From NCBI GenBank assembly GCA_031549865.1, contig JAVBPE010000018.1, positions 20,208 to 84,207 of the forward strand: a stretch of DNA of 64,000 bases, in the 5' to 3' direction. This document shows positions 1-64,000 of this stretch, piece after piece; positions within the stretch are counted from its first letter, which is position 1, and every line of letters begins with the position of its first letter. Under the pieces are notes generated by a model that ran no database searches, had not been told where the DNA came from, and saw only the letters and a list, made by a program, of their open reading frames with translations. This DNA is from Anaeroplasmataceae bacterium. Its GTDB lineage: Bacteria; Bacillota_I; Bacilli_A; Acholeplasmatales; Anaeroplasmataceae. Both the position numbers and the translations under genes were made by a program.

Positions 1-914
1 TAATAGTATCAAGTATGTATATGATGAGTGTTGCCTTAAAGTATACTAAATTACCAGTTCACGTTTCAACTCAGCAATCAGTAATAAATAAGAAAAGTGT
101 TGAATTCTTTACGAACCTAGGGGCAAGTAGAGTAGTTTTAGGAAGAGAACTAGACATTAATGAAATAAGAGATATCACAAGTTCAACTAATAATGAAATA
201 GAAGTATTTATTCATGGTGGAATGTGTGTATCATATAGCGGGAAATGTGTTTTATCAAATAACCTAACAAATAGAGATGCAAACCGCGGAGGATGCGCTC
301 ACTCTTGCCGCTGGAATTACGATATATTTGATAATGGGATAAAGCTTAATAAAGATAATGATTACTTTGCGATGTCTTCTAAAGATTTATGTGCTATTAA
401 AATGATACCTGCACTTATTGATGCAAAAGTAAGTTCTTTTAAAATTGAGGGAAGAATGAAAAGTCTTCACTATATCGCAACAATTGTTAAAACGTATAGA
501 ATGTTAATTGATGAATATCTTAAAAATGGCTTTATTAAAGATTTTTCAGTTTATGAAAATAAAATAAAAAAAGCTGAGAATAGAGAAACATCAATTGGAT
601 TTTTAAAGGGAATGACGACAATTAATGAACAATTATATGATTTAAATAAATCAGTTCCAACTAAAGAATTCGTTGGGATCGTCTTAGAGTATGATGATAT
701 AAGTAAACTTGCAACAATTGAACAAAGAAATTATTTTCTACCTAATTCTATTATTGAAGTGTTTGGTCCTAAGACTGATGAGGCATTAATTAATATTAAA
801 GAAATATATGATGATAAAATGAACTCTCTTGATGCTGCAAGGCATCCTAAGCAAATAATTAAATTTTATACGGATTTCAAATTATATCCATACGACATGT
901 TAAGAATTGTATAA
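1..914 (+). CDS. Peptidase U32 family protein, C-terminal ~300 aa (gene starts upstream of the window)
   Basis: The frame is open back to position 3, so the ATG at 15 is probably internal. Contains U32 signature-like blocks 'EVFIHGGMCVSYSGKCVLS' and 'GGCAHSCRW'. Confidence 0.8.
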   Translation, partial: IVSSMYMMSVALKYTKLPVHVSTQQSVINKKSVEFFTNLGASRVVLGRELDINEIRDITSSTNNEIEVFIHGGMCVSYSGKCVLSNNLTNRDANRGGCAHSCRWNYDIFDNGIKLNKDNDYFAMSSKDLCAIKMIPALIDAKVSSFKIEGRMKSLHYIATIVKTYRMLIDEYLKNGFIKDFSVYENKIKKAENRETSIGFLKGMTTINEQLYDLNKSVPTKEFVGIVLEYDDISKLATIEQRNYFLPNSIIEVFGPKTDEALINIKEIYDDKMNSLDAARHPKQIIKFYTDFKLYPYDMLRIV

Positions 915-1175
915 TAATTCGTAAGAGCATTTTAGTTTTTCATAATCAATATCATCAATGAAATTAAATAAATCAGTATTATTTAAATCAATTTTTAATA
1001 AATCATTATTGATTAATAAATTATCATCATTACTAATGATTTTAAAATTATTATAATAATCTAAAACTAAATATATATTTTTAGATTTAGATATAAAAGC
1101 AGCTTTAATTAAAGTTTCCTCAAAATCTTTAATTGAGCCAAAAGCATTTTTTAAACTAGTGTAAAAATTATTCAT
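900..1175 (-). CDS. Hypothetical small protein (91 aa)
   Basis: ORF with a GGA-containing purine-rich stretch upstream of the ATG on the minus strand. Converges on and overlaps the U32 gene end by 15 nt. No recognisable motif. Confidence 0.35.
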   Translation of the reverse strand: MNNFYTSLKNAFGSIKDFEETLIKAAFISKSKNIYLVLDYYNNFKIISNDDNLLINNDLLKIDLNNTDLFNFIDDIDYEKLKCSYELLYNS

Positions 1176-1201
1176 AAATATCCTTTCAAGTAGGTGATTT
1201 A

Positions 1202-1882
1202 GTGTTTTATGAAGTAGACGGGCACAAAATAGAAGTGGTTATTAAAATCAAGAAAACAAATAAACATATTTATTTAAGATTTAAAGATAATACTATTTTT
1301 ATAACTTCATATGTTAAGTTAAGTAATAATGATCTTTATAAATTACTTAACTCAAACTTAAATACTATAAAAAAGTATATTAGCAATCAAGAAAAAGTAG
1401 AACAAATAAATTCACTTCATCTTTTTGGTTTATCTTACGAATATGTATTAATAGAATCAAATAAAAATAATGTTTTAATTGTTGATGATAAAATTAATAT
1501 ATATACAAAAAAATTAGATAATGATTATATCAAAAAAATAGTAGAAAAATTTTATATTTTAAAAATAAAAGAAGTAATTGAATTAAGATTACCATATTAT
1601 AAAAAACTATTTAATGATCTTAATACGAATGTTAATCTTAAATATAATTACGCTAAAACTTTCTTTGGTAAATATAATAAAAAATTGCATGAAATTACAT
1701 TCTCAGGTATTTTAGCTAAAGTAGATTACAAATATATTGATTATGTAATATGTCATGAACTTTCGCATATAAAATATAATGGACATCAATCTGATTTCTA
1801 TAATTATTTAGAAACAAAATTAAAAGAATCAAAGACACTTCAAAAAGAATTGAGAAGACTTAAATATAAAGATAAATTTTAA
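1202..1882 (+). CDS. YgjP/DUF45-type (SprT/WLM-like) metal-dependent hydrolase
   Basis: GTG start. C-terminal 'VICHELSHIKYNGHQSDFY' HExxH block is typical of the YgjP family. Confidence 0.7.
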   Translation: MFYEVDGHKIEVVIKIKKTNKHIYLRFKDNTIFITSYVKLSNNDLYKLLNSNLNTIKKYISNQEKVEQINSLHLFGLSYEYVLIESNKNNVLIVDDKINIYTKKLDNDYIKKIVEKFYILKIKEVIELRLPYYKKLFNDLNTNVNLKYNYAKTFFGKYNKKLHEITFSGILAKVDYKYIDYVICHELSHIKYNGHQSDFYNYLETKLKESKTLQKELRRLKYKDKF

Positions 1883-1949
1883 AAAGTATTTGATTTTTTT
1901 AAAATTTATAGTATAATCAAAATTACGTATCGTTTTAGGAGGATATATC

Positions 1950-2423
1950 ATGATTAATAAAGAAGAATTTGAATTAACAGAAGAAGGTAAACAAAAATTA
2001 GAGTTAGAATTAGAAGATTTAACTACTAATCAACGTACTCAAAATATAAATGCATTACAAGAAGCACGTGCGCAAGGTGACTTATCTGAAAATGCGGATT
2101 ATGATGCAGCAAAAGAAGATCAAAGAAGAATTGAATCTCGTATTTTAGAAATTACTAATATTTTAAAGCATGTTAAAATTATTAAAAAAGATTCATCATC
2201 TAAAGTATCTACTGGTAAAAAAGTAGCTATTAAATACTTAGAAACAAATAAAGAAGTTACATGTGAAATAGTTGGAACAATTGAAGCTGATCCATTTGCA
2301 AACAAGATTTCAAATGATTCTCCACTAGGAAGAGGAATCTTAGGTAAAGAAGTATCTGATACAGTTTTAATTACAACAGAAACTGGAAGAGAATTCAGAG
2401 TTCAAATTTTAGCAATTGAATAA
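1950..2423 (+). CDS. greA: Transcription elongation factor GreA
   Basis: 157 aa. Has an N-terminal coiled coil and 'QGDLSENADYDAAKEDQ', characteristic of GreA. aggagg RBS lies 7 nt upstream. Confidence 0.95.
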   Translation: MINKEEFELTEEGKQKLELELEDLTTNQRTQNINALQEARAQGDLSENADYDAAKEDQRRIESRILEITNILKHVKIIKKDSSSKVSTGKKVAIKYLETNKEVTCEIVGTIEADPFANKISNDSPLGRGILGKEVSDTVLITTETGREFRVQILAIE

Positions 2424-2445
2424 TTGTTAAATATATTAATGTTAT

Positions 2446-2471
2446 AAAGGTACGTATGAGTACCTTTTTTG
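2446..2471 (+). terminator. Rho-independent terminator after greA
   Basis: Stem aaaggtac (2446-2453) pairs with gtaccttt (2460-2467), followed by a T run. Confidence 0.7.
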
Positions 2472-2535
2472 TATTTTAATTTGAAATACCTCTTTTAAAA
2501 ATATTTTTTTGAATTTTCGCATATATCTAATATAA

Positions 2536-2565
2536 TTGGACATAATATTACTTATATGTTATAAT
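2536..2565 (+). promoter_or_regulatory. Sigma-A-type promoter of the HTH/ATPase/TOPRIM-like cassette
   Basis: TTGGAC (2536-2541), 18 nt spacer, TATAAT (2560-2565). An imperfect inverted repeat (tgttata ... tataaca) overlaps and follows the -10, a possible operator for the HTH protein. Confidence 0.5.
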
Positions 2566-2602
2566 TTGGTTATATATAACATTAAATATTATTGGAGGGT
2601 GT

Positions 2603-2890
2603 ATGAGTAAAAATTTGCAAGCGTATTTAGATGTTGAATTGTCTAAAGTGAATTTGAAGAATTTAGAAAACGAAATAAAAGAAGAAAATAATATTGTTAT
2701 GGAATTTGCACAGCAATTAATAAAGTGCCGTGAAGATTTAAATATAACGCAAAAAGAATTATCGAATATAACAAAAATTCCACAAACAACAATAAGTAGA
2801 ATAGAAAACGGAACAACTAATCCAACACTTTTGATACTTCAAAAGATTGTTAATGGCTTAAATAAAAAAATTAAAATAGAAATCAGGTGA
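2603..2890 (+). CDS. XRE-family helix-turn-helix protein (95 aa)
   Basis: 'ITQKELSNITKIPQTTISRIENGTTNPTLLILQKIVNGL' is a classic HTH_3/XRE motif. Its stop is 4 nt before the next start. Confidence 0.8.
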   Translation: MSKNLQAYLDVELSKVNLKNLENEIKEENNIVMEFAQQLIKCREDLNITQKELSNITKIPQTTISRIENGTTNPTLLILQKIVNGLNKKIKIEIR

Positions 2891-2894
2891 AGAA

Positions 2895-3989
2895 ATGTCT
2901 ATTTATATAAATGAATTAAAAGTTAATAACTTTCGTGGCATAAAAAAATTGGATTTAAAAAATTTGAGAGATGTTAATATTATTGTAGGAGATAATAATG
3001 TTGGTAAGACTAGTTTGTTGGAGTCTATTCTGATATTGAGAAATCCAATGGATTTTAATAATATGATTAGAATATCTATAAATAGAGAACAAAATTATAG
3101 ATATATGTATCCCTCTAATAGATTTGAAAGTTTACTTAATCTGTTTAATAAAAATAATGATTTAACAATTGATTTATCTGCTAAACTTAATAATGAAATT
3201 GTTTCATTTAATTTAAATGGTGAAATTAGACAAATCATGATAGATTTGAAAGAAGTAAGGGGATATTATGGGAAGAAGTCTGAAACTGTAGTTGAAACAA
3301 GCGAATTGCTATGCAACCTGAAATATAATGATGGCATTTTAACAAAATATCAATCATTTAAGTTTAATAGATTTACTTCCATTACTGGTAGGGTTCTTCC
3401 TGATGAATTTATAAAAATTATTTATTTGTCACCGACAGATCACTTGAAAACTTTTCGCTTTACTACCATTTTACGTGATAATAATTACAAATCAATTTGT
3501 ATAAAAGTTTTACAAATTTTTGACGATAAAATAGAAGATTTATTGCTTTTAGAGGATGACGTTACTGGTGAAATGATTAACTATATATATCATAAAGAAC
3601 TTGGGAATATGCCTATATCAACCTTTGGTGATGGTATTAAAAAAGTCATTTCACTTTCTAATGCGATAGCTTCGGCAAGTAATTCCATATTATTAATTGA
3701 CGAGTTAGAAACAGCTATTCATGCAAAGTATTATGATGATATATTAAGATTTGTTTTAAAAGCAGCAAAACAATTCAATGTGCAATTATTTATTACTACT
3801 CATAGTATTGAAGCATTAGATGGTTTATTAAGTACCCAAAAAGAAAATGGTGTATTTATTGATAATAATAATATTAGTGTAATTACATTGAGAAAAGATG
3901 AAGATACTAAAACTACATTATCAAGAGTTCTAACGGGGAAAGAGGTTTATGATAATAGAGAAAAGTTTAATTTTGAGGTTAGATCATGA
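2895..3989 (+). CDS. ABC-type/AAA ATPase (AAA_15/AAA_21-like, OLD/AriA-type)
   Basis: Walker A 'GDNNVGKT' (2988-3011), signature-like 'FGDGIKK', Walker B 'ILLIDELETAIH', H-loop 'ITTHS'. Confidence 0.8.
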   Translation: MSIYINELKVNNFRGIKKLDLKNLRDVNIIVGDNNVGKTSLLESILILRNPMDFNNMIRISINREQNYRYMYPSNRFESLLNLFNKNNDLTIDLSAKLNNEIVSFNLNGEIRQIMIDLKEVRGYYGKKSETVVETSELLCNLKYNDGILTKYQSFKFNRFTSITGRVLPDEFIKIIYLSPTDHLKTFRFTTILRDNNYKSICIKVLQIFDDKIEDLLLLEDDVTGEMINYIYHKELGNMPISTFGDGIKKVISLSNAIASASNSILLIDELETAIHAKYYDDILRFVLKAAKQFNVQLFITTHSIEALDGLLSTQKENGVFIDNNNISVITLRKDEDTKTTLSRVLTGKEVYDNREKFNFEVRS

Positions 3990-4711
3990 ATTCATTAATA
4001 ATGTGTGAAGGAAAAACAGATGCAATTTTAATTAGTTATGTATTGTGTAAACTTTCTGGTTGGAAAATAAATAAAGCGCCTAAAAATTTTGATTTTAAAA
4101 TTGAAGAAAGAAAGAATCAATCTATTTATTGGTATACTAAAGAAGATGATTGGTTACTTATTTGTGGTGTAGGTGGAGTAACTGAATTTGCTAATTTTTT
4201 TAAAACTAACATTGAATCAATGCAATTAAATACAAATTTTTTTTCTAAGCTAGTTATTATTGTTGATAAAGATGAAAATACAAATCATAAAATAGAAAAA
4301 GATTTTTCTGAAAATTTTAATAATATCAGTAATAAGTTCGAACATAACCAATGGAATAATAACACATATATAGATTTATTTGGAAAATTAGCGGTAATTG
4401 ACACTTTGATTATTATTATACCAGCTGACAAAACAGGAGCTTTGGAAACGGTGTTATTAAATGCTATAGCTGAAAATGAATATGATCGTTTGATAGTTGA
4501 AAAAAGTATTGCTTTTATAGATGAGAATCGTAGTAACGTTTCAAAATATTTCACACAGAAAAGATTAGAATTGAAAGCAAAATTGGGAGTTGTTTTTGCT
4601 GTGTTATCTCCTGAAAAAGTATTTTCTTTTATTGATGAATTATTAATTTCGATTCCTTGGGAGAATTATGCACTAATAACTGATACATTTAAAAAAATAA
4701 TTCAACTATAA
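3986..4711 (+). CDS. TOPRIM-like small protein (DUF4435/DUF4276/RloB-type partner of the ATPase)
   Basis: ATGA start/stop overlap with the ATPase gene. N-terminal 'LIMCEGKTDAIL' (Glu codon at 4007-4009) plus 'IIVDKDEN' (4265-4276) match the E ... DxD layout of TOPRIM domains. Confidence 0.55.
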   Translation: MNSLIMCEGKTDAILISYVLCKLSGWKINKAPKNFDFKIEERKNQSIYWYTKEDDWLLICGVGGVTEFANFFKTNIESMQLNTNFFSKLVIIVDKDENTNHKIEKDFSENFNNISNKFEHNQWNNNTYIDLFGKLAVIDTLIIIIPADKTGALETVLLNAIAENEYDRLIVEKSIAFIDENRSNVSKYFTQKRLELKAKLGVVFAVLSPEKVFSFIDELLISIPWENYALITDTFKKIIQL

Positions 4712-4757
4712 AAAAATTTAATTTTTATAGTTAAAATATAAAGTTAAAAATAGTTAT

Positions 4758-4792
4758 AAGACCTATCGGCAAAATTTAGTTAGGTCTTTTTC
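4758..4792 (+). terminator. Rho-independent terminator after the three-gene cassette
   Basis: aagaccta (4758-4765) pairs with taggtctt (4781-4788), followed by a T run. Confidence 0.7.
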
Positions 4793-4924
4793 TTTATAAA
4801 AAAATATCTTTTTATTTAAAAAATGTCCATAATATGCAGTTATTTCACACATTTATAATATATTTATCCTACTTTTTTTTAATAAAATAATTCATGAAAA
4901 TTAAGAAAAAGGAGTATTTATAAA

Positions 4925-6796
4925 GTGGCCGCAATAATAAGAATTGCTAATTTAAAGAAAACCTATAATATTACTAATACCCAAACTCAAGAAGTTTTAA
5001 AAGGAATTGATGTTGAGTTTAATAGTGGAGAGCTGGTAGCATTATTAGGTGAAAGTGGATGTGGTAAATCAACACTAATCAATATCTTAGGAGGGTTAGA
5101 TAATGATTATACAGGGAGTGTTGTAATTAAAGGAAAGTTCATTAGAGATTATACAGAGTGTGAAATGGATGATTATAGGAAAAAAAGAGTTGGATTAATT
5201 TTTCAAAACTATAATTTAATCCCTCATATGACTTTACTTGAAAATGTTGAGATATCAATGGAAATGTCTGATGTTGAAGAGAAAATCCGTAAAGAAAGAG
5301 CCTTAGATTTATTAAAAATGGTAGGCTTAAACGATCATGCTAATAAACTTCCATCACAATTATCCGGAGGTCAAAAGCAGCGTGTTGCGATTGCCCGTTC
5401 TTTAGCAAATAATCCATCAATCATTTTAGCTGATGAACCAACTGGAGCATTAGACAAAGAATCAGCTAATCAAATATTAAATATTTTAAAAATGATTGCC
5501 CAGTCTGGAAAACTTGTTATAATTGTAACCCATAGCCAAAGAGTGGCGGAGGATTGTAATAGAATTATAAAAATAGATGATGGGATAATTACCTCAGATA
5601 CAAAAAAAGAACGTTTTAAAAATGAAGAGTTTGCTAAGTTTCAAGAACCAAATCCTAAAAATATTCAAACTAAAAATATTTTAAAAATATCCAAAAGAAA
5701 TATTTGGAATAATAAAAATCGTAATATATTAGTCAGCTTTGCAATGTCTATCGGAATTGCAGCATTTATTTTAATTTTATGTCTTAGTCAAGGCTTAACC
5801 AATTATGTTAAAGATTATTATGCCGCTGATAGTATGTCTTTAAATATAACCTCAACAATAAATGGAACGATATCAGATTCAAAAATTACAGCAATAAAAG
5901 AAGTTGATGGCGTAAATACAGTTTATGCAACCCACACAGCATCTAATGCTACATATACTTATAATGATAGTACCAATAGTATTTTTATGTTAAATGAATA
6001 TTATCTAAAATTTGCGCCAACAATGCTATATGGTTCAACAATAACAACTAACAATCAAGTTATTATAAGTGAAAGCTTCGCAAGTACTTTGGCAAATGGC
6101 GGAATAATATCATCTATTGGTCAAGGTTTAGATATAACTTATAATAATATTAATCAAACATTTATTATTAGCGGAATATATGAAGATTCAACTGGATCAT
6201 CTAAATTAAAATGTTATATTAGTAACGAATATTTAAACAATTATTTTACTAATTCTACAAAAACAATTAATACATTATTAGTTACAGTTAGTGATATTAC
6301 CTATTTAGATGCAGTAGCCTCGACTTTAACTAAACAAGGCTTCAGTAATACATTATATGACGACTCATCATCAGTAATTTTAGATTATATTGATTTAGGT
6401 ACAACTGTGTTAACCGGGGTGGCCGCTATTTCAATGGTTGTTTCCGCAATAATGATTTTAATAGTTTTATATATAAGTGTTATAGAAAGAACTCAAGAAA
6501 TTGGAATTTTACGTTCAATTGGGGCTAGAAGAAAAGATATAAGAAAAATATTTATTTTTGAAGCAGGAATCTTAGGTTTAGCTGCAGGAGTAATTGGTTC
6601 AATATTCGCTCTTGTTATAGGAAGTGTTGCGAATTTAATATGTTATTTTTCAACAGGAATATTATTTATCAGTTATAATCCATTATACTATTTAATCGGT
6701 ATTTTATTAACTATAACAGTAAGTGTATTAGCCGGGATAGCACCTTCTAAAAAAGCTTCAGACTTAGATCCAATTGAAGCCTTAAGATTTGAATAA
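4925..6796 (+). CDS. Fused ABC transporter ATP-binding/permease protein (MacB/FtsX-like)
   Basis: GTG start after an aaggag RBS. Walker A 'GESGCGKST', signature 'LSGGQKQR', Walker B 'ILADEPTGALD'. The C-terminal FtsX-type permease has a large extracytoplasmic loop. Confidence 0.9.
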   Translation: MAAIIRIANLKKTYNITNTQTQEVLKGIDVEFNSGELVALLGESGCGKSTLINILGGLDNDYTGSVVIKGKFIRDYTECEMDDYRKKRVGLIFQNYNLIPHMTLLENVEISMEMSDVEEKIRKERALDLLKMVGLNDHANKLPSQLSGGQKQRVAIARSLANNPSIILADEPTGALDKESANQILNILKMIAQSGKLVIIVTHSQRVAEDCNRIIKIDDGIITSDTKKERFKNEEFAKFQEPNPKNIQTKNILKISKRNIWNNKNRNILVSFAMSIGIAAFILILCLSQGLTNYVKDYYAADSMSLNITSTINGTISDSKITAIKEVDGVNTVYATHTASNATYTYNDSTNSIFMLNEYYLKFAPTMLYGSTITTNNQVIISESFASTLANGGIISSIGQGLDITYNNINQTFIISGIYEDSTGSSKLKCYISNEYLNNYFTNSTKTINTLLVTVSDITYLDAVASTLTKQGFSNTLYDDSSSVILDYIDLGTTVLTGVAAISMVVSAIMILIVLYISVIERTQEIGILRSIGARRKDIRKIFIFEAGILGLAAGVIGSIFALVIGSVANLICYFSTGILFISYNPLYYLIGILLTITVSVLAGIAPSKKASDLDPIEALRFE

Positions 6797-6805
6797 GGTG
6801 ATATT

Positions 6806-7618
6806 ATGGCCGCTAAATTAACAAATAAACAAAAACAATCAAAGCGAAAAAAACAAAAAAATAATAAAGTTAAAAAAATGGAGCGTCAAGACGAGCTAGG
6901 GATAAGTAGAAAAGAAGTAAAGGGAGCAATGAGGCCAGAGGTCTTTATCATCTTAAAGATAATTTCAATCATCGCAGTTCCTCTTATGTATCTTTTATAC
7001 TCACCATTTTTAATATTCGCAGTAATCTTTAGTAGTTTATTATTAATATTTGCTTTCAAAACTGAAAAATATATGAATAAATCATATATAAAAAAGAATC
7101 ATATAAAGATTCCTAAATTTGATAGTATAATTGCATGTATTGTAATATTAATTACTGTTTTTGGAACGATTAACTCCTTAAATACGAAAAAGAAAATGCC
7201 AGCTTTTAATATTGGTATGGAAATAAAAATAAAATTAGAAAATACAGGATCATGCCTAACAGGTAGAAGAGGTATATTTAACAATCTTAAAATCTCTAAT
7301 TTTGCGCCAGCCTCTTTACCTGATGGATTTGAAGGCCCAAAACCTCAGCATATGGAAATGGAAGATTTACCAGTTGAAATGCTATTTTCAGTTGTGATAT
7401 CATCGTTAAATTCAGTATTATTAATTTTAATTCCAATTTCAAGTGGATTATCTTTATGGATGTTTATCAAAAAAAGAAAAAGATTAGATAAATTTATGAA
7501 TGAAATAATTTCAGATGATTATGAAGTAATGAGTGATGATGAAATAAAAAGATTATTAATGTTCGATTTAATACCTCTTGAGGATACTACTAATTTAGAT
7601 AATGAAATAAAAGGATAA
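6806..7618 (+). CDS. Hypothetical membrane protein with a Lys-rich N-terminus
   Basis: Starts 9 nt after the ABC gene. Has several hydrophobic segments and no recognisable motif. Confidence 0.5.
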   Translation: MAAKLTNKQKQSKRKKQKNNKVKKMERQDELGISRKEVKGAMRPEVFIILKIISIIAVPLMYLLYSPFLIFAVIFSSLLLIFAFKTEKYMNKSYIKKNHIKIPKFDSIIACIVILITVFGTINSLNTKKKMPAFNIGMEIKIKLENTGSCLTGRRGIFNNLKISNFAPASLPDGFEGPKPQHMEMEDLPVEMLFSVVISSLNSVLLILIPISSGLSLWMFIKKRKRLDKFMNEIISDDYEVMSDDEIKRLLMFDLIPLEDTTNLDNEIKG

Positions 7619-7645
7619 AGGTGCTAGAAAGCACCTTTACTTTTT
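7617..7645. terminator. Bidirectional terminator between convergent genes
   Basis: aaggtgc (7618-7624) pairs with gcacctt (7631-7637), followed by a T run. It overlaps the 3' codons of the minus-strand sigma gene. Confidence 0.6.
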
Positions 7646-8313
7646 GAATCTTCATTTAATACAAGATAGAGCTTCATCAATGCTCTTTTTTCTATTCTAG
7701 ATACATAAGAACGAGATATTTTCATTTCTTTAGCAATTTCTTTTTGAGTCTGACATTTACTCATATTAATGCCATATCGTCTATTTATGATATCTAATTC
7801 TCGCTCTGATAAGCTATTTAATGCCTGATAAAGATTTTTGACTTGCCATTCTTCAAGCATAGTATCAAGCATTTCAGGTTTATCATCTTTGATTAAATCC
7901 ATTAATTCAATTTGATTTCCTTCTTTATCAAATCCAATTGGACTTTCTAAATACACATAATTTCTTTTGTTTTTATTTGCTCTAATAGACATTAATATTT
8001 CATTTTCAATACATCGTGCCGCATAGGTTGCAAGTTTATTTTCCGAATCAAAATTAAAAGAATCAACAGCTTTAATTAAACCTAAAATACCAATAGATAA
8101 AATGTCGTCTTTATCTTCCTTAGTATTTTCATATTTTTTTGCAATATGAGCAACCAATCTTAAATTATGCTCTATAAGTTTAGCCCTAGCATTTTTATCC
8201 TTGTTTTTTAAAAGTGTTAAATAATATTTTTCCTCCTCTTCACTTAATTTTGGGGGATAAGACTCACTTTTTATTGCTCCAAAAAATGGCAATAGTAAAA
8301 AAATATTAAACAT
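7624..8313 (-). CDS. sigK: Sporulation-type RNA polymerase sigma factor, pro-sigmaK-like
   Basis: 'LIEHNLRLVAHIAKKYENT', 'KLATYAARCIENEILM', 'PIGFDKEGNQIEL' and 'TQKEIAKEMKISRSYVSRIEKRALMKL' closely track my recollection of B. subtilis SigK. It also has a hydrophobic N-terminal pro-sequence-like extension. Confidence 0.75.
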   Translation of the reverse strand: MFNIFLLLPFFGAIKSESYPPKLSEEEEKYYLTLLKNKDKNARAKLIEHNLRLVAHIAKKYENTKEDKDDILSIGILGLIKAVDSFNFDSENKLATYAARCIENEILMSIRANKNKRNYVYLESPIGFDKEGNQIELMDLIKDDKPEMLDTMLEEWQVKNLYQALNSLSERELDIINRRYGINMSKCQTQKEIAKEMKISRSYVSRIEKRALMKLYLVLNEDSKSKGAF

Positions 8314-8378
8314 ATATACTCCTTTGTTTTACAAAAATATGGCTTTGTTATATAATAGTAATGATATGAGGTAATAAG

Positions 8379-8936
8379 ATGATAAAAAAAATGATTCCAG
8401 ATAGTTATGTTTCGTCAATATACGACATTCCATATACTAATTTATATGCCAAAGGTATTAGATTAATACTAACGGATTTAGATAATACTTTAATTTCTTA
8501 TAAAGAAACTAAGCCAACACAAGAACTTTTTAAATGGAAAGAAGAAATTGAAGCCATGGGATTTGAAATTATCATTGTCTCTAATTCAAGAAAAGATAGA
8601 GTAAAGAATTTCGCTACTTTATTAGATTTGAAATATGTTAAATTTGCCAAAAAACCATCTAAATTAGGTTTAAAAAAAGCTATTAGAATAGCTAGTAAAA
8701 AATATGAATTACATGAAATCATTGAATTTGGTGATCAATTAATGACTGATGTCTTTGGTTCAAAAAGATTAAAAATTGAAAGTATTTTAGTTAAAGCGAT
8801 TGATAATAAAACTGAAAAATGGGTTACAAGAAATAATAGAAGAATTGAACGCTTCTTTTTAAAAAGAATAGAAAAGAAATTTCCTAATCTTTATTTAGAA
8901 AAATTAGAAGAATATGTTAAGGAGAATCATAATTGA
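8379..8936 (+). CDS. yqeG: YqeG-family HAD-IIIA phosphatase
   Basis: 'LILTDLDNTLI' HAD motif I and 'IIVSNS' motif II. Sits directly upstream of yqeH as in other Bacillota. Confidence 0.8.
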   Translation: MIKKMIPDSYVSSIYDIPYTNLYAKGIRLILTDLDNTLISYKETKPTQELFKWKEEIEAMGFEIIIVSNSRKDRVKNFATLLDLKYVKFAKKPSKLGLKKAIRIASKKYELHEIIEFGDQLMTDVFGSKRLKIESILVKAIDNKTEKWVTRNNRRIERFFLKRIEKKFPNLYLEKLEEYVKENHN

Positions 8937-10042
8937 TGCTAAAAAAATGTATGGGCTGCGGCTCAATCTTACAAACTGAGTTTGAAGATAAAGCGGGGTA
9001 TATTCCAGAGATCACAAAAAATAAAGATTTATTTTGCAAAAGATGCTTTAGATTAAAGCACTATAGTGAATTACCAAAAATAATTGCATCAAATCTTGAT
9101 TATGAAAAAGTTATAGATAATGTTTTATCTAAAAACGGGTTAATGATATTAATCGTTGATTTATTTGACTTTTCAGGCTCTTTTACAAAAACAATTGTTG
9201 ATAAATTAAGAGGTAAGGATGTTATATTAGTTGCAAACAAATATGATTTATTTCCTAAAAGTACAAATGTTACTAAAATAGTAGATTGGTTAAGTAAATC
9301 TTGCGAAAAAGTATTCTTTAGAGTTTTAGGGATTCATATCGTTTCAAGTACTAAAGGATATTATTTAGATGAATTAATGAATACAATAGATTTAGCTAGA
9401 AAATCAAGAGATGTTTATTTTGTAGGATGTGCAAACGTTGGTAAGTCTTCATTAATAAATCAATTATTAAAGAAATTTAATGCTAAAACTGAAGATTTAA
9501 TTGCAACCTCAGTAATCCCTGGAACAACCTTAGATCAAATAGTTATTCCATTTTTTGAAGACAATAAAGCCTTTATAGATACTCCGGGGTTAATTAATGA
9601 AGGCAATATTATAAATAAATTATTACCAAAATCATATAAAATGATTTTACCAAATGGAGAAATAAATCCTATTACTTATCAAATAACTAAAAACAATTGT
9701 ATCTTTGTAGGTGGAATTGTTTGTGTTGATTTTACTGAGGTAATTAATAATGTAAGTTTAACTTGTTATTTTTCAAAGAGTTTAACAATACACCGCACTA
9801 AATCAGAAAAAATCCCGCATTTTTTTAAAGAGCATATTGGAACGCTTTTAACACCTCCAAGTGTAGAAGAGAAAGATAATATTAAATATACTATTCATAA
9901 TTTTGAATTTGATGGTAAAATTAAAAAGGACATTGTCTTTTCAGGATTAGGTTTTATAACTGTTAGTGGAAGTGGCAAGTTTATGGTCCATACTTTTGAA
10001 GGAACGGATGTGTTTGTAAGAAATGCAATTATTGGCAGATAA
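8933..10042 (+). CDS. yqeH: Ribosome biogenesis GTPase YqeH (circularly permuted)
   Basis: N-terminal Zn finger 'CMGCG ... CKRC'. G4 'VANKYDL' precedes G1 'GCANVGKSSLIN', showing the permuted order. Confidence 0.9.
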   Translation: MMLKKCMGCGSILQTEFEDKAGYIPEITKNKDLFCKRCFRLKHYSELPKIIASNLDYEKVIDNVLSKNGLMILIVDLFDFSGSFTKTIVDKLRGKDVILVANKYDLFPKSTNVTKIVDWLSKSCEKVFFRVLGIHIVSSTKGYYLDELMNTIDLARKSRDVYFVGCANVGKSSLINQLLKKFNAKTEDLIATSVIPGTTLDQIVIPFFEDNKAFIDTPGLINEGNIINKLLPKSYKMILPNGEINPITYQITKNNCIFVGGIVCVDFTEVINNVSLTCYFSKSLTIHRTKSEKIPHFFKEHIGTLLTPPSVEEKDNIKYTIHNFEFDGKIKKDIVFSGLGFITVSGSGKFMVHTFEGTDVFVRNAIIGR

Positions 10043-10616
10043 AATAACAGAAATTGAAGAAAAGGTCCGCGAAAAGTTTTTAAAGTCAAACAAAATTGAT
10101 CGCTATAACCATGTCTTAGGTGTTGTTAAAATGGCTTCCTATTTAGCTGAAAAATATAATGTAGATCAATCTAAAGCAACTATTGCTGCTTTAATACATG
10201 ATTATTATAAATATGAAGATATTGAAACATTAAAAACTTTAATTAATAAAGATGATTTAGAAGAATGTGCATCATGTGATGCCTTATATCATGCATACGC
10301 TTCTGCAAATGCCTTAAAGGATGTTTTTGGTATAGATGATATAGAAATCTATAATGCCATCCGTTATCATGTATTTGGTAGATATCCAATGACAAGATTA
10401 GAAGAAATTATTGTTATTAGTGATTACACAGAAGAAAATAGAAAATATGAGGATTGTATAATTGCTCGTAAGTTGGTTATTAATAAAACTATTGAAGAAG
10501 CAATAGCTTATAGTGCTGAAAAAACAATCGAGCATTTATTAAAAGAAGGAATTCCACCCCAAAAAATGAATTATGTGGTGTTACAAAAATATAAGGAGAA
10601 AGTAAATAATGCTTAA
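10023..10616 (+). CDS. yqeK: HD-domain protein YqeK (bis(5'-nucleosyl)-tetraphosphatase family)
   Basis: 'NHVLGVVKMASYLAEKY ... AALIHDYYK' is an HD motif. Overlaps yqeH by 20 nt and rsfS by 8 nt. Confidence 0.8.
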   Translation: MQLLADKITEIEEKVREKFLKSNKIDRYNHVLGVVKMASYLAEKYNVDQSKATIAALIHDYYKYEDIETLKTLINKDDLEECASCDALYHAYASANALKDVFGIDDIEIYNAIRYHVFGRYPMTRLEEIIVISDYTEENRKYEDCIIARKLVINKTIEEAIAYSAEKTIEHLLKEGIPPQKMNYVVLQKYKEKVNNA

Positions 10617-10938
10617 AGTAATAAAAGAATGTATTGAAAAAGTAAAAGGGTCTGATGTAGTAATCTATGATATGGAACAAACATCACCATTATTTGATTA
10701 TATGGTTATCGCAACTGTTGATTCTGAACGTCAAAGTGATGCAGCATGTGAATATATTAAAACTGAATTAGAATCAAAAGGATATCAAGTAAAAAATATT
10801 GAAGGAAAATACACTGCTTGGGTATTAATTGATTGTATCGATGTAATAGTACATGTATTTACAAAACAAGAAAGAGAATATTATAACTTAGAAAAAATCT
10901 ATTTAGATGTTAAAAAAGTAGATTATAACGCTATATAA
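10609..10938 (+). CDS. rsfS: Ribosome silencing factor RsfS
   Basis: 109 aa. 'FDYMVIATVDSERQSDAACEYI ... WVLIDCIDVIVHVF' is typical of the RsfS/iojap family. Confidence 0.9.
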   Translation: MLKVIKECIEKVKGSDVVIYDMEQTSPLFDYMVIATVDSERQSDAACEYIKTELESKGYQVKNIEGKYTAWVLIDCIDVIVHVFTKQEREYYNLEKIYLDVKKVDYNAI

Positions 10939-10944
10939 GAATTG

Positions 10945-10968
10945 AAAGACTAGTGATAGTCTTTTTTT
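10945..10968 (+). terminator. Rho-independent terminator after rsfS
   Basis: aaagacta pairs with tagtcttt, followed by a T run. Confidence 0.7.
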
Positions 10969-11099
10969 ATATCTTAATTGTCGAATTATGTAGAACGAAA
11001 AAAATTGTAAAGCAATCAATAAGATGTTATTTTGTAAATATATAAATGTTAAATAATATCAAAATTTGACAATTTAAAAAAAATATAATAAATTATGAG

Positions 11100-11729
11100 A
11101 TGGGGAGTAGTGTGTCAAAAAACAGCAGAAAACAAAGGGCAAGTAAAAAGCCCAATGTAACGGCGATTTCGAATAATGTAAAACAAAATGATTGTAATAA
11201 TAAAATTTTAGAAAATCTAAAGAATGAAATTACGCAATTAAAATCTCAAATATTTCTTTTTTTAGGAGCTTTTTCTATAATAATAAGTACTACATTTGTT
11301 GCAGCTCAATTAATATGGCCAAACTTAAATATATCTAATGCAGATAAATACGCTAAAATTCAAATATTTATAACTGGACCATTAATAATGTACTTCGCTT
11401 TTGTTTGCATTCCATTGTTAATTGCTTTTAAGGAATATACTTTGAGCAATATGAGTGTATTTATTAAATTATACCAAAATATATCTGATAGAATAATGTA
11501 TCCCAATTATATTGATCATTTAAAAAAAAGATACAAAAATTTTATAATTAATCCAAGTGAAACTGAAAAAAAAGATATGTACCTTTATCTTATATGGCGA
11601 TACAATAAAAAAATAAAACTGTTGCAAGGTTTATTTATCGCTAGTTTAATTTTGTTTTTTCTAATGGTAATATATGTAGCAGCAGTGTCCATGTATGCAG
11701 GCGAGTTTCAGAGATGGATTTACGGGTAA
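11100..11729 (+). CDS. Hypothetical membrane protein
   Basis: 209-aa ORF with a basic N-terminus and three or four hydrophobic helices. No motif recognised. Confidence 0.45.
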   Translation: MGSSVSKNSRKQRASKKPNVTAISNNVKQNDCNNKILENLKNEITQLKSQIFLFLGAFSIIISTTFVAAQLIWPNLNISNADKYAKIQIFITGPLIMYFAFVCIPLLIAFKEYTLSNMSVFIKLYQNISDRIMYPNYIDHLKKRYKNFIINPSETEKKDMYLYLIWRYNKKIKLLQGLFIASLILFFLMVIYVAAVSMYAGEFQRWIYG

Positions 11730-11835
11730 AGAATCTTTTAAAAAAGTCGATTGATTTGTATTTATAATTATTACGATAATTTAAAAAAAATATTCGTAAA
11801 ATATAAAAACAATACATATTTGTAGACACATATAA

Positions 11836-11868
11836 AATAAAATCGAGATTAATTTCTCGATTTTTATT
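11836..11868. terminator. Bidirectional terminator
   Basis: aatcgaga (11841-11848) pairs with tctcgatt (11855-11862), flanked by A-rich and T-rich runs. Lies between convergent genes. Confidence 0.6.
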
Positions 11869-12804
11869 TTATAAATCTATAGGTTCTTCATAGTTAAATA
11901 TTTCTGAATCATATCCCGTATATAAAGAAATATCTTTAAAGTTCATATTGAAACTTATTTTTTTATCAAAATATAGGTAATCATTTACAGCTTTAATTAA
12001 AGTAGTAGCTTCCTTTAATGCTAAATTATAAAGTTCAAATATTGTATAATTTACTCTTTTACCATCATAAGGTTCTCGATATTCTTTTTTTTCAGTATTT
12101 AAATAGTCAGTTTTTATTTTTGAAAATTTATTAATTATAGATTTTAACTTTGAATAATTAAATTTACTTTTAAATTTTTTATTTGATAATTTAAAGTATT
12201 GGAAACTTTGTGAAAATCCATATGTCCTATTCATGGCGTAGTCTAAGGCATTATAATCATTAAAGTTTAAGAGAAAAGCTCCTTTAAATTTTTTATTTAA
12301 ATTTAATTGTAAAAATGTTGTTTCGTCCTCGTATTTTTTAATGAAAAAGTAATCAAGCATTTCACAATATTTTTTATATTTATTTTTATATTTTTTATTT
12401 GGTTGACTCAAAGTATCAACCCCACTTCTAGAATAAATAAAAGGGTTTAAATATTTATCTAATGTATAATGAGATACAAGTCCATATATTAAAGAGACAT
12501 TGTCTTTATCAAAACCATTTTCTTTAGTATATTTAATTATATTTTCTAAAAACTCTTTAGTTTTTTTATTATGCATTTTATAAGATATATTAAAATCATC
12601 TTTTTTGAAAAGATTATTATATTTATAATAGTTTCCAAGATCATATATGTTGGCATATAAAAATATTTTCGCATCAGTTAAATGAATTTGTTTTTTATAT
12701 TTTTCATCTAAAGTAGAAAATAAATCTTTAGAAAAATAATAATGAAGCATAGAACCACTCATATAATCACGTCCTTTGTTATAATTATAATCGAAAAAGC
12801 GCAT
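11869..12804 (-). CDS. Hypothetical protein (311 aa)
   Basis: Long ORF on the minus strand. The His-containing blocks 'SMLHYYFS' and 'GLVSHYTLDKYLNP' faintly resemble zinc-dependent phospholipase C-like proteins; not assigned. Confidence 0.5.
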   Translation of the reverse strand: MRFFDYNYNKGRDYMSGSMLHYYFSKDLFSTLDEKYKKQIHLTDAKIFLYANIYDLGNYYKYNNLFKKDDFNISYKMHNKKTKEFLENIIKYTKENGFDKDNVSLIYGLVSHYTLDKYLNPFIYSRSGVDTLSQPNKKYKNKYKKYCEMLDYFFIKKYEDETTFLQLNLNKKFKGAFLLNFNDYNALDYAMNRTYGFSQSFQYFKLSNKKFKSKFNYSKLKSIINKFSKIKTDYLNTEKKEYREPYDGKRVNYTIFELYNLALKEATTLIKAVNDYLYFDKKISFNMNFKDISLYTGYDSEIFNYEEPIDL

Positions 12805-12869
12805 TTTTAAAAGTTTAATCTTTAAATTTCACTCTATTTGTTATAAAATAAACCTTGGAGGTTTTATTT

Positions 12870-13811
12870 ATGAAACAATTAACCAAAGAACAATTAAGTG
12901 TAATTGAAAGACAAATGTTTAATCATACAAGAGATGTTGATACAGCAATATATGATGCAATGTTTTTTGATGACTTTCCAAAAGAAATAGCTGTTGATGC
13001 CTTACTTATGTATCAAAATAAAGACGGTGGTTTTGGAAGTGGTTTACACATAGATATATATAGTCCTGATTCAAGTGTATATGTAACTTATGAGGCGTTA
13101 AAGATTTTATATATGGTTGGATTTAGAAGTATGAAAGAAAATGAATTATTAGAAGGATTACTGAATAAGGCTTTTAATTATTTATATAATAGAAATACTC
13201 TTAAGGATAATAAATTTGAACCATTAGAAAAAACTAATAATAAATATGCTCATTCAAAGAAATTTGAACTTGATGAAAATACATTTGAGCGCTTTGGATA
13301 TTATCCAAGTGTTACAATATTTGGCTTTACTTTATTATTTTGCGATGAAACTAAAGCATACTATAAAAAGGCTTTAAATTATGCTAAAAAAGCTATAAGT
13401 GATTTTTATATATCTAATGCCCATACTAAAGATGAGTTATATGCATATTCTTTATTTATAGAATGCCTAAGATATAAAAATTTATTAATTGAAGAATTAG
13501 ATAAATTAGAAAATAGTTTATTAGAATATGGCTTAAGTGTTGTAAGTAGAGATGTTAGTGCTTATGAAGAGGAAGATGCAGTTCGTCCAACTCTAATATT
13601 TGCGCATCTTAATTTAAATGAGGAAGCAAAAGAATTGCTTGAACGCGATTTAGATTATATAATTGATTCAATAGCGTCTCACGGACTGTGGGATCATAAA
13701 TCAGACTGGGATGAAGATAAATACCCAGAAGCATCAAGCGCATCTTTAAAATGGATTGGTGTAGAAAGTTATAGAAATTTATATCTATTAAAAAAATTTA
13801 ATAGATTCTAA
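12870..13811 (+). CDS. Hypothetical protein with one prenyltransferase/terpene-cyclase-like repeat
   Basis: I prefer the ATG at 12870 (ggagg RBS at 12857-12861) over the TTG at 12855. 'QNKDGGFGSGL' resembles the alpha-alpha toroid repeat motif. Confidence 0.5.
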   Translation: MKQLTKEQLSVIERQMFNHTRDVDTAIYDAMFFDDFPKEIAVDALLMYQNKDGGFGSGLHIDIYSPDSSVYVTYEALKILYMVGFRSMKENELLEGLLNKAFNYLYNRNTLKDNKFEPLEKTNNKYAHSKKFELDENTFERFGYYPSVTIFGFTLLFCDETKAYYKKALNYAKKAISDFYISNAHTKDELYAYSLFIECLRYKNLLIEELDKLENSLLEYGLSVVSRDVSAYEEEDAVRPTLIFAHLNLNEEAKELLERDLDYIIDSIASHGLWDHKSDWDEDKYPEASSASLKWIGVESYRNLYLLKKFNRF

Positions 13812-13823
13812 GAGGTAAGAAAA

Positions 13824-15347
13824 ATGAAAAAAAAACCTGTAGTTTTAATGATATTAGATGGATTTGGAATAGATAAGGCATCAAGTACTAATGCAATATC
13901 TTTAGCTAATAAACCAAATTTAGATTCATTAATGAAAAAATATGATGTAAAAACACTTGAAGCATCAGGAGAAGCAGTTGGACTTCCTGAGGGTCAAATG
14001 GGTAATTCAGAAGTAGGTCATTTAAATATTGGAGCTGGTAGAATTGTTTATCAATCTCTAACAAGAATCAATAAAGCAATTAAAGATAAAGAATTAGAAA
14101 ATAATAAAGCTATCAATAATGCTATAAATCATGCGATTAAAAATAATTCAAAGTTTCATATCTTTGGCTTAGCCTCAGATGGTGGAGTACATTCACATAC
14201 TAAGCATATTATTGCGATTGCAAATATTGCCGCATCTAAAGGGATTAAAGAAGTTTATTATCATGCATTTTTAGATGGAAGAGATGTTGCACCTAAATCG
14301 GCTTTAATTTACTTAGATTCTATTTGTGCAAATTCAAGCGTTAAAGTCGCAACAGTTTCAGGGCGTTATTATGCAATGGATAGAGATAGAAACTATGAGC
14401 GTATTCAAGTTGCCTATGATGCCATAACAAGAAATATTGGGCCACATTTTAATGATTATAAAGAAGGAATAGAAGCTTCATATAATAATGATATTACTGA
14501 TGAATTTGTGCTACCTTTTATTTGTGATGATAAAGGTATGGTTTCTAAAAATGATGCCGTAGTATTCGCAAACTTCCGTCCTGATCGTGCCATCGCAATA
14601 GCTACTGCTATTTCAAACCCAAATGGTATTGATTATAATCAGGATAAACCATATAGATTAAATATTAATAAAGAAGTAGATAATATTTATTTTGTTTCAA
14701 TGATGAAATATTCAGATACAGTTAAAGGCGAATTAGCTTTCGAACTTCAAGAATTAAAAAATTTACTTGGTGATGTTGTAAGTGATAATGGCTTAAAACA
14801 ATTAAGAATTGCGGAAACTGAAAAATATGCCCATGTTACATTCTTTATGGATGGTGGTGCCGATAGAGAAATTTATAATGCTAAGCGTATTTTAGTAAAT
14901 TCTCCTAATGTCGCAACATATGATTTAAAACCTGAAATGTCTGCTTATTTAGTAACTGATAAATTAGTAGAAGCAATTAAAGCGGATCTTTATGATTTAA
15001 TTATTGTTAACTATGCTAACTGTGATATGGTTGGTCACACAGGAAATATTGAAGCTGCAAAGCTTGCGACAGAAGCAGTTGATAAATGTGTCGGATTAGT
15101 AATGGATGCAATAAATGAGGCGGGTGGAGTAGCCTTAATTACTGCTGACCATGGAAATGCTGAAAAGATGGCTGATAGTGAAGGAAAACCATTTACAGCT
15201 CATACAACAAATTTAGTCCCAGTACTTATAACTGATGAAAAACTTAAAATAAGAGATGGTATTTTATCTGATATTGCCCCAACATTATTAGAGTTATTAG
15301 GAATTGATATTCCATCTGATATGGAATCAAAATCATTAATAGTATAA
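13824..15347 (+). CDS. gpmI: 2,3-bisphosphoglycerate-independent phosphoglycerate mutase
   Basis: 'VLMILDGFG', 'GNSEVGHLNIGAGR' and 'TADHGNAE' are hallmark iPGM motifs. 507 aa. Confidence 0.95.
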   Translation: MKKKPVVLMILDGFGIDKASSTNAISLANKPNLDSLMKKYDVKTLEASGEAVGLPEGQMGNSEVGHLNIGAGRIVYQSLTRINKAIKDKELENNKAINNAINHAIKNNSKFHIFGLASDGGVHSHTKHIIAIANIAASKGIKEVYYHAFLDGRDVAPKSALIYLDSICANSSVKVATVSGRYYAMDRDRNYERIQVAYDAITRNIGPHFNDYKEGIEASYNNDITDEFVLPFICDDKGMVSKNDAVVFANFRPDRAIAIATAISNPNGIDYNQDKPYRLNINKEVDNIYFVSMMKYSDTVKGELAFELQELKNLLGDVVSDNGLKQLRIAETEKYAHVTFFMDGGADREIYNAKRILVNSPNVATYDLKPEMSAYLVTDKLVEAIKADLYDLIIVNYANCDMVGHTGNIEAAKLATEAVDKCVGLVMDAINEAGGVALITADHGNAEKMADSEGKPFTAHTTNLVPVLITDEKLKIRDGILSDIAPTLLELLGIDIPSDMESKSLIV

Positions 15348-15440
15348 AATTCTATTATTTCATTTTTTGTTAATATTTAATACATAAAAAACCTCGAAAT
15401 AACGAATAAAATATCAAATAAATTTATATTTTATTTATTA

Positions 15441-15469
15441 TTGACAATTCAAAATAAATAGGTTATTAT
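15441..15469 (+). promoter_or_regulatory. Promoter of the T-box/leuA unit
   Basis: TTGACA (15441-15446), 17 nt spacer, TATTAT (15464-15469). Confidence 0.5.
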
Positions 15470-15519
15470 TTATATACTATCTTAAATATGATGATTAAGA
15501 AGGAGTAAATTTATATTTT

Positions 15520-15752
15520 TCCATAGAGAGCTTTTGGTTGGTGAAAAAAAGCGTAAAGTATATTTTGAACTAGTCTTAGTAATAGAGCACTGAACAAAGA
15601 AATTTTAAGTAGGCTGCTTCGGGATGCCCGTTATAGCTATAAAGTATATTATATACTTGATAAGGTGAGTATCGTGAGATATTTATAAATTGAGGTGGAA
15701 CCACGAATGATCGTCCTCTAGGATACATATGTATCTTAGAGGATTTTTTTTC
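15520..15752 (+). promoter_or_regulatory. T-box leader (tRNA-sensing riboswitch), leucine specifier
   Basis: Stem I elements 'AGAGAG' and 'GGTTGGTGAAA'. Candidate specifier is CUA (15570-15572) or CUU-A (15575-15578), both Leu. Conserved T-box 'AAATTGAGGTGGAACCACG' lies at 15687-15705. The terminator is cctctaggatac ... gtatcttagagg followed by T8. Confidence 0.85.
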
Positions 15753-15775
15753 GAAAAAGAAAGGAAGAAAAATTT

Positions 15776-17449
15776 ATGAACAATGAAAAATATGTAAAAT
15801 TTCAAACAATTAAATTAAAAGACAGAACTTGGCCAGACAAAGAAATTCAAAATGCCCCAATATGGTGTAGTGTTGATTTACGTGATGGTAACCAAGCGCT
15901 CGTTACTCCTATGACTGTTGAAGAAAAAATTAAAATGTTCAAATTACTTGTTAAAATGGGTTTCAAACAAATTGAAGTTGGATTTCCATCTGCAAGTCAA
16001 ATTGAATTTGATTTTATAAGAAAATTAATCGATGAAAACTTAGTGCCAGATGATGTTACATTACAAGTGTTAACTCAAGCGAGAACACATTTGATTAATA
16101 GAACTTTTGAATCTTTAAAAGGTTTAAAGAAAGCTATCGTCCATATTTATAATTCAGTAAGTGTATTACAAAGAGACGTTGTATTTCATAAGTCAAAAGA
16201 AGAAATAAAGAAAATCGCCACTGATGGTGTAAAATTAGTACGTGATTTATCAGAAAACTTTGATGGTGAAATTCTATTAGAGTACTCTCCTGAATCATTT
16301 ACAGGTACAGAAGTTGAGTATGCTTTAGAAGTATGTGAAGCTGTACTTGATACTTGGGGAGCAGATGATAATAAAAAAGTTATTATTAATCTACCTTCGA
16401 CTGTTGAAATGGATTTAGCGAATGTCTATGCTGATCAAATTGAATACATGTGCCGTAATTTTACTAACCGTAATCGTGTAATTGTTTCTCTTCACCCACA
16501 TAATGATAGAGGATGCGGTATTGCTTGTGCTGAACTTGGCTTACTTGCAGGGGCAGACCGTGTTGAAGGAACACTATTTGGTAATGGGGAAAGAACAGGT
16601 AACGTTGATATTGTTGCGGTTGCTTTAAACATGTATGTTCATGGAGTGGATCCAAAATTAGATTTTTCTAATATGAATGAAATTAAAGATACATATGAAG
16701 AAGTTACAAAAATACCTTTAACTGATCGTCATCCATATGCTGGTAAATTAGTATTTACAGCATTTAGTGGCTCACATCAAGATGCAATTAATAAAGGTAT
16801 GAGTGAGTATGTCGGAAGAAAGAGTGAAGTATGGGCTATTCCATACTTACCAATAGATCCTGCTGACTTAGGACGTCAATATGAACCAATAGTGCGCATT
16901 AATTCTCAATCTGGTAAAGGTGGTATTGCCTTTGTCTTAGAACAAAATTACGGTTTTAAATTACCTAAAGCTATGCAAGCTGATTTTTCTAATATTATTC
17001 AGAAGATTAGTGAAGCAAAAGGGGAAATCACAACAGAAACTATCTATAATGAATATATAAAGAATTATGTAACTTTCTGCCCGCATTTAAAGTTTAAAAA
17101 GCATCAAGCGATTGATATTTCTGATCAAGGAATGGAATATGATCGTAATTTTATTATCAATTGTACGCTTAATGATAAAGAAATGATTTATTCAGGCTTT
17201 GGGGATGGACCAATTGAAGCTGTAGTAGATGCGGTTAATAAGAGTGGATTAGTTAATATTAATATTGTTGATTATATGGAGCATTCATTGTCTAAGGGTA
17301 GTGGTGCTGATGCCGCATGTTATATCGAAGTAGTTGATAATGATACGAATAAGCATTATTATGGATGTGGAATTGATAAGTCTATTATTGTTTCAACTAT
17401 TAAAGCAATTTTTATAACTATTAATAAAATATTAGATACAAGAAATTAA
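15776..17449 (+). CDS. leuA: 2-isopropylmalate synthase (long form)
   Basis: 'WCSVDLRDGNQAL', 'HPHNDRGCGIA' and 'GTLFGNGERTGN' are HMGL-like catalytic motifs. A C-terminal LeuA dimerisation/regulatory domain is present. 557 aa. Confidence 0.9.
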   Translation: MNNEKYVKFQTIKLKDRTWPDKEIQNAPIWCSVDLRDGNQALVTPMTVEEKIKMFKLLVKMGFKQIEVGFPSASQIEFDFIRKLIDENLVPDDVTLQVLTQARTHLINRTFESLKGLKKAIVHIYNSVSVLQRDVVFHKSKEEIKKIATDGVKLVRDLSENFDGEILLEYSPESFTGTEVEYALEVCEAVLDTWGADDNKKVIINLPSTVEMDLANVYADQIEYMCRNFTNRNRVIVSLHPHNDRGCGIACAELGLLAGADRVEGTLFGNGERTGNVDIVAVALNMYVHGVDPKLDFSNMNEIKDTYEEVTKIPLTDRHPYAGKLVFTAFSGSHQDAINKGMSEYVGRKSEVWAIPYLPIDPADLGRQYEPIVRINSQSGKGGIAFVLEQNYGFKLPKAMQADFSNIIQKISEAKGEITTETIYNEYIKNYVTFCPHLKFKKHQAIDISDQGMEYDRNFIINCTLNDKEMIYSGFGDGPIEAVVDAVNKSGLVNINIVDYMEHSLSKGSGADAACYIEVVDNDTNKHYYGCGIDKSIIVSTIKAIFITINKILDTRN

Positions 17450-17478
17450 TTGACATATAACTTTTTAAAGAGTAATAT
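17450..17478 (+). promoter_or_regulatory. Promoter of the FMN riboswitch/ribU unit
   Basis: TTGACA (17450-17455), 17 nt spacer, TAATAT (17473-17478). Confidence 0.55.
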
Positions 17479-17483
17479 ATGTG

Positions 17484-17656
17484 TAGAAACGAAAAACTTC
17501 AGGGCAGGGTGTAATTCCCGACCGGCGGTAAAGTCCGCGAGCGCAAGCTGATTAGGTGTAATTCCTAAACCGACAGTAGAGTCTGGATGGAAGAAGAATT
17601 TTCTAATTTTTAGAATTCATCTTTTTTGTCCTCCAGTTTTGGAGGACTTTTTCGTT
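17484..17656 (+). promoter_or_regulatory. FMN riboswitch (RFN element) with terminator
   Basis: Matches the RFN core: 'CAGGGCAGGGTGTAATTCCCGACCGGCGGTAAAGTCCGCGAGC ... GGTGTAATTCC ... ACCGACAGTAGAGTCTGGATGGAAGAAG'. The terminator is gtcctcca ... tggaggac followed by a T run. Confidence 0.9.
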
Positions 17657-17674
17657 TTAAGAAAGAGGAATAAG

Positions 17675-18289
17675 ATGAAAAAACAAAAATCAATCAAAAG
17701 AATTTGCTATATCGCAATTCTAAGTGCTCTTGCTTCAGTACTTTATAATGTACCGAAGTTTTCACTACCATGGTTTCCATCATTTTTGGAAATCAACTTC
17801 TCAATGCTTCCAATAATTATTGCGGCCTTTATGCTTGGACCAATTGATGGTAGTATTGCGGTAATTATTAGATGTATTATTAAATTTACTTTTTGGGGTT
17901 CAGGCACTCAAGGAGTAGGTGAAATATCGGATTTAATACTAGGTTTAGCCTGTGTATTAACATCTGGTTATGCTTACCGCATGTTAAAAGAAAAGAAACA
18001 TAGCGATTTAATAAGTATTATTATAATGATTCTAACTTGGATAATTACCTCAATTATTTCCAATTGGCTAGTTGTAATCCCTTTATATGTTAAATTATTA
18101 TTTGATGGTAATATGGCTCCACTTGTTGGAATGTGTAGTATTATTAAAGGAATTAATCAAGATAACTTTATGGGAATGTATTTATTATACGCAGTAGTAC
18201 CTTTTAATGCCCTTATTTCAATCTCGATTGGTTTAATTACTTATTTAGTAAATAAAAGAATTAAAGTTGTTTATAATCAATTCGAATAA
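17675..18289 (+). CDS. ribU: Riboflavin ECF-transporter S component
   Basis: I prefer the ATG at 17675 (agagga RBS); the TTG at 17639 lies inside the riboswitch terminator. Multi-pass membrane protein directly downstream of an FMN riboswitch. Confidence 0.8.
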   Translation: MKKQKSIKRICYIAILSALASVLYNVPKFSLPWFPSFLEINFSMLPIIIAAFMLGPIDGSIAVIIRCIIKFTFWGSGTQGVGEISDLILGLACVLTSGYAYRMLKEKKHSDLISIIIMILTWIITSIISNWLVVIPLYVKLLFDGNMAPLVGMCSIIKGINQDNFMGMYLLYAVVPFNALISISIGLITYLVNKRIKVVYNQFE

Positions 18290-18321
18290 TAATGGTATAA
18301 TAGTATGAAGGATGTGATATT

Positions 18322-18786
18322 TTGTCTTTAAGAACAATAAAAAATAAATTTAGGCAACCTTTATACAAGGATGATTTAAAATATGTGTTATTAAATGGAA
18401 TAGTAGCGATGATATTTGTCTCAATCGCTATGGGGATAGTTGAAGCTTTTTTAGCAAAAATAAATTTTCCATTTAGTATTTGTGTATATTTAATCGGATT
18501 TTTAATAGGTAGACAAATAAGTAAGCATTATTATACTTATCATATTTGGTATCCAACTTTAGCTGTAATATTTACTATTATAGGATATATAATTTTTAAT
18601 GCCGCTTTTATAGGTGTTATAATTGGTAATTTTAATTATGTTATAAAATATATCTTTAGTTTAGATTTTTTGATTTATACATTAACCTCAATTAATCCTA
18701 TAAATGGTATAAATTCATTTTTGAATTTATTAGTTTTAGCTTTAACAGTGGTAACATCTTTTAGAATTGCTAGTAGAAGACGCTAA
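18322..18786 (+). CDS. Hypothetical integral membrane protein
   Basis: TTG start. 154 aa, about four hydrophobic helices. No motif recognised. Confidence 0.45.
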   Translation: MSLRTIKNKFRQPLYKDDLKYVLLNGIVAMIFVSIAMGIVEAFLAKINFPFSICVYLIGFLIGRQISKHYYTYHIWYPTLAVIFTIIGYIIFNAAFIGVIIGNFNYVIKYIFSLDFLIYTLTSINPINGINSFLNLLVLALTVVTSFRIASRRR

Positions 18787-18882
18787 AACGTTTTCAAATA
18801 ATGTAAATGATTTGTTTTTTATGTTATTTATAGTATAATATTTATGGTAAAAAACAATAATAAATCAAGGAGATATAATCTT

Positions 18883-20190
18883 ATGCCAATAATTACTGAC
18901 GTATACGCACGCGAAGTATTAGATTCACGTGGAAATCCAACTGTAGAAGTTGAAGTTACAACTGAAAGTGGTGCATTTGGACGCGCATTAGTGCCATCTG
19001 GAGCATCAACTGGAGAATATGAAGCTGTTGAATTACGTGATGGAGATAAATCACGTTTCTTAGGAAAAGGAACATTAAAAGCTGTTTCTAACGTAAATGA
19101 TATAATCGCCCCAAAAGTAGTAGGAATGGATTGCCGCTTACAAACTGCAATCGACTACTTAATGATCGATTTAGATGGAACTGACAATAAAGGAAAATTA
19201 GGAGCAAACGCAATTTTAGGTGTATCTATTGCTTGTGCAAGAGCTGCATCTAACTATTTAGGAACTCCACTTTATAACTATTTTGGTGGATTTAACGCAA
19301 GACAATTACCATTACCAATGATGAACATTTTAAATGGTGGTGCTCATGCTGATTTCTGTATTGATTTCCAAGAAATCATGATCTTACCTATTGGTGCAAC
19401 TTCAGTTAAAGAAGCTGTAAGAATGGGTGCAGAAGTATTCCATAACTTAAAAACAATTTTAAAGAAAAATGGCTATAACACAGCTGTAGGTGATGAAGGT
19501 GGATATGCACCTAAATTATCTTCTAATACTGAAGCATTTGAAAGAGTTGTAGAAGCTATCAAAGCTGCAGGTTATGTTCCTGGTAAAGATATTTGCTTAG
19601 GTATCGACGTTGCAGCATCTGAATTCTTTGATGAAGCAACAGGTAAATATACATTAAAAGCTGACAAAGGTGAATTCACTTCAAAAGAAATGGTAGACAA
19701 CTACTATGTACCTTTATGTGAAAAATTCCCAATCATCACTATTGAAGATGGTCTTGATGAAAATGACTGGGATGGATGGAAATATTTAACTGAAAAGTTA
19801 GGCGATAAAATCCAATTAGTTGGTGATGATTTATTCGTTACTAATACTAAACGTTTAAAGAAAGGTATCGACATGGGAGTAGCTAACGCTATCTTAATTA
19901 AAGTAAACCAAATTGGTACTTTAACTGAAACTTTCGAAGCTATTGAAATGGCTAAACGTGCTGGATATACAGCTGTAGTTTCTCACCGTTCTGGTGAAAC
20001 TGAAGATACAACAATCGCTGATATCGTTGTTGGTACAAATGCTGGTCAAATTAAGACTGGTTCAGCTTCTCGTACAGACAGAGTTGCTAAATACAACCAA
20101 TTATTCCGTATCGAAGATGAATTAAATGGACGTGGTTCATTTGAAGTATCTAAGTTTGAAGGTAAAGCATCACTTTACTGTATAAAGTAA
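18883..20190 (+). CDS. eno: Enolase
   Basis: I prefer the ATG at 18883 (aaggag RBS), giving the canonical '[25 protein letters not shown]' N-terminus. '[15 protein letters not shown]' is present. Confidence 0.95.
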
Positions 20191-20201
20191 TAAAACGAAT
20201 T

Positions 20202-20237
20202 GAAGGGGAGTTCAAAACTACCCTTCTTATTTTTTTA
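20202..20237 (+). terminator. Probable terminator after eno
   Basis: gaaggg pairs with cccttc, followed by a T-rich run. Confidence 0.5.
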
Positions 20238-20332
20238 AAAAACATCTTGCATTCAGATGCATCAGATGATATAATAACCCTAGTGATTATTTCACAAAGA
20301 TTATATTTTATAAATAATATGGAGGTAAACTC

Positions 20333-20557
20333 ATGCAAGTTATAGATTATTTTATTTTAATAGTAGCAATTCTTTTAATAGTTATTGTAATGTTACAAAA
20401 CTCAAAAGATGATATAAATGATGCTTTTAATGGTGGTAAATCTGAATTATTCAAAAACCAAAAAACACGTGGTTTAGAATTATTCTTCCAAAGAGGAACT
20501 ATTATTTTAGGCGTAGTATTCTTCGTTTTGGTTGTTGTTGCAGGCGCAATTAGATAG
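20333..20557 (+). CDS. secG: Preprotein translocase subunit SecG
   Basis: 74 aa with two TM helices and 'MLQNSKDD ... GG' between them. Conserved position upstream of rnr-smpB. Confidence 0.85.
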   Translation: MQVIDYFILIVAILLIVIVMLQNSKDDINDAFNGGKSELFKNQKTRGLELFFQRGTIILGVVFFVLVVVAGAIR

Positions 20558-20564
20558 TAATTAT

Positions 20565-20594
20565 AAGAGATTTCTACTGAAGTCTCTTTTTTTT
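20565..20594 (+). terminator. Rho-independent terminator after secG
   Basis: aagagatttc pairs with gaagtctctt (about 10 bp including one G-U), followed by T8. Confidence 0.75.
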
Positions 20595-20618
20595 CTCAAA
20601 TGAAAGGTAGGTGGGAAT

Positions 20619-22712
20619 ATGAAGGATAGAATTTTAAAAATGATGGAAAGTGTTACAAGTTTTCAAGCACTTTCTAAAAAATTGAATATATCAAAAGCTA
20701 ATTTAAAAGATCAAATGAATGAACTTGTAAAAGAGAATAAAGTTTATTTAGATAATGAAACAGGCTTTTATTATTTAGTAAAAACGGGAACGATCATTAT
20801 GAATACTAAAGGATTTGGCTTTATTAAAACTGATACTATAGATGAAGATGATTATTATGTTCCTGACTATGAACTTAATGATATATATGATGGGGACTTG
20901 GTAACTTTTTATGTAGAAAAAGGATATCATGAAAAACCATTTGCCAAAATTGTAAAAGTTATAAAAAGAGGTCATGAAAAGATTATTGGCCAAATTATAA
21001 TAAAAAGAGTAAAAGGTGATCCTAAGTATTACATCTTAAGTAATGATAATAAATTCAATGTAAAAGCCCGAGTTAAGATTAAAGACTTAGGGAATGCCGT
21101 AGAAGGTACAGTCGTTATTGGAACTTTAAAATATTTAAAAAATAGTTTAGAAGCCTCAATAGACCAAGTTTTAGGTCATATTGATGATCCAGGTATGGAT
21201 ATTTCTTTAATCGCTTTAAAATACGGTTTTGAAGCAAAATTTAGTGATGATGTAATGGCTGAAGTAGATAAAGTAAATACAGAAGTATTAGAATCTGAAC
21301 TTAAAAATAGGGTTGACTTTACTAATAAAACTATTATTACTATTGATGGTGATGATTCAAAGGATTTTGATGATGCTGTAAGCTTAAAATTATTAGATAA
21401 CGGTAATTATGAACTTGGAGTATATATTGCAGATGTGAGCCATTATGTTAAGTTTGATAGTGAACTTGATATGGAGGCTAAAAAAAGAGGTACTTCAGTT
21501 TATCTAGCCTCAACTGTAATTCCAATGCTACCACATAAATTATCAAATGGGATCTGTTCACTTAATGAAGATGTTATAAGACTTGTCTTAGCCTGTACAA
21601 TGGAAATAGATTTAAAAGGTAATTTAAAAAGTTATGACATTAAAGAAGGCTATATTAAATCTAAGCACCGTATGACTTATAATAAGGTTAATCAAATCTT
21701 AAAAGGTAATACGACCTTAATAGAAGAATATAACGATATCTATGATATGATTTTAAAAATGAATGATTTAGCGCATATTATAAGACGTCGCCGTGAGAAA
21801 AAAGGCGGAATTGAATTTGAAGTTGCTGAATATAAAATTGATTTAAATACTGATGGTTCTCCAAAAGAAATCAAAATCAGAACTAGAGGAGACGCAGAAA
21901 TGCTTATTGAGGATTTCATGCTTCAAGCTAATGAAACAGTTTCATATCATTTATCAATTATGGAACTACCTTGTGTTTACCGTGTCCATGAAAAACCTGA
22001 CCAAGAAAAACTGCGTAATGTATTTACCTTATTAAGTAATTTAGGCTATACGAATAAGGTTAGTCAAAATGATATTCATCCAAAAGTTATCCAAGAAGCC
22101 CTAAAGAGTATTGAAGATGAAACAAATAGTTTTATCGCAAACCAAATGTTACTACGCGCTATGATGAAGGCTAAGTATACAACACAAAATTTAGGACATT
22201 ATGGCTTATCTATGCAATATTACTCTCATTTCACTTCGCCTATAAGAAGATACCCCGATTTAATATTACATCGTATTATTAAAGAATGCTTACTACATCC
22301 AACTAAATTAAATCAACGTTTAAATTATTATAATGAAAACTTAGAATTAATCTGCGTATCAAATTCAATAAGTGAAAGAAAAGCTATTGAATGCGAACGT
22401 GAAGTTAATGATATGTTATTTGCGTGGTATATGCAGTCTCATATTAATGAAACATATGAAGGTATGATTTCATCTGTTTTATCATTTGGAATGTTTGTAT
22501 CACTTAATAATGGAGTAGAAGGTTTAATTCATATTAGAAATTTAGATGGCTATTTTGTCTTTGATGAAAAGAATTTGACATTAACTAATGGGACTAAGAC
22601 ATATAAATTAGGAGATAAGATAAAAATAGTTGTCACAGCTTCAAACAGAAATACTAGACAAATTGATTTCTTATTAGAAGAAGATTATAATAAGTTATAT
22701 GGGGTGAATTAA
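20619..22712 (+). CDS. rnr: Ribonuclease R
   Basis: RNB catalytic core 'TIDGDDSKDFDDAVS' and 'HFTSPIRRYPDLILHR', plus a C-terminal S1 domain. 697 aa. Confidence 0.95.
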   Translation: MKDRILKMMESVTSFQALSKKLNISKANLKDQMNELVKENKVYLDNETGFYYLVKTGTIIMNTKGFGFIKTDTIDEDDYYVPDYELNDIYDGDLVTFYVEKGYHEKPFAKIVKVIKRGHEKIIGQIIIKRVKGDPKYYILSNDNKFNVKARVKIKDLGNAVEGTVVIGTLKYLKNSLEASIDQVLGHIDDPGMDISLIALKYGFEAKFSDDVMAEVDKVNTEVLESELKNRVDFTNKTIITIDGDDSKDFDDAVSLKLLDNGNYELGVYIADVSHYVKFDSELDMEAKKRGTSVYLASTVIPMLPHKLSNGICSLNEDVIRLVLACTMEIDLKGNLKSYDIKEGYIKSKHRMTYNKVNQILKGNTTLIEEYNDIYDMILKMNDLAHIIRRRREKKGGIEFEVAEYKIDLNTDGSPKEIKIRTRGDAEMLIEDFMLQANETVSYHLSIMELPCVYRVHEKPDQEKLRNVFTLLSNLGYTNKVSQNDIHPKVIQEALKSIEDETNSFIANQMLLRAMMKAKYTTQNLGHYGLSMQYYSHFTSPIRRYPDLILHRIIKECLLHPTKLNQRLNYYNENLELICVSNSISERKAIECEREVNDMLFAWYMQSHINETYEGMISSVLSFGMFVSLNNGVEGLIHIRNLDGYFVFDEKNLTLTNGTKTYKLGDKIKIVVTASNRNTRQIDFLLEEDYNKLYGVN

Positions 22713-23165
22713 ATGAAGATAGTAGCCACAAATAGAAAAGCCTCATTTGAATATTTCTTTTTAGAAACATATGAAGCAGGTATTAAACTAACTGGTACAG
22801 AAATAAAATCTGTAAGAGCAGGAAAACTTAATATTAATGATGCCTATGTCATAATTAGAAATGGAGTTCCATATATTTTAAATATGCATATTGCGAAATA
22901 TGAAAAAGGAAATATCTTCAATCATGATGAAACAAGAAGTAGAGAACTTTTACTTCATAAACATCAAATAATAAAACTTGCAACAAAAGTAAAACTAGAA
23001 GGTTTGGCTTTAGTCGCAACAAAAGTCTACTTTAAAGATGCCTTACTAAAAATAGAAGTAGCTTTATCTAAAGGTAAAAAACTAGAGGATAAAAGAGAAA
23101 CAATAAAAGAACGCGATAATAAGCGTGAAATACAAAAAGCAATAAAAATAAAAAATCAATATTAA
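22713..23165 (+). CDS. smpB: SsrA-binding protein SmpB
   Basis: 'NRKASFEYFF ... GTEIKS ... ELLLHK' is typical of SmpB. Sits immediately upstream of the tmRNA gene. Confidence 0.95.
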   Translation: MKIVATNRKASFEYFFLETYEAGIKLTGTEIKSVRAGKLNINDAYVIIRNGVPYILNMHIAKYEKGNIFNHDETRSRELLLHKHQIIKLATKVKLEGLALVATKVYFKDALLKIEVALSKGKKLEDKRETIKERDNKREIQKAIKIKNQY

Positions 23166-23174
23166 TTATATCTA

Positions 23175-23183
23175 TGGTATAAT
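23175..23183 (+). promoter_or_regulatory. Extended -10 promoter element of ssrA
   Basis: TGgTATAAT lies about 10 nt upstream of the predicted tmRNA 5' end. Confidence 0.5.
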
Positions 23184-23193
23184 TAATATACAT

Positions 23194-23572
23194 GGGCTAG
23201 TTATGGATTCGCCGTGGTTGATAAAACTTTATAAGCACGTCATGGTTGCGCATGTAAAAACGCCGAGGTTAAAATAACCGCAAAAACAAATTTATTTGCA
23301 CGTTCTAATAATATGAACGTTGCATACGCTTGCTAATTTAAATAACGTAAGCTCTCAAATATAAGCTTTCCTATGGCTTATATCTTGGGATCACTATAAT
23401 AGGATATATTTAGTTCGTGCCACCTTAACGAACTAAATGAAAACAATAAGGTTAGCTATAATCTAGTATGCTTTTCTACAAGATTATAGTGAATTTAAAT
23501 GAAAAGCTAAACGTGTAGAAAGTAAAGCCTAGTTGGCTGCGTACGGGAGTTCGAGTCTCCCCTGGTCCACCA
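23194..23572 (+). ncRNA. ssrA: tmRNA (SsrA)
   Basis: The 5' GGGCTAG pairs with the 3' CTGGTCC, with a G3:U wobble (alanine identity), then ACCA. T-arm 'GGGAGTTCGAGTCTCCC'. The 'AAAATAACC|GCA AAA ACA ...' resume context resembles E. coli 'AAAATAGTC|GCA'. The candidate tag ORF is 23280-23336 (AKTNLFARSNNMNVAYAC, then stop). Confidence 0.9.
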
Positions 23573-23584
23573 AATAGAAAGCAT

Positions 23585-23623
23585 AGGTTTGATACAATTT
23601 AACGAATTGTATTAAACCTTTTT
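23585..23623 (+). terminator. Rho-independent terminator of ssrA
   Basis: 15-bp stem aggtttgatacaatt / aattgtattaaacct (one G-U), followed by a T run. Confidence 0.8.
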
Positions 23624-23645
23624 CTTTGCTTTTTTAACCAAATAT

Positions 23646-23692
23646 AGCCGCTTTTAAGCAAAATAACCTGCTTAGAGCGGCTTTTATTTGTT
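23646..23692 (+). terminator. Second strong hairpin/terminator-like element
   Basis: agccgct..taagca (23646-23660) pairs with tgctta.agcggct (23669-23682), followed by a T-rich tract. Confidence 0.5.
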
Positions 23693-23747
23693 TTATAGAA
23701 GTATTGCTGAACGGAAAATAATATGTAGTTTGATGCTGCTTTTAATC

Positions 23748-23789
23748 ATTTAACGATTACAGGCGAAAAATCAACTATTTAACGATTAC
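23748..23789 (+). repeat. Two direct copies of the 13-mer ATTTAACGATTAC
   Basis: Exact copies at 23748-23760 and 23777-23789. A 9-nt partial copy (ATTTAACGA) lies in the ssrA terminator loop at 23597-23605. Confidence 0.8.
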
Positions 23790-23975
23790 CTGCTAGGGGT
23801 GCGTAAAAAAAGTTAAATAATTTTTTAAGCCACTTTAGACAGAATTTTCTCAATAAACAACTGTTTTGGCTACTCTAAATTGGATAAAAAGTTCATTTAA
23901 TATAAAGTTTCTCAAATCGCCCTTTTTGCAACTCTTAGTTGATTTGACATAGAAATTATTAGTGATAGAATTAAA

Positions 23976-24179
23976 GTGAATTTGCAGAGCTCGCTAATGA
24001 TATTCGGAAAGATGGTGATGTTGATGAACTTAACTAATGAAGAAACTAAAACACTTCTTGCAATATTAAAAACAGAAATTGTCGAAGTTGAAGACCTAAT
24101 TAAAAATGCAGATGTTGCAGATAAAGCTGAACTAGAAAAGCATTTAGTAATTGTGAAATCTATTAGTAAAAAAATATAA
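23976..24179 (+). CDS. Hypothetical small helical protein (start uncertain; 51-67 aa)
   Basis: ORF with several possible starts (GTG 23976, ATGs further in). Preceded by TTGACA-16-TAGAAT (about 23944-23971) and followed by a terminator. No clear RBS. Confidence 0.35.
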   Translation: MNLQSSLMIFGKMVMLMNLTNEETKTLLAILKTEIVEVEDLIKNADVADKAELEKHLVIVKSISKKI

Positions 24180-24186
24180 TCTTTTT

Positions 24187-24214
24187 CTCCAAGACCATTG
24201 TTTTGGAGTTTTTT
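24187..24214 (+). terminator. Terminator after the small ORF
   Basis: ctccaa pairs with ttggag, followed by T6. Confidence 0.55.
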
Positions 24215-24255
24215 ATTAAATTTTAAAAATAATCATATAAAATAGTGTTTTAGTA

Positions 24256-24284
24256 TTGACATACCAAATTTATTGTGATATAAT
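24256..24284 (+). promoter_or_regulatory. Near-consensus promoter of the R-M cluster
   Basis: TTGACA (24256-24261), 17 nt spacer, TGaTATAAT (24276-24284). The ORF-track TTG start at 24256 is this -35 box. Confidence 0.7.
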
Positions 24285-24309
24285 ACAATTACGATGGAGG
24301 TATACCAAA

Positions 24310-25905
24310 ATGATTAATAAATATTGGGTATTAGAAAGCTTATATAGAGCAACAGGAAATACAAATTCGATGGAGCCTATTTACAACGTATATAGAGTAT
24401 TAAAACTAAAAGAACTAGGGTTCGGATTAGAGTCAACGCCAGAAGACTTAATGTATGGGATGTATTCTGCAAATAGTTTTCCACCATTTAAAGGCGACGC
24501 TAGGAACTTTTATGAAATTTTTAAAATTATTTCTGGTTTTACAGTTGAAGGGTGCATTGATTATATAGAGTATATTCGTACCAGCCAGAAGAAATCTTCG
24601 GCTACTGAATTTATGATTCCAGATTCATTGGCAAAAATAATGATGAAATCCATTACTAATAGGGTATCAAAAATTTATATTCCGGATTGTGAAAAATACG
24701 GCATAGCATTTTACAATTTGATTAGTTCATACTCTGAATGTAAATTTTATACTTCTTGCGTGGATGCTGATCTGAAAAAGCTTTATCAACTATTATATGC
24801 ACATTTGAATGTTGAGTTTATAAATGCTGACATATACCGAGAAGACTTTGTGCATGAAAAGTTTGATATAATTATTTGCTTTCCTATCATGGGCGGTCGT
24901 TCGCTTATCGACAAAAGTGGTTTTATAAGTAATGAACCCGCCTTAATTGCAGCACAGAATTTGTTATATCATCTCTTTCCAGATGGAAATTTAACAATCG
25001 TATTACCGGCTAAAGTAACTTTTGGTGGTGGTGACGTTCAATACTTTAGAGATTATATAGATAGTAACTACAAGATTAATGAAATAAGTTCATTGCCAAA
25101 CAAATTATTTTATCCATACATGGCAATTAATACTTATTTATTTAACTTTTCAAATGGCGTAACAGAGGATATTATCTTACGTAAATATTCTCTTGAAAAA
25201 AACAATACAAGCGTTCTTCCTAAGTTAATAGTGGAAGATGAAAAGTTGTATTTTGAAGACGAATTTAGATCATTAAACGGCTGGTCTATTGATATGGCTT
25301 TTAATTCTAATGATGAAGAAATACTAAATTTCACAGAGTCACGAGTAAAAAAGAATCAGTTAAAAGATGTTGCAACCTTATTTAGAGGTAGAGCAATTAC
25401 TGAAAAAGCTGATGATGGTAATATTGCTATAATCAATATTTCAGATATTTCAGATACCGGCATTGATTATTCAAATTTATATTCTATTAATGAAGAAGAA
25501 CGTAAAATAAGCAGATATATTCTTGAAGAAGACGATGTGTTAATTACTGCCAGAGGAACGACTGTAAAAATCGCTGTGTTTAAAGAACAAACCAAGATTT
25601 GTATCCCGTCATCAAACATTATAGTTGCAAGAACAAACAAACTGTTAAAAGGCGCATATTTGAAACTCTTTTTAGAATCCAAGGTCGGCAGCAAGATGCT
25701 TAAGAACCTTCAAAGAGGCGCAACAATTGTAAACATTAATTATCAAGACGTTGAAATGATTGAAGTACCAGTTCCACCAATGGAAAAACAAGAAGAAGTT
25801 GTTGCTAACTATGAAGCTGGACTTGATTTGTATAAAAAAACAGTAACAGAAGCAGAAAAAGCTTGGAAGAAAATACAAGCAGTAATTGAAGATGAATTAT
25901 ATTAA
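24310..25905 (+). CDS. HsdM-like protein with degenerate catalytic motifs, fused to a single HsdS-type target recognition domain
   Basis: ATG at 24310 with ggagg 9 nt upstream. The N-terminal part aligns by eye with the two neighbouring HsdM proteins. 'EFMIPDSLAKIMM' aligns with 'EFYTPRTIVKLLV'. 'YIPDCEKYG' aligns with 'YDPACGTGG'. 'FDIIICFPIMGG' (CFPI at 24877-24888) aligns with 'FDCVIANPPFGL'. The C-terminal part is Methylase_S-like: 'LKDVATLFRGRAI ... DDVLITARGT ... GATIVNINYQDVEMIEVPVPPMEKQEE'. Confidence 0.7.
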   Translation: MINKYWVLESLYRATGNTNSMEPIYNVYRVLKLKELGFGLESTPEDLMYGMYSANSFPPFKGDARNFYEIFKIISGFTVEGCIDYIEYIRTSQKKSSATEFMIPDSLAKIMMKSITNRVSKIYIPDCEKYGIAFYNLISSYSECKFYTSCVDADLKKLYQLLYAHLNVEFINADIYREDFVHEKFDIIICFPIMGGRSLIDKSGFISNEPALIAAQNLLYHLFPDGNLTIVLPAKVTFGGGDVQYFRDYIDSNYKINEISSLPNKLFYPYMAINTYLFNFSNGVTEDIILRKYSLEKNNTSVLPKLIVEDEKLYFEDEFRSLNGWSIDMAFNSNDEEILNFTESRVKKNQLKDVATLFRGRAITEKADDGNIAIINISDISDTGIDYSNLYSINEEERKISRYILEEDDVLITARGTTVKIAVFKEQTKICIPSSNIIVARTNKLLKGAYLKLFLESKVGSKMLKNLQRGATIVNINYQDVEMIEVPVPPMEKQEEVVANYEAGLDLYKKTVTEAEKAWKKIQAVIEDELY

Positions 25906-25920
25906 AAGGAGTAGGAAAAT

Positions 25921-28326
25921 ATGCTAGGTGCAATTATAGGAGATATTGTTGGTTCAAGATATGAATTCAATAATGTCAAAACAAAAGAATTTGAATTTTT
26001 AAATTATAAATGCTTTTTTACAGATGATTCTGTAATGACAATGGCTATTGCGAAGGCAATCATTGAAAGTAAAAAAGACTACAGTGATCTAAATGAAAAG
26101 GCTGTAAAATATATGAGAACTATTGGACGTAACTATCCAGACTCAGGATATGGTGGAAGATTTTATGAATGGATGTTCTCTGATAATCCACAACCTTATA
26201 ATAGTTTTGGTAACGGAGCGGCAATGAGGGTTAGTGCTTGCGGATGGGTAGCAAATTCTATTAAAGAGGCCGTTATGCTTTCAAAGAGAGTTACTGAAGT
26301 TACGCATAATAACGCCGAGGGGATAAAAGGTGCTGAGGCGGTAGCTGTTGCAATATATTTGGCCAGAACTGGAAAAAATATTTTTGAAATTAGAGATTAT
26401 ATAAACAAAAATTATTATCCAATGAATTTTAGACTAGATGATATTCGTGAAACATATCAGTTCAATGAGACTTGTCAAGACACAGTGCCGCAAGCGATAA
26501 CTGCATTTCTAGAGTCGAATAGTTTTGAAGATGCAGTAAGAAATGCTGTTTCGATCGGAGGCGATAGCGATACATTGGCAGCCATAACTGGCAGTATTGC
26601 TGAAGCTTACTATGGGATTCCAACAGAAATTAAGAAGCATGCAATAACTTATTTAGACGAAAGATTGCTTGCAATTTTAACAGAGTTTGAAAATATATAT
26701 CCTTCACTTATGGAAAAAATTATTGAATCCAATAGTGTTGGAATAAAAACAAAAGAAAAATCTATTAAGAATGGAGGAAGATCAAAAATGATAGAAGACA
26801 CGATGAATAACGCAGACATTGATTTGCTTGAAAGTGAATTGTCTGCTGAAGAAATTTCTAGTAAAAAATTGTTTAATCATTTATTTGAGGCTTGCAACAT
26901 TCTTAGAGGGCCAATTAACCAAGATGAATACAAAAGTTATGTAACACCAATTTTATTTTTTAAGAGAATTTCTGATGTATATGATGAAGAAACCGAAAAA
27001 GCTTTAAACGATTCTGGAGGTGATGTGGATTTTGCTAGTTTTGATGAAAATCACAGTTTTGTTATTCCAGACAATTGCCATTGGAATGACGTTAGAGATG
27101 CAAGTTCTAACATTGGTACAGCTATTGTAAATGCAATGAGTGGCATTGAAAGGGCCAATCCTGATACCTTAAGTGGAATATTCAGTAGTTTTGATGATGC
27201 TACTTGGACAGATAAATCAAAACTATCTGATGAAAGGTTGAAAAATTTGATTGAACATATGTCCTCAATTAAAGTTGGAAACAATAATTATTCTGCAGAT
27301 GTAATGGGAGATGCATACGAATTTTTAATTAAAAAATTCGCAGATCTATCCAAGAAAAACGCTGGAGAATTTTACACACCTAGAACAATAGTAAAATTGC
27401 TAGTAAATTTACTTGATCCAAAACCAGGTGATGAGGTTTATGATCCTGCATGTGGAACTGGTGGTATGTTGATAGAAGCAATTCATCATATAAATAATGA
27501 TAGATTAACCTATGGAAGAATATATGGTCAAGAGAAAAATCTTGCCACATCAGCAATCGCTAGGATGAATCTATTTTTACATGGCGGTAAGGACTTTAAG
27601 ATATTACAAGGAGATACGCTTCGCAATCCAAAATTTTTAAGAGCAGGAAAAGTGCAAAAATTTGATTGCGTAATTGCAAATCCTCCATTTGGTTTAGATA
27701 AATGGGGTGCAGATCAATTTGAAGTAGATCCATATGGTCGTAACATATGGGGGACACCATCTGATACAAGCGCTGATTTTGCATGGCTTCAACACATGGT
27801 TTCATCAATGAAAAACAAAAATGGAAGATGTGCGGTAATTTTACCGCAGGGAGTGTTATTCCATGGTAGTAAAGCTGGGGAAATGCGAAATAAGCTCATT
27901 TCATCGGATGTAATTGAATGTGTGATCACTTTAGTTGGCGGCGTATTTTTTGCTGCAGGAGTAAATGCATGTATTTTACTATTAAATAATAATAAGCAAA
28001 ATGTGCACAAAGGGAAAATATGTATGATTGATGCAACAAAAATCTATACTGCAAAACGAGCACAAAATATAATGACAGAACAGAACATAGAGGAAGTATT
28101 TAAATTGTATCAGAACTATACAAATGTTATTGAAAAATGTGAGATTGTAGCGATAAAAGATTTATTAGATACATTAATGCCAAACGTCTATATAAAAAAA
28201 ATAATAGCTGGAAAAGTTTCATCATTAGAAATTAAAAAGCAATATATAATTAATTATGAAAAAATGGTTATTAGCGAAATGAAAGCGAAAAAACTTTTAT
28301 TAGAGGGAGGATACTTAGATGAGTAA
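25921..28326 (+). CDS. hsdM: ADP-ribosylglycohydrolase domain fused to Type I R-M methyltransferase subunit HsdM
   Basis: The first ~270 aa are ARH/DraG-like: 'MLGAIIGDIVGS', 'FTDDSVMT', 'GNGAAMRV', 'GGDSDT' (26557-26574). The rest has an HsdM_N-like 'ILRGPINQDEYKSYVTPILFFKRISDVYDEE', motif I 'DPACGTGG' and motif IV 'NPPF' (27679-27690). An in-frame GGAGGA-9 nt-ATG lies at 26773-26790. Confidence 0.8.
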   Translation: MLGAIIGDIVGSRYEFNNVKTKEFEFLNYKCFFTDDSVMTMAIAKAIIESKKDYSDLNEKAVKYMRTIGRNYPDSGYGGRFYEWMFSDNPQPYNSFGNGAAMRVSACGWVANSIKEAVMLSKRVTEVTHNNAEGIKGAEAVAVAIYLARTGKNIFEIRDYINKNYYPMNFRLDDIRETYQFNETCQDTVPQAITAFLESNSFEDAVRNAVSIGGDSDTLAAITGSIAEAYYGIPTEIKKHAITYLDERLLAILTEFENIYPSLMEKIIESNSVGIKTKEKSIKNGGRSKMIEDTMNNADIDLLESELSAEEISSKKLFNHLFEACNILRGPINQDEYKSYVTPILFFKRISDVYDEETEKALNDSGGDVDFASFDENHSFVIPDNCHWNDVRDASSNIGTAIVNAMSGIERANPDTLSGIFSSFDDATWTDKSKLSDERLKNLIEHMSSIKVGNNNYSADVMGDAYEFLIKKFADLSKKNAGEFYTPRTIVKLLVNLLDPKPGDEVYDPACGTGGMLIEAIHHINNDRLTYGRIYGQEKNLATSAIARMNLFLHGGKDFKILQGDTLRNPKFLRAGKVQKFDCVIANPPFGLDKWGADQFEVDPYGRNIWGTPSDTSADFAWLQHMVSSMKNKNGRCAVILPQGVLFHGSKAGEMRNKLISSDVIECVITLVGGVFFAAGVNACILLLNNNKQNVHKGKICMIDATKIYTAKRAQNIMTEQNIEEVFKLYQNYTNVIEKCEIVAIKDLLDTLMPNVYIKKIIAGKVSSLEIKKQYIINYEKMVISEMKAKKLLLEGGYLDE

Positions 28327-29815
28327 TAGAATTAAATTAGAAGATCTTGAAACATATTTATGGGATTCAGCGGTTTTATTGAGAACAAATATTGATGCTG
28401 GAGCATATAAGCAATATATTTTCCCTCTATTATTTTTCAAAAGAATTTGTGATGTTTATGATGAAGAAACAAATACTGCTTTTGATAAATATGGAAATGA
28501 TGCATTTGAATTTGATGAAGATGAATTGCACACTTTTATAATTCCTAAAGGATATCATTGGAATGATGTTAGAGAAACAACAGAAAATGTTGGTTTGTCT
28601 ATTATAACAGCATTTAGAAAAATTGAAAAAGCTAATAAAGAAAAACTACGTGGAGTATTTGGGGATGCCGCTTGGACTAATAAGAACAGATTACCAGACA
28701 AATTACTTAAGGATATTATAGAACATTTTAGCACTCAAACTTTATCCATTGAGAATTGTCCGGAAGATGAACTAGGACAAGGCTATGAATACTTAGTAAA
28801 GAAATTTGCTGACGATAGTGGACATACAGCACAAGAATTTTATACTAACAGAACTGTGGTTCATCTTATGACAGAAATGCTTCAACCAAAATCAGGAGAA
28901 TCTATATACGATCCGACATGTGGAAGTGCAGGCATGTTAATTTCCGCTATTGCATATCTGAAGTTGAAAGGTGCAGAATGGAGAAATGTCTCTATATATG
29001 GTCAAGAGATAAATTCATTATCATCTTCAATAGCAAAAATGAACCTTTTTCTACATGGCGTAAAAGATTTTAATATCGTAAATGATGACACTCTTGCTAT
29101 GCCTGCGTTTATAGAAAAAGGGAAATTAAAACAATTTGATATGGTCCTAGCAAATCCACCATATTCTATAAGCCAATGGGATAGAAAAGCATTTGAATCT
29201 GATAAATATGGTAGAAACTTCTTAGGTGTTCCGCCACAAGGTCGAGCTGATTATGCATTTATTCAACATATTCTTAAAAGCATGAGCTCTCAAAGTGGAA
29301 GATGCGCTATTTTATTACCTCATGGTGTTTTAAGTAGAAATGAGGAAAAAATAATAAGAGAAAAACTTCTTAAAGCAGATTTGTTAGAATGTGTTGTGGG
29401 TATTGGCAAAAATTTATTCTATAATAGTCCAATGGAAGCATGCATTATGATTTGTAGAACAAGAAAGCCAAAAGACAGAGTTGGTAAAGTGCTTTTTATA
29501 AATGCTAAAAACGAAATTACTAGAAAAGATTCCTTTAGTTACTTAGAAAACAAACATATAGAAAAAATTGTAGAGGCTTATAATAATTTTGACAAAATAA
29601 ATAATTTTGCAGAAGTTGTTAGTATTGGTGATTTGTTATCAAATAATTCATCTTTGAGTATCGGATATTATGTGAATCATATTGTCGAAAAGGCGAATGA
29701 TAAAGGTTTTAGTATCACTGATTGTTATTTAGAATGGATTAGTACTTCTGAAAAAATTAATGAAAAAATGTCAAATATTGTCGATTTGATAAAAGGTGGT
29801 GTTGACAATGAGTAA
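28319..29815 (+). CDS. hsdM: Type I R-M methyltransferase subunit HsdM (second paralogue)
   Basis: 'LFFKRICDVYDEE', 'EFYTNRTVV', 'DPTCGSAG' and 'NPPY' (29153-29164). Its start overlaps the upstream stop by 8 nt. Confidence 0.9.
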   Translation: MSNRIKLEDLETYLWDSAVLLRTNIDAGAYKQYIFPLLFFKRICDVYDEETNTAFDKYGNDAFEFDEDELHTFIIPKGYHWNDVRETTENVGLSIITAFRKIEKANKEKLRGVFGDAAWTNKNRLPDKLLKDIIEHFSTQTLSIENCPEDELGQGYEYLVKKFADDSGHTAQEFYTNRTVVHLMTEMLQPKSGESIYDPTCGSAGMLISAIAYLKLKGAEWRNVSIYGQEINSLSSSIAKMNLFLHGVKDFNIVNDDTLAMPAFIEKGKLKQFDMVLANPPYSISQWDRKAFESDKYGRNFLGVPPQGRADYAFIQHILKSMSSQSGRCAILLPHGVLSRNEEKIIREKLLKADLLECVVGIGKNLFYNSPMEACIMICRTRKPKDRVGKVLFINAKNEITRKDSFSYLENKHIEKIVEAYNNFDKINNFAEVVSIGDLLSNNSSLSIGYYVNHIVEKANDKGFSITDCYLEWISTSEKINEKMSNIVDLIKGGVDNE

Positions 29816-30959
29816 AATTAAATTAGGTGATGTATTAATTAGGGTGAAAGAATCGGTAGATAAAGATAATACTGATTTAGTTTATTATATTGGTGGAGAG
29901 CATTATGAATCAAGATCACTTACAATTAATAATAAAGGCAAAATAGAAGGTAGTACAATAGGCCCAGCTTTTAGCACAAAGTTCAAAGCGGGTGATGTAT
30001 TGTTAATGTCAAGAAATCCTCATTTAAGAAAAGCTGGAATTGTGAATTTTGATGGTATCTGTTCAGACGTAAGCTACATCATAAGAACTAAAGATGAAAA
30101 TGTTGTAATGCAGCAGTTTATTCCTATTTTATTTCAAAGCGATCTTTTTTGGGATTTTGCTGAAAAAAATAAAAAAGGATCAACTAATTTTTTCTTAAAT
30201 TGGAGTGATTTCGAAAGATTTGAGTTTGAATTGCCTACTTTGGATAAACAACAACAGTTAGTTAATGTTTTATGGGCTATAAATGACAATGTAGAATGTT
30301 ATAAGGAAATGCTATTGCAAAATGATAAATTAATTAGAGCAGAATTCGACGAAATGTGTGAAAACATAAAAGAAACTATTTCTTTAGCAGATTGTTGCAA
30401 AATCCATGCAAGAATTGGCTGGCAAGCATTGACAAAAAAAGAGCATTTAACCTCAGGAGAATTTTTGCTAATAACCGGTACTGATTTTTTAGATGGTGAA
30501 ATAAATTATTCAACCTGCGTCTATGTTTCTGAAGACAGGTACAAAATGGACGAACATATAATTTTAAAAGAGAATGATGTGCTTGTTACTAAAGATGGAA
30601 CGATTGGAAAAGTGGCAATTGTTCGTAATTTACCAAAACCTGCAACATTAAATAGTGGAATATTCGTTATAAGGCCAGATGATAGATTTAATAAAGAATT
30701 TATCTCATATGTTTTTACTGGTCCTGTCTTTGCAGAATTTGTTGATAAAGTTAAAACTGGAGCAACAATTAAGCACTTAAATCAAAATAAAATGTTGCAA
30801 TTCAAGATACCTCTTCCAACATATAAAAAGCAAGAAGATTTTGCAAAATTTGTTTGCATGATAATGGAAATTAAAAGATCATTGCAAGAAGGAATAATCC
30901 ATTTAAATAATGTTTATCAAAGAATCGTAAATCAAAATCTATCATTAAAGGAGGAATAA
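29808..30959 (+). CDS. hsdS: Type I R-M specificity subunit HsdS (two TRDs)
   Basis: I prefer the ATG at 29808, which overlaps the hsdM end. Two Methylase_S-like halves each end in a conserved helix: 'LPTLDKQQQLVNVL' and 'LPTYKKQEDFAKFV'. Confidence 0.85.
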   Translation: MSKIKLGDVLIRVKESVDKDNTDLVYYIGGEHYESRSLTINNKGKIEGSTIGPAFSTKFKAGDVLLMSRNPHLRKAGIVNFDGICSDVSYIIRTKDENVVMQQFIPILFQSDLFWDFAEKNKKGSTNFFLNWSDFERFEFELPTLDKQQQLVNVLWAINDNVECYKEMLLQNDKLIRAEFDEMCENIKETISLADCCKIHARIGWQALTKKEHLTSGEFLLITGTDFLDGEINYSTCVYVSEDRYKMDEHIILKENDVLVTKDGTIGKVAIVRNLPKPATLNSGIFVIRPDDRFNKEFISYVFTGPVFAEFVDKVKTGATIKHLNQNKMLQFKIPLPTYKKQEDFAKFVCMIMEIKRSLQEGIIHLNNVYQRIVNQNLSLKEE

Positions 30960-30960
30960 T

Positions 30961-33876
30961 ATGTCAGTATTTAATGAAGACAATACAATAGAGCAAATGA
31001 TCATTGCCACATTAAGTAGCAACGGCTGGAAGTTTGTTTCACCTGAAGACTTGAATCGTGAATTATCTGATGTGATGGTTGAATCAATGGTTAAGGATGC
31101 CTTAATTAGATTAAATCCTGAAATTGCGGAAGAACCGTCTCGTGCCGATGAAGTAATTTATAAGCTTCGTACATTGATTAATAGTGTTCAGGCACACAAT
31201 TTGGTCACTCAAAACGAAACATTTAAAAAATGGATCTTTGAAGAAAATTCTTATCCATTTGGTAAAGATGGAAGAATGGTACCAATCAGATTCTTTGGTA
31301 CCATAACAAAAGAAAACCTTAGCTTAAATGAATATGTAGTTACTAATCAATGGTCGTATCCTTGCGATGAAGGTGGAAAAAGACTAGACATTGTGCTTTT
31401 AATCAATGGATTTCCTATTGCGATTGGTGAATTAAAAACGCCGGTTCGTAGTGCTATTTCTTGGGTTGATGCTGCTTCGGATATTTTGAGTTATGAAAAA
31501 AGCATTCCTCAAATGTTTGTAACTAATGTATTCAATTTTGCAACAGAAGGAAAGTGTTTTAGATATGCAGCAATAAATGCAAACATGAATTTATGGGGAC
31601 CTTGGCATACAGATACACATAAAATTGAAGGCGGGTTAGCTGACGTTAAAATTAGTATTGAAGATATGATTACTCCTGAAAAAATAATGGATATTTTCCA
31701 ATTCTTCACAATGTTTGCAACGGATAAGAAATATAGAAAATATAAGATTATATGTCGCTATCAACAATATGAAGGAGCGAATTCTATAGTTCAAAGAGTT
31801 TTGACCGGATATCCAAAGAAGGGCTTGATATGGCATTTTCAAGGTTCTGGTAAATCGCTACTTATGGTATTTGCAGCACAAAAACTACGTATGGTTCCTG
31901 AATTAAGAAATCCAACAGTAGTAATAGTAGATGATCGTATTGATCTTGAAACACAAATTACCGCTACATTTAATGCATCAGATATTCCGAATCTTGCAAG
32001 CGCTGGTTCTAAAGAAGAGTTGATATCTTTCTTTAAGGGAGATATGCGAAAAATACTTATTACAACAATATTTAAATTTGGCGAAGTCGAAGGTGAATTA
32101 AATAGACGTGACAATATTATATTAATGGTTGATGAAGCGCATAGAACTCAAGAAGGTAATCTTGGTGAAAAAATGAGGCTTGCACTTCCAAACGCATTTT
32201 TCTTTGGATTAACTGGTACGCCAATTAATAGAGTTGACCGTAATACATTTGCAACTTTTGGTGCAGATGAGGATAGAAGCGGCTATATGAGCAAATATTC
32301 ATTCTCAGATTCTATTAGAGACAAAGCTACCTTACCTCTAAACTTTGAACCAGTTCCGGTGGACTTGCATGTTGATAAGGACACTTTGGATACAGAGTTC
32401 GATGTTTTAACGGAAAGCCTAACAGAGGAGCAAAGGGCGCAACTATCAGCAAGAGTAAACATGAAAGCAATATTTTATAGCCCTGCTCGTATTAAGAAAG
32501 TCTGCGAGCATATTGTAAAACACTACAGAGAGAAAATCGAGCCAAATGGTTATAAAGGACAAGTTGTGTGTTATGACCGAGAATGTTGTATCCGCTATAA
32601 AGAAGAATTTGACAAATTAATGGGTGAAGAAGAAACAACTGTAGTTATAGATACGAATAGCGATAAGGAAGATAGATATAAAAAGTTTAGACGAGATAGA
32701 GATGAAGAAGGACGAGTTCTTGATTCATTTAGGGATCCTAAAAGCTCATTAAAACTTGTAATTGTTACGGCAAAACTATTAACTGGCTTTGACGCTCCAA
32801 TTTTACAAGCAATGTATCTTGATAAACCGATGAAAGATCACACATTGTTACAAGCTATTTGTAGAACTAACCGTACTTATGATGAAGGAAAAACACATGG
32901 ATTAATTGTTGACTACACTGGTATTTTTGATAATGTGGCAAGAGCATTAGACTTCGATGAAAACACTATGAAGAAAATTATTTCTAACATTGAAGAAATA
33001 AAGAAACAATTACCTGCCTTGCTAAAAAAATGTTTGAGTTACTTTATGGGTGTGGATCGCACTGTACAGGGTTGGGAAGGTTTAATGGCTGCACAGGAGT
33101 GCCTACCAACTAACAAAGAAAAAGATGCTTTTGCTGCAGATTATAGAGTGTTAAACAGAGCATGGAATGCATTATCACCAGACGATTTCTTATTTCCATA
33201 TAGCGTTGATTATCAGTGGCTTTCAAAAGTTTACGAATCAGTTAAACCAACTGATGGAACTGGAAAATTAATCTGGAGTACTCTCGGACCAAAGACAATT
33301 GAATTGGTGCACAGAAATATATCTGTTGGAGCAGTCCATGATAATGAAGAAATACTAACGCTTGATGCCAATTTAATTGATGAGTTCATTTCAAAGAATG
33401 GCGATATTAAGAAAGCAACGAAGAAAATTGAAATTAGCCTGGTTTCCAAAATATTAGGACATAGCAACGAGCCGAGATTTGTAAAACTTGGTGAGAAACT
33501 TGAGGCTCTGCGTGAAAAACATGAGCAAGGATTAATCACTAGTATAGAATTCTTAAAGTTACTTTTGGAATTGGCAAAAGAAGCTGCACAAGCAGAAAAA
33601 GAATACGTGCCTGAAGATGAAGTGAATAAAGGTATCGCTGCTCTGACAGAATTGTTTAATAGCGTCAAAAATAGAGCAACTCCAATTATCGTTGAACGCA
33701 TTGTAAAAGATATTGATGACATAGTTAGAATTGTTAGATTCGATGGTTGGCAAAACACAACAGCAGGTAAGCAGGAAGTAAAAAAGGCGTTAAGAAGTGT
33801 TGTATGGATTAAATACAAGATTAAAGATATTGATGTATTTGATAAGTCATACAAGTATATAGAACAATACTATTAA
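30961..33876 (+). CDS. hsdR: Type I restriction enzyme R subunit HsdR
   Basis: N-terminal PD-(D/E)xK 'RLDIVLLINGFPIAIGELK', SF2 motif I 'FQGSGKSL', motif II 'MVDEAHRTQ', motif VI 'QAICRTNR'. The C-terminal helical domain is typical of HsdR. 971 aa. Confidence 0.9.
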   Translation: MSVFNEDNTIEQMIIATLSSNGWKFVSPEDLNRELSDVMVESMVKDALIRLNPEIAEEPSRADEVIYKLRTLINSVQAHNLVTQNETFKKWIFEENSYPFGKDGRMVPIRFFGTITKENLSLNEYVVTNQWSYPCDEGGKRLDIVLLINGFPIAIGELKTPVRSAISWVDAASDILSYEKSIPQMFVTNVFNFATEGKCFRYAAINANMNLWGPWHTDTHKIEGGLADVKISIEDMITPEKIMDIFQFFTMFATDKKYRKYKIICRYQQYEGANSIVQRVLTGYPKKGLIWHFQGSGKSLLMVFAAQKLRMVPELRNPTVVIVDDRIDLETQITATFNASDIPNLASAGSKEELISFFKGDMRKILITTIFKFGEVEGELNRRDNIILMVDEAHRTQEGNLGEKMRLALPNAFFFGLTGTPINRVDRNTFATFGADEDRSGYMSKYSFSDSIRDKATLPLNFEPVPVDLHVDKDTLDTEFDVLTESLTEEQRAQLSARVNMKAIFYSPARIKKVCEHIVKHYREKIEPNGYKGQVVCYDRECCIRYKEEFDKLMGEEETTVVIDTNSDKEDRYKKFRRDRDEEGRVLDSFRDPKSSLKLVIVTAKLLTGFDAPILQAMYLDKPMKDHTLLQAICRTNRTYDEGKTHGLIVDYTGIFDNVARALDFDENTMKKIISNIEEIKKQLPALLKKCLSYFMGVDRTVQGWEGLMAAQECLPTNKEKDAFAADYRVLNRAWNALSPDDFLFPYSVDYQWLSKVYESVKPTDGTGKLIWSTLGPKTIELVHRNISVGAVHDNEEILTLDANLIDEFISKNGDIKKATKKIEISLVSKILGHSNEPRFVKLGEKLEALREKHEQGLITSIEFLKLLLELAKEAAQAEKEYVPEDEVNKGIAALTELFNSVKNRATPIIVERIVKDIDDIVRIVRFDGWQNTTAGKQEVKKALRSVVWIKYKIKDIDVFDKSYKYIEQYY

Positions 33877-33897
33877 AATTTAAGGGAGGTGAACTGC

Positions 33898-35817
33898 ATG
33901 AGTTGCAATTCTGTTGAGAAATATATCGAAAACAAATATCGTGATTATATATTTTCTAAGATTTTAAAATTTTACAATGAAATAAAAAGTCATTTAGATA
34001 TGCATACTTATGCAGTTCCATATCCAACTTTTATAACATTAGACGAAATTACGGTAGAAAAGGTGTATTTTAAGGATGATATATTTGGAAAGAATCTTGA
34101 GTTCAAATTAGTTGTTAGAGCAGATTTTATTCTTAAAGGAGATCGCTTTAATGATTATGAGACAGATACACTTTACCGTAAGTTTACTGTTACGGGTACA
34201 GGAATTTTAAATAATGGAATTAGCAAATTCTACATTTCTGATGTTGAAGAGTATATAAATCAAGCGTATCAATATAAACATGCCTTGTCTGCGTTTGCTA
34301 TTCCATATATTTCAACGGATGATTTAGAATATAGAGCAGAAGAGTTTTTGACTAAGCATTGTAAAGAAGCACTTGAAGAACCGATGCAGTTACCATTAAA
34401 TAAAATTTTGATCAATATGAATGTAACTGTCTTTCATGCACCGTTAGGCAAAAGAATATTTGGAAAAACATTTTTTGCTCAATCAACTGAAAAAATTTAC
34501 AATGATGATAATGAAGTAGAAGATAAGCAAATATACGAAAGAACTATTTTAATAGATCCAGATGTGTTTTTCTTTAGAAATATAGGAACTTATAATAATA
34601 CAGTTATTCATGAGTGTATCCACGTGGAATATCATTCTAATTATTTTGAGCTTCAAAAACTAATAAATAGTTCATTAAAATCAATTGCATGTAAGGTTAA
34701 CAAGGGTTCAAAACAATTGAATACTAATGAACAAAAAGCACTAGATTTTATGGAATGGCAAGCAAGTATGTTGGCACCAAGAATACTGATGCCTGCGAAA
34801 ACAACAAAAATCAAATATCAGCAATTAATATCTGAAATTAATCAAGATTTCCCGTCATATCTAAAAGGAAAAAAGATGGAGATTTTGATTGACAGGTTAG
34901 CAGAGTTTTTTCAAGTCTCAAAACAAGCTGCAAAAATAAGACTTATAGATTTAGGCGTTGATGCTGCTGCTGGTGTGCAAAACTATGTAAATGGCAAAAA
35001 GATTCCTAGTTTTGCATTTAAAAGTCATTCTTTAAATCGTAATCAAACATTCATAATTGATTTTAAAGATTCAGTTAAAGAAATTAAAGTTAATCAAACG
35101 TTAAATTCACTTTCAATCGAAGGAAAGCTAGCATACATAAACGGAATGGTTGTGCTAAACTTACCGAAATATGTTATTAAAGATGATTTCGGTAATAAAG
35201 TTCTGACAAACTATGCTTTGGAGCATGTTGATGAATGTGCGTTTGTCTTTACAAAAGATACCTCACCAAACAAGAACACTTACAGTGAATATTTAGACAC
35301 AATGTGTTTTCTCTGCAGGCCAGAAAGCAAAGATGACTATGTTTCTGGTAACTATGATAGGACTTCAACTTCCAACAGACAACTTGAAAATGCCGGAATA
35401 TCCTTTTTAGATGAGTTAGACGATATTCATAATGCTAAAGCGTTGCTAAAAAAGATGAACGGAGAGTTTGCTGAAGATTTTCTAACTGTTGTAACTGAAT
35501 TAGGATATTTGAAATCAGATGGAATTCCCAATTATTATGCTATTTCTAAATTAACAAGTGTAACAGACCATACTATAAAGAATTATTTGGATGGTACAAG
35601 CACGCCACAAAAAGAAAAGTTGATAGCTATTTGCGGAGGATTATGTTTACATACAAAAGTGGCATATAAACTTCTTGAAAAAGCTAATCTTACAATTTTA
35701 AATAGTATGAATGAAACTGATCTTACTTATTGTGCTCTGATTGAAAGACATTACGATGAAGGTCTTGAAAAATGGAATGAATATTTAAGCGAAGCTAATT
35801 TTAATCAACTACCTTAA
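33898..35817 (+). CDS. Large ImmA/IrrE-type (M78, HExxH) metallopeptidase-domain protein with C-terminal XRE-like HTH
   Basis: I prefer the ATG at 33898 (gggagg 8 nt upstream), 21 nt after hsdR. Has 'HECIH' (34609-34623) and a downstream 'MEWQASMLAPRILMP' matching the ImmA ExxAxxFAxxLLMP block. The C-terminal 'ISKLTSVTDHTIKNYLDGTSTPQKEKLIAICGGL' is HTH-like. The N-terminal ~230 aa is unassigned. Confidence 0.65.
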   Translation: MSCNSVEKYIENKYRDYIFSKILKFYNEIKSHLDMHTYAVPYPTFITLDEITVEKVYFKDDIFGKNLEFKLVVRADFILKGDRFNDYETDTLYRKFTVTGTGILNNGISKFYISDVEEYINQAYQYKHALSAFAIPYISTDDLEYRAEEFLTKHCKEALEEPMQLPLNKILINMNVTVFHAPLGKRIFGKTFFAQSTEKIYNDDNEVEDKQIYERTILIDPDVFFFRNIGTYNNTVIHECIHVEYHSNYFELQKLINSSLKSIACKVNKGSKQLNTNEQKALDFMEWQASMLAPRILMPAKTTKIKYQQLISEINQDFPSYLKGKKMEILIDRLAEFFQVSKQAAKIRLIDLGVDAAAGVQNYVNGKKIPSFAFKSHSLNRNQTFIIDFKDSVKEIKVNQTLNSLSIEGKLAYINGMVVLNLPKYVIKDDFGNKVLTNYALEHVDECAFVFTKDTSPNKNTYSEYLDTMCFLCRPESKDDYVSGNYDRTSTSNRQLENAGISFLDELDDIHNAKALLKKMNGEFAEDFLTVVTELGYLKSDGIPNYYAISKLTSVTDHTIKNYLDGTSTPQKEKLIAICGGLCLHTKVAYKLLEKANLTILNSMNETDLTYCALIERHYDEGLEKWNEYLSEANFNQLP

Positions 35818-35825
35818 AAAAGTTT

Positions 35826-35950
35826 CTCGTAATGTATTACGAGTATAAAAACAATAAATTTAATAAATCTATAGGCTTTATGTCAAATCTAGTATTCTAG
35901 AAGAGGCATAAAGCCTTTTTTTATGCTTTAAGGCTCGTAATAGATTACGA
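35826..35950. repeat. Two copies of the palindrome CTCGTAAT-NN-ATTACGA
   Basis: Copies at 35826-35843 (ctcgtaatgtattacgag) and 35934-35950 (ctcgtaatagattacga) bracket the cluster terminator. Confidence 0.8.
35873..35922 (+). terminator. Strong terminator closing the R-M cluster
   Basis: 10-bp stem aggctttatg / cataaagcct with an inner 5-bp stem tctag / ctaga, followed by T7. Confidence 0.8.
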
Positions 35951-35967
35951 TTGCTCATTTTTTACTT

Positions 35968-35976
35968 TGATATAAT
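35968..35976 (+). promoter_or_regulatory. Extended -10 promoter element (TGaTATAAT) at the left end of the phage region
   Basis: TGATATAAT at 35968-35976. No good -35. Confidence 0.4.
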
Positions 35977-36168
35977 ACGTTTGAATTAAGACCGGCTACC
36001 TTAATTCGTACTTTACATCCCTAGCTAGGATGTCACAATAAAGTACAAAAAACTTAATAAACGCAGCTTGGACCATTGTGAGGGAAGGACTGCAAACTGA
36101 AATGGGTGTATTTTTACACGTTCATTCTTTTTGCTATGCCTTCTTTGCGCCTTGATGCATTTGGAAAG

Positions 36169-36215
36169 ATACCTCCATTTCAGAAAACAAAAATCTGATT
36201 TGGAGGTATTTTTTT
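36169..36215 (+). promoter_or_regulatory. Terminator-like hairpin that sequesters the RBS of the first phage gene
   Basis: atacctcca (36169-36177) pairs with tggaggtat (36201-36209), followed by T7 and the ATG at 36216. An upstream ctgaaatgg (36097-36105) can alternatively pair with ccatttcag (36175-36183). Confidence 0.5.
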
Positions 36216-36854
36216 ATGACTAAAACGAAAAAAACAAAGGATTTATATCCGAACATCTATGGCTACGGTAGCCTAGAACAACTAATGGCAGATCCAACAA
36301 GGTTTGGTGATAACCCAGACAAGCCACTAACAAGTTGGACAGCTTATAAAGATGCTGATGGCGACACGAGGTTTGTGCCATGCACAGAGGAGTTCTTTCA
36401 TTATATGAGAAATGAGGAACGCAACGACAGGAGGAAGAAGGACATCGAATCAAGATGTATGATCCCGTCTGAGAAATATGGGTTAGTAAAGTGTAGAGAA
36501 GATTGCAATCATTGTCCTTATAAGCAGAATGAGCTTGAGCCAGATGCTACAACGGATTTTGCTAGAACTGGAATAGCGGTATCTATTGATTACATGTATG
36601 AAAATTATGAATTTGAGTTTAGTGATGGTTCGTTTGAGGCTGATTGTGAAAAAAGAGAAAAGGAAGAACGTGACGCAGAAATGTGGAGACTTATTGACGA
36701 GTTAGGCGAAACAGACCAGACCATATTAAAACTTTACAACCAAGGTAAGACTGATGCTGCAATAGCTCTTGTTGTTAAGAAATCTCGAAGTGTTGTTCAG
36801 GAACGCAGAGTTAAACTAATCGACATGTTGAAAGAAAAATTGAAAAATTTTTGA
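36216..36854 (+). CDS. Phage protein with Cys-rich centre and C-terminal sigma-70 region-4-like HTH
   Basis: 'ETDQTILKLYNQGKTDAAIALVVKKSRSVVQERRVKLIDML' resembles sigma r4/LuxR-type HTH. 'CREDCNHCPY' is a Cys cluster. Confidence 0.55.
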   Translation: MTKTKKTKDLYPNIYGYGSLEQLMADPTRFGDNPDKPLTSWTAYKDADGDTRFVPCTEEFFHYMRNEERNDRRKKDIESRCMIPSEKYGLVKCREDCNHCPYKQNELEPDATTDFARTGIAVSIDYMYENYEFEFSDGSFEADCEKREKEERDAEMWRLIDELGETDQTILKLYNQGKTDAAIALVVKKSRSVVQERRVKLIDMLKEKLKNF

Positions 36855-36945
36855 AACTAGTCGGCAAACCATAAGTTACTTAGCCATTAATCCTTTGAGA
36901 AGGAAGTGTAGCCCTTTTCTAAAAAATTAAAAAGGAGGAATCGCT

Positions 36946-37125
36946 ATGCAAGACAAAGCAATGGCTAACAAAAAGCCGTTTCTAACTGCAAATGATTTGA
37001 TAGAAAGTTTGCTGATAATAAGTGAAACGACAAAAACGTTAGCGCTAGAAGTTATGTTGCTTCCAGCAGAACAAAACAAAGATGGAGGTGAAGAAGATGT
37101 CAACATCTCCAACAAAGCACAGTAG
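36946..37125 (+). CDS. Hypothetical small phage protein (59 aa; below the ORF-track cutoff)
   Basis: ATG at 36946 with aggagg 6-7 nt upstream. Open for 59 codons to the TAG at 37123-37125. Overlaps the next gene start. Confidence 0.4.
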   Translation: MQDKAMANKKPFLTANDLIESLLIISETTKTLALEVMLLPAEQNKDGGEEDVNISNKAQ

Positions 37126-38281
37126 GAAGTACAGCCCAAGTAAAAGTAGCACGTGGCTTAATTGTCCTTTGAGTACGTTGTTAAATGATGGATCAAGTCA
37201 AGAAACAAATCCACAAGCTGAATTTGGAACACAATGCCATGAACTTAGCGCAGCGTTGATTTGCAAATCACTTAACATAGTTGATTTTGACAATGAACCG
37301 ATGTCAGTTAACGAGATTGTTAAGGGATTAGATATATATTCGCCGGAAATGCAAGACCTTGCCGATGGATATGCAGACTATGTAATTAACACTGTTGAGT
37401 ATGAAAAAAAGATGTCAAGCAGCGAGCCATTAGTAGTAGTTGAGCAGTATCTTGAAATGGATTTTGATGCTGATGCAGGTGGAACACTTGACTGTGGCAT
37501 TATTTCAAGTTCAAACGGTGGAACATTGACAGTTATAGACCTAAAGACTGGTAGAGGTCCAGTTGCTGCTTTCAATTCAGAGACAGGTATGTTTAATACT
37601 CAGCTAGGTATTTATGCACTGTATTTTTACAAAGCATACAAGGACATTTACCCAATCAAAAATGTGCGACTTGTTATCTATCAACCTGTGATTTCCAACA
37701 CTAACGATTTTGAAATGTCTATCGAAGATTTACTAAAATTTGAAACTGATATTTTAATCCCTGCAGTAGCAAAAACAAAGGTAAGTATACCTGAAGCAAA
37801 AAGTGGTAGTTACTGCAAATGGTGTGCTGGAAAAGCAATCTGCATTCAACGAGCAGAAGACAATATGAAACTTATTAAAGAGGCAAGTAAACCCTTAGAA
37901 AAAATGACAGACAATGAAATTGAAAAGTTGCTACCAAAGATGGACGAGCTGATTTCATTTGCAGAAGACGTCAAAGAATCTGCACTCAAGAAAGCATTAA
38001 ACGGACATAAGTGGAGGAATTTCAAACTCGTTCATACCAAGTCTACAAGAAAAGTATCTGACGAAGATGCAGTTATCAAAGTATGTGAGGATGCTGGATT
38101 TGATCCATATGCACCTAAAAAACTGGTTGGTATTACAGAACTTACAAAGCGATTAGGTAAAGACAAATTTAATGAGTTAATTGGAAACTATCTAACAAAG
38201 CAAGAAGGCGCAATTGTTTTAGTTCCAAGTGCAGATGCTCGTGACGAAGTAATTATCTTAAAAGAAGGAGAAAAAAATTAA
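37097..38281 (+). CDS. PD-(D/E)xK nuclease, Cas4/DUF2800-like
   Basis: I prefer the ATG at 37097 (ggagg 8 nt upstream). Has 'YSPSKSSTWLNCPLS', 'LDCGII ... VIDLKTG' (D ... DxK) and a C-terminal 'CKWCAGKAIC' (four-Cys pattern). Confidence 0.7.
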   Translation: MSTSPTKHSRKYSPSKSSTWLNCPLSTLLNDGSSQETNPQAEFGTQCHELSAALICKSLNIVDFDNEPMSVNEIVKGLDIYSPEMQDLADGYADYVINTVEYEKKMSSSEPLVVVEQYLEMDFDADAGGTLDCGIISSSNGGTLTVIDLKTGRGPVAAFNSETGMFNTQLGIYALYFYKAYKDIYPIKNVRLVIYQPVISNTNDFEMSIEDLLKFETDILIPAVAKTKVSIPEAKSGSYCKWCAGKAICIQRAEDNMKLIKEASKPLEKMTDNEIEKLLPKMDELISFAEDVKESALKKALNGHKWRNFKLVHTKSTRKVSDEDAVIKVCEDAGFDPYAPKKLVGITELTKRLGKDKFNELIGNYLTKQEGAIVLVPSADARDEVIILKEGEKN

Positions 38282-39240
38282 TGTTAAACATTACTACGGG
38301 TAAAGAACAACGCCCATTAAAAGTTGTCATTTATGGTCCTGAAGGAATAGGAAAAAGCACATTTGCTAGTCAGTTTCCGAGCCCAATATTTATTGATACT
38401 GAAGGTGGGACAAGCAATTTGGATATCAGAAGAATTAAATGCAATAAATCATGGAATGAGCTTATTTCAATAGTCAATGAAATTATTACAACACCGAACA
38501 TTTGCAAGACGCTTGTAATAGACACTGCAGATTGGTCAGAGATTTTATGTATTAATTCAGTTTGTGAGAAGTACCGAAAAAGCAATATTGAGGATTTTGG
38601 ATTTGGAAAGGGATATGTGTACTTGCAAGACGAGTATTCAAAACTACTTTCACTATTAGACAAGGTAATTGATGCAGGAATTAATGTTGTGGTTACCGCT
38701 CATGCAAAGTTAAGAAAATTTGAACTTCCGGAGGAACAAGGTGCTTTTGACAGATATGAAATGAAACTTACAAAGCAAGTGGCACCGTTGCTAAAAGAAT
38801 GGTGCGACACATTATTGTTTTGCAATTACAAGATTTATGTTGTCACAACGGAAAACAATTCTAAAAAAGCGCAAGGTGGCAAACGAGTTTTATACACAAC
38901 TCATAATCCAACATATGACGCCAAGAACCGCTTTAATTTGGCGGAAGAACTTGAACTTGATTTCGCATCGGTAGCGCACCTTTTTGCGGCACAGGCGCAA
39001 ACACAGGCCGACACAAAGCCAGTTGTATTTCAAGAGCAAACAGTTATTAACAAGCTAATCAAAATGATTGAAGATGCAGGTATAGCAGAAGACGATATCA
39101 AAAAAGTAGTAGCAGCTCGTGGCCACTATCCAGAGAGTGCAGCGATAACTGAATATTCAGAAGATTTTATAACACGATGGATAATTCCAAATTGGAAGAA
39201 GATCGTAGAAACAATTAATAAAGAAAAAGGAGAGAACTAA
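38281..39240 (+). CDS. AAA_24/Sak4-like RecA-fold ATPase
   Basis: Walker A 'IYGPEGIGKSTF' and Walker B-like 'TLVIDT'. Typical phage replication/recombination module position. Confidence 0.7.
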   Translation: MLNITTGKEQRPLKVVIYGPEGIGKSTFASQFPSPIFIDTEGGTSNLDIRRIKCNKSWNELISIVNEIITTPNICKTLVIDTADWSEILCINSVCEKYRKSNIEDFGFGKGYVYLQDEYSKLLSLLDKVIDAGINVVVTAHAKLRKFELPEEQGAFDRYEMKLTKQVAPLLKEWCDTLLFCNYKIYVVTTENNSKKAQGGKRVLYTTHNPTYDAKNRFNLAEELELDFASVAHLFAAQAQTQADTKPVVFQEQTVINKLIKMIEDAGIAEDDIKKVVAARGHYPESAAITEYSEDFITRWIIPNWKKIVETINKEKGEN

Positions 39241-39242
39241 TT

Positions 39243-39704
39243 ATGAACAACAATAATGATATGTTAATGGATTGGAATGATGCCATTGAAACCGACGGAC
39301 AGGAATTTGTCCTACTTCAAGAAGGTGATTATAACTTCTTGGTAACTAATTTTGAAAGAGGTCGCTTTCCAGGTGGGCCTAAAGTTCCAGCTTGCAATAA
39401 AGCAACTATTACAGTGCAAGTTCAAACAGCAAATGGCGCAGCTACAGTTAAATTTGATTTGTTGCTTTATCGCTCACTTGAATGGCGCATATCTGCATTC
39501 TTTAGATGTATTGGTCAGAAAAAGCATGGTGAAAAATTGACAATGGAATGGAATAAGGTGGTTGGATCTATTGGTAGAGCGCACTTCAAACAACGTTCTT
39601 ACACCAATCAATATGGAGACGAGAAGTATGTTAATGACCTAGATCGTTTTATTGATTACAATCCAGAATTTTTTGTTAATGATGATCCTTCGTTACCGTT
39701 CTAG
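39243..39704 (+). CDS. Phage protein, DUF669-like (usual partner of AAA_24)
   Basis: Called from position and size after the AAA_24 gene. No catalytic motif. Assignment tentative. Confidence 0.45.
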   Translation: MNNNNDMLMDWNDAIETDGQEFVLLQEGDYNFLVTNFERGRFPGGPKVPACNKATITVQVQTANGAATVKFDLLLYRSLEWRISAFFRCIGQKKHGEKLTMEWNKVVGSIGRAHFKQRSYTNQYGDEKYVNDLDRFIDYNPEFFVNDDPSLPF

Positions 39705-39715
39705 AGGTGAGTAAT

Positions 39716-41293
39716 ATGAAGTTAAGACCATATCAAAACAGTGCAGTTGATGCTGTAAAAAATGAGTGGAGTGTAGGACATAAAAAAACCTTGATAGTAC
39801 TTCCAACCGGAACGGGAAAAACAATAGTTTTTTCTAAGGTTGTTGAAAACGAAACAAAAGACGGTAGTAAAGCACTAATTTTAGCACATCGTGGTGAGCT
39901 GCTTGATCAGGCATCAGATAAGCTAAAACAAGCAAGTGGTATGGACTCAGCCTTGGAAAAGGCTGAGTCCACATCACTCAACTCTCCATTGCAAGTTACG
40001 GTAGCATCAGTTCAAACACTATCACAAGAAAAAAGACTATTTAAATTTCCGCAAGATTACTTCAAGACGATTGTGGTGGACGAGGCCCATCATTCCATGA
40101 GTGATACATACCAAAGGATATTAACTTATTTTAACTCTGCTAATGTTTTAGGAGTAACAGCCACACCAGATAGAGCAGATCAAAAAAACTTAGGGAAGTT
40201 CTTTGATTCTAAAGCCTACGAATACACAATGCATCAAGCAGTAAAAGAGGGCTATCTCAGTCCGATCAAGGCGCAAATGATACCGCTAGAGTTAAACATC
40301 AACAATGTAGGACTTTCAAATGGAGATTATGCAGTTGGCGAAATAGGCTCAGCACTTGAGCCATACTTAAATCAAATTGCACTTGAAATGATTAATTATT
40401 GTAAAGGTCGAAAGACCGTAGTGTTTTTGCCACTTGTAAAGACTTCACAAAGGTTTTGCGAACTGCTAAATCTTCATGGATTTAGGGCAGCAGAAGTTAA
40501 TGGGAATAGCACCGATAGAGAAAAAATACTTACAGATTTTGATGACGGTGAATACGACGTGTTGTGTAATTCTATGCTATTGACCGAAGGGTGGGATTGT
40601 CCGTCTGTTGACTGTATAGTTGTACTTCGACCAACTAAAGTCAGAAGTTTATATCAGCAAATGGTTGGACGTGGAATGCGACTTGCACCCGATAAAAAAG
40701 ATTTGTTGTTACTAGATTTTCTATGGATGACTGAACGACATGATTTATGTAGACCATCGGCGTTAGCATCAAAAGACGAAGAAGTTGCAAAGCGTATTGA
40801 CAAAATGATGCTTGACAAAGAAAGCGGCATTGATTTAATGGCAGCAGAGATTGAAGCAGAAAATGACATCATTCAAGAACGTGAAAATGCACTTGCTCGT
40901 GAACTTGCGGCAATGAGAAGGAAACAACAAAAGCTTGTTGATCCAATTCAATATGCATTTTCTATAGCATCAGAAGATTTACAAAATTATGAGCCTACAT
41001 TTATGTGGGAAATGGCACCTGCTAGTGCAAGACAACTTGACTATCTTGAAAAGCATGGTATCTACCCTGACACAATAACTAATTGTGGAATGGCTAGTTT
41101 ACTTATTGATAAATTAAAGAACAGACAAATAGAAGGACTAGCAACACCAAAGCAAATCAGATTTTTGGAGCGTTATGGGTTCTTGCATGTTGGCATGTGG
41201 CAGTTTGATGCGGCAAGCAAAATGATAACAAGAATATCAACAAACAACTGGTATTTACCAAGAGGAATTGACGCTAAAAATTATCAACCGTAG
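39716..41293 (+). CDS. SF2 DEAD/DEAH-box helicase
   Basis: I prefer the ATG at 39716. 'LRPYQ', motif I 'LPTGTGKT', motif II 'VVDEAHH', motif III 'GVTATP', motif VI 'QQMVGRGMR'. Confidence 0.85.
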   Translation: MKLRPYQNSAVDAVKNEWSVGHKKTLIVLPTGTGKTIVFSKVVENETKDGSKALILAHRGELLDQASDKLKQASGMDSALEKAESTSLNSPLQVTVASVQTLSQEKRLFKFPQDYFKTIVVDEAHHSMSDTYQRILTYFNSANVLGVTATPDRADQKNLGKFFDSKAYEYTMHQAVKEGYLSPIKAQMIPLELNINNVGLSNGDYAVGEIGSALEPYLNQIALEMINYCKGRKTVVFLPLVKTSQRFCELLNLHGFRAAEVNGNSTDREKILTDFDDGEYDVLCNSMLLTEGWDCPSVDCIVVLRPTKVRSLYQQMVGRGMRLAPDKKDLLLLDFLWMTERHDLCRPSALASKDEEVAKRIDKMMLDKESGIDLMAAEIEAENDIIQERENALARELAAMRRKQQKLVDPIQYAFSIASEDLQNYEPTFMWEMAPASARQLDYLEKHGIYPDTITNCGMASLLIDKLKNRQIEGLATPKQIRFLERYGFLHVGMWQFDAASKMITRISTNNWYLPRGIDAKNYQP

Positions 41294-41305
41294 GAGGAGT
41301 ATTAA

Positions 41306-43318
41306 ATGAACAACATACTAGATGCTTTAAAACAAATTGATGTATCAAAACTTTCATATCAAGAATGGGTTAATGTTGGCATGGCGCTTAAAGCAGAAGG
41401 TTATGAGGTTTCAGTATGGGACTGCTGGAGTATGAATGACGCTCGCTACAAGAGTGGTGAGTGTGAAAGGAAATGGAGGACCTTTAGTGGTTCCTCCAAT
41501 CCTATCTCTGGAGGCACAATAGTTCAAATGGCAAAAGCATCAGGATGGGTTCCGTATTTCAAGACAAACAATGGACTAATGGAATGGGACGACATAATCG
41601 AATACGATGGTGATGGAACGATATTTGAACATACAACAACTAAAACTGCCGCAGAACAATTAACTAGTTATTTAGAAATACTTTTTAAAGAAGACGAATA
41701 TGTCGGATATGTGACAAATGATGTATGGCAAGACGCAGACGGCAAATGGATGCCTAGTAAAGGTGTGTTTGACAGAAAAGCAAAAGAGATTATTGAACTA
41801 CTTAAAAAGCATCCTGAAGATATAGGCGCTGTCATAGGCGACTGGAAAGAAGAATGCGGTGCTTGGATTAGATTTAATCCGGTTGATGGCAGCGGTGTTA
41901 AAAACGAAAACATTAAAAGATTTACGTATGCACTAGTAGAATCAGACGATATGCCTATTGCTGAGCAGGATGCAATATATCGAAAGTTAGAACTTCCTAT
42001 TGCTTGCCTTGTTCATAGCGGCGGTAAAAGTCTGCATGCGATCGTTAAAGTGGATGCAAAAGATGCTGAGGAATACCGAAAAAGAGTTGATTATCTGTAT
42101 GAATTTTTAGAGAAAAATGGACTTAAGGTAGATAAAGCAAATCGCAATCCATCAAGACTTTCAAGGCTTCCAGGTGTTACAAGAAATGGTATAATGCAAG
42201 CTTTAATCGATACTAATATTGGTAGGCGCAACTGGATAGAATGGCTAGATTTTGCGGAAGGAATAGTAGATGAACTACCTGCACTTACATATTTAGACGA
42301 GGCTTTACTAAATCCGCCAAAGTTACCTGCTGAATTGATACAAGGTGTTTTAAGAGTAGGACATAAAATGCTTATTTCAGGTTCTTCAAAAGCAGGAAAA
42401 AGCTTCTTACTTATGGAACTGTGTATAGCATTATCCGAAGGTTCAAAGTGGCTAGGATTTCAATGCAAAAAATCAAAGATATTATATGTTAATTTAGAAA
42501 TAGATTCTGCAAGCTGTATTAATCGTTTTGCGGAAATATACAAGGCTTTAAAGATAACACCAAAGCATAGCTGCGATATCGTACTTTGGAATTTACGTGG
42601 ACGTGCAATGCCGTTAGACAAACTAGTTCCAAGACTTATCAGAAAAGTAAGCAATCAAGGATTTGATGCTGTTATTATTGATCCTATTTATAAAGTCATT
42701 ATGGGGGACGAAAACAATGCCTCTGAAATGGGTGTTTTTTGTAATCAGTTCGATAAGATATGCAATGAAACTGGATGTGCAGCAATTTACTGCCATCATC
42801 ATTCAAAAGGTGCGCAAGGTTTTAAAAAAGCAATGGATAGAGCATCTGGCTCTGGTGTATTTGCTAGAGATCCGGACGCACAGCTAGATATGATTCAGTT
42901 GGAAACAAGCGAGGAGTTTATTGCGGTCAATGCAGATGTTATGAACTCAACTGCATGGCGATTAGAGAGTAGTTTACGTGAGTTTCCTAACTTCAAACCG
43001 GTTAACTTTTGGTTTGAGTATCCGATTCATAGAATTGACGATAAAGGCATACTTCAAAAGAATTTAGCTGAAGGTGATCCTAAGTCGAATCTAAATAAGA
43101 GTGGCAAACGAAATCAAACACCTGAATCAAGAAAAGAAGAATTTGACAATGCCTTTAGTATTTTAATTCAACCGGATGGAACTTGTAATGCTGCTGACTT
43201 GGCTGAATATATGAGCATTTCTGAGAGAACGGTAAGAGATAGAGTGAGCGAATTTAGCGCAGAATACGAAACTAAAAAAGGCATTATTACTAAGAAGAAA
43301 TCTCTGGCGGAAAGGTAA
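41306..43318 (+). CDS. Phage primase-polymerase (AEP-type) fused to AAA_25/RepA-like helicase ATPase, with C-terminal HTH
   Basis: 'VHSGGKSLHAIV' and 'NPSRLSRLPG' are AEP prim-pol motifs. Walker A 'SGSSKAGKS'. The C-terminal 'LAEYMSISERTVRDRV' is HTH-like. Confidence 0.7.
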   Translation: MNNILDALKQIDVSKLSYQEWVNVGMALKAEGYEVSVWDCWSMNDARYKSGECERKWRTFSGSSNPISGGTIVQMAKASGWVPYFKTNNGLMEWDDIIEYDGDGTIFEHTTTKTAAEQLTSYLEILFKEDEYVGYVTNDVWQDADGKWMPSKGVFDRKAKEIIELLKKHPEDIGAVIGDWKEECGAWIRFNPVDGSGVKNENIKRFTYALVESDDMPIAEQDAIYRKLELPIACLVHSGGKSLHAIVKVDAKDAEEYRKRVDYLYEFLEKNGLKVDKANRNPSRLSRLPGVTRNGIMQALIDTNIGRRNWIEWLDFAEGIVDELPALTYLDEALLNPPKLPAELIQGVLRVGHKMLISGSSKAGKSFLLMELCIALSEGSKWLGFQCKKSKILYVNLEIDSASCINRFAEIYKALKITPKHSCDIVLWNLRGRAMPLDKLVPRLIRKVSNQGFDAVIIDPIYKVIMGDENNASEMGVFCNQFDKICNETGCAAIYCHHHSKGAQGFKKAMDRASGSGVFARDPDAQLDMIQLETSEEFIAVNADVMNSTAWRLESSLREFPNFKPVNFWFEYPIHRIDDKGILQKNLAEGDPKSNLNKSGKRNQTPESRKEEFDNAFSILIQPDGTCNAADLAEYMSISERTVRDRVSEFSAEYETKKGIITKKKSLAER

Positions 43319-43500
43319 ACCGGCAGCTGCCAAGAGTAAAAAATGCAATTTGGCACAAAGGAAAAAATCACATATCCGCCAGCTGGCAAAAAACTGGCGG
43401 AAAGGGCTTATATATAGGTGTTGACACCAGCCGCTGACGCATCGTTTGTAGAATAGGGCCTAAAGCCAGCCCTATTCCAAACAAATGCATCAACGTCAGC
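43304..43500. repeat. Cluster of repeats and palindromes between primase and rusA
   Basis: The 12-mer CTGGCGGAAAGG occurs at 43304-43315 and 43394-43405. 10-bp palindromes GGCAGCTGCC (43322-43331) and GCCAGCTGGC (43378-43387). A long imperfect hairpin spans 43433-43500, with outer stem gctgacg/cgtcagc and inner stem gaatagggc/gccctattc. Confidence 0.8.
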
Positions 43501-43536
43501 CAGTGCCTTTCTGCAAAAAAAGAAACGGAGAAAAGT

Positions 43537-43950
43537 ATGAAAATATTTTTATTATTAGATCCACCGACAATTACTGCTCAAGAAAACAAAGTAGCAATAA
43601 TTAAAAACAAACCGATATTCTATAAACCTGAAAAATTAAGACAGGCAAGAAATGAACTCATAAAACACTTGCTGCCTTTTAAACCAGATAAACCGATGGA
43701 AGGCCCAATCAGACTTGAAGTTATATGGAGGTTTCCAAAAGGCAAAACACACAGACACTTTGAATGGAAAGTGACGAAGCCTGATACTGATAATCTAGAA
43801 AAAATGTTAAAGGATTGTATGACTGAAGTTGGATTTTGGATTGATGATGCACAGGTGGTTGTTGAGCACGTTGAAAAGTTATGGTCAGACGAGCCATGTG
43901 GAATATCTATTGAAATTGAGGTGTTAAAAAATTATAAGGAGGAATTGTAA
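43537..43950 (+). CDS. rusA: Holliday junction resolvase RusA
   Basis: 'KPDTDNLEKMLKDCM ... WIDDAQVV' is typical of RusA. 137 aa. Confidence 0.8.
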   Translation: MKIFLLLDPPTITAQENKVAIIKNKPIFYKPEKLRQARNELIKHLLPFKPDKPMEGPIRLEVIWRFPKGKTHRHFEWKVTKPDTDNLEKMLKDCMTEVGFWIDDAQVVVEHVEKLWSDEPCGISIEIEVLKNYKEEL

Positions 43951-44378
43951 TGAAAGCTAAAGAATATTTAAGCAGACCACACTATATGGAAATAAGGGTA
44001 AAACAAATGCAAGCAGAGATAGCTGAATATAAAAGATTAGCTTCTTCAATTCCTGGATGTAGTTTTGATAGGATACTTGTTGATGGAACAAGACAAAACG
44101 ATGCGCCGTTTGTTAAATGGATATATAAAGCAATTGACCGAGAAAAACAAATGAATGAGCTAATTAATAAATTACCGTTTGTTAAAGGTGAAACTATCTC
44201 AGTTATAGACGAGATTGAAAATTCAGATTACAAAATGGTTTTGCTGTACAAATACATAGATTGGTTAAGTTGGAGTGAGATTGCATCAAAAATGTATTAT
44301 TCAACTGCAACAATTAGAAGATGGCACGATAAGGCAATAACGCTAATTAAAGTATCAATAAAAAATGAGCAGGTATGA
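43950..44378 (+). CDS. Phage late-gene transcriptional activator (DUF1492/ArpU-RinA-like, sigma r4-type HTH)
   Basis: 'MVLLYKYIDWLSWSEIASKMYYSTATIRRWHDKAITLI'. Sits just upstream of the packaging module. Confidence 0.65.
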   Translation: MKAKEYLSRPHYMEIRVKQMQAEIAEYKRLASSIPGCSFDRILVDGTRQNDAPFVKWIYKAIDREKQMNELINKLPFVKGETISVIDEIENSDYKMVLLYKYIDWLSWSEIASKMYYSTATIRRWHDKAITLIKVSIKNEQV

Positions 44379-44526
44379 GCAAGGCTGAATAATTGTGAGA
44401 TTGTCAAGAGTGTGATATCATTATAATAGGCGAAAGCTATAGATAATGCAGGCTCTGGAGGAGAAATCTTCGAGGGCTTTTTTAATGCAAAAATCAAGGA
44501 AACTTGTTAGGTTTCCTGATCTTAGA

Positions 44527-44718
44527 CTACTGTTCAAGAGATTTAATTTCTTGAGAATCTTTAATTTGATTCACTTTTGAAATTAACCACTTAGCAATTG
44601 CTCTTAGTTGGCTATGACTAACTTTCAGAATAACATTATCGTTATGCTGAAGGTAACAAGCGTCAAAGTCAGCTTTGATAGCATAGTTCTTAATCTTGAG
44701 CTCAAAGATTGTGTTCAT
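44527..44718 (-). CDS. Hypothetical 63-aa protein (the only minus-strand gene in the phage region)
   Basis: aaggag RBS 8 nt upstream on the minus strand. Downstream hairpin aggaaac/gtttcct plus a T run on the minus strand. Locally AT-rich. Confidence 0.5.
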   Translation of the reverse strand: MNTIFELKIKNYAIKADFDACYLQHNDNVILKVSHSQLRAIAKWLISKVNQIKDSQEIKSLEQ

Positions 44719-44843
44719 TTGAAATTTCTCCTTTCAATTATTAGGGCGAACATATCGCTCTATAATAGGCCTTGTAAATTCTGCGAATGCTCTCCATTAC
44801 AGTAGTTATAAAAAATGCGAGACAATATAAGGAGGTTCTGAAT

Positions 44844-45197
44844 ATGCCTTACAAAGCAAAAAAGCCTTGCGCTATGCAAGGTTGTCCTAACTTAACAAAT
44901 GAAGCTTATTGCGAAACGCATAAAGCTTTAAGACAAAAACAATACGATCAATTTAATAGAACTCCAGATCATGACAAAAAGTATGGTAACAATTGGCGCA
45001 GGATTAGAAACATTTATGTAAAGCACCATCCAGTATGTGAACGCTGCTTAAAGGAAGGACGAGTTACTCCGGTTGAGGAAGTGCATCACATTGTACCGTT
45101 ATCAAGTGGAGGAAATAATAAGTTCACTAACCTGATGTCTCTGTGTCAGTCTTGTCATACTAAAACTCATTACGAACTTGGTGACAGGAATGGGTAG
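44844..45197 (+). CDS. HNH endonuclease (packaging-associated)
   Basis: I prefer the ATG at 44844 (aaggagg RBS). 'HHIVPLSSGGNN ... NLMSLCQSCHTKTH' is an HNH motif. Cys-rich N-terminus. Confidence 0.85.
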   Translation: MPYKAKKPCAMQGCPNLTNEAYCETHKALRQKQYDQFNRTPDHDKKYGNNWRRIRNIYVKHHPVCERCLKEGRVTPVEEVHHIVPLSSGGNNKFTNLMSLCQSCHTKTHYELGDRNG

Positions 45198-45341
45198 GGG
45201 GATGCAAATCTCTAAAGAAGTTTATATAAACACCGAGCGTGGGGTTTCGTGCGAATTTTTTTCATTTCAAAGGGGGTATTAACCTTTGAGATATCTACAA
45301 AATATGATATAATTTTGTTAATTGAAAAGAGGATATTTATA

Positions 45342-46133
45342 ATGAAATTAATAACTGATACGAAGCAAATAATTGAATACTTAAAATTAAATCAACATAC
45401 TAATATTGTTCCGTTTGATACAAGTTATTTTGGATGCACTCACATGTCTGATATAGCACTTATAGATGAGGCTCTGAAAAAATTAGATCAAGATAAGATT
45501 CTAATATATAATGGAAAAGATATACAGTTTAATATCAGTGATATTCTTAAATATGAAGAATTCTATAATGTAAGAATGGAATTGGATAAACTTTATTGGT
45601 TCTTAATGCAATCATTAAGCGATGCTTATTGTGTCAAGCACTTTAAGCAAGTTAAGTTTACTACTTACATTACTAGAGAGGTAATGAATTCTTGTATTTA
45701 TAATTTTTCTTCTGTTGTTTCCATAGCAATTAATAAAATTTTTAAAGATAATAATGGAAAGTACAAAATAGAAGACATTGCATCTACAGTCAGAAAATAT
45801 TTAAAGAATTACCTGCTAACAAATGATTTGAAAACTGCAAAAACATTGAAAACTAATTTTTCGACATTTTCAGCAAGTGTTAATAATAAGATACAAGATT
45901 TCAATGATTATAGAGATACACTTTTTGCACATAGTGATAAGGATATAATGTTAAAGGTAGAAAATGTTGACATTAATTCCGCAACGGATATTTTGAAGAA
46001 ATGCTTAGATTATTGTGTTTCGCTTATTAATCTAATTGATGATAATAAAATATCGAATGAGCATATAGAAAACGAACTTAAGGATCGTGATTTAAAAGCT
46101 AATTATTTTTCAGCACAACTTATCAGAAAGTAA
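45342..46133 (+). CDS. Hypothetical low-GC accessory protein with an R-x4-H (HEPN-like) motif
   Basis: I prefer the ATG at 45342 (agagga RBS). 'YRDTLFAHSDKD' lies at 45912-45932. The gene is much more AT-rich than the flanking phage genes. Confidence 0.5.
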   Translation: MKLITDTKQIIEYLKLNQHTNIVPFDTSYFGCTHMSDIALIDEALKKLDQDKILIYNGKDIQFNISDILKYEEFYNVRMELDKLYWFLMQSLSDAYCVKHFKQVKFTTYITREVMNSCIYNFSSVVSIAINKIFKDNNGKYKIEDIASTVRKYLKNYLLTNDLKTAKTLKTNFSTFSASVNNKIQDFNDYRDTLFAHSDKDIMLKVENVDINSATDILKKCLDYCVSLINLIDDNKISNEHIENELKDRDLKANYFSAQLIRK

Positions 46134-46202
46134 TAGAATAAACAACAATAAGGCTCACAGAAATGTGGGCTTTTATTATGCCAAAAATCAGGAGGTGGTT
46201 AG

Positions 46203-46742
46203 ATGGCAAAAGACGGAACAGCAAGAGGTGGTGCCAGAATCGGTAGTGGTAAGAAACCAACCACCAAAAAGAAAACCGAAATATTAAATACTGCCTTTGC
46301 TGATGTAGAAGATTTTGCTGCACCTGACGATATTATTGGTGTAGACGTTCCACCGATAAAGGATTACTTAAAATCAAAGCAAAAAAACGGTAAAGATTTT
46401 TATGCGGAAGAAATCTACAACACAACATTTCTTTGGCTTAAGAAAAGAGGTTGTGAAAAACTTATAAGCATTCAACTTTTAGAACAATATACGATGTCAG
46501 TTTCACGATGGATTCAGTGTGAAGAAGCAATATCTGAATTTGGATTTTTAGCAAAGCATCCAACAACCGGTAATGCAATAGCCAGTCCATACGTGCAAAT
46601 GAGCCAAGCATATATGAAGCAAATTACTCAGGTATGGTATCAGATTTATCAAGTTATAAAAGATAACGGAAATGCAGATATCGACGAACTTGATCCACAA
46701 GATATTATGATGGAAAAGTTATTGAAAACAAAACGAGAATAG
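46203..46742 (+). CDS. Terminase small subunit, P27 family
   Basis: Gly/Lys-rich N-terminus 'GGARIGSGKKP', with helical 'LEQYTMSVSRWIQCEEAISEFG' and 'NAIASPYVQM'. Partnered with HNH as in HNH/cos phages. Confidence 0.7.
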   Translation: MAKDGTARGGARIGSGKKPTTKKKTEILNTAFADVEDFAAPDDIIGVDVPPIKDYLKSKQKNGKDFYAEEIYNTTFLWLKKRGCEKLISIQLLEQYTMSVSRWIQCEEAISEFGFLAKHPTTGNAIASPYVQMSQAYMKQITQVWYQIYQVIKDNGNADIDELDPQDIMMEKLLKTKRE

Positions 46743-46752
46743 GAGAAATAAA

Positions 46753-47790
46753 ATGAGATTATTTTCAACAGAACAAATAAGTAAATATCACCCAGATAAA
46801 TACGCAGACCAAATAAGCGATGCAATATTAACTGAGTGTTTATCGCAAGACGAAAATAGCCATTGCGGAATCGAAACAATGGTAAAAGATAACACAGTTG
46901 TACTAGGTGGCGAAATAACATCAAATGCTGTTGTAGATTATGAAGAAGTTGTAAAGAGAGTTGCAAACAAACTAGGCTACTCGGTAGATAAGATAATTAA
47001 CTTAATTGGTAAGCAATCGCAAGAGATTAACAAAGCAGTGGAGTCAGATATAGAAATTGGCGCTGGTGATCAAGGGACAATGTTTGGTTATGCTACAAGT
47101 GAAACGGCATCTAAATTGCCTTTTGGCTTTGACTTAGCAAACAAGATTATAAAAGAAATAGAAATTGATGTGGAATTAAACCCCGATACGATATTAGTTG
47201 GCGATGCAAAAACACAAGTCACTGTTGACTTAGATAAAGAACCCGACATTAATTCTGTTGTCAGCGTTTTAGTTTCAGTTTGTCACAAAGAGCATGTTGG
47301 TATTGATAGTGTCAAAGATTATGTCAAAGCAATTATATCAAGATTGTTTGAAGGTTATGAAGTACCTGAATTAATAATCAACCCAAGTGGCTTATGGAAG
47401 ATTGGTGGACCAACTGCCGATTGTGGCTTGACAGGTCGAAAGATTGTGTGTGACCAATATGGAGGATACTGCGCAGTTGGTGGTGGCGCATTTTCTGGTA
47501 AAGATCCAAGTAAGGTTGATAGAAGTGCATCATATATGGCGAGATACATTGCTTGTAATTTACTAGAAGTTCATAAGCTTAAGTGGTGCGAGGTTCAACT
47601 GGCATATGCTATTGGTATTTCTGAGCCTGTATCAATTTCTATCAAGAATGATCGTGGATTAGATTTAGTAAATGAAGTAAGAAGTACTTATCCATTAACC
47701 CCAAGAGGAATTATCAATAAGCTTGGACTTTTAACTAAAGATTATGAAAAGATAGCTGAAGGTTGCCACTACAGAGAGGATGCAATATGA
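46753..47790 (+). CDS. metK: S-adenosylmethionine synthetase (compact phage-encoded MetK)
   Basis: 'YHPDKYADQISDAIL', 'GAGDQGTMFGYA', 'GGPTADCGLTGRKIV' and 'GGGAFSGKDPSKVDRSASYMARY' follow the MetK motifs in order. 345 aa. Confidence 0.9.
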   Translation: MRLFSTEQISKYHPDKYADQISDAILTECLSQDENSHCGIETMVKDNTVVLGGEITSNAVVDYEEVVKRVANKLGYSVDKIINLIGKQSQEINKAVESDIEIGAGDQGTMFGYATSETASKLPFGFDLANKIIKEIEIDVELNPDTILVGDAKTQVTVDLDKEPDINSVVSVLVSVCHKEHVGIDSVKDYVKAIISRLFEGYEVPELIINPSGLWKIGGPTADCGLTGRKIVCDQYGGYCAVGGGAFSGKDPSKVDRSASYMARYIACNLLEVHKLKWCEVQLAYAIGISEPVSISIKNDRGLDLVNEVRSTYPLTPRGIINKLGLLTKDYEKIAEGCHYREDAI

Positions 47791-49046
47791 AAACAACAAC
47801 ACAAATGTCACTAATAAGTGTTGATAAATTAATTCCGTATATTAACAATGCAAGGACGCATTCGCCTGAACAAATAAAGAAATTGCGTTCAAGCATACGT
47901 GAGTTTGGGTTCATTAACCCAGTAATAATTGATAAAGATTGCAATATCATAGCTGGACATGGTAGAGTGCTTGCCGCTAAGGACGAAGGAATAAGTGAAG
48001 TTCCTTGTGTACTTGTAGATTACTTAACTGATGCGCAAAAGAAAGCTTACATATTAGCGGATAATCGAATGGCATTAGATGCCGGTTGGGATGAAGAATT
48101 ATTAAAGGTAGAACTTGAATCACTTGAAGGTGAAGCATTTGATTTATCACTTACAGGGTTTGATACCAAAGAAATATCTGATCTTTTTAAGATAGATAGT
48201 GAAGTTGAAGATGATGATTACGATTTATCAAAAGCTCTAGAAAAAGCAGCCTTTGTTGAAAAAGGTGATAGATGGATTGTTGGAAGACACGTTCTTTATT
48301 GTGGTGATGCCACAAGTGAAGAAGATGTTAACAAAATGATGGATGGCAAAAAAGCAAATCTTATCTTGACTGATCCACCTTATGGAGTTAGTTTTAAATC
48401 TGCTAGTGGACTAACCATAAAAAACGATTCAATGAAAAATGAGGAATTTTACAACTTCTTACTTGCAGCATTTAAGAATATGGTTAATAACTCAGAGGCA
48501 GGAGTAAGTGCATATGTTTTTCATGCTGACACAGAAGGTTTGAACTTTAGATCAGCGTTTGTAAATGCAGGATTGCATCTTGCAGGATGTTGCATTTGGG
48601 TAAAGGACAGTCTAGTACTCGGAAGGTCAGATTACCAGTGGCAACACGAGCCTTGCTTATTTGGCTTTCTACAAAACGGCAAACATAGTTGGTACTCAGA
48701 TAGAAAACAAACTACAATATGGAATTTCAAAAAGCCAAAGAGAAATGAAAATCACCCGACATCAAAACCACTTGACCTGCTTTCGTATCCGATTAAAAAT
48801 TCCTCACAAGAAAATGCAATAGTTGTAGATACCTTTGGAGGTTCTGGTTCAACGCTTATCGCTTGCGAGTTGTCTAATAGAATATGTTACACAATGGAAC
48901 TTGACGAGAAGTACGCATCGGTAATCCTAAGAAGATATGTAGAAAACACTAATGACATGGATGGTGTTTACTGTATCCGTAATGGTGCTAAGCATTCTTA
49001 TGATAGTTTAGTAAAGCAAGTTGAAAACCAAAACTTATCAAATTAG
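47787..49046 (+). CDS. ParB-like N-terminal domain fused to DNA methyltransferase (beta-class N6A/N4C)
   Basis: ATGA overlap with metK. 'IIAGHGRVLAA' is ParB/Srx-like. Motif IV 'LILTDPPYG' precedes motif I 'VVDTFGGSGST'. Confidence 0.85.
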   Translation: MKTTTQMSLISVDKLIPYINNARTHSPEQIKKLRSSIREFGFINPVIIDKDCNIIAGHGRVLAAKDEGISEVPCVLVDYLTDAQKKAYILADNRMALDAGWDEELLKVELESLEGEAFDLSLTGFDTKEISDLFKIDSEVEDDDYDLSKALEKAAFVEKGDRWIVGRHVLYCGDATSEEDVNKMMDGKKANLILTDPPYGVSFKSASGLTIKNDSMKNEEFYNFLLAAFKNMVNNSEAGVSAYVFHADTEGLNFRSAFVNAGLHLAGCCIWVKDSLVLGRSDYQWQHEPCLFGFLQNGKHSWYSDRKQTTIWNFKKPKRNENHPTSKPLDLLSYPIKNSSQENAIVVDTFGGSGSTLIACELSNRICYTMELDEKYASVILRRYVENTNDMDGVYCIRNGAKHSYDSLVKQVENQNLSN

Positions 49047-49126
49047 TATCAATTTGTTGTCGCAAATGACTTGCTATAATTTCGATTTAGAGTGATATAT
49101 ATACTACCTTTAAAGGAGGGCTATCT

Positions 49127-49516
49127 ATGAGAAAAGAACTATTAGAAAAAATTAAGAAAGAGTATCCAATAGGGACTAGAATAGAACTAGTTGAAATGAA
49201 CGATATTCAAGCGCCGCCAGTTGGAACAAAAGGTACAGTAAGAGGTGTTGACGATATTGGTTCAATTTTAGTAAATTGGGATAATGGCAGCACATTAAAC
49301 CTTTTTCACCAAGAAGACCTATGCAGGATAATCGAAAGGCTTTGTCCAAAATGTGGTAATCTTTATTCTGAACCACCGGCAATATCACGAGCGGATAATG
49401 AAACGCTTATTTGTCCGGAATGCGGCACGAGAGAATCTTTGGATAAACTAAGGATAAGCAAAGACAAGCAGGACAAATTGCTTTCGATGGCTGCAAAATT
49501 CAAAGAAAATAAGTAA
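49127..49516 (+). CDS. DUF4314-like protein with C-terminal zinc ribbon
   Basis: 'PPVGTKGTVRGVDDIGSILVNWDNGSTLNL' is DUF4314-like. 'CPKCG ... CPECG'. Confidence 0.55.
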   Translation: MRKELLEKIKKEYPIGTRIELVEMNDIQAPPVGTKGTVRGVDDIGSILVNWDNGSTLNLFHQEDLCRIIERLCPKCGNLYSEPPAISRADNETLICPECGTRESLDKLRISKDKQDKLLSMAAKFKENK

Positions 49517-49567
49517 ATAGCAAAAAGCAAGAGGATTCCATCGGGAGTCCTTTTCTCATAAATAAAC

Positions 49568-51178
49568 ATGGAGGTGGAGTTTTTGGGTAAACTGAAAAAG
49601 TATGTGCCTACCAAGTTCAAAGCCAAAAACTCCACATATAACAAATTGGCAGCAGATAGAGCTGTAAACTTTATTGAATCGTTAAAACATACTGATGGAG
49701 TTTGGTATAACATGCCATTTGAACTGCTGGCATGGCAAGAGCAAATTATAAGAGACGTTTTTGGAACGTTAAAACCTAATAATTATAGGCAATTTAATAC
49801 AGCCTACATTGAAATACCAAAGAAACAAGGAAAGAGCGAACTTGCTGCGGCAGTCGCTCTTTTACTTACTTGCGGAGATTTTGAAGAAGGTGCTCAAGTA
49901 TATGGATGTGCTGCCGATAGAAACCAAGCAAAAATTGTATTCAACGTAGCAAAGAAAATGATCATGCTCAATAAATATCTATCTAGGCATGTTAAGGTTT
50001 GCGAATCTAAAAACAGAATTGAATATGGAAATAGTTTTTATCAAGTGTTATCAGCTGAAGCTTACTCAAAGCATGGTTTCAATATTCATGGAGTTGTATT
50101 TGACGAACTACATGCTCAACCCAATAGAAAACTATTTGACGTTATGACCAAAGGATCAGGCGATGCCAGAAAGCAGCCTTTATTCTTTTTGATTACAACG
50201 GCTGGAGACGACACTAATTCAATTTGTTATGAAGTGCATCAAAAGGCTAAAGACATACTTGAAGGCAGAAAAATTGATCCAACATTTTATCCGGTTATAT
50301 ACGGTGCAAATGAAGACGATGATTGGACTAGTCCTGAAGTATGGAAGAAGTCAAATCCTAGTCTAGGAGTTACGGTTGACATAGAAAAAGTAAAAGATGC
50401 ATGTGAATCTGCAATGCAAAATCCAGCTGAAGAAAACACATTCAGACAGCTACGACTTAATCAATGGGTAAAGCAAGAAAAACGATGGATGCCAATGCTC
50501 AAATGGGATGCATGCAAAGTAGATTTCAATCCTAAAATGCTAGAAGGTCGAGTTTGTTATGGTGGACTAGATTTATCTTCCACTATGGATATTACCGCTT
50601 TTGTATTAGTGTTTCCTCCAACTGAAGAAGACGAAAAGTATTATGTTATTCCGTATTTTTGGATACCAGCAGAAAACATGTCGCAACGAGTAAATCGAGA
50701 CCACGTTCCCTATGATCTATGGGAAAGACAAGGACTTATCAATACAACAGAAGGAAATGTTATACATTACAGCTTTATCGAGCACTTCATTGACGAACTT
50801 GGCAAGAAGTACAACATAAAAGAAATAGCCTTTGATAGGTGGGGCGCTGTGCAAATGACTCAAAATCTAGAGACACTTGGTTTTACAGTTGTTCCATTCG
50901 GACAAGGGTTTAAGGATATGAGTCCACCAACAAAAGAGTTAATGACTCTTGTTGTTGGTAAAAAAATAGCACATGATGGTCACCTAGTCTTAAGATGGAT
51001 GATGGACAACATTTCAGTAAGAACTGATCCTGCTGGAAATGTAAAAATGGATAAGTCAAAATCAATAGAAAAAATTGATGGTGCAGTTGCAATGGTTATG
51101 GCACTAGATAGGGCGCTTAGAAATGCAAACAATACAACAGAATCGGTCTACGATAATCGTGGACTAATTTTTATTTAA
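49568..51178 (+). CDS. Terminase large subunit
   Basis: 'IEIPKKQGKSELAA' (Walker A-like) and 'VVFDELHAQP' (Walker B). C-terminal RNaseH-like nuclease. The start could instead be the TTG at 49583. Confidence 0.9.
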   Translation: MEVEFLGKLKKYVPTKFKAKNSTYNKLAADRAVNFIESLKHTDGVWYNMPFELLAWQEQIIRDVFGTLKPNNYRQFNTAYIEIPKKQGKSELAAAVALLLTCGDFEEGAQVYGCAADRNQAKIVFNVAKKMIMLNKYLSRHVKVCESKNRIEYGNSFYQVLSAEAYSKHGFNIHGVVFDELHAQPNRKLFDVMTKGSGDARKQPLFFLITTAGDDTNSICYEVHQKAKDILEGRKIDPTFYPVIYGANEDDDWTSPEVWKKSNPSLGVTVDIEKVKDACESAMQNPAEENTFRQLRLNQWVKQEKRWMPMLKWDACKVDFNPKMLEGRVCYGGLDLSSTMDITAFVLVFPPTEEDEKYYVIPYFWIPAENMSQRVNRDHVPYDLWERQGLINTTEGNVIHYSFIEHFIDELGKKYNIKEIAFDRWGAVQMTQNLETLGFTVVPFGQGFKDMSPPTKELMTLVVGKKIAHDGHLVLRWMMDNISVRTDPAGNVKMDKSKSIEKIDGAVAMVMALDRALRNANNTTESVYDNRGLIFI

Positions 51179-51189
51179 GGAGGATTTGA

Positions 51190-52506
51190 ATGGGATTATT
51201 TAGTAAAAGAGCAAGAGATAAGTCTAATGTAGAAAACAGGACGGTAGGAAGTTCGTATTCCTTCTATATGGGTAATTCAGCATCAGGTAAAGCAGTAACA
51301 GAAAGAAGTGCAATGCAAATGACCGCAGTATATGCCTGTGTAAGAATTTTATCTGAAGCTGTTGCAGAGTTGCCACTTCACTTTTATCGATATAAAGACA
51401 ATGGTGGTAAAGAAAAAGCGGTAGATAGCAACTTATATCATTTACTTCATGATGAGCCAAATCCCGAGATGAGTTCGTTTGTGTTTCGAGAAACACTTAT
51501 GACTCATCTTTTATTATGGGGTAATGCATACGCTCAAATTATACGAAATGGCAAAGGAGAGCTTGTTGCACTGTATCCTCTGATGCCAAATAAAATGACA
51601 GTGGATCGTGACGAAAATGGAAAGATTATATATATCTATCAAGGCTCTAAAGAGGAAGCCATCGCCTCAAAGCAGTCAATTGTATATTTGTCTTCGAAAG
51701 AAGTGCTACATATTCCTGGTCTTGGTTTTGATGGCTTGGTTGGTTACTCACCAATAGCAATGGCAAAAAATGCAATTGGGCTAGCTATTGCAGCTGAGGA
51801 ATACGGAAGTAAATTCTATGCAAATGGCGCAGCGCCTTCGGGAGTATTAGAGCATCCAGGGACAATAAAAGATCCTGCCAAGCTAAGAGAAAATTGGAAC
51901 TCCACATTTGGAGGTTCGTCAAACTCCGGTAAAGTTGCGGTCCTTGAAGAAGGTATGAAGTATACTGCAATTTCGATATCGCCTAACGAAGCACAGTTTT
52001 TAGAAACTAGAAAATTTCAAATCAATGAAATCGCTCGAATTTTTAGAGTTCCACCGCACATGGTTGGAGATCTTGAAAAATCGAGCTTTTCTAATATTGA
52101 GCAGCAGTCATTAGAGTTTGTTAAATACACACTTGATCCTTGGGTAATAAGGTGGGAACAAGCATTGTCTCGTTCGCTACTAAGCCACGAGGAGAAGAAA
52201 AAGTATTTTTTCAAATTTAATGTAGATGGACTACTTAGAGGTGATTACCAATCACGAATGAATGGATATTCTATTGGAATTCAAAATGGTTTCTTATCAC
52301 CGAATGACTGCAGAGATTTAGAAGGTATGGATTTGATTCCGAGTGAAGAAGGAGGAAATCAATACATGGTTAACGGCAACATGCTTCCGCTTAAAAGCGC
52401 AGGAGCTTATGCAAATTTAGAAAAGGAGGAAAATACCAATGAGAAAGTTTTGGAACTGGAAAAATCTGACGGACAATCCACAAGAAGAAAGAATCCTAGA
52501 ACTTAA
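51190..52506 (+). CDS. Portal protein, HK97 family
   Basis: 'MTAVYACVRILSEAVAELPL', 'GNAYAQI' and 'FLETRKFQINEIARIFRVPPHMVG' are typical of HK97-type portals. Confidence 0.85.
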   Translation: MGLFSKRARDKSNVENRTVGSSYSFYMGNSASGKAVTERSAMQMTAVYACVRILSEAVAELPLHFYRYKDNGGKEKAVDSNLYHLLHDEPNPEMSSFVFRETLMTHLLLWGNAYAQIIRNGKGELVALYPLMPNKMTVDRDENGKIIYIYQGSKEEAIASKQSIVYLSSKEVLHIPGLGFDGLVGYSPIAMAKNAIGLAIAAEEYGSKFYANGAAPSGVLEHPGTIKDPAKLRENWNSTFGGSSNSGKVAVLEEGMKYTAISISPNEAQFLETRKFQINEIARIFRVPPHMVGDLEKSSFSNIEQQSLEFVKYTLDPWVIRWEQALSRSLLSHEEKKKYFFKFNVDGLLRGDYQSRMNGYSIGIQNGFLSPNDCRDLEGMDLIPSEEGGNQYMVNGNMLPLKSAGAYANLEKEENTNEKVLELEKSDGQSTRRKNPRT

Positions 52507-53158
52507 TGGTACGATCGCAGACGAGAGTTGGTTCGGTGACGAAGTGACACCACGAATGTTCAAAGACGAGTTGTTTAAAGGATCAGGACCAATAACAATC
52601 TGGATTAATAGTCCAGGTGGAGACTGCATCGCAGCTAGTCAAATTTATTCAATGCTTATGGATTACAAAGGTGAAGTTACAGTCAAGATTGACGGAATTG
52701 CGGCAAGTGCAGCATCGGTTATTGCTATGGCTGGAACAAAAATCTTAATGGCACCCACAGCGCTACTAATGATTCATAATCCAATGACGACAGCGATGGG
52801 TGATTATCGGGATATGAAACAAGCCATTTCATTACTTAGCGAAGTAAAAGAATCAATCATAAATGCCTATGAAATAAAGACTGGTATGTCTCGTGGAAGT
52901 CTTGCTCATTTGATGGATGCAGAAACTTGGATGAATGCAAATAAGGCAATTGAGCTAGGTTTTGCTGATGGATTATTACAAGACGAAAAGATGTCTAGTG
53001 TAATAACACCGGCATTTGCTTTCTCAACTCATGAGTATGCAACAAATCTACTTAACAAGATAGTAGATAAAACGAAGGTTGAGCCTACAACTATAAAAGA
53101 AGGCAGAAATATCAACGAGCTTAAAAATAAGCTAAACACAATTAAAAATTATATTTAA
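52439..53158 (+). CDS. Prohead maturation protease (ClpP/S14-like)
   Basis: aaggagg RBS. 'INSPGGD', 'GIAASAASVIAMAG' and 'LMIHNP' are ClpP-like. Overlaps the portal 3' end by 68 nt. Confidence 0.85.
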   Translation: MRKFWNWKNLTDNPQEERILELNGTIADESWFGDEVTPRMFKDELFKGSGPITIWINSPGGDCIAASQIYSMLMDYKGEVTVKIDGIAASAASVIAMAGTKILMAPTALLMIHNPMTTAMGDYRDMKQAISLLSEVKESIINAYEIKTGMSRGSLAHLMDAETWMNANKAIELGFADGLLQDEKMSSVITPAFAFSTHEYATNLLNKIVDKTKVEPTTIKEGRNINELKNKLNTIKNYI

Positions 53159-53172
53159 TGGAGGAAAGAAAA

Positions 53173-54381
53173 ATGACAATTACAGAATTACGTGATAAAC
53201 GTGCAAAGACTTGGAATGCAATGGAGTTATTCCTTGAAACACATCGCAATGAAAGAGATGTTTTAAGTGCTGAGGATGATGCGACATATTCCAAAATGGA
53301 ATCGGATCTAACAATGCTAACCAATGAAATCAAGAGAATGGAAAGAAAAGACGCTATCGAGGCAGAACTTAATAAGCCAGTATCTAATCCTTTGACCGAA
53401 AAACCAATGATGGCCAAAGACGATGCCGATGGTAAAACAGGCAAAGCTAATGCCAACTACAAAAAAGCATTCTGGAATTTAATGAGAAGTAAAATGGTTA
53501 ATCCTAATATTCTAAATTCATTATCCGAAGGTACTGATTCTGAAGGTGGATACTTAGTTCCTGACGAATATGAGCACACATTAGTTGAAGCACTACAAGA
53601 GGAAAACATCTTTAGAAAACTTGCTCATGTTATTAACACATCAACTGGTGATAGAAAAATCCCTGTTGTAGCATCTAAAGGAAACGCATCATGGGTTGAC
53701 GAAGAAGGAACTATTGCTGATAGTGATGATGCATTCGGTCAGGTTTCAATTGGCGCTTACAAACTAGGAACTTTAATTAAGGTTTCTAACGAATTGCTAA
53801 ATGACTCAGTCTTTAATTTAGAGGCATACATCTCTAAAGAATTTGCTAGACGTATTGGTGCTAAAGAAGAAGATGCATTCTTTAATGGTGATGGAGTTGG
53901 CAAACCTGTTGGTATCTTTAACAAAACAGGTGGCGCTGAGGTTGGTATTACAACTGCATCGGCAACAACAGTTACAGCAGACGAAATTATCGATTTGTTT
54001 TACTCATTAAAGGCATCTTACAGAAAGAAAGCTGTATGGGTACTAAACGATTCAACCGTAAAAGCAATCAGAAAACTAAAAGATTCAAATGGTAACTACT
54101 TGTGGCAACCGGCACTTACCGCAGGTACACCGGATACAATACTTGGCCGTCCTGTGTTTACCTCAAGCTTTGTGCCTGATATTAAAGCCGGAAGTAAGTC
54201 AATCGCTTTTGGTGATTTTGGATATTATTGGATTGCAGATAGACAAGGAAGAAACTTCAAAAAGCTTAATGAGTTATATGCAGCTACTGACCAAACAGGA
54301 TTCGTTGCAACTCAGAGAGTTGACGGTAAGTTAATCTTGCCTGAAGCAATTAAAGTATTAGCAATGAAAAGTTCAACTTAA
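53173..54381 (+). CDS. Major capsid protein, HK97 family (with N-terminal delta/scaffold-like coiled coil)
   Basis: I prefer the ATG at 53173. 'EGGYLVP', 'LAHVINT' and 'GRPVFTSSFVP' are HK97 MCP-like blocks. Confidence 0.85.
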   Translation: MTITELRDKRAKTWNAMELFLETHRNERDVLSAEDDATYSKMESDLTMLTNEIKRMERKDAIEAELNKPVSNPLTEKPMMAKDDADGKTGKANANYKKAFWNLMRSKMVNPNILNSLSEGTDSEGGYLVPDEYEHTLVEALQEENIFRKLAHVINTSTGDRKIPVVASKGNASWVDEEGTIADSDDAFGQVSIGAYKLGTLIKVSNELLNDSVFNLEAYISKEFARRIGAKEEDAFFNGDGVGKPVGIFNKTGGAEVGITTASATTVTADEIIDLFYSLKASYRKKAVWVLNDSTVKAIRKLKDSNGNYLWQPALTAGTPDTILGRPVFTSSFVPDIKAGSKSIAFGDFGYYWIADRQGRNFKKLNELYAATDQTGFVATQRVDGKLILPEAIKVLAMKSST

Positions 54382-54405
54382 AGTTTAGAAAAGGAGGTAG
54401 CAGCA

Positions 54406-54717
54406 ATGAGTAGATTACTTGAAAAGGTGAAGGCAAATTTAATTATTTCTCACGATGTTGATAACAAAATCATCGAAAGCTTTATTGCTGCTGCCACTAA
54501 CTATGCTGAAAGCTATCAGCACTTAGAAGAAGGAAATTACAGCAAAAACAAGATGCCAGCAACGACAGAGCAAGCAGTGATTATGCTTGCAAGCCATTTT
54601 TATGAAAGTAGAGATGGCTCAACTGGCGGCTTTTTCGCTGACAATGTTCAAGCAGGGCAACAAGTGTGGAATACAGTAAATATGTTGTTAAGGCTAGATA
54701 GGAGTTGGAAAATATGA
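54406..54717 (+). CDS. Head-tail connector protein (gp6-like)
   Basis: About 100 aa directly after the MCP. 'AVIMLASHFYESR' is typical of this family. Confidence 0.6.
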   Translation: MSRLLEKVKANLIISHDVDNKIIESFIAAATNYAESYQHLEEGNYSKNKMPATTEQAVIMLASHFYESRDGSTGGFFADNVQAGQQVWNTVNMLLRLDRSWKI

Positions 54718-55049
54718 GTTTTGGAAATATGAATACTTTTGCACAGCTTATCAAGCGTGTAACAAAAAAAGACAAAGACGGCTTTGCCTTTGAAGAAGAC
54801 GAAATACTAAAATCAATGCGAGTTTATCGTGAAGGAAGACATGGTTCTTTGCGCTGGGCTAATCTAGCGACTTTTTCAACAGCTACAGATTTGTTTCGGT
54901 TTCGAGTTATACCTAACTTAGAAGTTACAACAGATTATATAATCACTTGTGACAATGAGCGTTTTGAAATAGTTTCGGTAGAAAATGTAAAAGGCAAAGG
55001 CATGTATATTGAAGTTCTAGCAAAAAAGGTGGAACCGGCACATGGCTAA
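54714..55049 (+). CDS. Head closure / head-tail adaptor protein
   Basis: Called from size and position. 'RFRVIPNLEVTTDYIITCDNERFEIVSVENV' resembles the phage head-tail adaptor family. Confidence 0.55.
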   Translation: MSFGNMNTFAQLIKRVTKKDKDGFAFEEDEILKSMRVYREGRHGSLRWANLATFSTATDLFRFRVIPNLEVTTDYIITCDNERFEIVSVENVKGKGMYIEVLAKKVEPAHG

Positions 55050-55473
55050 AGCAACAGTTAAATTACCAGAAGAATTTTTAAATAAGCTATCTAAACTTGC
55101 AAACAAAACTGACGAAATCACTGAAAAGGTATTAATAGCCGGAGGTGATGTTGTTCTTGATAAAATCAAAGCAAACCTTGACTCAGTAGTTGGCAAGGGC
55201 AATAAATCTGAAGAAAGGTCAACCGGTGAATTAAGTTCTGCACTTGGCATAAGCGGTGTACGGCAAGATAAGAATGGAAACAGCAATATTAAGATCGGCT
55301 TTAGTGAGCCGAGAAGTGACGGAAAATCTAATGCAATGATAGCAAACGTTATTGAATACGGTAAACATGGTCAAGCAGCAAAACCCTTCTTAAAACCGGC
55401 AAAGTCCGCAACAAAAACATCTTGCGTTACGGCTATGATAGATAAGCTTGAAGAGGAGATTGATAAGATATGA
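55042..55473 (+). CDS. HK97 gp10-family tail component
   Basis: 'IEYGKHGQAAKPFLKPA' matches the gp10 family block. Confidence 0.65.
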   Translation: MAKATVKLPEEFLNKLSKLANKTDEITEKVLIAGGDVVLDKIKANLDSVVGKGNKSEERSTGELSSALGISGVRQDKNGNSNIKIGFSEPRSDGKSNAMIANVIEYGKHGQAAKPFLKPAKSATKTSCVTAMIDKLEEEIDKI

Positions 55474-55814
55474 GCCTACTAGAAGATATTAATAGATTGC
55501 TTGGTAAGTTAAATGTGCCTATTGAAACAGGCATTTTTTCAGACAAAGCACCAGAACAATATATTATTTTAGTTCCGCTTGTATCTACATTTGAATTGTT
55601 TTCGGATAATCAACCAAATAAAGATATTGAGGAAATTAGAATATCGATATTTTCTAAAAGCAATTACATTAATCTCAAAAACAAAATACAAAAGACACTA
55701 CTAAAAAATGATTTTACAATCACAGAAAGACGATACAACGGTTATGAAAAAGAAACTAAGTATCACCATTATACAATCGATGTAGCTAAAGACTACGATA
55801 TAGAGGAGGAATAA
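55470..55814 (+). CDS. Tail completion / tail terminator-like protein
   Basis: Called only from position between the gp10-like and major tail genes, and from size (114 aa). Confidence 0.4.
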   Translation: MSLLEDINRLLGKLNVPIETGIFSDKAPEQYIILVPLVSTFELFSDNQPNKDIEEIRISIFSKSNYINLKNKIQKTLLKNDFTITERRYNGYEKETKYHHYTIDVAKDYDIEEE

Positions 55815-55817
55815 AAA

Positions 55818-56405
55818 ATGGCAACAATAGGACTTGATAAACTATTTTATGCAAAAATTACAGAGGACACCAATGGCAACGAAACCTATGGTGATCCTAA
55901 ACAATTAGCCAAAGCAATCTCGGCAGATTTGTCTGTTGAATTAAATGAGGCAACACTTTATGCTGACGATGGACAATCAGAACTTGTAAAGGAATTTAAG
56001 AGCGGTACATTATCACTTGGCATAGACGATATCGGCCAAGAAATAACAGCTGATCTTGTCGGCGCAGTTATTGACTCAAACGGAGTATTAATCTCTGGAG
56101 GTGAAGATACTGCCAAGCCAGTAGCAATCGGATTTAGAGCAAAGAAATCGAATGGTAAGTATAAATATTATTGGCTTTATAGAGTACTGTTCGGAATTCC
56201 TGCAGCAAACCTAGCCACTAAAGGCGACAGTATTACTTTCTCAACACCAACGATTGAAGGCACAATTTCAAGACGAAATAAACTTGATGCTTCCAACAAG
56301 CATCCATGGAAAGCAGAAGTTACTGAGTCAGAAAGTACTGCAACAATTATTGAAAGTTGGTATGACGAAGTATATGAACCAAGCTATACAGGAGGTGGCA
56401 ACTAA
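55818..56405 (+). CDS. Major tail protein (phi13/TP901-1-like)
   Basis: 'MATIGLDKLFYAKI ... TYGDPKQLAKAISADL ... LYADDG' resembles the phi13-family major tail protein. Confidence 0.7.
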   Translation: MATIGLDKLFYAKITEDTNGNETYGDPKQLAKAISADLSVELNEATLYADDGQSELVKEFKSGTLSLGIDDIGQEITADLVGAVIDSNGVLISGGEDTAKPVAIGFRAKKSNGKYKYYWLYRVLFGIPAANLATKGDSITFSTPTIEGTISRRNKLDASNKHPWKAEVTESESTATIIESWYDEVYEPSYTGGGN

Positions 56406-56788
56406 TGACAAACGATAGAAGCACAGTTGTAAATATTGGTGGAACTGACTACGAGTTGCTCTTGACAACAAAAGCGACAAAAGATATTGCGAAGCGTTAT
56501 GGTGGGCTTGAAAAACTCGGCGACAAGCTGCTAAAGAATGAAGATTTCGACACAGCGCTCACAGAGATTATATATCTAATTACATTACTGGCAAACCAAC
56601 CAATTCTTATTTACAACTTCCAAAACAAAGGTAAGGAAAAACAGTTGTTGATAGAGGAAGAAATCGAACTCTTAACAACTCCAAATGATTTAGGCTCGTT
56701 CAAGGACTCAATTACTGAAACGTTGCTTAGAGGTACAAAAAGAAATATTGAAAGTGAAACAGATCAAAAAAACGCACTGGGCGAGTAA
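56405..56788 (+). CDS. Tail assembly chaperone (G-like)
   Basis: Position between the major tail and tape measure genes. Carries the slippery site near its 3' end. Confidence 0.65.
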   Translation: MTNDRSTVVNIGGTDYELLLTTKATKDIAKRYGGLEKLGDKLLKNEDFDTALTEIIYLITLLANQPILIYNFQNKGKEKQLLIEEEIELLTTPNDLGSFKDSITETLLRGTKRNIESETDQKNALGE

Positions 56789-56976
56789 GTGACGATGAGT
56801 TATTTACTCGTCTTTTATATTATGGCTTAGTTCAATTGCATCTAGGCCAAGAAGAAGTATGGCTTATGCCATTTGGATTACTACTTGATTTATGGGAATG
56901 CCACAAACAGTACAACGGCATTTCAAAACCAAGAATAGAACATTTTATTGAGGATGCAATACCTGAAGGAATTTAA
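56405..56976 (+). CDS. Tail assembly chaperone -1 frameshift product (GT-like)
   Basis: Slippery heptamer A_AAA_AAC at 56767-56773 sits in the X_XXY_YYZ register of the zero frame. The -1 frame is open from there to the TAA at 56974-56976, a 68-codon extension. Confidence 0.6.
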
Positions 56977-56991
56977 AGGAGGTGGATGTGT

Positions 56992-59796
56992 ATGGCTGAT
57001 AATTTTGGATTAAAAATTGGTATCGAAGGCGAAAAGCAGTTTAAGTCTCAACTTGCAGATATCAATCAGACATTTAAAGTTTTAGGTTCTGAAATGAAAC
57101 TCATTGAAAGTCAGTTTGAACAGCAGGACCAATCAGAACAAGCATTGACTGCCAGAAATGAAGTCTTGCAAAAATCAATTGAAGCTCAAAAAAGCAAAGT
57201 TGAAACATTACGCTCAGCACTTAAAAACGCATCTGACTCCTTTGGCGAAACAGATAAAAGAACAAAGAACTGGCAAACTCAATTAAACAATGCGCAGGCC
57301 GAGTTAAATAAAATGGAAAAAGGTTTGCGTAAAAACAATGACGCACTAGGAGACAGCAAAAAGAATTTTGAAGATGCTGAAGATAGTGCAGATGACTTTG
57401 GTGATGGAGTTGAAAATGCTGGCGATCAAATTGAGGATGCCGGTGATGATGCAAAAGAATCGTCTTCTAAATTTGAAGGATTAGGTAATGTATGTAAGGC
57501 TGTAGGAGTTGCTATGGTTGCGGCCTTTGCTGCTGTGAGCGCTGCGGCAATAGCAGCAGGTAAAGCGCTGATTACTATGACAAAAGAAGGTGCGGCTTAT
57601 GCTGATGATGTTCTGACAGCTAGTACTGTCACAGGTATTGCAACTGACAAACTTCAAGAATACATGTACGCAGCAGAACTTGTTGATGTTTCAGTAGATA
57701 CACTAACAGGTTCTATGACAAAGAATATCAACTCAATGAGAAGTGCTATTGATGGCAGTTCAACGTTTATTGATGCTTATGAGAAGCTTGGTGTTGTTAT
57801 AACCGATACAGAAGGTAACTTCAGACATAGCGATATTGTTTACTGGGAACTTATTGATGCGTTAGGAAAAATTGAAAACTCTACTGAGCGTGATGCACTT
57901 GCTATGCAGCTCTTAGGAAAATCTGCTCAAGACTTAAATCCACTAATCACTGCTGGATCTGAAAGAATGAGCGAACTAGCAGAACAAGCTCATAGGGCTG
58001 GATATGTAGTCTCAGAAGATATGTTAAATGCTTATGGCGCATTTGATGACCAATTGCAATATCTAAACAATGGTTGTGTAGCAGCCAAAAATGCTTTGGG
58101 TGGTATTTTACTTCCAATACTAACAGAACTTGCTGGTGATGGCGTGTCTCTGTTGGGGCAATTTACTAATGGAATTAAGGATGCAAATGGAGATGTCTCC
58201 AAAATCGGAGATGTGTTTTCAACTACTTTAAAAAGTGTTTTAGATATCGTTATGAAGAAAGTTCCGATGCTACTCGAATTGATGGCATCAATTGTAACTT
58301 CCTTAGGTACGGCTATCATTGATAATCTTGATGTGCTAATTGATTCAGCCTCAGAGATAATTTTTACAATCCTAAAAGCACTTACTGCAGGGCTGCCCAA
58401 GATAGCAAAAGGTGCAGTGAAATTAGTGTTAACTTTGGTAAAAGGAATATTATATAATCTGCCTCAAATTTTAAGTGCAGCAATAGAAGTAATAGCCACT
58501 CTTGCAACAGGCATAGCAGAGGCGATACCAGAACTTATTCCAGTAATTATTGATGTAATGATTGAGCTATGCCAAACTCTGATAGATAATTTACCAATGC
58601 TATTAGATGCAGCATTTACGCTTATTGAAGGACTCTCAGCGGGTATTCTAAAAGCTATTCCTGTTTTAGTGGCAGCCCTGCCACAGCTAATAAAAACCAT
58701 TATCAATTTTATTGTTTCGTCAATACCACAGATAATCAATGCTGCACTGCAATTAGTAAAAGGTTTAGCAACTGGAATCATAAGCGCTATTCCGGATTTA
58801 ATAGCAGTACTGCCTGATCTTATCATGGCGATTATTAATTTTATACTCTCGGCAATACCGCAGATTATCAGTGTTGGAATTGAGCTAATAACATCAATAG
58901 TTAAAGAATTACCGACTATTATTTCAACAATAGTGACTGCAATACCATTAATTATAAACGGACTAATTACCGCTTTGTTTGATGCGTTTCCGTTATTGAT
59001 CCAAGCAGGAATTGATTTATTTATCTGCATCATTGAGGCGCTGCCAACAATCATTTTGACAATAGTAAATGCAATACCGCAAATTATAACATCTATAATC
59101 AATGCCTTCACTGGAAATATTGACACTTTTATTCAAATGGGAATTACGCTTTTTACAGCAATCATCTCCAATTTACCACAAATCATTAAAGGGATTGTTT
59201 CTAACATTCCTCAGATTATAAGTAGCATTATCAGTGCATTTGGTTCATTGACATCAAGCATGGGTGAAGTTGGTAAGAACCTTGTAAAAGGCTTGTGGGA
59301 TGGAATTCAAACGTTGAAGGATTGGTTATGGAATAAAGTTTCGAATTGGTGCAGTAGTTTATGGAGTGGAATAAAAAACTTCTTTGGGATACATTCTCCG
59401 TCTAAGAAGATGTCTTGGATTGGTGAAATGCTAGTAGAAGGTTTATCAGGAGGAATTGACTCAGACGATGCAGCAATAAAATCGGCAAAAGATTTAACAA
59501 GCAATATTGAAAATATAATGGGCGATATGAATGCAAAATCGTCAATTGATGTCGTGACTGATATTGATAGCAGTAATGCAAAAAACTCTATTCAAAAAGC
59601 TATGCAAGATTTAACTATTGGTGCAAAAGCTCTATCAAGTGATTTTAATCTTGGTGCGCCAAATTGGGTTGAAAACAGCAGCTCGTCAATTGAAGTTAGC
59701 GTTCCAATTTATTTAGATGGCGAACTTATTACAAAAGCTACAAGCAGAATTCAAAGTATGAATAATGCATCATTAAAACGAGCAATGGGGGTGTAG
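56992..59796 (+). CDS. Tape measure protein
   Basis: About 935 aa with an N-terminal coiled coil, a long hydrophobic repeat region and a C-terminal part. The ATG at 56992 has better RBS spacing than the one at 56986. Confidence 0.9.
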   Translation: MADNFGLKIGIEGEKQFKSQLADINQTFKVLGSEMKLIESQFEQQDQSEQALTARNEVLQKSIEAQKSKVETLRSALKNASDSFGETDKRTKNWQTQLNNAQAELNKMEKGLRKNNDALGDSKKNFEDAEDSADDFGDGVENAGDQIEDAGDDAKESSSKFEGLGNVCKAVGVAMVAAFAAVSAAAIAAGKALITMTKEGAAYADDVLTASTVTGIATDKLQEYMYAAELVDVSVDTLTGSMTKNINSMRSAIDGSSTFIDAYEKLGVVITDTEGNFRHSDIVYWELIDALGKIENSTERDALAMQLLGKSAQDLNPLITAGSERMSELAEQAHRAGYVVSEDMLNAYGAFDDQLQYLNNGCVAAKNALGGILLPILTELAGDGVSLLGQFTNGIKDANGDVSKIGDVFSTTLKSVLDIVMKKVPMLLELMASIVTSLGTAIIDNLDVLIDSASEIIFTILKALTAGLPKIAKGAVKLVLTLVKGILYNLPQILSAAIEVIATLATGIAEAIPELIPVIIDVMIELCQTLIDNLPMLLDAAFTLIEGLSAGILKAIPVLVAALPQLIKTIINFIVSSIPQIINAALQLVKGLATGIISAIPDLIAVLPDLIMAIINFILSAIPQIISVGIELITSIVKELPTIISTIVTAIPLIINGLITALFDAFPLLIQAGIDLFICIIEALPTIILTIVNAIPQIITSIINAFTGNIDTFIQMGITLFTAIISNLPQIIKGIVSNIPQIISSIISAFGSLTSSMGEVGKNLVKGLWDGIQTLKDWLWNKVSNWCSSLWSGIKNFFGIHSPSKKMSWIGEMLVEGLSGGIDSDDAAIKSAKDLTSNIENIMGDMNAKSSIDVVTDIDSSNAKNSIQKAMQDLTIGAKALSSDFNLGAPNWVENSSSSIEVSVPIYLDGELITKATSRIQSMNNASLKRAMGV
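58380..59270 (+). repeat. Degenerate tandem coding repeats inside the tape measure gene
   Basis: '(A/S)IP(Q/E/D)(I/L)I' occurs many times, about every 11-22 aa, in a Leu/Ile/Ala-rich context. Confidence 0.6.
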
Positions 59797-59799
59797 TGT

Positions 59800-61239
59800 A
59801 TGGGAATGCAGTTGTTTACTAAAAGCGGAATATATGTTTCCGTTATCGACAAAATACTCTCTTGTTCGACAAAGATAACTTTAGCAGGCATATTTACTCT
59901 AACATTTGAAACTTTAATTAATGACGAACTTGAAACGCTATCTAATACAACCGAGTATGTAATATTTTATGATAATGAATATTATGATGTCGTTAGCTTG
60001 CAGAGTTCACTTAGCAATGGATTATACAAGATTAAATTTTCGTGTGAACATATTTCATATAGACTGAGTAGTATTTCCAAAACAGAGTTTACGGCAATCG
60101 GAACACCTAAACAAATATTAACGACTATACTTGCAAATACAGGTTTTTATGCAGGTAATTGCGACATAACAGTAGATCAAACTATTTCGATCAAGCAAGA
60201 AAGTACGGTTAGAAGTATCATTTTTAATTTTGCAGATAGTCTTGATTGTGATGTTGAATTCAAAGAATATTATGTCAACTTGTACCAACACAAAGGAAGC
60301 AAGAAGCCAATCGAAATAATAGATAAAAATGTTGTTTCAATAAGCAAGTTAGTCAAAAGTTCGGTTGCAGCACCTACTTACTCGATTACAATTAGACCAA
60401 ATGTAAGTCTTACTGTTGGAGACGAATTGCATCTGAAATTTACTAAACTAGGGATTGACGAAAATGTCAGACTTATTGGAATTAGTAGAAAACCATTTAC
60501 AAGTAGAGATTATGATTTGGAAGTTGGAGTGCAGCAAGAAACCTTAGAGGCGGATTTGGTTTCAATCAAAACCGAGGCTGTTGCAAAAGACAAAACGTAT
60601 TATGGAGTAAAAATATCAGCCGATAATGGACTTACAGTAGTAAGAGAAGATAAAAAAGCTAAAGTTATAATGAATGCTGACGAATTTAGGATGCAGTCAC
60701 TTGGTGACGAAGGAATACTTGTAGACAAACTTTTCTTTGATCCTATAACTGGCGAGTACACATTCTCCGGTTCTGTATCTGTAATGGGTGGAAGTATAAA
60801 TATTAACAATCATTTTATCGTGGATGCAAACGGTAATGCTTATTTGTCAGGCGATTCAACCATATATGGTGGAAAATATTATGCTGGACAAGCCGGTTCT
60901 AGTGAAGGCTATTCAGAAATGACGTCTGGTGGTTTTGAAATATTCAACAGTTCAAACGATCTTAAACTAAAATTAGGTTTCACCACTGATGGCGAGGATT
61001 TCCCGTATATACAATTAGGTTCGGGAAGTGGCAAGTTTACAGACTTCGGATTAGTAAAAAAGTTTATGGATGGACTTTGGATTGGAAACTCTGAGCCTTC
61101 CGACGAAAGCGGAACTTTTACTGCAATGAAAGGATATAACGGTATCTTTTTTAGGTTCAGTGATAACACCGCATACGTTGTTAAGGATACCGAAATGAAA
61201 AACATTTATACAGGTGCAGCGATTGCAAAATTTGGATAG
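59800..61239 (+). CDS. Distal tail protein (Dit)-like, enlarged
   Basis: Called from its position immediately after the tape measure gene. 479 aa is longer than a minimal Dit, suggesting an extra C-terminal domain. No motif-level proof. Confidence 0.5.
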   Translation: MGMQLFTKSGIYVSVIDKILSCSTKITLAGIFTLTFETLINDELETLSNTTEYVIFYDNEYYDVVSLQSSLSNGLYKIKFSCEHISYRLSSISKTEFTAIGTPKQILTTILANTGFYAGNCDITVDQTISIKQESTVRSIIFNFADSLDCDVEFKEYYVNLYQHKGSKKPIEIIDKNVVSISKLVKSSVAAPTYSITIRPNVSLTVGDELHLKFTKLGIDENVRLIGISRKPFTSRDYDLEVGVQQETLEADLVSIKTEAVAKDKTYYGVKISADNGLTVVREDKKAKVIMNADEFRMQSLGDEGILVDKLFFDPITGEYTFSGSVSVMGGSININNHFIVDANGNAYLSGDSTIYGGKYYAGQAGSSEGYSEMTSGGFEIFNSSNDLKLKLGFTTDGEDFPYIQLGSGSGKFTDFGLVKKFMDGLWIGNSEPSDESGTFTAMKGYNGIFFRFSDNTAYVVKDTEMKNIYTGAAIAKFG

Positions 61240-61251
61240 CAGGAGGTCTCT

Positions 61252-63249
61252 ATGAAAAATCTGATACTTCCTGCTAGCATTACTCCATTTGATTGGAATG
61301 AAAACGAAGATAACCAAAAGGCATATAAAGCTATTATTAGTCAAGGTTATACTGCAGAATTTAAAGTGGCAGTATGGAACTCAATAGTAGATAAGTTAAA
61401 CCTAACACTAGCAAGTTTTGGACTTATTTGGGATAACAAATATACAACAATAGAAAATGCTAAACTGTATGGCGTTTATCCAAACCTTACTGCAAAAATA
61501 TTCAACTCAGTTAGATATAATATTGAAGTTCATGTACCAACAACATGGAAGTGGCAGTTTGATAAAACATTTACTGGTTATATTGGTAGAAATGATTTTG
61601 TTGGAGTTAGCACAACTAACGAACCAGATACTGTTTATGGTACTTATGTAGAAGAACTTGTTAGAAAACTAAATCTTTTAATAGCTATATTAAAAAATGA
61701 TGCGCCATTGATAAATCAGCAGGTGCGAGAAAATCTGTCACTTGATACTTCAAGAATGATACTAGATAGTTTTAGCTCTAGGCCGCTTCAAATAAAATAC
61801 AAATCCTGTTTTTCGGATATTAGTCAAATAGAATTTACAGAGCCTAAAAAGCTAGTAGCAAAGGATGCTATAAAAGTAAAAGAAACTGGAAAGCTTACAG
61901 CTAAATATGCGGACGATTTAATGCGTAGTAAAGTAAATTCATTTACAGCATACCTTGCCGAAATAACACTAGAAGAATTATATAAGAATTTATACTCTTA
62001 CGTATTTTCAAAGCAAAATGCAACTGCAAGGCTAAGAGTTAATGAAAACATAAGTAGGTTAAATGCATTGTTGATAAATGTACAAGTCGCAGATGGTAGG
62101 TTATCTTTTGCCGATGTAGTTGACTTCTATACTAATGCAATTAATTTCAGCTTTGAAATTGCCGAATTAGAGAATGTTCCTACGATGCTGACTTCGATAA
62201 ATTATTTAAGTGAAACAGATTCGAAGGCTTTAGTAGAGCTATGTTTGAGAGAACTAATTGATGTAAATGTAATAAGTCAAAGCAGAGAGAGTGGTCATCT
62301 TGAAATCTATGCAGGATCTGAATTGTACTCAAGTATAATGTCAATATTGCGACAAATTAAAAGTAGCATGAATGCAGCTAGAGCAGGACGATTAGCATCA
62401 AGAATTGAAGCGCTACTTACAATCATTAATCCTAGAATGTATGCAAGACAGGCTGGAATAATACCGATAGCAAACGTTCCAAGCGAAATGATATTAAATA
62501 ATGAGTTGTTGCAATTTGAGAGTTTAATTATTGGCAATGAAAACATTGATCACTTGAATGCGATCGAAGCAAGTTCAAATATAAAAAAGTCATTTCCTAT
62601 CGACAACATAATGTTAAATCACGAACAAAATGGCAATGCAATACTAGAAAAGAAATTAATAAGACAAATTGCTACTCAGCATAGAATTTATAAGACGGAT
62701 AATGCAGAAGTTTTATCGGTTATGTCAAAGCATAGCACAGCAAATATAACAAATCACTCAAATGTTAGCAGTGCATGGTTAGAGGGCTACAGAAATTCTA
62801 ATTCTATCTTTGTACGTGAACAATATATTCAAAAACAAATGGCAAATTTATCTTCGCTATTTTATGATGGCGAATGTTTACAGACAAACGAGTTGCTTAA
62901 AACTTGCAATAGTTCAGAACTTTCATACAGAGTACCGCTCGATTTTAGTTTGAGTCATATAGAAACAGAAACCATTGCAGCAACTTCGGTACTAAGAATT
63001 GCAAATGATACAGCAGCAATAAATGAAGTTGCGTTTGACAATCATGTTGTTGCTAACTTAGAAATTGTAAGATTTGAAACGATTGAAGGAACTACAAATG
63101 AATTTTCAAAGATTGTGTGCGATCTAAGTCATGATCCTAGTTCGTGGCGAAATCCTGAACAAAATGGTGATGAGTTAATGATTTATCAAGTTTATGATAT
63201 AAACCAAAGTGGAAGTGTTCTAAAGTTAGATTGTGAGGAGGATTTATGA
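61252..63249 (+). CDS. Tail-tip/baseplate-associated structural protein (unassigned)
   Basis: 665-aa ORF in the position usually held by the tail-associated lysin/Tal. No peptidase or other motif recognised. Confidence 0.4.
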   Translation: MKNLILPASITPFDWNENEDNQKAYKAIISQGYTAEFKVAVWNSIVDKLNLTLASFGLIWDNKYTTIENAKLYGVYPNLTAKIFNSVRYNIEVHVPTTWKWQFDKTFTGYIGRNDFVGVSTTNEPDTVYGTYVEELVRKLNLLIAILKNDAPLINQQVRENLSLDTSRMILDSFSSRPLQIKYKSCFSDISQIEFTEPKKLVAKDAIKVKETGKLTAKYADDLMRSKVNSFTAYLAEITLEELYKNLYSYVFSKQNATARLRVNENISRLNALLINVQVADGRLSFADVVDFYTNAINFSFEIAELENVPTMLTSINYLSETDSKALVELCLRELIDVNVISQSRESGHLEIYAGSELYSSIMSILRQIKSSMNAARAGRLASRIEALLTIINPRMYARQAGIIPIANVPSEMILNNELLQFESLIIGNENIDHLNAIEASSNIKKSFPIDNIMLNHEQNGNAILEKKLIRQIATQHRIYKTDNAEVLSVMSKHSTANITNHSNVSSAWLEGYRNSNSIFVREQYIQKQMANLSSLFYDGECLQTNELLKTCNSSELSYRVPLDFSLSHIETETIAATSVLRIANDTAAINEVAFDNHVVANLEIVRFETIEGTTNEFSKIVCDLSHDPSSWRNPEQNGDELMIYQVYDINQSGSVLKLDCEEDL

Positions 63250-64000
63250 GAAATGCAGACATAAAATTGAAAAACAGAAAAGGCGAAGAAGTAACCTATC
63301 TTGAAGTATCAAAAGTACAGTTTGAAACACCAACTGAAGATAAGGTTACTTTTAGCTATGGTGACATGGTAAGTGGCAATATAACACTTGACTTTTCTCA
63401 AGGAAATCAAGAAGTAAGTTCAGCTGACAATGAGTTATACAATCATGTTATTATTCAAAAACCATCCACATTCATTCCAGAAAATATTGCAGAAGGAGTT
63501 GAAATTGCAGGTTTACTTGGAACATTTCAAGGTGCAGGTGAAAAGCCAAAGTTAAGGACACCAACAATAACCAGAAGTGGTGATCTTATTACTATTACAA
63601 ATCCATCCACTAACGGGACATATGTCGAAAAATATTTGATTTATGTTAGTGGAATATTAACTAAAGAACAAACAACCACTACATTTTCAGTTGCAAGTTT
63701 TGATCTTCAGGGCAATATCAATTTTGCAGTATCCTTATTTGCAAAAGGATTTGAAGAATCAGATAAAAGCACAACGATAGCAGTCATCACTTATGCAATA
63801 CACTTTGTTCTAGATGAAATTGCAAGCACAAACGCAGCAAAACTTATTACTCAGAACTTGACATTTGCAACGGTTCTTTCTGCATCGAATAACAAGTTTA
63901 TACCAGAAGATATTGAAGTTACGATGGGCGGACAGGCTTGTGATTATTTATGGAATAGTTACACAGGAGACTTATCAGTTTCAAACGTAACAGGAGATAT
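63246..64000 (+). CDS. Tail fibre / receptor-binding-region protein, 5' part (continues past the window)
   Basis: ATGA overlap with the preceding gene. I read the frame as open for all about 251 codons to the window edge. It is not in the ORF track because no stop lies inside the window. Confidence 0.5.
   Translation, partial: MRNADIKLKNRKGEEVTYLEVSKVQFETPTEDKVTFSYGDMVSGNITLDFSQGNQEVSSADNELYNHVIIQKPSTFIPENIAEGVEIAGLLGTFQGAGEKPKLRTPTITRSGDLITITNPSTNGTYVEKYLIYVSGILTKEQTTTTFSVASFDLQGNINFAVSLFAKGFEESDKSTTIAVITYAIHFVLDEIASTNAAKLITQNLTFATVLSASNNKFIPEDIEVTMGGQACDYLWNSYTGDLSVSNVTGD

Follow-up and report, generated by a model that had tools for sequence, protein, structure and literature searches.

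A PDC-M38 family cassette with an XRE regulator and an ATPase/TOPRIM-like protein pair in an Anaeroplasmataceae bacterium

Here, we analysed a three-gene locus within a 64,000-nucleotide stretch of DNA (hereafter the window) from the genome of an Anaeroplasmataceae bacterium (contig JAVBPE010000018.1 of assembly GCA_031549865.1). Judged by profile matches, which cover both of its core proteins at full length, the locus is a cassette of the PDC-M38 family. PDC-M38 is one of the 145 ‘phage defence candidates’ of PADLOC, which were predicted because they are found embedded in loci of BREX, DISARM and type I R-M systems (Payne et al., bioRxiv 10.1101/2024.01.29.577857). Our result is a sound annotation in a catalogued candidate family and not a new kind of system. 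For the family, we infer a function in defence; no phage phenotype of PDC-M38 is published in the searchable literature, and full-text searches for PDC-M38 and DUF3226 yielded only the supplement of Payne et al. As best explanation, to which we assign a probability of roughly 0.6, we suggest a PDC-M38 cassette that was acquired horizontally, is transcribed autonomously and would act by the mechanism outlined in the Discussion.

Results

The three genes are encoded on the forward strand, namely an XRE-family HTH regulator of 95 aa (2603-2890), an ABC/SMC-head-type ATPase of 364 aa (2895-3989) and a TOPRIM-like DUF3226 protein of 241 aa (3986-4711), referred to as the partner. A gap of 4 nt lies between the HTH stop codon and the ATG of the ATPase gene, which is closely preceded by AGGTGA. 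The genes of the ATPase and the partner overlap by ATGA (3986-3989), 6 nt downstream of a GAGGT. The ATPase and TOPRIM-like parts are two ORFs, with the stop codon of the former at 3987-3989. On the upstream side, greA (1950-2423; PF03449/PF01272) is split from the cassette promoter by an intrinsic terminator on the same strand (2446-2467), an 8-pair stem followed by a T-run, which marks the boundary and lies outside of the cassette. Owing to this terminator, the trio forms a transcription unit apart from greA, a self-contained three-gene operon. It ends with an intrinsic terminator of its own (4758-4795, forward strand), which consists of the hairpin AAGACCUA/UAGGUCUU (4758-4788) and a subsequent UUUUCUUU. 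A simple terminator scanner overlooked this hairpin because of its long loop; folding of 4705-4800 gave a minimum free energy of −17 kcal/mol and a z-score of −2.93. The next gene downstream codes for a MacB-type ABC transporter. A first-pass annotation of the window, made from the sequence alone, had described an own promoter with an inverted repeat over the -10 box, an own terminator, translational coupling of the three genes and a placement between greA and an ABC transporter, all of which we found.

The ATPase (PDC-M38A; AbiLi-like) matches the PADLOC profile PDLC04608 with an E-value of 2.3e-107, residues 1-363 aligning to model positions 1-366 of 367, and AAA_21/AAA_15 with E-values of about 1e-18. 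Its sequence retains every ABC catalytic motif: GDNNVGKT (residues 32-39), ILLIDELETAIH (D269, E270) and ITTHS (H303). Invariant across the homologues are the Walker A residues G32...K38, T39 and S40, a signature-like G245-D-G-I-K249, D269 and E270 as well as H303, in line with the full set of ABC-ATPase motifs initially read from the middle protein. A variable beta-rich insert is located at about residues 90-160, and conservation amounts to 0.22-0.34 in the middle of the protein versus 0.7-0.8 in the core. Foldseek searches with the AF2 model (pLDDT 86.6) returned the defence ABC ATPases PtuA and OLD (6p74) as well as SMC/Rad50 heads with E-values of about 1e-12 (7.5e-12 for the ATPase domain of 6p74). 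Among PADLOC models, AbiLi (PDLC02336) is matched over residues 5-338 (E 2.2e-40). AriA models are also hit (E 3.7e-19), with an E-value some 88 orders of magnitude above that for PDC-M38A, in what is a generic AAA_21 match; the AriA chain in the PDB is matched in C-terminal motifs only (E 1.5e-3).

The partner (PDC-M38B) aligns with residues 1-240 to positions 1-239 of the 240 positions of the PADLOC profile PDLC04619 (E 1.4e-80), so that the PADLOC search proposed in the first-pass annotation identified both core proteins. It further matches DUF3226 (PF11536) above the cut-off (E 1.6e-10) and OLD-like_TOPRIM (PF20469) below the cut-off (E 4e-4); the latter profile is matched by 35 of 43 members of the partner family, at best with an E-value of 1.5e-6 over about 28 residues. 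Outside PDC-M38, the longest sequence match of the partner to a named domain is that to the C-terminal endonuclease domain of Ec67-type RT-TOPRIM proteins, with residues 3-194 on positions 356-546 of the retron Ec67 RT/endonuclease model NF038237 (E 6e-10) and an E-value of 1.2e-8 for RT-Toprim_I-C of PADLOC. All nine PADLOC matches of the partner are either PDC-M38B or RT-Toprim_I-C. Models of AriB, AriAB, DUF4435 (PF14491), AbiLii/RloB, DUF4276 and GajA gave no match at E ≤ 1. The domain reading of the trio as XRE HTH (PF01381), ABC-type ATPase and TOPRIM-like protein was thus borne out by profiles. From the list of profiles suggested at that time, AAA_21 and AAA_15 were found on the ATPase, whereas DUF4435, DUF4276 and RloB were not found on the partner.

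Candidate catalytic residues of the partner reside in LIMCEGKTDAIL (E8, codon 4007-4009) and IIVDKDEN (D94, D96). The Glu ... DxD arrangement noticed in the initial reading is not only present, but also invariant in 43 partner sequences, together with G9, D12, G64, G151-A-L-E154, R193 and K197. In the structural model (pLDDT 93.2), E8 follows strand 1 (residues 3-7) and D94xD96 ends strand 88-94, which corresponds to the TOPRIM layout, where the first strand leads into a catalytic Glu and a later parallel strand terminates in a DxD motif. An hhalign comparison with OLD-like TOPRIM domains aligned E, GG and DxD with an E-value of 1e-4 and a probability of only 58%. With the partner model as Foldseek query, PH0156 of Pyrococcus horikoshii (2p62) was the sole significant solved structure (E 1.3e-7, TM 0.56), a relation also seen by profile (E 1.9e-6) at 16% identity. 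PH0156 is the founding DUF3226 structure and adds no mechanism. The best 50 Foldseek matches contained no TOPRIM structure of OLD, GajA, AriB, RecR or a primase, and nothing was found for the partner model in a viral structure library. The earlier expectation of a TOPRIM protein of the OLD or AriB type hence stood with regard to PF20469, NF038237 and the placement of the motifs, but not with regard to an AriB model or a solved TOPRIM structure among these 50 matches. Profiles, the invariant E8...D94xD96 and the confidently modelled topology support a TOPRIM-like nature of the partner, a putative metal-dependent effector that is probably a small nuclease.

Transcription of the cassette is predicted to start from a strong sigma-70-type promoter on the forward strand (2537-2565; TGGACA-17-TATAAT with an extended -10 TG), which agrees with the consensus at 11 of 12 positions and ranks first among the sites in 2300-5000; the total of promoter-like sites in the region, 24 versus 21.9 expected, is not above chance. 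Two candidate operators were found at this promoter. O1 (2529-2549, forward strand) is a near-palindrome of the pattern AATAT-N11-ATATT, which overlaps the -35 box and occurs six times in the window versus 1.2 expected occurrences. A 22-bp palindrome, AATATR-N10-YATATT, precedes the HTH gene in 32 of 60 related loci compared to a single case in 60 downstream controls; relative to this family consensus, the spacer of the O1 copy is one base shorter and the Y position carries a non-consensus base. O2 (2556-2582, forward strand) is the inverted repeat ATGTTATA-N11-TATAACAT with perfect 8-nt arms (2556-2563 and 2575-2582), which extends over the -10 box and the position where transcription likely starts. 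A third copy of ATGTTATA lies at 2439-2446, placing three of the 13 copies in the window within 144 nt, and ATGTT/AACAT half-sites recur within promoters of related cassettes. The recurring upstream palindrome suggests autorepression by the XRE protein.

The regulator itself matches PF01381 (E 3.6e-14) and, in an alignment of 50 sequences, shows a conserved N-terminal extension, M..Q..LD..L, beside the HTH; the protein encoded in the window deviates at some sites with a conservation of 90% or more. Gene order A then B on the same strand, adjacency and tight coupling of the core genes agree with PDC-M38, and the A/B overlap of 4 nt recurs in 60 of 69 related loci. In contrast to the PADLOC definition, which comprises two genes, the XRE gene, upstream of which the palindrome recurs, is a third part here and in 62 of the 69 loci, the HTH orthologue being located directly upstream of the ATPase gene. 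On this distribution, the XRE gene of this clade is inherited together with the core genes and belongs integrally to the cassette.

The partner gene was found in 0 of 40 relatives, which speaks against the trio being conserved at its locus as a housekeeping operon, an alternative that had been considered in the first reading. The closest homologues of the core proteins are at most 49-51% identical, and a profile search in 1.84 billion protein representatives assigned the partner type to 788 clusters at 50% identity. Next to related cassettes, 113 different neighbour families were counted, serine recombinases and a few defence genes (AbiLi-like, GajA, NucC, PDC-S01, SocA) among them. Most neighbours are housekeeping genes, and we claim no enrichment of defence genes. 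Because the partner is absent from the 40 relatives and homologous cassettes occur in unrelated contexts, we regard the cassette, on genomic grounds, as an accessory, horizontally moved module. In this genome, it is flanked by housekeeping genes and not part of a defence island; about 19.5 kb separate it from the start of the closest defence cluster. An empty-site comparison with relatives from other genera, which are too divergent for this purpose, showed that the MacB-like transporter and a 270-aa neighbour are kept in four of them; the upstream region differs and greA is absent there. We found no direct repeats flanking the cassette, i.e. no target-site duplication, no integrase nearby, and neither a tRNA nor an Rfam family in or near it. 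With the partner as tblastn query, neither the 72,556 plasmid records nor the 50,697 phage records searched gave a match.

Discussion

How might such a cassette work? Taking PARIS, AbiL, OLD/Gabija and HEC-01 as models, we propose that a dimer of the XRE protein would sit on the promoter palindromes and keep expression low, and that the ATPase would form a complex with the TOPRIM-like protein in which the latter stays inactive. A phage-derived cue could then be recognised by the variable beta-rich insert of the ATPase, and ATP binding or hydrolysis would release or activate the partner. The activated partner would cut nucleic acid, either DNA or, as AriB does, tRNA, with E8, D94 and D96, possibly together with E154, as presumed metal site. 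As outcome, phage replication would be stopped, probably at the expense of the infected cell. We also considered that the XRE-bearing subfamily might be a transcriptionally gated version of an ATPase-TOPRIM system, in which the regulator and its N-terminal extension contribute to the sensing or neutralising logic beyond the role of a housekeeping autorepressor; this idea is speculative and we hold it with considerable doubt. Infection might displace or degrade the regulator and thereby de-repress the operon via the AATATR-N10-YATATT operators, or the regulator might join the ATPase/nuclease complex by direct binding, as a third subunit similar to an antitoxin. Co-inheritance and the conserved operator motif are compatible with either role of the regulator.

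PDC-M38 is a family of moderate size, and the locus described here, with its roughly 2.3 kb, is a compact test case, fully intact and equipped with a regulator, promoter, terminator and clear catalytic residues. The conserved operator motif and the co-inherited XRE gene provide a handle on the silencing of potentially toxic ATPase-nuclease modules. The range of known kinds of systems is left unchanged by our finding.

Instead of a dedicated role against phages, the cassette could serve as a toxin-antitoxin-like or addiction module that stabilises its DNA, with the TOPRIM-like protein as toxin, neutralisation by the ATPase and/or the HTH protein, and autoregulation by the HTH protein as in type II systems. 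The candidate autoregulatory palindromes at the promoter, the tight coupling of the genes and the sporadic, mobile distribution fit to this view, and PARIS itself acts as a toxin-antitoxin pair (PMC13064643). The HTH protein also weakly matches the antitoxin families MqsA (E 1.5e-4), HipB and Y4mF, but all of these matches are below the curated cut-offs. Moreover, addiction modules are common on plasmids, whereas none of the 72,556 plasmid records yielded a homologue, and PDC-M38 was picked up via its embedding in defence loci. Toxin-antitoxin behaviour and defence are not mutually exclusive, and we consider an addiction module devoid of a dedicated anti-phage role to be unlikely. Quite improbable in our opinion is a defence-type module directed against plasmids, conjugative elements or similar mobile DNA instead of phages, as known from Wadjet and some OLD-family systems. 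An ABC/SMC-head ATPase combined with a TOPRIM-like protein is an architecture shared with JetC and JetD of Wadjet, and the ATPase fold indeed matches SMC heads; however, the ATPase lacks coiled-coil arms and has a short beta-rich domain as its insert, and the cassette contains no genes for kleisin or KITE-like partners.

Decay of the cassette into an inactive remnant, non-functional in the present genome, is very improbable. Truncated or split partner genes (partial matches) do occur in related loci (L086, L087, L089, L093, L094, L096-L098 and L101), and the deviations of the HTH protein and of O1 from their families would agree with such decay. Against this, all three ORFs in the window are of full length, every invariant catalytic residue is kept, and the cassette has an intact promoter, ribosome-binding sites and terminator. 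That the pair serves housekeeping DNA repair in the manner of RecF/RecR is already disfavoured and hardly credible: RecR is a TOPRIM protein and the ATPase N-terminus matches RecF (TIGR00611, E 7.5e-11), but this match spans 46 residues only and reaches 42.8 bits versus a cut-off of 172, a genuine recF elsewhere in the genome (C16) scores 299.7 bits, and absence of the partner gene from the 40 relatives and the unrelated contexts of the related cassettes do not fit to such a role.

The initial naming of the cassette as PARIS/OLD-like has to be given up in favour of PDC-M38, as neither AriB/DUF4435 nor GajA is matched, the two parts are unfused and the pair matches PDC-M38 over its full length. 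With PARIS, the cassette shares a split ABC ATPase and a small TOPRIM-type effector, but the AriA chain in the PDB exceeds the ATPase by about 100 residues (464 versus 364 aa), and PARIS senses anti-restriction proteins, of which we saw no sign for the cassette. PARIS was rejected because the partner matches no AriB/DUF4435 model, which agrees with the original guess of a variant rather than a textbook PARIS. AbiL of Lactococcus (AbiLi and AbiLii) pairs an ABC ATPase with a TOPRIM/OLD-type partner in a two-gene logic like that of the cassette (PMC13064643). An AbiLi-type ATPase is present here, but AbiL was discarded since the partner shows DUF3226 instead of an AbiLii/RloB match. A type I-C retron (Ec67) was dismissed as well, given that there is no RT domain and no ncRNA, with no Rfam match in 1800-5200. 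Likeness to OLD/GajA is seen in the ATPase fold, which is near the ATPase domain of Thermus scotoductus OLD (6p74), and in the partner N-terminus, which matches OLD-like_TOPRIM with aligned E, GG and DxD. OLD/Gabija was nevertheless rejected because the ATPase and TOPRIM-like parts are separate proteins and no GajB helicase is adjacent. A separate, genuine OLD/GajA-type gene coding for 571 aa is present elsewhere in the genome.

Assignment to a catalogued candidate family

Searching PADLOC-DB, we found an end-to-end match of the 364-aa ATPase of the cassette to the model PDC-M38A (E 2.3e-107), and its 241-aa partner matched PDC-M38B (E 1.4e-80). The cassette is a divergent new member of the already catalogued candidate family PDC-M38. 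As PDC systems, Payne et al. (bioRxiv 10.1101/2024.01.29.577857) list 145 'phage defence candidates' of one or several genes, which they drew from genes lying inside BREX, DISARM and type I R-M loci and present explicitly as untested; PDC-M38 is in their supplementary cassette table. We found no later experimental test of PDC-M38 in the full-text literature searched, and two published tests of PADLOC candidates dealt with others. The quantified co-inheritance of a regulator and a conserved operator-like motif constitutes a modest addition.

Operon layout and regulation

The HTH ORF (2603-2890, + strand, 95 aa) is separated by 4 nt from the ATPase ORF (2895-3989, + strand), with AGGTGA immediately 5' of the ATPase ATG, and the ATPase and partner ORFs (the latter at 3986-4711, + strand) share the ATGA at 3986-3989, with GAGGT 6 nt upstream. 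The gene 5' of the cassette, greA (1950-2423), has its own terminator (2446-2467). The sequence TGGACA-17-TATAAT with upstream TG (2537-2565; 11/12 positions) is the best promoter-like site of this AT-rich region, in which the total number of such sites does not exceed chance. The unit ends with a terminator hairpin AAGACCUA/UAGGUCUU (4758-4788) followed by UUUUCUUU (z-score -2.93). The compact three-gene layout described in the first-pass annotation, with gap, overlap, promoter and terminator, is found in the window sequence, as is every motif quoted there; the Glu codon of the partner lies at 4007-4009.

The first protein is an XRE-type HTH protein (PF01381, E 3.6e-14). We compared 69 related loci in which the ATPase gene is complete. 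An orthologue of the HTH protein is encoded directly 5' of the ATPase gene in 62 (56 detected by tblastn, 6 by inspection of upstream ORFs), as a rule with a 1-nt or 4-nt overlap, and the 4-nt overlap between ATPase and partner genes recurs in 60 of the 69. The XRE regulator belongs to the cassette. Besides the HTH, the regulators have an N-terminal motif M..Q..LD..L in common.

A palindrome AATATR-N(4-14)-YATATT was found 5' of the regulator gene in 32 of 60 loci, in 27 of these with a length of exactly 22 nt, compared to 1 of 60 equal-length controls 3' of the partner gene. In many related loci, another repeat, of the ATGTT/AACAT type, is placed between -35 and -10. For example, the related loci L031, L032, L038 and L095 have a 22-bp AATATA-N10-TATATT about 130 nt 5' of the HTH gene and, in the same cassette, ATGTT...AACAT in the TTGACA...TATAAT spacer; many related PDC-M38 cassettes thus look as if they had a two-operator arrangement. 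The window copies of both repeats deviate from the family forms: AATAT-N11-ATATT (2529-2549) spans the -35 box, and the inverted repeat previously noticed over the -10 box is indeed present as ATGTTATA-N11-TATAACAT (2556-2582), both being candidate operators. A third ATGTTATA lies at 2439-2446, so that 3 of the 13 copies in the window fall within 144 nt. Since such palindromes recur 5' of the regulator gene, also in the window in deviant form, the pattern supports autorepression by the XRE protein, with binding itself presumed.

The ATPase and its TOPRIM-like partner

The second protein belongs to the ABC-type ATPases, matching AAA_21 and AAA_15 with E about 1e-18. Walker A (G32...K38 T39 S40), a signature-like G245-D-G-I-K249, Walker B (D269 E270) and the H-loop H303 are invariant in 30 homologues. 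The closest folds to its AF2 model (pLDDT 86.6) are PtuA (Septu, retron I-A), the Thermus scotoductus OLD ATPase domain and SMC/Rad50 heads (E about 1e-12); in place of the SMC coiled coils, the cassette ATPase has a short beta-rich insert. Conservation is lowest in the middle of the protein (residues ~100-160; 0.22-0.34 vs 0.7-0.8 in the catalytic core).

The partner is a DUF3226 protein (PF11536, E 1.6e-10), in which E8, G9, D12, G64, D94, D96, G151-A-L-E154, R193 and K197 are invariant across 43 homologues. In its confident model (pLDDT 93.2), E8 comes immediately after the first strand and D94xD96 closes strand 88-94, a placement as in TOPRIM enzymes. Pfam OLD-like_TOPRIM is matched by 35 of the 43 family members (best E 1.5e-6, N-terminal ~28 residues), a retron Ec67 RT/endonuclease model covers residues 3-194 (E 6e-10), and PADLOC RT-Toprim_I-C matches with E 1.2e-8. 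When the partner profile is aligned with that of 14 OLD-like TOPRIM domains encoded by genomes of this class, Glu, GG and DxD coincide (E 1e-4, probability 58%). Foldseek returned only PH0156 (2p62, E 1.3e-7), the uncharacterised founding member of DUF3226, with no solved TOPRIM enzyme among its top 50, and the viral library gave no match. We therefore term the partner TOPRIM-like, a designation well supported at the sequence level.

Function and comparison with named systems

The best-supported reading, by analogy, is that the cassette serves against phages (or mobile elements) as a module of the ATPase-plus-TOPRIM type. The XRE repressor would hold expression low, and the ATPase might keep the nuclease in a complex and sense a cue via its variable insert, upon which the TOPRIM-like protein would be freed or activated to cut DNA or tRNA. 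Our observations concern only anatomy, conservation and distribution; complex formation, trigger, substrate and phenotype are modelled on PARIS, AbiL, OLD/Gabija and HEC-01.

AbiL has the ATPase type in common with the cassette (AbiLi, E 2.2e-40); the partner matches neither AbiLii nor RloB. The first-pass annotation likened the cassette to PARIS and OLD, as a variant rather than a textbook PARIS; it belongs to neither. PARIS needs an AriB/DUF4435 effector, of which the partner shows no match at E <= 1, and the similarity of the ATPase to AriA (E 3.7e-19) is generic. OLD and GajA are fused proteins and Gabija additionally needs GajB; here, the ATPase and TOPRIM-like parts reside on separate proteins, flanked by greA and a MacB-type transporter rather than GajB. 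For retron I-C, both reverse transcriptase and ncRNA are missing at the cassette. A RecF/RecR-like repair pair is dismissed, as the RecF match covers only a 46-residue P-loop (42.8 bits vs a cut-off of 172) and the genome has a genuine recF at another site (299.7 bits).

Outside the window, contig C25 of this genome (G000) has at ~2290-3960 (loci L105, L121) a further 571-aa ORF, whose N-terminus contains a RecF-like P-loop and which also encodes a genuine OLD-like TOPRIM domain (PF20469, E 4.6e-17, above cut-off); this gene is of the fused OLD/GajA type.

Distribution and surroundings

The cassette is accessory and mobile. Forty genomes from this family or order yielded no partner homologue, and the closest homologues anywhere reach at most 49% (partner) and ~50% (ATPase) identity. 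Most of the 80 related loci are from Bacillota (Lachnospiraceae, Oscillospiraceae, Acutalibacteraceae and Bacilli, including Anaeroplasma, Holdemania and Coprobacillus), a few from other phyla. Their neighbours are heterogeneous, 117 flanking ORFs falling into 113 Pfam families with housekeeping genes in the majority; the few defence-type genes are AbiLi-like, GajA, NucC effector, PDC-S01 and SocA. One locus (Bengtsoniella) has an AIPR abortive-infection gene beside the cassette, another (Paenibacillus piri) an integrase nearby. Plasmid and phage records searched held no homologue, and neither flanking direct repeats nor an adjacent integrase were found in the window, where the nearest defence cluster starts ~19.5 kb downstream. 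The available relatives were too divergent for an empty-site comparison.

In the alignment of neighbours (A4), a serine recombinase gene adjoins the cassette in 5 of 69 related loci and a second AAA_21/AbiLi-like ATPase gene in 3-4 of 69. At nine loci (L086, L087, L089, L093, L094, L096, L097, L098, L101), including the closest relative, an Anaeroplasma bactoclasticum MAG (48% identity), the partner gene gave partial or split tblastn matches, which suggests frameshift or decay of the putative nuclease gene, the ATPase being intact in most such loci.

Elsewhere in the window, a 91-aa ORF (900-1175, - strand) without a Pfam match lies between the U32 peptidase and YgjP-like metallopeptidase genes, on the opposite strand, sharing 15 nt with the end of the U32 gene. 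Positions 4925-7618 encode a fused MacB-type ABC transporter (ABC_tran, MacB_PCD and FtsX; 623 aa) followed by a 270-aa protein without a Pfam match. At least three genomes from the same family keep the pair (43-60% identity), so that the 270-aa protein probably serves this transporter as a dedicated partner.

Follow-up and report, generated by a model that had tools for sequence, protein, structure and literature searches.

A prophage-borne PacII-type Type I R-M module headed by a putative autoregulatory pseudo-methyltransferase

Described relatives of the locus

Type I systems of the PacII type (Morgan et al. 2016, PMC5100572; structures 7vru/7vs4, Zhu et al. 2022, PMC9613975) carry an NPPF HsdM upstream of an NPPY HsdM paralogue. 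According to the accessible portions of PMC5100572, this pair, upstream of S and R, defines an m4C/m6A Type I subgroup, whose characterised members have an M1–M2 identity of 45–55%. Other R-M operons are headed by the gene for a controller (C) protein; HsdC of the Mycoplasma hsd operon is an example (Fisunov 2017, PMC5282649). C proteins are small HTH proteins with a conserved repeat operator, the C-box or (GTGTTAN5)2, located on or beside their own promoter, which implies autoregulation of a mobile R-M system. Half-S proteins are represented by Esub1 of Streptococcus pyogenes (SpyM3_0890, 8vsq/8vsr), which forms a homodimer in crystals and has been proposed to act as a transcription factor, although Muna et al. 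(2024, PMC11754733) could not show which DNA it binds. Finally, fused M-plus-half-S gamma-class adenine methyltransferases are known (Vibrio vulnificus 7eew, CamA, M.TaqI and Type IIG BpuSI). The locus described here shares features with each of these groups.

Coordinates refer to the window, i.e. the whole 64-kb stretch of DNA analysed, and all features lie on the forward strand except a palindrome, to which no strand is assigned. A consensus promoter and a strong terminator flank six co-directional ORFs (g1–g6), as the initial annotation had described, with intergenic gaps of 15, −8, −8, 1 and then 12 or 21 nt, the last depending on which of two possible g6 starts is used. The promoter (24256..24284) is of the sigma-70 type, TTGACA-17-TATAAT with an extended −10 TG, and matches all 12 of the 12 consensus positions. 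This AT-rich window shows no general enrichment of promoter-like sites (72 found versus 67 expected), so the consensus match would by itself be weak evidence. The promoter is nevertheless credible because the same promoter is conserved, at the same position, in related loci. The TTG at 24256 belongs to the −35 box, and g1 actually starts at the ATG that follows GGAGG (24310). The intrinsic terminator (35873..35922) consists of a hairpin (35873–35915; dG −23.5 kcal/mol, z −4.4) followed by U7. The earlier proposal of co-transcription is thus supported, and the cluster is probably a single transcript.

A PacII-type core with an ADP-ribosylglycohydrolase domain

By their sequence, genes 2–5 are a PacII-type M1(NPPF)-M2(NPPY)-S-R Type I system. 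This identification follows from the order of the NPPF and NPPY subunits, the position of M2 beside S with R following, and the reciprocal best matches of g2 and g3 with PacII M1 and M2. g2 (25921..28326; ADP_ribosyl_GH, HsdM_N and N6_Mtase matches) shows the NPPF motif and has 7vru_A as its best PDB match (442 bits versus 388 bits for 7vru_B), whereas g3 (28319..29815; HsdM_N and N6_Mtase matches), the NPPY subunit, matches 7vru_B best (523 bits versus 400 bits for 7vru_A). g4 (29808..30959; Pfam and PADLOC matches) encodes an HsdS with two TRDs and is hypervariable (24–48% identity between loci). Its best PDB match is 7vru_C, in an alignment across TRD1, which is similar to the TRD on the cytosine side of PacII S. 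g5 (30961..33876) encodes an HsdR with a PD-(D/E)XK N-terminal domain and an SF2 motor (TIGR00348, 482 bits, above the curated cut-off; HSDR_N, SWI2_SNF2, T1R_D3) and is 77–86% identical across loci. The predicted M1M2S heterotrimer would place m6A (M1) on one half-site and m4C (M2) on the other, and HsdR would restrict unmodified DNA. The three M-like modules had earlier been presented as a puzzle, which disappears for two of them, as they are the HsdM pair of the published m4C/m6A subgroup.

The locus departs from the PacII type in four respects: M1 bears an N-terminal ADP-ribosylglycohydrolase (ARH) domain, a conserved pseudo-methylase-TRD gene, for which there is a putative operator, heads the operon, the M1–M2 identity is 41% rather than 45–55%, and a prophage carries the system. 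The available portions of PMC5100572 and PMC9613975 contain no mention of an ARH domain on M1 or of a pseudo-methylase-TRD gene.

The ARH3-like domain of g2 (25921..26721; PF03747, 123 bits) looks like an active ADP-ribosylhydrolase. It retains the Glu and the two Asp/Thr metal-binding motifs of the ARH3/DraG family (GDxxGSxYE, TDD, GGDxDT), with E15, T34, D35, D36, D214, D216 and T217 aligning with ARH3 catalytic and metal residues. Unlike those relatives, it is compact (~265 aa) and joined by a flexible linker of ~45 aa to a DNA methyltransferase subunit. The ARH–HsdM fusion recurs in dozens of genomes, so that the suspicion of an assembly artefact can be set aside. The domain is optional, being missing from the alphaproteobacterial and L028 versions of the R-M system, and stand-alone relatives with ~70% identity occur on mobile elements. 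The domain probably keeps the R-M system from being blocked by an ADP-ribose mark, which it would take off DNA or the complex.

The sixth gene and the adjoining prophage

The initial annotation treated g6 (33889/33898..35817; 639–642 aa) as an R-M component with Zn-peptidase and HTH parts. The peptidase part has some backing, namely a HExxH motif of the ImmA/IrrE-like kind (H241, E242, H245 and H249 are invariant), a marginal Peptidase_M78 match (PF06114, 22.5 bits versus a cut-off of 22) and a weak capP match (PADLOC, E 3e-6), but no HTH was found in g6 by any profile. Its assignment to the R-M system did not survive comparison across loci. g6 occurs with prophage early genes in two loci that have no R-M genes (L008/L009), and most chromosomal R-M copies have no g6; for this reason, we assign it to the prophage. 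The order g6, sigma-like gene, DUF2800 is common to L006–L009, L069 and L073–L085, and IMG/VR contigs show the R-M genes followed by this same series. g6 is the first gene of the adjoining prophage early region and is separable from the R-M genes.

That prophage (36216..54381) encodes a sigma-like protein, DUF2800 nuclease, AAA_24, helicase, primase, MetK, ParB-MTase, TerL, portal and capsid. On the other side of the R-M genes lies a tmRNA gene (23194..23572; ARAGORN, Rfam 161 bits) with rnr-smpB upstream of it, which is the probable integration site of the R-M-carrying prophage. The R-M cargo would have been inserted between the attachment-site end at the tmRNA and g6, which would therefore here be read through from the R-M promoter and may act as an ImmA-like regulator of the prophage. 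In this reading, the mobile module carried by the prophage is a Type I R-M system of five conserved genes, and the sixth gene belongs to the prophage.

The same comparisons bear on the possibility, raised in the initial annotation, of an enlarged Type I super-complex in which g1, ARH and g6 would be built-in subunits with sensing, decoy or effector functions and g6 would serve as a protease gate. The close gene spacing between one promoter and one terminator agrees with this, as does the occurrence of g1 and ARH beside hsd genes in dozens of genomes, and CapP-type proteases, which g6 weakly resembles, regulate defence operons. The expectation that all the extra parts would co-localise with hsd genes elsewhere holds for g1 and ARH, whereas g6 is linked to prophage. 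In addition, a recombinase and spare hsdS genes separate g6 from the R-M genes in order-B loci, ARH is missing from the versions listed above, and PacII-type M1M2S and R function without such partners, as far as the available portions of PMC5100572 and PMC9613975 report. We therefore regard a super-complex as unlikely.

A conserved pseudo-methyltransferase and a promoter palindrome

g1 (24310..25905) encodes 531 aa, in which a methylase-like domain of ~330 aa precedes a single Esub1-type TRD and a C-terminal dimerisation helix. Pfam and PADLOC detect a partial N6_Mtase and one Methylase_S TRD, and an AF2 model (pLDDT 86) confirms the MTase-plus-TRD fold. Foldseek matches include 7eew, CamA, M.TaqI and Esub1. 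The fused methyltransferases share the fold of g1 and its domain order of helical N-terminus, Rossmann MTase and TRD (E 1e-14 to 8e-21), yet are only 10–15% identical to it. Throughout the g1 family, neither the SAM-binding glycine loop nor the catalytic motif (N/D/S)PP(Y/F/W) is present. In the gamma-class N6-MTase fold of g1, motif I reads DCEKYG and motif IV C-F-P-I-M-G-G-R, and both motifs are lost across the family, in about 100 clusters. Among 78 relatives of at least 400 aa, no intact motif IV was found at its position barring three distant matches (707–1573 aa; CNPPFG, ANPPWG, AAPPLG), which look like true methylases. The earlier description of g1 as catalytically dead with a single TRD thus extends to the family, and g1 is, judging from these comparisons, a conserved pseudo-enzyme with its origin in a fused M-plus-half-S methyltransferase.

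The C-terminal part of g1 (residues ~344–527), comprising the TRD, an R..RY insertion helix and the dimerisation helix, aligns end to end with Esub1 (E 2e-37, ~38% identity, TM 0.86–0.89). The latter is a stand-alone protein of ~200 aa, encoded away from hsd genes and without a known DNA site, whereas g1 has the dead methylase domain in front, heads a Type I operon and has a candidate site adjacent to it. Furthermore, the g1 TRD is conserved family-wide, in contrast to the variable TRDs of true HsdS proteins.

This candidate site, missed in the initial annotation, is a 20-bp palindrome, TTTAGTAT-TGAC-ATACCAAA (24250..24269), with the −35 hexamer at its centre. Across loci its consensus is TTTRGTAT-N4-ATACYAAA, and RGTAT-N4-ATACY occurs once in the window versus ~0.29 copies expected. 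Of 45 non-redundant g1 loci, 43 have the palindrome, once per locus and a short distance upstream of g1 (Clostridia, Bacilli, Mollicutes, Paenibacillus and Alphaproteobacteria MAGs), either centred on the −35 box or 8–16 bp upstream of it. Among further g1 loci, L027 and a viral contig (L071) have copies with one mismatch, and L053 has a perfect copy ~1.8 kb upstream of g1. It is kept in loci that have no g6 and in loci that have no ARH, and is absent from L079, the one M1M2S locus that has no g1. No such palindrome was present near the stand-alone Esub1-like genes of Streptococcus (L056/57).

This co-occurrence, together with the geometry of the site, points to g1 as a putative operator-binding autoregulator rather than the decoy or effector first suggested. 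g1 would dimerise via its C-terminal helix, like its homologue Esub1, and the two identical TRDs of the dimer would read the symmetric bipartite RGTAT-N4-ATACY. Because, in this window, the putative site covers the −35 box of the operon's sole promoter, we propose that g1 acts by negative autoregulation, as a repressor of the operon that encodes it. About one third of loci have the palindrome upstream of the −35 box and not on it, so the sign of regulation (repression or activation) may differ among loci and simple occlusion may not be the only mode.

It is very improbable that the palindrome is bound by some other host or prophage factor and that g1 is a decaying, functionless relic of a fused methylase. 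The palindrome does overlap a promoter, a place where many regulators bind, and the catalysis of g1 has indeed been lost, but g1 is full-length and intact in >100 clusters at 28–60% identity with many invariant residues. Moreover, the palindrome accompanies g1 across phyla whether or not g6, ARH or a prophage is present, and no sequence-specific binder besides g1 is shared by all loci.

The autoregulator role leaves selection on the 330-aa methylase-like domain unexplained, so its retention suggests an extra role for g1, e.g. contact with HsdR, HsdM or a ligand. A g1 dimer might be a dead M2S mimic that docks HsdR and confers a second, methylation-independent specificity, the promoter palindrome being secondary. 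Possible targets would be, e.g., modified or foreign DNA with GGTA-N6-TACC-like sites. The selection on the M-like domain, the full M-plus-half-S architecture shared with 7eew-type methylases and the direct adjacency of HsdR and g1 in order-B loci are compatible with such a mimic. However, an unmethylatable site at the operon's own promoter would expose the host chromosome to self-restriction, this site is maintained as a single copy in a fixed place and not avoided, and L069 retains g1 having lost HsdR, all of which makes docking quite improbable.

Retention of the whole M-like domain would also be accounted for if g1 sensed or soaked up DNA-mimic anti-restriction proteins (Ocr, ArdA), which would bind the M2S-like groove of its dimer and strip it off the operator. 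In the crystal structure of its top structural match, the fused M-S methylase 7eew, Ocr occupies the DNA groove, and Ocr and ArdA inhibit PacII according to the available portions of PMC9613975. The argument is entirely inferential and the operator already explains the conservation of the TRD, and we consider such sensing doubtful. It would extend the autoregulator role, with the R-M operon derepressed during attack.

Overall, we favour, with moderate confidence, a prophage-borne PacII-type R-M system of five conserved genes, in which g1 is an autoregulator and g6 comes from the prophage. Like the C proteins, g1 is encoded by the first gene of its operon and has a conserved, putative repeat operator at its own promoter; unlike them, it has no HTH, is far larger and would read RGTAT-N4-ATACY with Type I TRDs. 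If this is correct, g1 would be a C-protein analogue that holds a mobile R-M system at a safe, copy-number-independent level.

A PacII-type core within a six-gene cluster

The initial annotation had described six co-directional ORFs enclosed by a promoter and a terminator, and this observation was confirmed by the ORF coordinates, the promoter match and hairpin folding. On the forward strand these are g1 (24310-25905, 531 aa), a pseudo-methylase carrying a DNA-reading domain (TRD); g2 (25921-28326, 801 aa), an ADP-ribosylglycohydrolase (ARH) domain fused to a first HsdM (M1); g3 (28319-29815, 498 aa), a second HsdM (M2); g4 (29808-30959, 383 aa), HsdS; g5 (30961-33876, 971 aa), HsdR; and g6 (33889 or 33898 to 35817, 642 or 639 aa), an ImmA-like protein with an HExxH motif. 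The spacing from g2 through g5 is -8, -8 and 1 nt. The TTG of the -35 box, taken as the g1 start by mechanical ORF calling, was rejected in favour of the true start, the ATG at 24310 with GGAGG in front. The promoter (24256-24284, TTGACA-17-TG-TATAAT) matches at 12/12 positions. Promoter-like matches in the AT-rich DNA of the window were no commoner than in shuffles, so the credibility of this promoter depends wholly on its conservation in related loci. The terminator is a hairpin (35873-35915) followed by U7 (-23.5 kcal/mol, z -4.4).

The second HsdM had been regarded as an unexplained extra module, which a published design already accounts for. According to Morgan et al. 2016 (PMC5100572), a Type I subgroup has a heterodimeric M1M2S methylase, in which M1 (NPPF) is encoded first and makes m6A, and M2 (NPPY) makes m4C and adjoins S, then R; >300 M1M2S-type systems were already in REBASE. 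The window has ANPPFG in g2 and ANPPYS in g3, and the M2 gene adjoins hsdS with hsdR downstream (g2-g3-g4-g5). Identity between the C-terminal part of g2 and g3 was 41% over 459 aa, just below the published 45-55% range for M1/M2 of PacII-type m4C/m6A systems, whose two HsdM proteins resemble one another more than they do single-M HsdM. Against the PDB, g2 scored 442 bits to PacII chain 7vru_A and 388 to 7vru_B, and g3 scored 523 bits to 7vru_B and 400 to 7vru_A; single-M HsdM structures, with at most 189 bits to either protein, fell far below. The best PDB match of g4 was PacII S (7vru_C, E 1.6e-21), with dense identity over residues 3-170, corresponding to TRD1; g4 TRD1 is thus related to the conserved cytosine-side TRD of PacII-type systems. 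g5 scored over the curated cut-off for HsdR. Taken together, the motifs, PDB scores, TRD1 match and HsdR score identify g2-g5 as a PacII-type Type I system, predicted to place m4C and m6A on opposite strands of a bipartite site and to restrict unmodified DNA.

The g6 gene and the adjoining prophage

The DNA 5' of the cluster carries rnr, smpB and the tmRNA gene (23194-23572), immediately after which the R-M cluster and a prophage begin. From 36216, the prophage encodes a sigma-like protein, a DUF2800 nuclease, AAA_24, helicase, primase, MetK, a ParB-methylase, terminase, portal and capsid. A search of the window for attR, a repeat of the tmRNA 3' end, found none, so the far end of the prophage lies beyond 64000. 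Within 46753-49046 the prophage has a complete SAM synthetase gene (metK, three Pfam domains) that overlaps the gene immediately downstream, which encodes a ParB_N plus N6_N4 DNA methylase; the pair may be a phage device securing SAM for methylation. A 67-aa ORF (23976-24179, within 23944-24208), located after the tmRNA gene and ahead of the R-M promoter, is flanked by a near-consensus promoter (TTGACA-16-TAGAAT) and a terminator of its own. A T-box leader (15482-15721) and an FMN riboswitch (17491-17602) are both ordinary and lie 5' of housekeeping genes.

Gene neighbourhoods place g6 with this prophage. Its homologues (>600) come first in the same early region, ahead of the sigma-like gene, DUF2800 and the genes that follow, and two related loci (L008/L009) have g6 and the prophage early genes with no R-M at all. 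Most chromosomal R-M copies lack g6 after HsdR. Viral contigs from IMG/VR have the R-M module 5' of g6-sigma-DUF2800, often with a recombinase and spare hsdS genes between R-M and g6. The proposal that g6 is a component of the R-M system was therefore abandoned, as it occurs without R-M and is missing from most R-M copies; it is a neighbour. Two fusion proteins were considered as Rosetta-stone evidence and rejected: ARH::g6 (P0155) is a deletion derivative and S::g6 (P0156) a shufflon-edge ORF, each beside the same prophage genes and neither giving evidence of functional coupling.

The domain calls of the initial annotation held for the cluster genes, except that no profile detected the helix-turn-helix (HTH) assigned to g6 and its peptidase match was marginal (PF06114, Peptidase_M78; 22.5 bits, cut-off 22). 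The HExxH residues H241, E242 and H245, together with H249, were invariant in 22 homologues, and the C-terminal region (549-635) is helical. A Foldseek search of the PDB with the g6 AF2 model returned no significant match, those to DdrO being non-significant (E 0.24). We read g6 as the ImmA-like regulator of the prophage, which in the window would be read through from the R-M promoter.

Composition and spread of the module and its ARH domain

Comparison of related loci defined a conserved unit of g1 with its palindrome (the putative operator), M1, M2, S and R, in the order g1-M1-M2-S-R or g1-R-M1-M2-S; ARH is a frequent but optional part of it, and g6 is incidental. Across phyla HsdR kept 77-86% identity, in keeping with recent horizontal spread. 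In two loci (L002 and L019) g1 is immediately preceded by tRNA genes, as it is by the tmRNA gene in the window, and this arrangement fits insertion as prophage cargo. Several variants were also observed. One (L006, 4990-7404) reads g1-HsdR-ARH::g6, with the M1 core, M2 and S deleted; another (L069) is methylase-only, keeping g1, ARH-M1, M2 and S without HsdR; a third (L079) has ARH-M1-M2-S with neither g1 nor palindrome. A tyrosine recombinase and spare hsdS genes follow hsdS in L001, L003, L007, L013 and L074-L083, constituting a phase-variable specificity shufflon, especially in the order g1-R-M1-M2-S. The window copy has no such shufflon (recombinase, spare hsdS).

The N-terminal 267 aa of g2 matched PF03747 with 123.3 bits (cut-off 26.2). 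Its motifs GDIVGSRYE, FTDDS and GGDSDT align with those of ARH3, and the equivalents of ARH3 Glu41, Thr76/Asp77/Asp78 and Asp314/Asp316/Thr317 are kept. A linker of ~45 aa separates ARH from HsdM_N. Across most loci the domain was 61-79% identical; it was missing from the alphaproteobacterial versions and L028. Stand-alone ARH proteins with 68-79% identity were extremely common among the matches listed, and those in L058-L063 included one beside McrBC in one genome and one beside SSB in a large mobile element in another. ARH therefore resembles a mobile accessory enzyme that was joined to M1 recently, and the stand-alone forms suggest that the domain is itself a mobile accessory of defence or anti-defence. 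It may plausibly remove ADP-ribose from DNA or from the complex. The literature searched contained nothing relevant on ARH with HsdM or R-M, which does not in itself make the fusion undescribed.

A pseudo-methyltransferase and the palindrome at its promoter

Over 200 full-length relatives of g1 were found at 45-55% identity, and it matched ~100 clusters among 1.84 billion representatives. Active gamma-class N6-adenine methyltransferases have a glycine-rich SAM loop and an (N/D/S)PP(Y/F/W) motif IV, whereas g1 has neither. The SAM loop (motif I) reads DCEKYG in the window and is similar in all full-length members; motif IV reads CFPIMGGR and is (C/S)-x-P-x-(F/M)-G-x-R-like in the family. An intact motif IV at that position was absent from 78 relatives but for three distant matches (707-1573 aa), which keep xPP[FWL] as CNPPFG, ANPPWG and AAPPLG and look like true methylases. 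As the motif loss spans the whole family, we rejected the possibility that g1 is a recently decayed methylase.

In the AF2 model (pLDDT 86), g1 folds like the fused M-plus-TRD adenine methylases, with matches to 7eew, CamA, M.TaqI and BpuSI. PF01420 matched residues 346-498, and a helix was modelled at 491-530. The C-terminal part of g1 has the layout of half-HsdS/Esub1-like proteins, in which a lone TRD bearing an insertion helix leads into one long conserved-region helix. The last 190 residues align end to end with Esub1 of S. pyogenes (E 2e-37, TM 0.86-0.89), and the alignment takes in the RK-isRY helix of g1. Esub1, a half-S that forms homodimers and has an additional R..RY helix, was suspected by its authors to be a transcription factor (PMC11754733). 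By analogy with the Esub1 crystal and SEC-MALS data, we infer that g1 may form a homodimer through its C-terminal helix. The TRD was among the best-conserved parts of g1, with the genuine HsdS ranging from 24% to 48% identity between loci, and this conservation implies a constant ligand. Searches with tblastn found no match to g1 in sequenced phages and only generic TRD matches in plasmids.

Alignment of the 400 bp 5' of g1 from 45 non-redundant loci, representing Clostridia, Bacilli, Mollicutes, Paenibacillus, Brevibacillus, Erysipelotrichaceae and rumen Alphaproteobacteria MAGs, revealed the palindrome TTT-RGTAT-N4-ATACY-AAA in 43. Nearly all g1 loci have a single copy, just 5' of g1, and the palindrome is also present in 8/9 viral contigs carrying g1. 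L027 and viral contig L071 have a one-mismatch form, and L053 has a perfect copy displaced ~1.8 kb upstream. In the 64-kb window the core pattern occurs once (24252-24265; 0.29 expected), and the palindrome (24250-24269) lies on the -35 box of the g1 promoter. Here and in the other Clostridia/Mollicutes loci its centre is the -35 hexamer TTGACA; in the remaining loci a separate TTGACA follows 8-16 bp after its end. The palindrome is kept with or without ARH and with or without g6; the one M1M2S locus without g1 (L079) does not have it.

Dimers of single-TRD half-S subunits are known to read sites of this type, symmetric and bipartite, with the half-sites spaced by about one helical turn. The constant ligand of the g1 TRD is probably the operon's own promoter, and on balance we think it likely that g1 dimers bind the putative operator and autoregulate the operon; where the operator is centred on the -35 box, binding would mean repression. 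The palindrome on the promoter and the conserved TRD make g1 best read as a regulator rather than the decoy initially proposed. That earlier interpretation is partly borne out: the composition is unusual and conserved, with the second HsdM accounted for by a published design and g6 a neighbour of the module.

There is precedent in kind in the C proteins, which act on transcription by operator binding and include HsdC of a Mycoplasma hsd operon (PMC5282649). Like theirs, the g1 gene comes first in its operon, with a conserved symmetric palindrome, the putative operator, on its promoter. However, C proteins are small HTH proteins, whereas g1 has 531 aa and an MTase-plus-TRD fold in the AF2 model, and Pfam, NCBIfam and PADLOC gave only MTase and TRD matches, with no HTH. 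g1 would thus be controller-like but was excluded from the C-protein family because of this difference. Separately, two Streptococcus loci (L056, 9992-10585; L057) encode an Esub1-like half-S (197 aa) as a stand-alone protein, with 39% identity to the g1 TRD; neither the RGTAT-N4-ATACY palindrome nor hsd genes were found nearby.

Two elements appear new, the hypothesis of a pseudo-methylase-TRD controller with a conserved operator and the ARH fusion, as neither was found in the literature searched. A joint reading, which we consider improbable, would make g1 the first transcription factor built from Type I specificity hardware (a TRD and conserved helix on a dead methylase scaffold) and a sensor of Ocr/ArdA, with ARH countering phage ADP-ribosylation. 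Anti-restriction proteins that mimic DNA, such as Ocr or ArdA, would be sensed by the retained M2S-like groove of g1 and would pull g1 off the operator, raising expression of the R-M operon during attack, and the tethered ARH would erase phage-imposed ADP-ribosylation. If true, the module would be a self-regulating, counter-counter-defence R-M system.

Control of Type I R-M is generally thought to be post-translational, with few dedicated transcription regulators. The abundant ARH-HsdM fusion links ADP-ribosylation to R-M, a link for which no published explanation was found in the literature searched. For Esub1-type half-S proteins, RGTAT-N4-ATACY provides a candidate DNA site and regulation a candidate function. 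Finally, g1 together with a promoter palindrome strictly conserved across many phyla offers a concrete model of the way in which mobile Type I systems may be restrained.

What the first reader, a model, noticed from the sequence alone, without database searches (positions are those of the whole stretch)
24310..25905. HsdM paralogue with degenerate SAM-binding and catalytic motifs fused to a single TRD (candidate pseudo-methyltransferase DNA reader or decoy)
By-eye alignment to the two adjacent intact HsdM proteins shows colinear blocks, but the functional residues are replaced. Motif I DPACGTGG/DPTCGSAG becomes IPDCEKYG. Motif IV NPPF/NPPY becomes CFPI (24877-24888). The C-terminal ~190 aa is a single HsdS-type target recognition domain plus the conserved helix ('VPVPPMEKQEEV...'). 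Inference: the protein probably cannot methylate adenine but could still dock on DNA or into M/S assemblies. It might act as a half-S specificity donor, a regulator, or a decoy/sensor for DNA-mimic anti-restriction proteins.
Basis: partly seen in the sequence, partly recalled or inferred. Interest (0 to 1): 0.7.

Follow-up and report, generated by a model that had tools for sequence, protein, structure and literature searches.

The report
Dead methylase likely controlling restriction operon
The first gene of this restriction-modification operon encodes an inactivated DNA methyltransferase fused to one DNA-reading domain, and its own promoter carries a conserved palindrome, so the protein most likely acts as the operon's sequence-specific repressor, not as an enzyme.

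Summary
ORF 24310-25905 (531 aa) has a gamma-class N6-methyltransferase fold, one HsdS-type TRD and a long C-terminal helix. The cofactor and catalytic motifs are lost: none of 220 relatives examined has (D/N/S)PP(Y/F/W). This is not strain-specific decay. The protein belongs to a large conserved family (185 clusters at 50% identity with E<1e-30). In every locus with enough flanking DNA it is the first gene of a PacII-type (M1 NPPF / M2 NPPY) Type I R-M operon.

The TRD is the most conserved part of the protein, whereas the neighbouring HsdS subunits diverge, so it is not a specificity donor. The TRD plus helix is a strong homologue of Esub1 (PDB 8VSQ), a half-S homodimer of unknown function that is bound by the phage protein paratox.

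New here: 34 of 35 loci carry a palindrome, T(R)GTAT-N4-ATAC(Y)A, in the gene's promoter. In the window it lies at 24251-24266, and GTA and TAC flank the -35 hexamer TTGACA. The arms stay constant while the spacer and the promoter context change. The same palindrome precedes streptococcal esub1.

Best reading (about 0.6): a homodimeric, M2S-like clamp without methylating activity that autoregulates the operon. A role as decoy or sensor remains possible as an added layer. No binding has been tested.

The parts
24187..24208 (+). Intrinsic-terminator-like hairpin plus T-run that insulates the operon from upstream transcription
24251..24266 (.). Predicted operator: the palindrome TAGTAT-TGAC-ATACCA (GTA-N6-TAC at 24253-24264). 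Its six central bases are the -35 hexamer.
   Evidence: This is the only RGTATN4ATACY in the 64 kb window (0.29 expected). It is conserved in 34 of 35 loci, with arms more conserved than the spacer. The same palindrome lies upstream of streptococcal esub1.
24256..24284 (+). Consensus sigma-70 promoter: TTGACA, 17 nt, TG-n-TATAAT (-10 at 24279-24284)
   Evidence: the only 12/12 match with a TG extension in 23500-36300
24310..25905 (+). Gene for the pseudo-methyltransferase-TRD protein (531 aa; called pM-S1/2 in this report)
24310..24645 (+). N-terminal helical region (residues 1-112), the least conserved part (mean 32% identity)
   Evidence: No Pfam HsdM_N hit.
24646..25314 (+). Degenerate gamma-class methyltransferase domain (residues ~113-335). 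Motif I remnant IPDCEKYG at 24679-24702; motif IV remnant FPIM at 24880-24891.
25315..25779 (+). Single Esub1-type TRD (residues ~336-490). It includes the helix R398-K399-I400-S401-R402-Y403 (nt 25501-25518), which aligns with the paratox-binding insertion helix R65-Y70 of Esub1.
   Evidence: PMC11754733
25780..25902 (+). C-terminal conserved-region helix (residues 491-531), the presumed dimerisation helix
   Evidence: helix 491-530; alignment to the Esub1 dimerisation helix
25921..28326 (+). ADP-ribosylglycohydrolase fused to PacII-type M1 (HsdM, NPPF)
   Evidence: best PDB hit 7VRU_A, E 5e-131
28319..29815 (+). PacII-type M2 (HsdM, NPPY)
   Evidence: best PDB hit 7VRU_B, E 6.5e-156
29796..30959 (+). 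HsdS with two TRDs
30961..33876 (+). HsdR
33889..35817 (+). 642-aa ORF with a weak IrrE/M78 and CapP-like metallopeptidase match (HECIH). It is the last gene before the terminator at 35899-35921.

Best explanation
The protein is a catalytically dead M-S(half) fusion that has been kept as a sequence-specific DNA-binding regulator of its own Type I R-M operon.

Inferred steps:
1. Two copies pair through the C-terminal helix, as the Esub1 homodimer does. The pair forms an M2S-like clamp with two identical, inverted TRDs.
2. The clamp recognises the symmetric bipartite site RGTAT-N4-ATACY (GTA-N6-TAC). In the window this site is at 24251-24266 and encloses the -35 hexamer of a consensus-strength promoter.
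3. Occupancy hinders RNA polymerase. This gives negative feedback on the whole operon: pM-S1/2, ARH-M1, M2, S, R and the M78-like gene.
4. Because the SAM and catalytic motifs are gone, the protein binds without methylating. Its target is fixed and independent of the variable HsdS.

Shown: the fold, the motif loss, the family-wide conservation, the gene position, and the conserved palindrome.
Inferred: dimerisation, binding to the palindrome, and repression.
For: Fold and architecture.

Motif loss across the family: none of 220 relatives has (D/N/S)PP(Y/F/W). Yet many residues in the dead domain are invariant. This indicates selection for a non-catalytic role.

Gene position: it is always the first gene, followed by M1-M2-S-R or by R-M1-M2-S. 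This holds in Mollicutes, Bacilli, Clostridia, Alphaproteobacteria and other MAGs, and in IMG/VR contigs.

TRD conservation: the TRD averages 67% identity, against 32% for the HsdS of the same loci. This fits a fixed target.

Palindrome:
- T(R)GTAT-N4-ATAC(Y)A lies within about 60-320 nt upstream in 34 of 35 loci.
- The arm positions have the highest information content of the promoter region. The central spacer is variable: TTGACA, TTGTAA, TTTACA, TTGATA, TTGGCA.
- In L008, in the alphaproteobacterial clade and in the divergent L213/L214, the palindrome is separate from the -35 hexamer and has unrelated spacers.

Independent context: streptococcal stand-alone Esub1 homologues have the same palindrome about 33-48 nt before their start codon, there enclosing the -10 TATAAT. 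There are 144 sites, against 4-46 for composition-matched control palindromes. Density peaks within 2 kb of esub1.

Metagenome scan: of the returned exact matches to the 18-nt operator/promoter that have a downstream ORF, 54 of 108 sit directly upstream of a family member.

Esub1 precedent: Esub1 is a homodimer with a conserved DNA-facing surface, and its authors considered it transcription-factor-like (PMC11754733).

Why keep the methyltransferase domain: the Type I review states that neither S nor M binds DNA alone (PMC3874165). That gives a reason to retain a methyltransferase-shaped domain.

RptR precedent: RptR shows that first-gene repressors of Type I R-M operons exist (PMC12255303).
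Against: - No binding or expression experiment exists. The link between protein and palindrome is purely comparative.
- The loci share ancestry, so they are not independent observations.
- In several clades the palindrome lies about 15-25 nt upstream of the -35 hexamer rather than over it. The sign of regulation there is uncertain.
- With all genes in one operon, simple autorepression would not by itself delay restriction relative to modification.
- Half of the exact operator matches in metagenomes are not next to the family. These are plausibly chance matches, but the chance expectation was only estimated roughly.
- Stand-alone Esub1 lacks any methyltransferase domain, so the role of the dead domain is unexplained.
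Confidence: 0.6

Rival explanations
1. Decoy or sponge for anti-restriction proteins. The dead M2S-like dimer exists mainly to bind DNA-mimic proteins (Ocr/ArdA-like) or Prx-like phage proteins. It would titrate them away from the real enzyme or signal their presence.
For: The closest structural match, 7EEW, is an M-S(half) fusion crystallised with Ocr. The TRD homologue Esub1 is bound on its DNA-facing helix by the phage protein paratox, and that helix motif (RxPhixR) is conserved here. Ronin shows that decoy HsdMS modules exist.
Against: On its own, this does not explain the conserved palindrome in the gene's promoter, or the fixed first-gene position. No toxin or effector like RonA is evident. 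The idea is compatible with the regulator model as an added layer.
Confidence: 0.15
2. Non-catalytic structural subunit of the R-M enzyme. It would assemble with M1, M2 or HsdR, for example as a scaffold, an assembly factor or an inhibitor of HsdR, without a DNA operator function.
For: Strict genetic linkage to the M1-M2-S-R genes. In many loci the next gene is hsdR. The methyltransferase-shaped domain could keep HsdM-type contacts.
Against: PacII M1M2S was purified from co-expression in E. coli as a three-subunit complex and was active (PMC9613975). Esub1 did not convincingly bind HsdM. This model does not account for the conserved TRD, or for the palindrome seen in both R-M and streptococcal contexts.
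Confidence: 0.12
3. An active methyltransferase with unusual motifs that methylates GTA-N6-TAC.
For: The overall fold is intact and many residues around the former active site are invariant (P192, G195, R197). Distant relatives keep GxG and xPPF-like motifs.
Against: The glycine-rich loop is replaced by E-K-Y/F. No acidic motif II residue is conserved. There is no N/D/S and no aromatic residue at motif IV in any of 220 relatives.
Confidence: 0.04
4. A half-S specificity donor for recombination or subunit exchange with HsdS.
For: It has a single TRD plus a conserved helix. Some loci have hsdS shufflons with an integrase.
Against: Its TRD is conserved across loci whose HsdS TRDs differ. It shares only 28% identity with the TRD2 of the neighbouring HsdS. 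It is fused to a 335-residue domain that shufflon cassettes lack.
Confidence: 0.03

Closest known systems
Esub1 (SpyM3_0890) of Streptococcus pyogenes, PDB 8VSQ/8VSR (PMC11754733)
   Same: The TRD plus C-terminal helix is homologous (profile E 4e-60, 35-36% identity, TM 0.88-0.90 normalised to Esub1). The insertion helix with the RxPhixR motif is conserved. The same palindrome lies in front of the gene.
   Different: Esub1 is a stand-alone ~200-aa protein, not linked to R-M genes. Here the module is fused to a dead methyltransferase domain and heads a Type I operon. The function and DNA site of Esub1 are unknown in the paper.
Minimal intact Type I methyltransferase of Vibrio vulnificus YJ016 (M-S half fusion, PDB 7EEW)
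   Same: Same domain order: methyltransferase, one TRD, then a helix. It is the top Foldseek hit (E 1e-20).
   Different: 7EEW is deposited as an intact methyltransferase. The window protein lacks motifs I, II and IV. Sequence identity is only 14%.
Transcriptional controllers of R-M systems: C proteins of Type II systems (own knowledge) and RptR of Type I systems (PMC12255303)
   Same: The gene is encoded at the head of the R-M operon. A palindromic site lies in its own promoter. The predicted action is autorepression.
   Different: Those controllers are small dedicated regulators. RptR is a small homodimer that binds TAGCTA. This protein is 531 aa and is built from the R-M system's own M and S modules. 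Its regulation is predicted, not shown.
PacII-type m6A/m4C Type I R-M systems (PMC5100572, PMC9613975)
   Same: The neighbouring genes are M1 (NPPF), M2 (NPPY), S and R in that order. Their best PDB hits are PacII M1 and M2.
   Different: The passages of the two papers examined here did not mention a dead-methyltransferase-TRD gene or an ADP-ribosylglycohydrolase fusion ('ADP-ribosyl' and 'inactive' occur 0 times in PMC5100572).
Ronin decoy HsdMS system (bioRxiv 10.1101/2023.04.06.535777)
   Same: A Type I M/S module is used for something other than host protection, independently of methylation.
   Different: Ronin keeps separate, catalytically intact HsdM and HsdS, lacks HsdR, and needs the RonA toxin. 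Here hsdR is present, and RonA was not looked for.

Membership tests
Gamma-class N6-adenine DNA methyltransferase (Pfam N6_Mtase; Type I HsdM) | Rossmann-type methyltransferase fold | tested here: met
   AlphaFold model with pLDDT 87. Foldseek hits to 7EEW, CamA, M.TaqI and HsdM with E 1e-20 to 1e-14. Partial Pfam hit above the cut-off.
Gamma-class N6-adenine DNA methyltransferase (Pfam N6_Mtase; Type I HsdM) | Motif I glycine-rich SAM loop (xGxG) | tested here: not met
   IPDCEKYG aligns with DPTCGSAG. The family consensus is xExEK(Y/F).
Gamma-class N6-adenine DNA methyltransferase (Pfam N6_Mtase; Type I HsdM) | Motif IV (D/N/S)PP(Y/F/W) | tested here: not met
   FPIM here. None of 120 close relatives and none of 100 representative relatives has it.
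Gamma-class N6-adenine DNA methyltransferase (Pfam N6_Mtase; Type I HsdM) | HsdM N-terminal domain | tested here: inconclusive
   No PF12161 hit. hhalign aligns only residues 105-272. The region is helical in the model.
Type I specificity subunit HsdS | Methylase_S TRD fold | tested here: met
   PF01420 E 1.2e-14. PADLOC Specificity_I E 6e-22.
Type I specificity subunit HsdS | Two TRDs and two conserved helices in one chain | tested here: not met
   One TRD (346-498) and one helix (491-530).
Type I specificity subunit HsdS | TRD varies between related systems, because it determines specificity | tested here: not met
   TRD mean identity is 67%, against 32% for the HsdS of the same loci.
Esub1-like half-S proteins | TRD-like head plus C-terminal dimerisation helix with sequence homology to Esub1 | tested here: met
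   Profile E 3.9e-60 over residues 333-528. Foldseek TM 0.88-0.90 normalised to Esub1.
Esub1-like half-S proteins | Insertion helix with the RxPhixR motif | tested here: met
   R398-K-I-S-R402-Y403. The pattern [RK]x(hydrophobic)x[RK] occurs in 112 of 120 close relatives.
Esub1-like half-S proteins | Homodimer in solution | not testable with these tools
   Only single-chain prediction is available.
Esub1-like half-S proteins | Stand-alone ~200-aa protein | tested here: not met
   Here it is fused to 335 N-terminal residues.
R-M operon transcriptional controller (functional class: C proteins, RptR) | Encoded at the head of the R-M operon | tested here: met
   It is the first gene in all loci with enough flanking DNA.
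R-M operon transcriptional controller (functional class: C proteins, RptR) | Conserved palindromic site in its own promoter | tested here: met
   34 of 35 loci, with arms conserved over variable spacers.
R-M operon transcriptional controller (functional class: C proteins, RptR) | Demonstrated binding and repression | not testable with these tools
   Needs EMSA and reporter assays.
PacII-type m6A/m4C Type I R-M (genomic context) | Two HsdM genes, M1 with NPPF upstream of M2 with NPPY, then S and R | tested here: met
   Translations. Best PDB hits are 7VRU_A for M1 and 7VRU_B for M2. The order is as in PMC5100572.
MADS (MAD5 specificity subunit) | NCBIfam NF047740 above its cut-off | tested here: not met
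   60.6 bits against a cut-off of 400.

The most novel reading that the evidence does not exclude
The protein is a decoy-repressor. It is an M2S look-alike that keeps a consensus-strength promoter shut by clamping the operator. Phage DNA-mimic or Prx-like anti-restriction proteins pull it off the operator, or the co-encoded IrrE/CapP-like peptidase cleaves it. An attack on restriction would then automatically induce the whole Type I R-M operon. If so, Esub1-type TRDs would be a previously unrecognised class of bacterial transcription factors derived from restriction enzymes, with a predicted site GTAT-N4-ATAC.
Probability: 0.18. Interest if true: 0.9.

Novelty: new variant of a known kind. Interest (0 to 1): 0.72.

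Why it matters
Control of Type I R-M systems is best known at the protein level (restriction alleviation, ClpXP). A first-gene repressor of Type I operons, RptR, was described only in 2025.

This family would be a second, unrelated solution. The system's own methyltransferase-plus-TRD module, stripped of catalysis, would be reused as a sequence-specific repressor.

The work also gives the first concrete, testable DNA site for Esub1, which has a solved structure but no known function and is targeted by a streptococcal prophage protein.

It also flags a widespread five-to-six-gene variant of the m6A/m4C Type I systems. That variant includes an ADP-ribosylglycohydrolase-M1 fusion, which current annotation labels only as 'restriction endonuclease subunit S' and 'N-6 DNA methylase'.

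Tried and rejected
- Pairwise BLASTP of the target against the adjacent HsdM was not significant. I dropped 'close paralogue'.
- The NCBIfam MADS5 and PRK09737 hits are far below their cut-offs. The protein is not a member of either.
- tblastn against PLSDB plasmids gave only partial TRD hits. INPHARED phages gave nothing.
- Looking up the exact window protein on contigs returned nothing, so the source organism was not identified.
- Rfam finds no RNA family at the site. It finds only the tmRNA, an FMN riboswitch and a T-box elsewhere.
- A recombination or att-site reading of the palindrome was rejected. The islands sit at a tmRNA or tRNA 3' end hundreds of nt further upstream, and streptococci carry several copies at promoters.
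- An RNA-hairpin reading was rejected. In the main clade the palindrome includes the -35 hexamer, so it lies upstream of the transcript.
- The exact-operator scan of metagenomes was less clean than hoped. Only about half of the returned matches are next to a family member. The rest look like chance matches in a very large collection, but I could only estimate that expectation roughly, at some tens.
- Literature searches for a prior description of pseudo-methyltransferase/HsdS regulators found none. The library does not cover subscription journals.
Full report
**1. The observation**

The ORF at 24310-25905 (+) is real. It starts at ATG 24310, has GGAGG ten bases upstream, and encodes 531 aa.

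Pfam detects a Methylase_S domain (residues 346-498, E 1.2e-14). It detects only a fragment of N6_Mtase (residues 216-280, E 5e-6).

An AlphaFold2 model built on 53 homologues is confident (pLDDT 87.3, pTM 0.69). It shows four parts:
- a helical N-terminal region;
- a Rossmann-type domain;
- a TRD;
- a 40-residue C-terminal helix.

Foldseek against the PDB returns these as best hits:
- the M-S(half) fusion methyltransferase of Vibrio vulnificus crystallised with Ocr (7EEW, E 1e-20);
- Esub1;
- CamA, BpuSI, M.TaqI and HsdM subunits.

Profile-profile alignment with the HsdM proteins of this and related loci, and alignment with distant relatives that keep GxG, give these equivalences:
- IPDCEKYG sits on DPTCGSAG (motif I).
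- FPIM sits on NPPY (motif IV).
- No conserved acidic residue follows strand 2 (motif II).

Pairwise BLASTP between the target and the adjacent HsdM is not significant. The relationship is therefore remote, not a recent paralogy.

**2. A selected pseudo-enzyme, not decay**

A word-seeded search found more than 200 full-length relatives at 44-62% identity. The exhaustive profile search found 185 clusters at 50% identity with E<1e-30.

None of 120 close relatives and none of 100 cluster representatives has (D/N/S)PP(Y/F/W). The motif I position reads xExEK(Y/F).

Many residues in the dead domain are nevertheless invariant, for example D186, P192, G195, N217, H221, K235 and R247.

The most distant relatives listed still have GxG and GxEIN, with variants such as HPPF, TPPF and NFPF at the motif IV position. 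This suggests descent from active M-S(half) fusion enzymes.

**3. Genomic context**

The tmRNA gene lies at 23194-23572. A terminator follows at 24187-24208. Next comes the only perfect sigma-70 promoter of the region: TTGACA at 24256-24261, 17 nt, then TG-n-TATAAT ending at 24284.

Six tightly packed genes follow:
- the target gene;
- an ADP-ribosylglycohydrolase-HsdM fusion (NPPF);
- a second HsdM (NPPY);
- HsdS;
- HsdR;
- a 642-aa ORF with a weak IrrE/CapP-like match.

A terminator at 35899-35921 closes the unit.

The two HsdM proteins hit PacII M1 and M2 best (7VRU_A at 5e-131; 7VRU_B at 6.5e-156). The gene order is that of the m6A/m4C Type I subgroup (PMC5100572; PMC9613975).

The target's homologue is the first gene in every locus with enough flanking DNA. 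It is followed by M1-M2-S-R or by R-M1-M2-S. The loci examined were:
- five places found by exact-protein look-up;
- 31 full-length loci from GTDB genomes, covering Mollicutes, Bacilli, Clostridia, Alphaproteobacteria and MAGs labelled Spirochaetales and Deltaproteobacteria;
- eight IMG/VR contigs.

The ARH fusion is absent in L026 and in the alphaproteobacterial clade. The linkage is therefore to the M1M2SR core, not to ARH.

**4. The TRD is not a specificity determinant of the usual kind**

Mean identities across six loci are:

| Part | Mean identity |
|---|---|
| Fused TRD | 67% |
| Dead methyltransferase domain | 52% |
| N-terminal region | 32% |
| HsdS of the same loci | 32% (24% in its second half) |
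| M1, M2 and R | 73-83% |

A conserved TRD next to diversifying HsdS argues for a fixed target.

**5. Link to Esub1**

A profile of the family hits PDB 8VSQ/8VSR (Esub1, S. pyogenes SpyM3_0890) with E 3.9e-60 over residues 333-528.

The paper (PMC11754733) reports the following:
- Esub1 is a half-S-like homodimer held together by its C-terminal helices.
- It has a conserved putative DNA-binding face.
- That face includes an insertion helix (RxPhixR) which the prophage protein paratox binds.
- No clear HsdM binding was seen.
- Its function and DNA site are unknown. The authors considered it transcription-factor-like.

The helix is conserved here as R398-K-I-S-R402-Y403.

**6. A conserved palindrome in the promoter**

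The DNA upstream of the gene is unrelated between loci except for about 45 nt.

In 34 of 35 loci there is a palindrome, T(A/G)GTAT-N4-ATAC(C/T)A, within about 60-320 nt of the aligned start. In the window it is TAGTATTGACATACCA at 24251-24266. That is GTA-N6-TAC with the -35 hexamer as the N6. It is the only RGTATN4ATACY in 64 kb, where 0.29 are expected.

In an anchored alignment of 33 distinct promoters, the arm positions are the most conserved columns. The central three bases are variable.

The arms persist in changed contexts:
- They persist when the hexamer changes: TTGTAA, TTTACA, TTGATA, TTGGCA.
- In L008 and the alphaproteobacterial clade, the palindrome lies upstream of a separate TTGACA. 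It reads TGGTATT-NN-AATACTCA, with NN = CA, AG, AA or TA.
- In the divergent L213 and L214 it is TGGTAT-GCTA-ATACCA, 7-15 nt before TTGACA.
- A distant member (L038) has two perfect TTGTATT-NN-AATACAA copies.

This pattern, with specific arms and a free spacer of fixed length, is what a symmetric Type-I-style recognition site looks like. The symmetric adenines of GTA-N6-TAC are 7 bp apart. That equals the methylated-base spacing reported for PacII-type enzymes, but I treat this only as compatible geometry.

**7. Independent check in Streptococcus**

About 45 streptococcal genomes encode stand-alone Esub1 homologues. Most carry TAGTAT-N4-ATACTA 33-48 nt before the start codon. There the palindrome encloses the -10 TATAAT.

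GTAT-N4-ATAC occurs 144 times in 818 kb. The eleven control palindromes with permuted arms occur 4-46 times each. Density is 0.74 and 0.43 per kb in the 2 kb on either side of esub1, and 0-0.13 per kb further away.

Further copies lie before an ECF-transporter operon, a DUF2130 gene and a DUF438-hemerythrin gene.

The only component shared by the two contexts is the Esub1-type TRD with its helix.

**8. Scan for the operator itself**

The exact pattern TRGTATTGACATACYAAA was scanned in the metagenome collection.

Of 108 stretches with a downstream ORF, 54 match the family HMM. Four more look like truncated N-termini of family members. The rest are unrelated genes.

From my own rough estimate of the collection's size, some tens of chance matches are expected. 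I read this as strong enrichment, not as exclusivity.

**9. Mechanism proposed**

Shown:
- the fold;
- the motif loss;
- selection on the protein;
- the first-gene position;
- the conserved palindrome in two independent contexts.

Inferred:
- The dimer clamps the palindrome as an M2S-like complex.
- It represses a promoter that is otherwise of consensus strength, setting the level of the whole operon.

The dead methyltransferase domain may be kept for a structural reason: according to the Type I review, in Type I enzymes neither S nor M binds DNA alone (PMC3874165). Loss of catalysis lets the protein occupy its site without modifying DNA.

RptR (PMC12255303) shows that first-gene repressors of Type I operons exist. 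This protein would be an unrelated scaffold doing the same job.

**10. Rivals and the open layer**

- *Decoy or sponge for anti-restriction proteins.* This is plausible: 7EEW binds Ocr, Esub1 binds paratox, and Ronin is a precedent. On its own it does not explain the palindrome. It fits best as an addition, in which titration of the repressor would induce the operon.
- *Structural subunit of the enzyme.* Not excluded, but the purified PacII M1M2S was active as a three-subunit complex.
- *Active enzyme with odd motifs.* Unlikely.
- *Specificity donor.* Disfavoured.

**11. Weaknesses**

- Nothing here measures binding or expression.
- The loci share ancestry, so they are not independent observations.
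- The operator position relative to -35 differs between clades, so the sign of regulation may differ.
- Autorepression of a single operon does not by itself order modification before restriction.

**12. Verdict**

The most likely function is a dead-methyltransferase/TRD autoregulator of a PacII-type Type I R-M operon, with confidence about 0.6. In novelty terms it is a new variant of a known kind.

Noticed in passing
window 25921-28326: An ADP-ribosylglycohydrolase domain (residues 1-233) is fused to the N-terminus of the PacII-type M1 methyltransferase. The fusion is conserved in most Firmicutes and Mollicutes loci. It is absent in L026 and in the alphaproteobacterial loci L032-L037. Its role in a Type I system is unexplained. 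A DarTG2 ADP-ribosylation module embedded in a Type I RMS is described in PMC12255303.
   Followed up: partly
window 33889-35817: A 642-aa ORF has an HExxH motif (HECIH), a weak Peptidase_M78/IrrE Pfam hit and a PADLOC CapP hit. It is conserved after hsdR in L006, L007, L008, L015 and L017, after hsdS in L213, and lies upstream on the opposite strand in L026. From my own knowledge, proteases of this type cleave repressors, so it could act on the predicted regulator. Untested.
   Followed up: partly
window 23194-23572: A tmRNA gene (tag AKTNLFARSNNMNVAYAC) lies just after smpB and just before the R-M island. The island seems to sit at ssrA. In L006 and L007 the corresponding islands lie next to a tRNA 3' end.
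   Followed up: partly
window 23944-24208: A small ORF (23976-24179, 67 aa, no Pfam hit) has its own near-consensus promoter (23944-23971) and terminator (24187-24208). It lies between the tmRNA and the operon. The homologous loci were not searched for this ORF.
   Followed up: no
L040-L085 (Streptococcus), e.g. L040 7076, 9965, 10446, 11605, 12994: Copies of GTAT-N4-ATAC cluster around esub1. Some lie in front of an ECF-transporter operon (Trep_Strep/CbiQ/ABC) and genes for DUF2130 and DUF438-hemerythrin-PAS proteins. This suggests a local Esub1 regulon. Some copies lie inside ORFs.
   Followed up: partly
L038 5192-5207 and 5518-5533: Two perfect TTGTATT-NN-AATACAA palindromes, 326 bp apart, lie upstream of a distant family member (27-40% identity). 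Its neighbourhood showed no M1/M2/S/R matches within the contig.
   Followed up: no
L001 15500-19406; L003/L011 18450-21600; L050 18467-21276: In L001 and L003/L011 there are extra hsdS genes with a tyrosine recombinase between them; L050 has an extra hsdS match. These look like phase-variable hsdS shufflons, in loci that also have the dead-methyltransferase gene.
   Followed up: no
window 15482-15721 and 17491-17602: A T-box leader precedes the 557-aa ORF at 15776-17449. An FMN riboswitch precedes a membrane-protein ORF at 17639-18289. Both look like ordinary housekeeping features.
   Followed up: no
representatives P0235-P0268: The most distant relatives with the same domain order keep GxG and GxEIN. 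At motif IV they have unusual variants (HPPF, TPPF, NFPF, FPPI). Whether these are active enzymes or SAM-binding non-enzymes is unknown.
   Followed up: no
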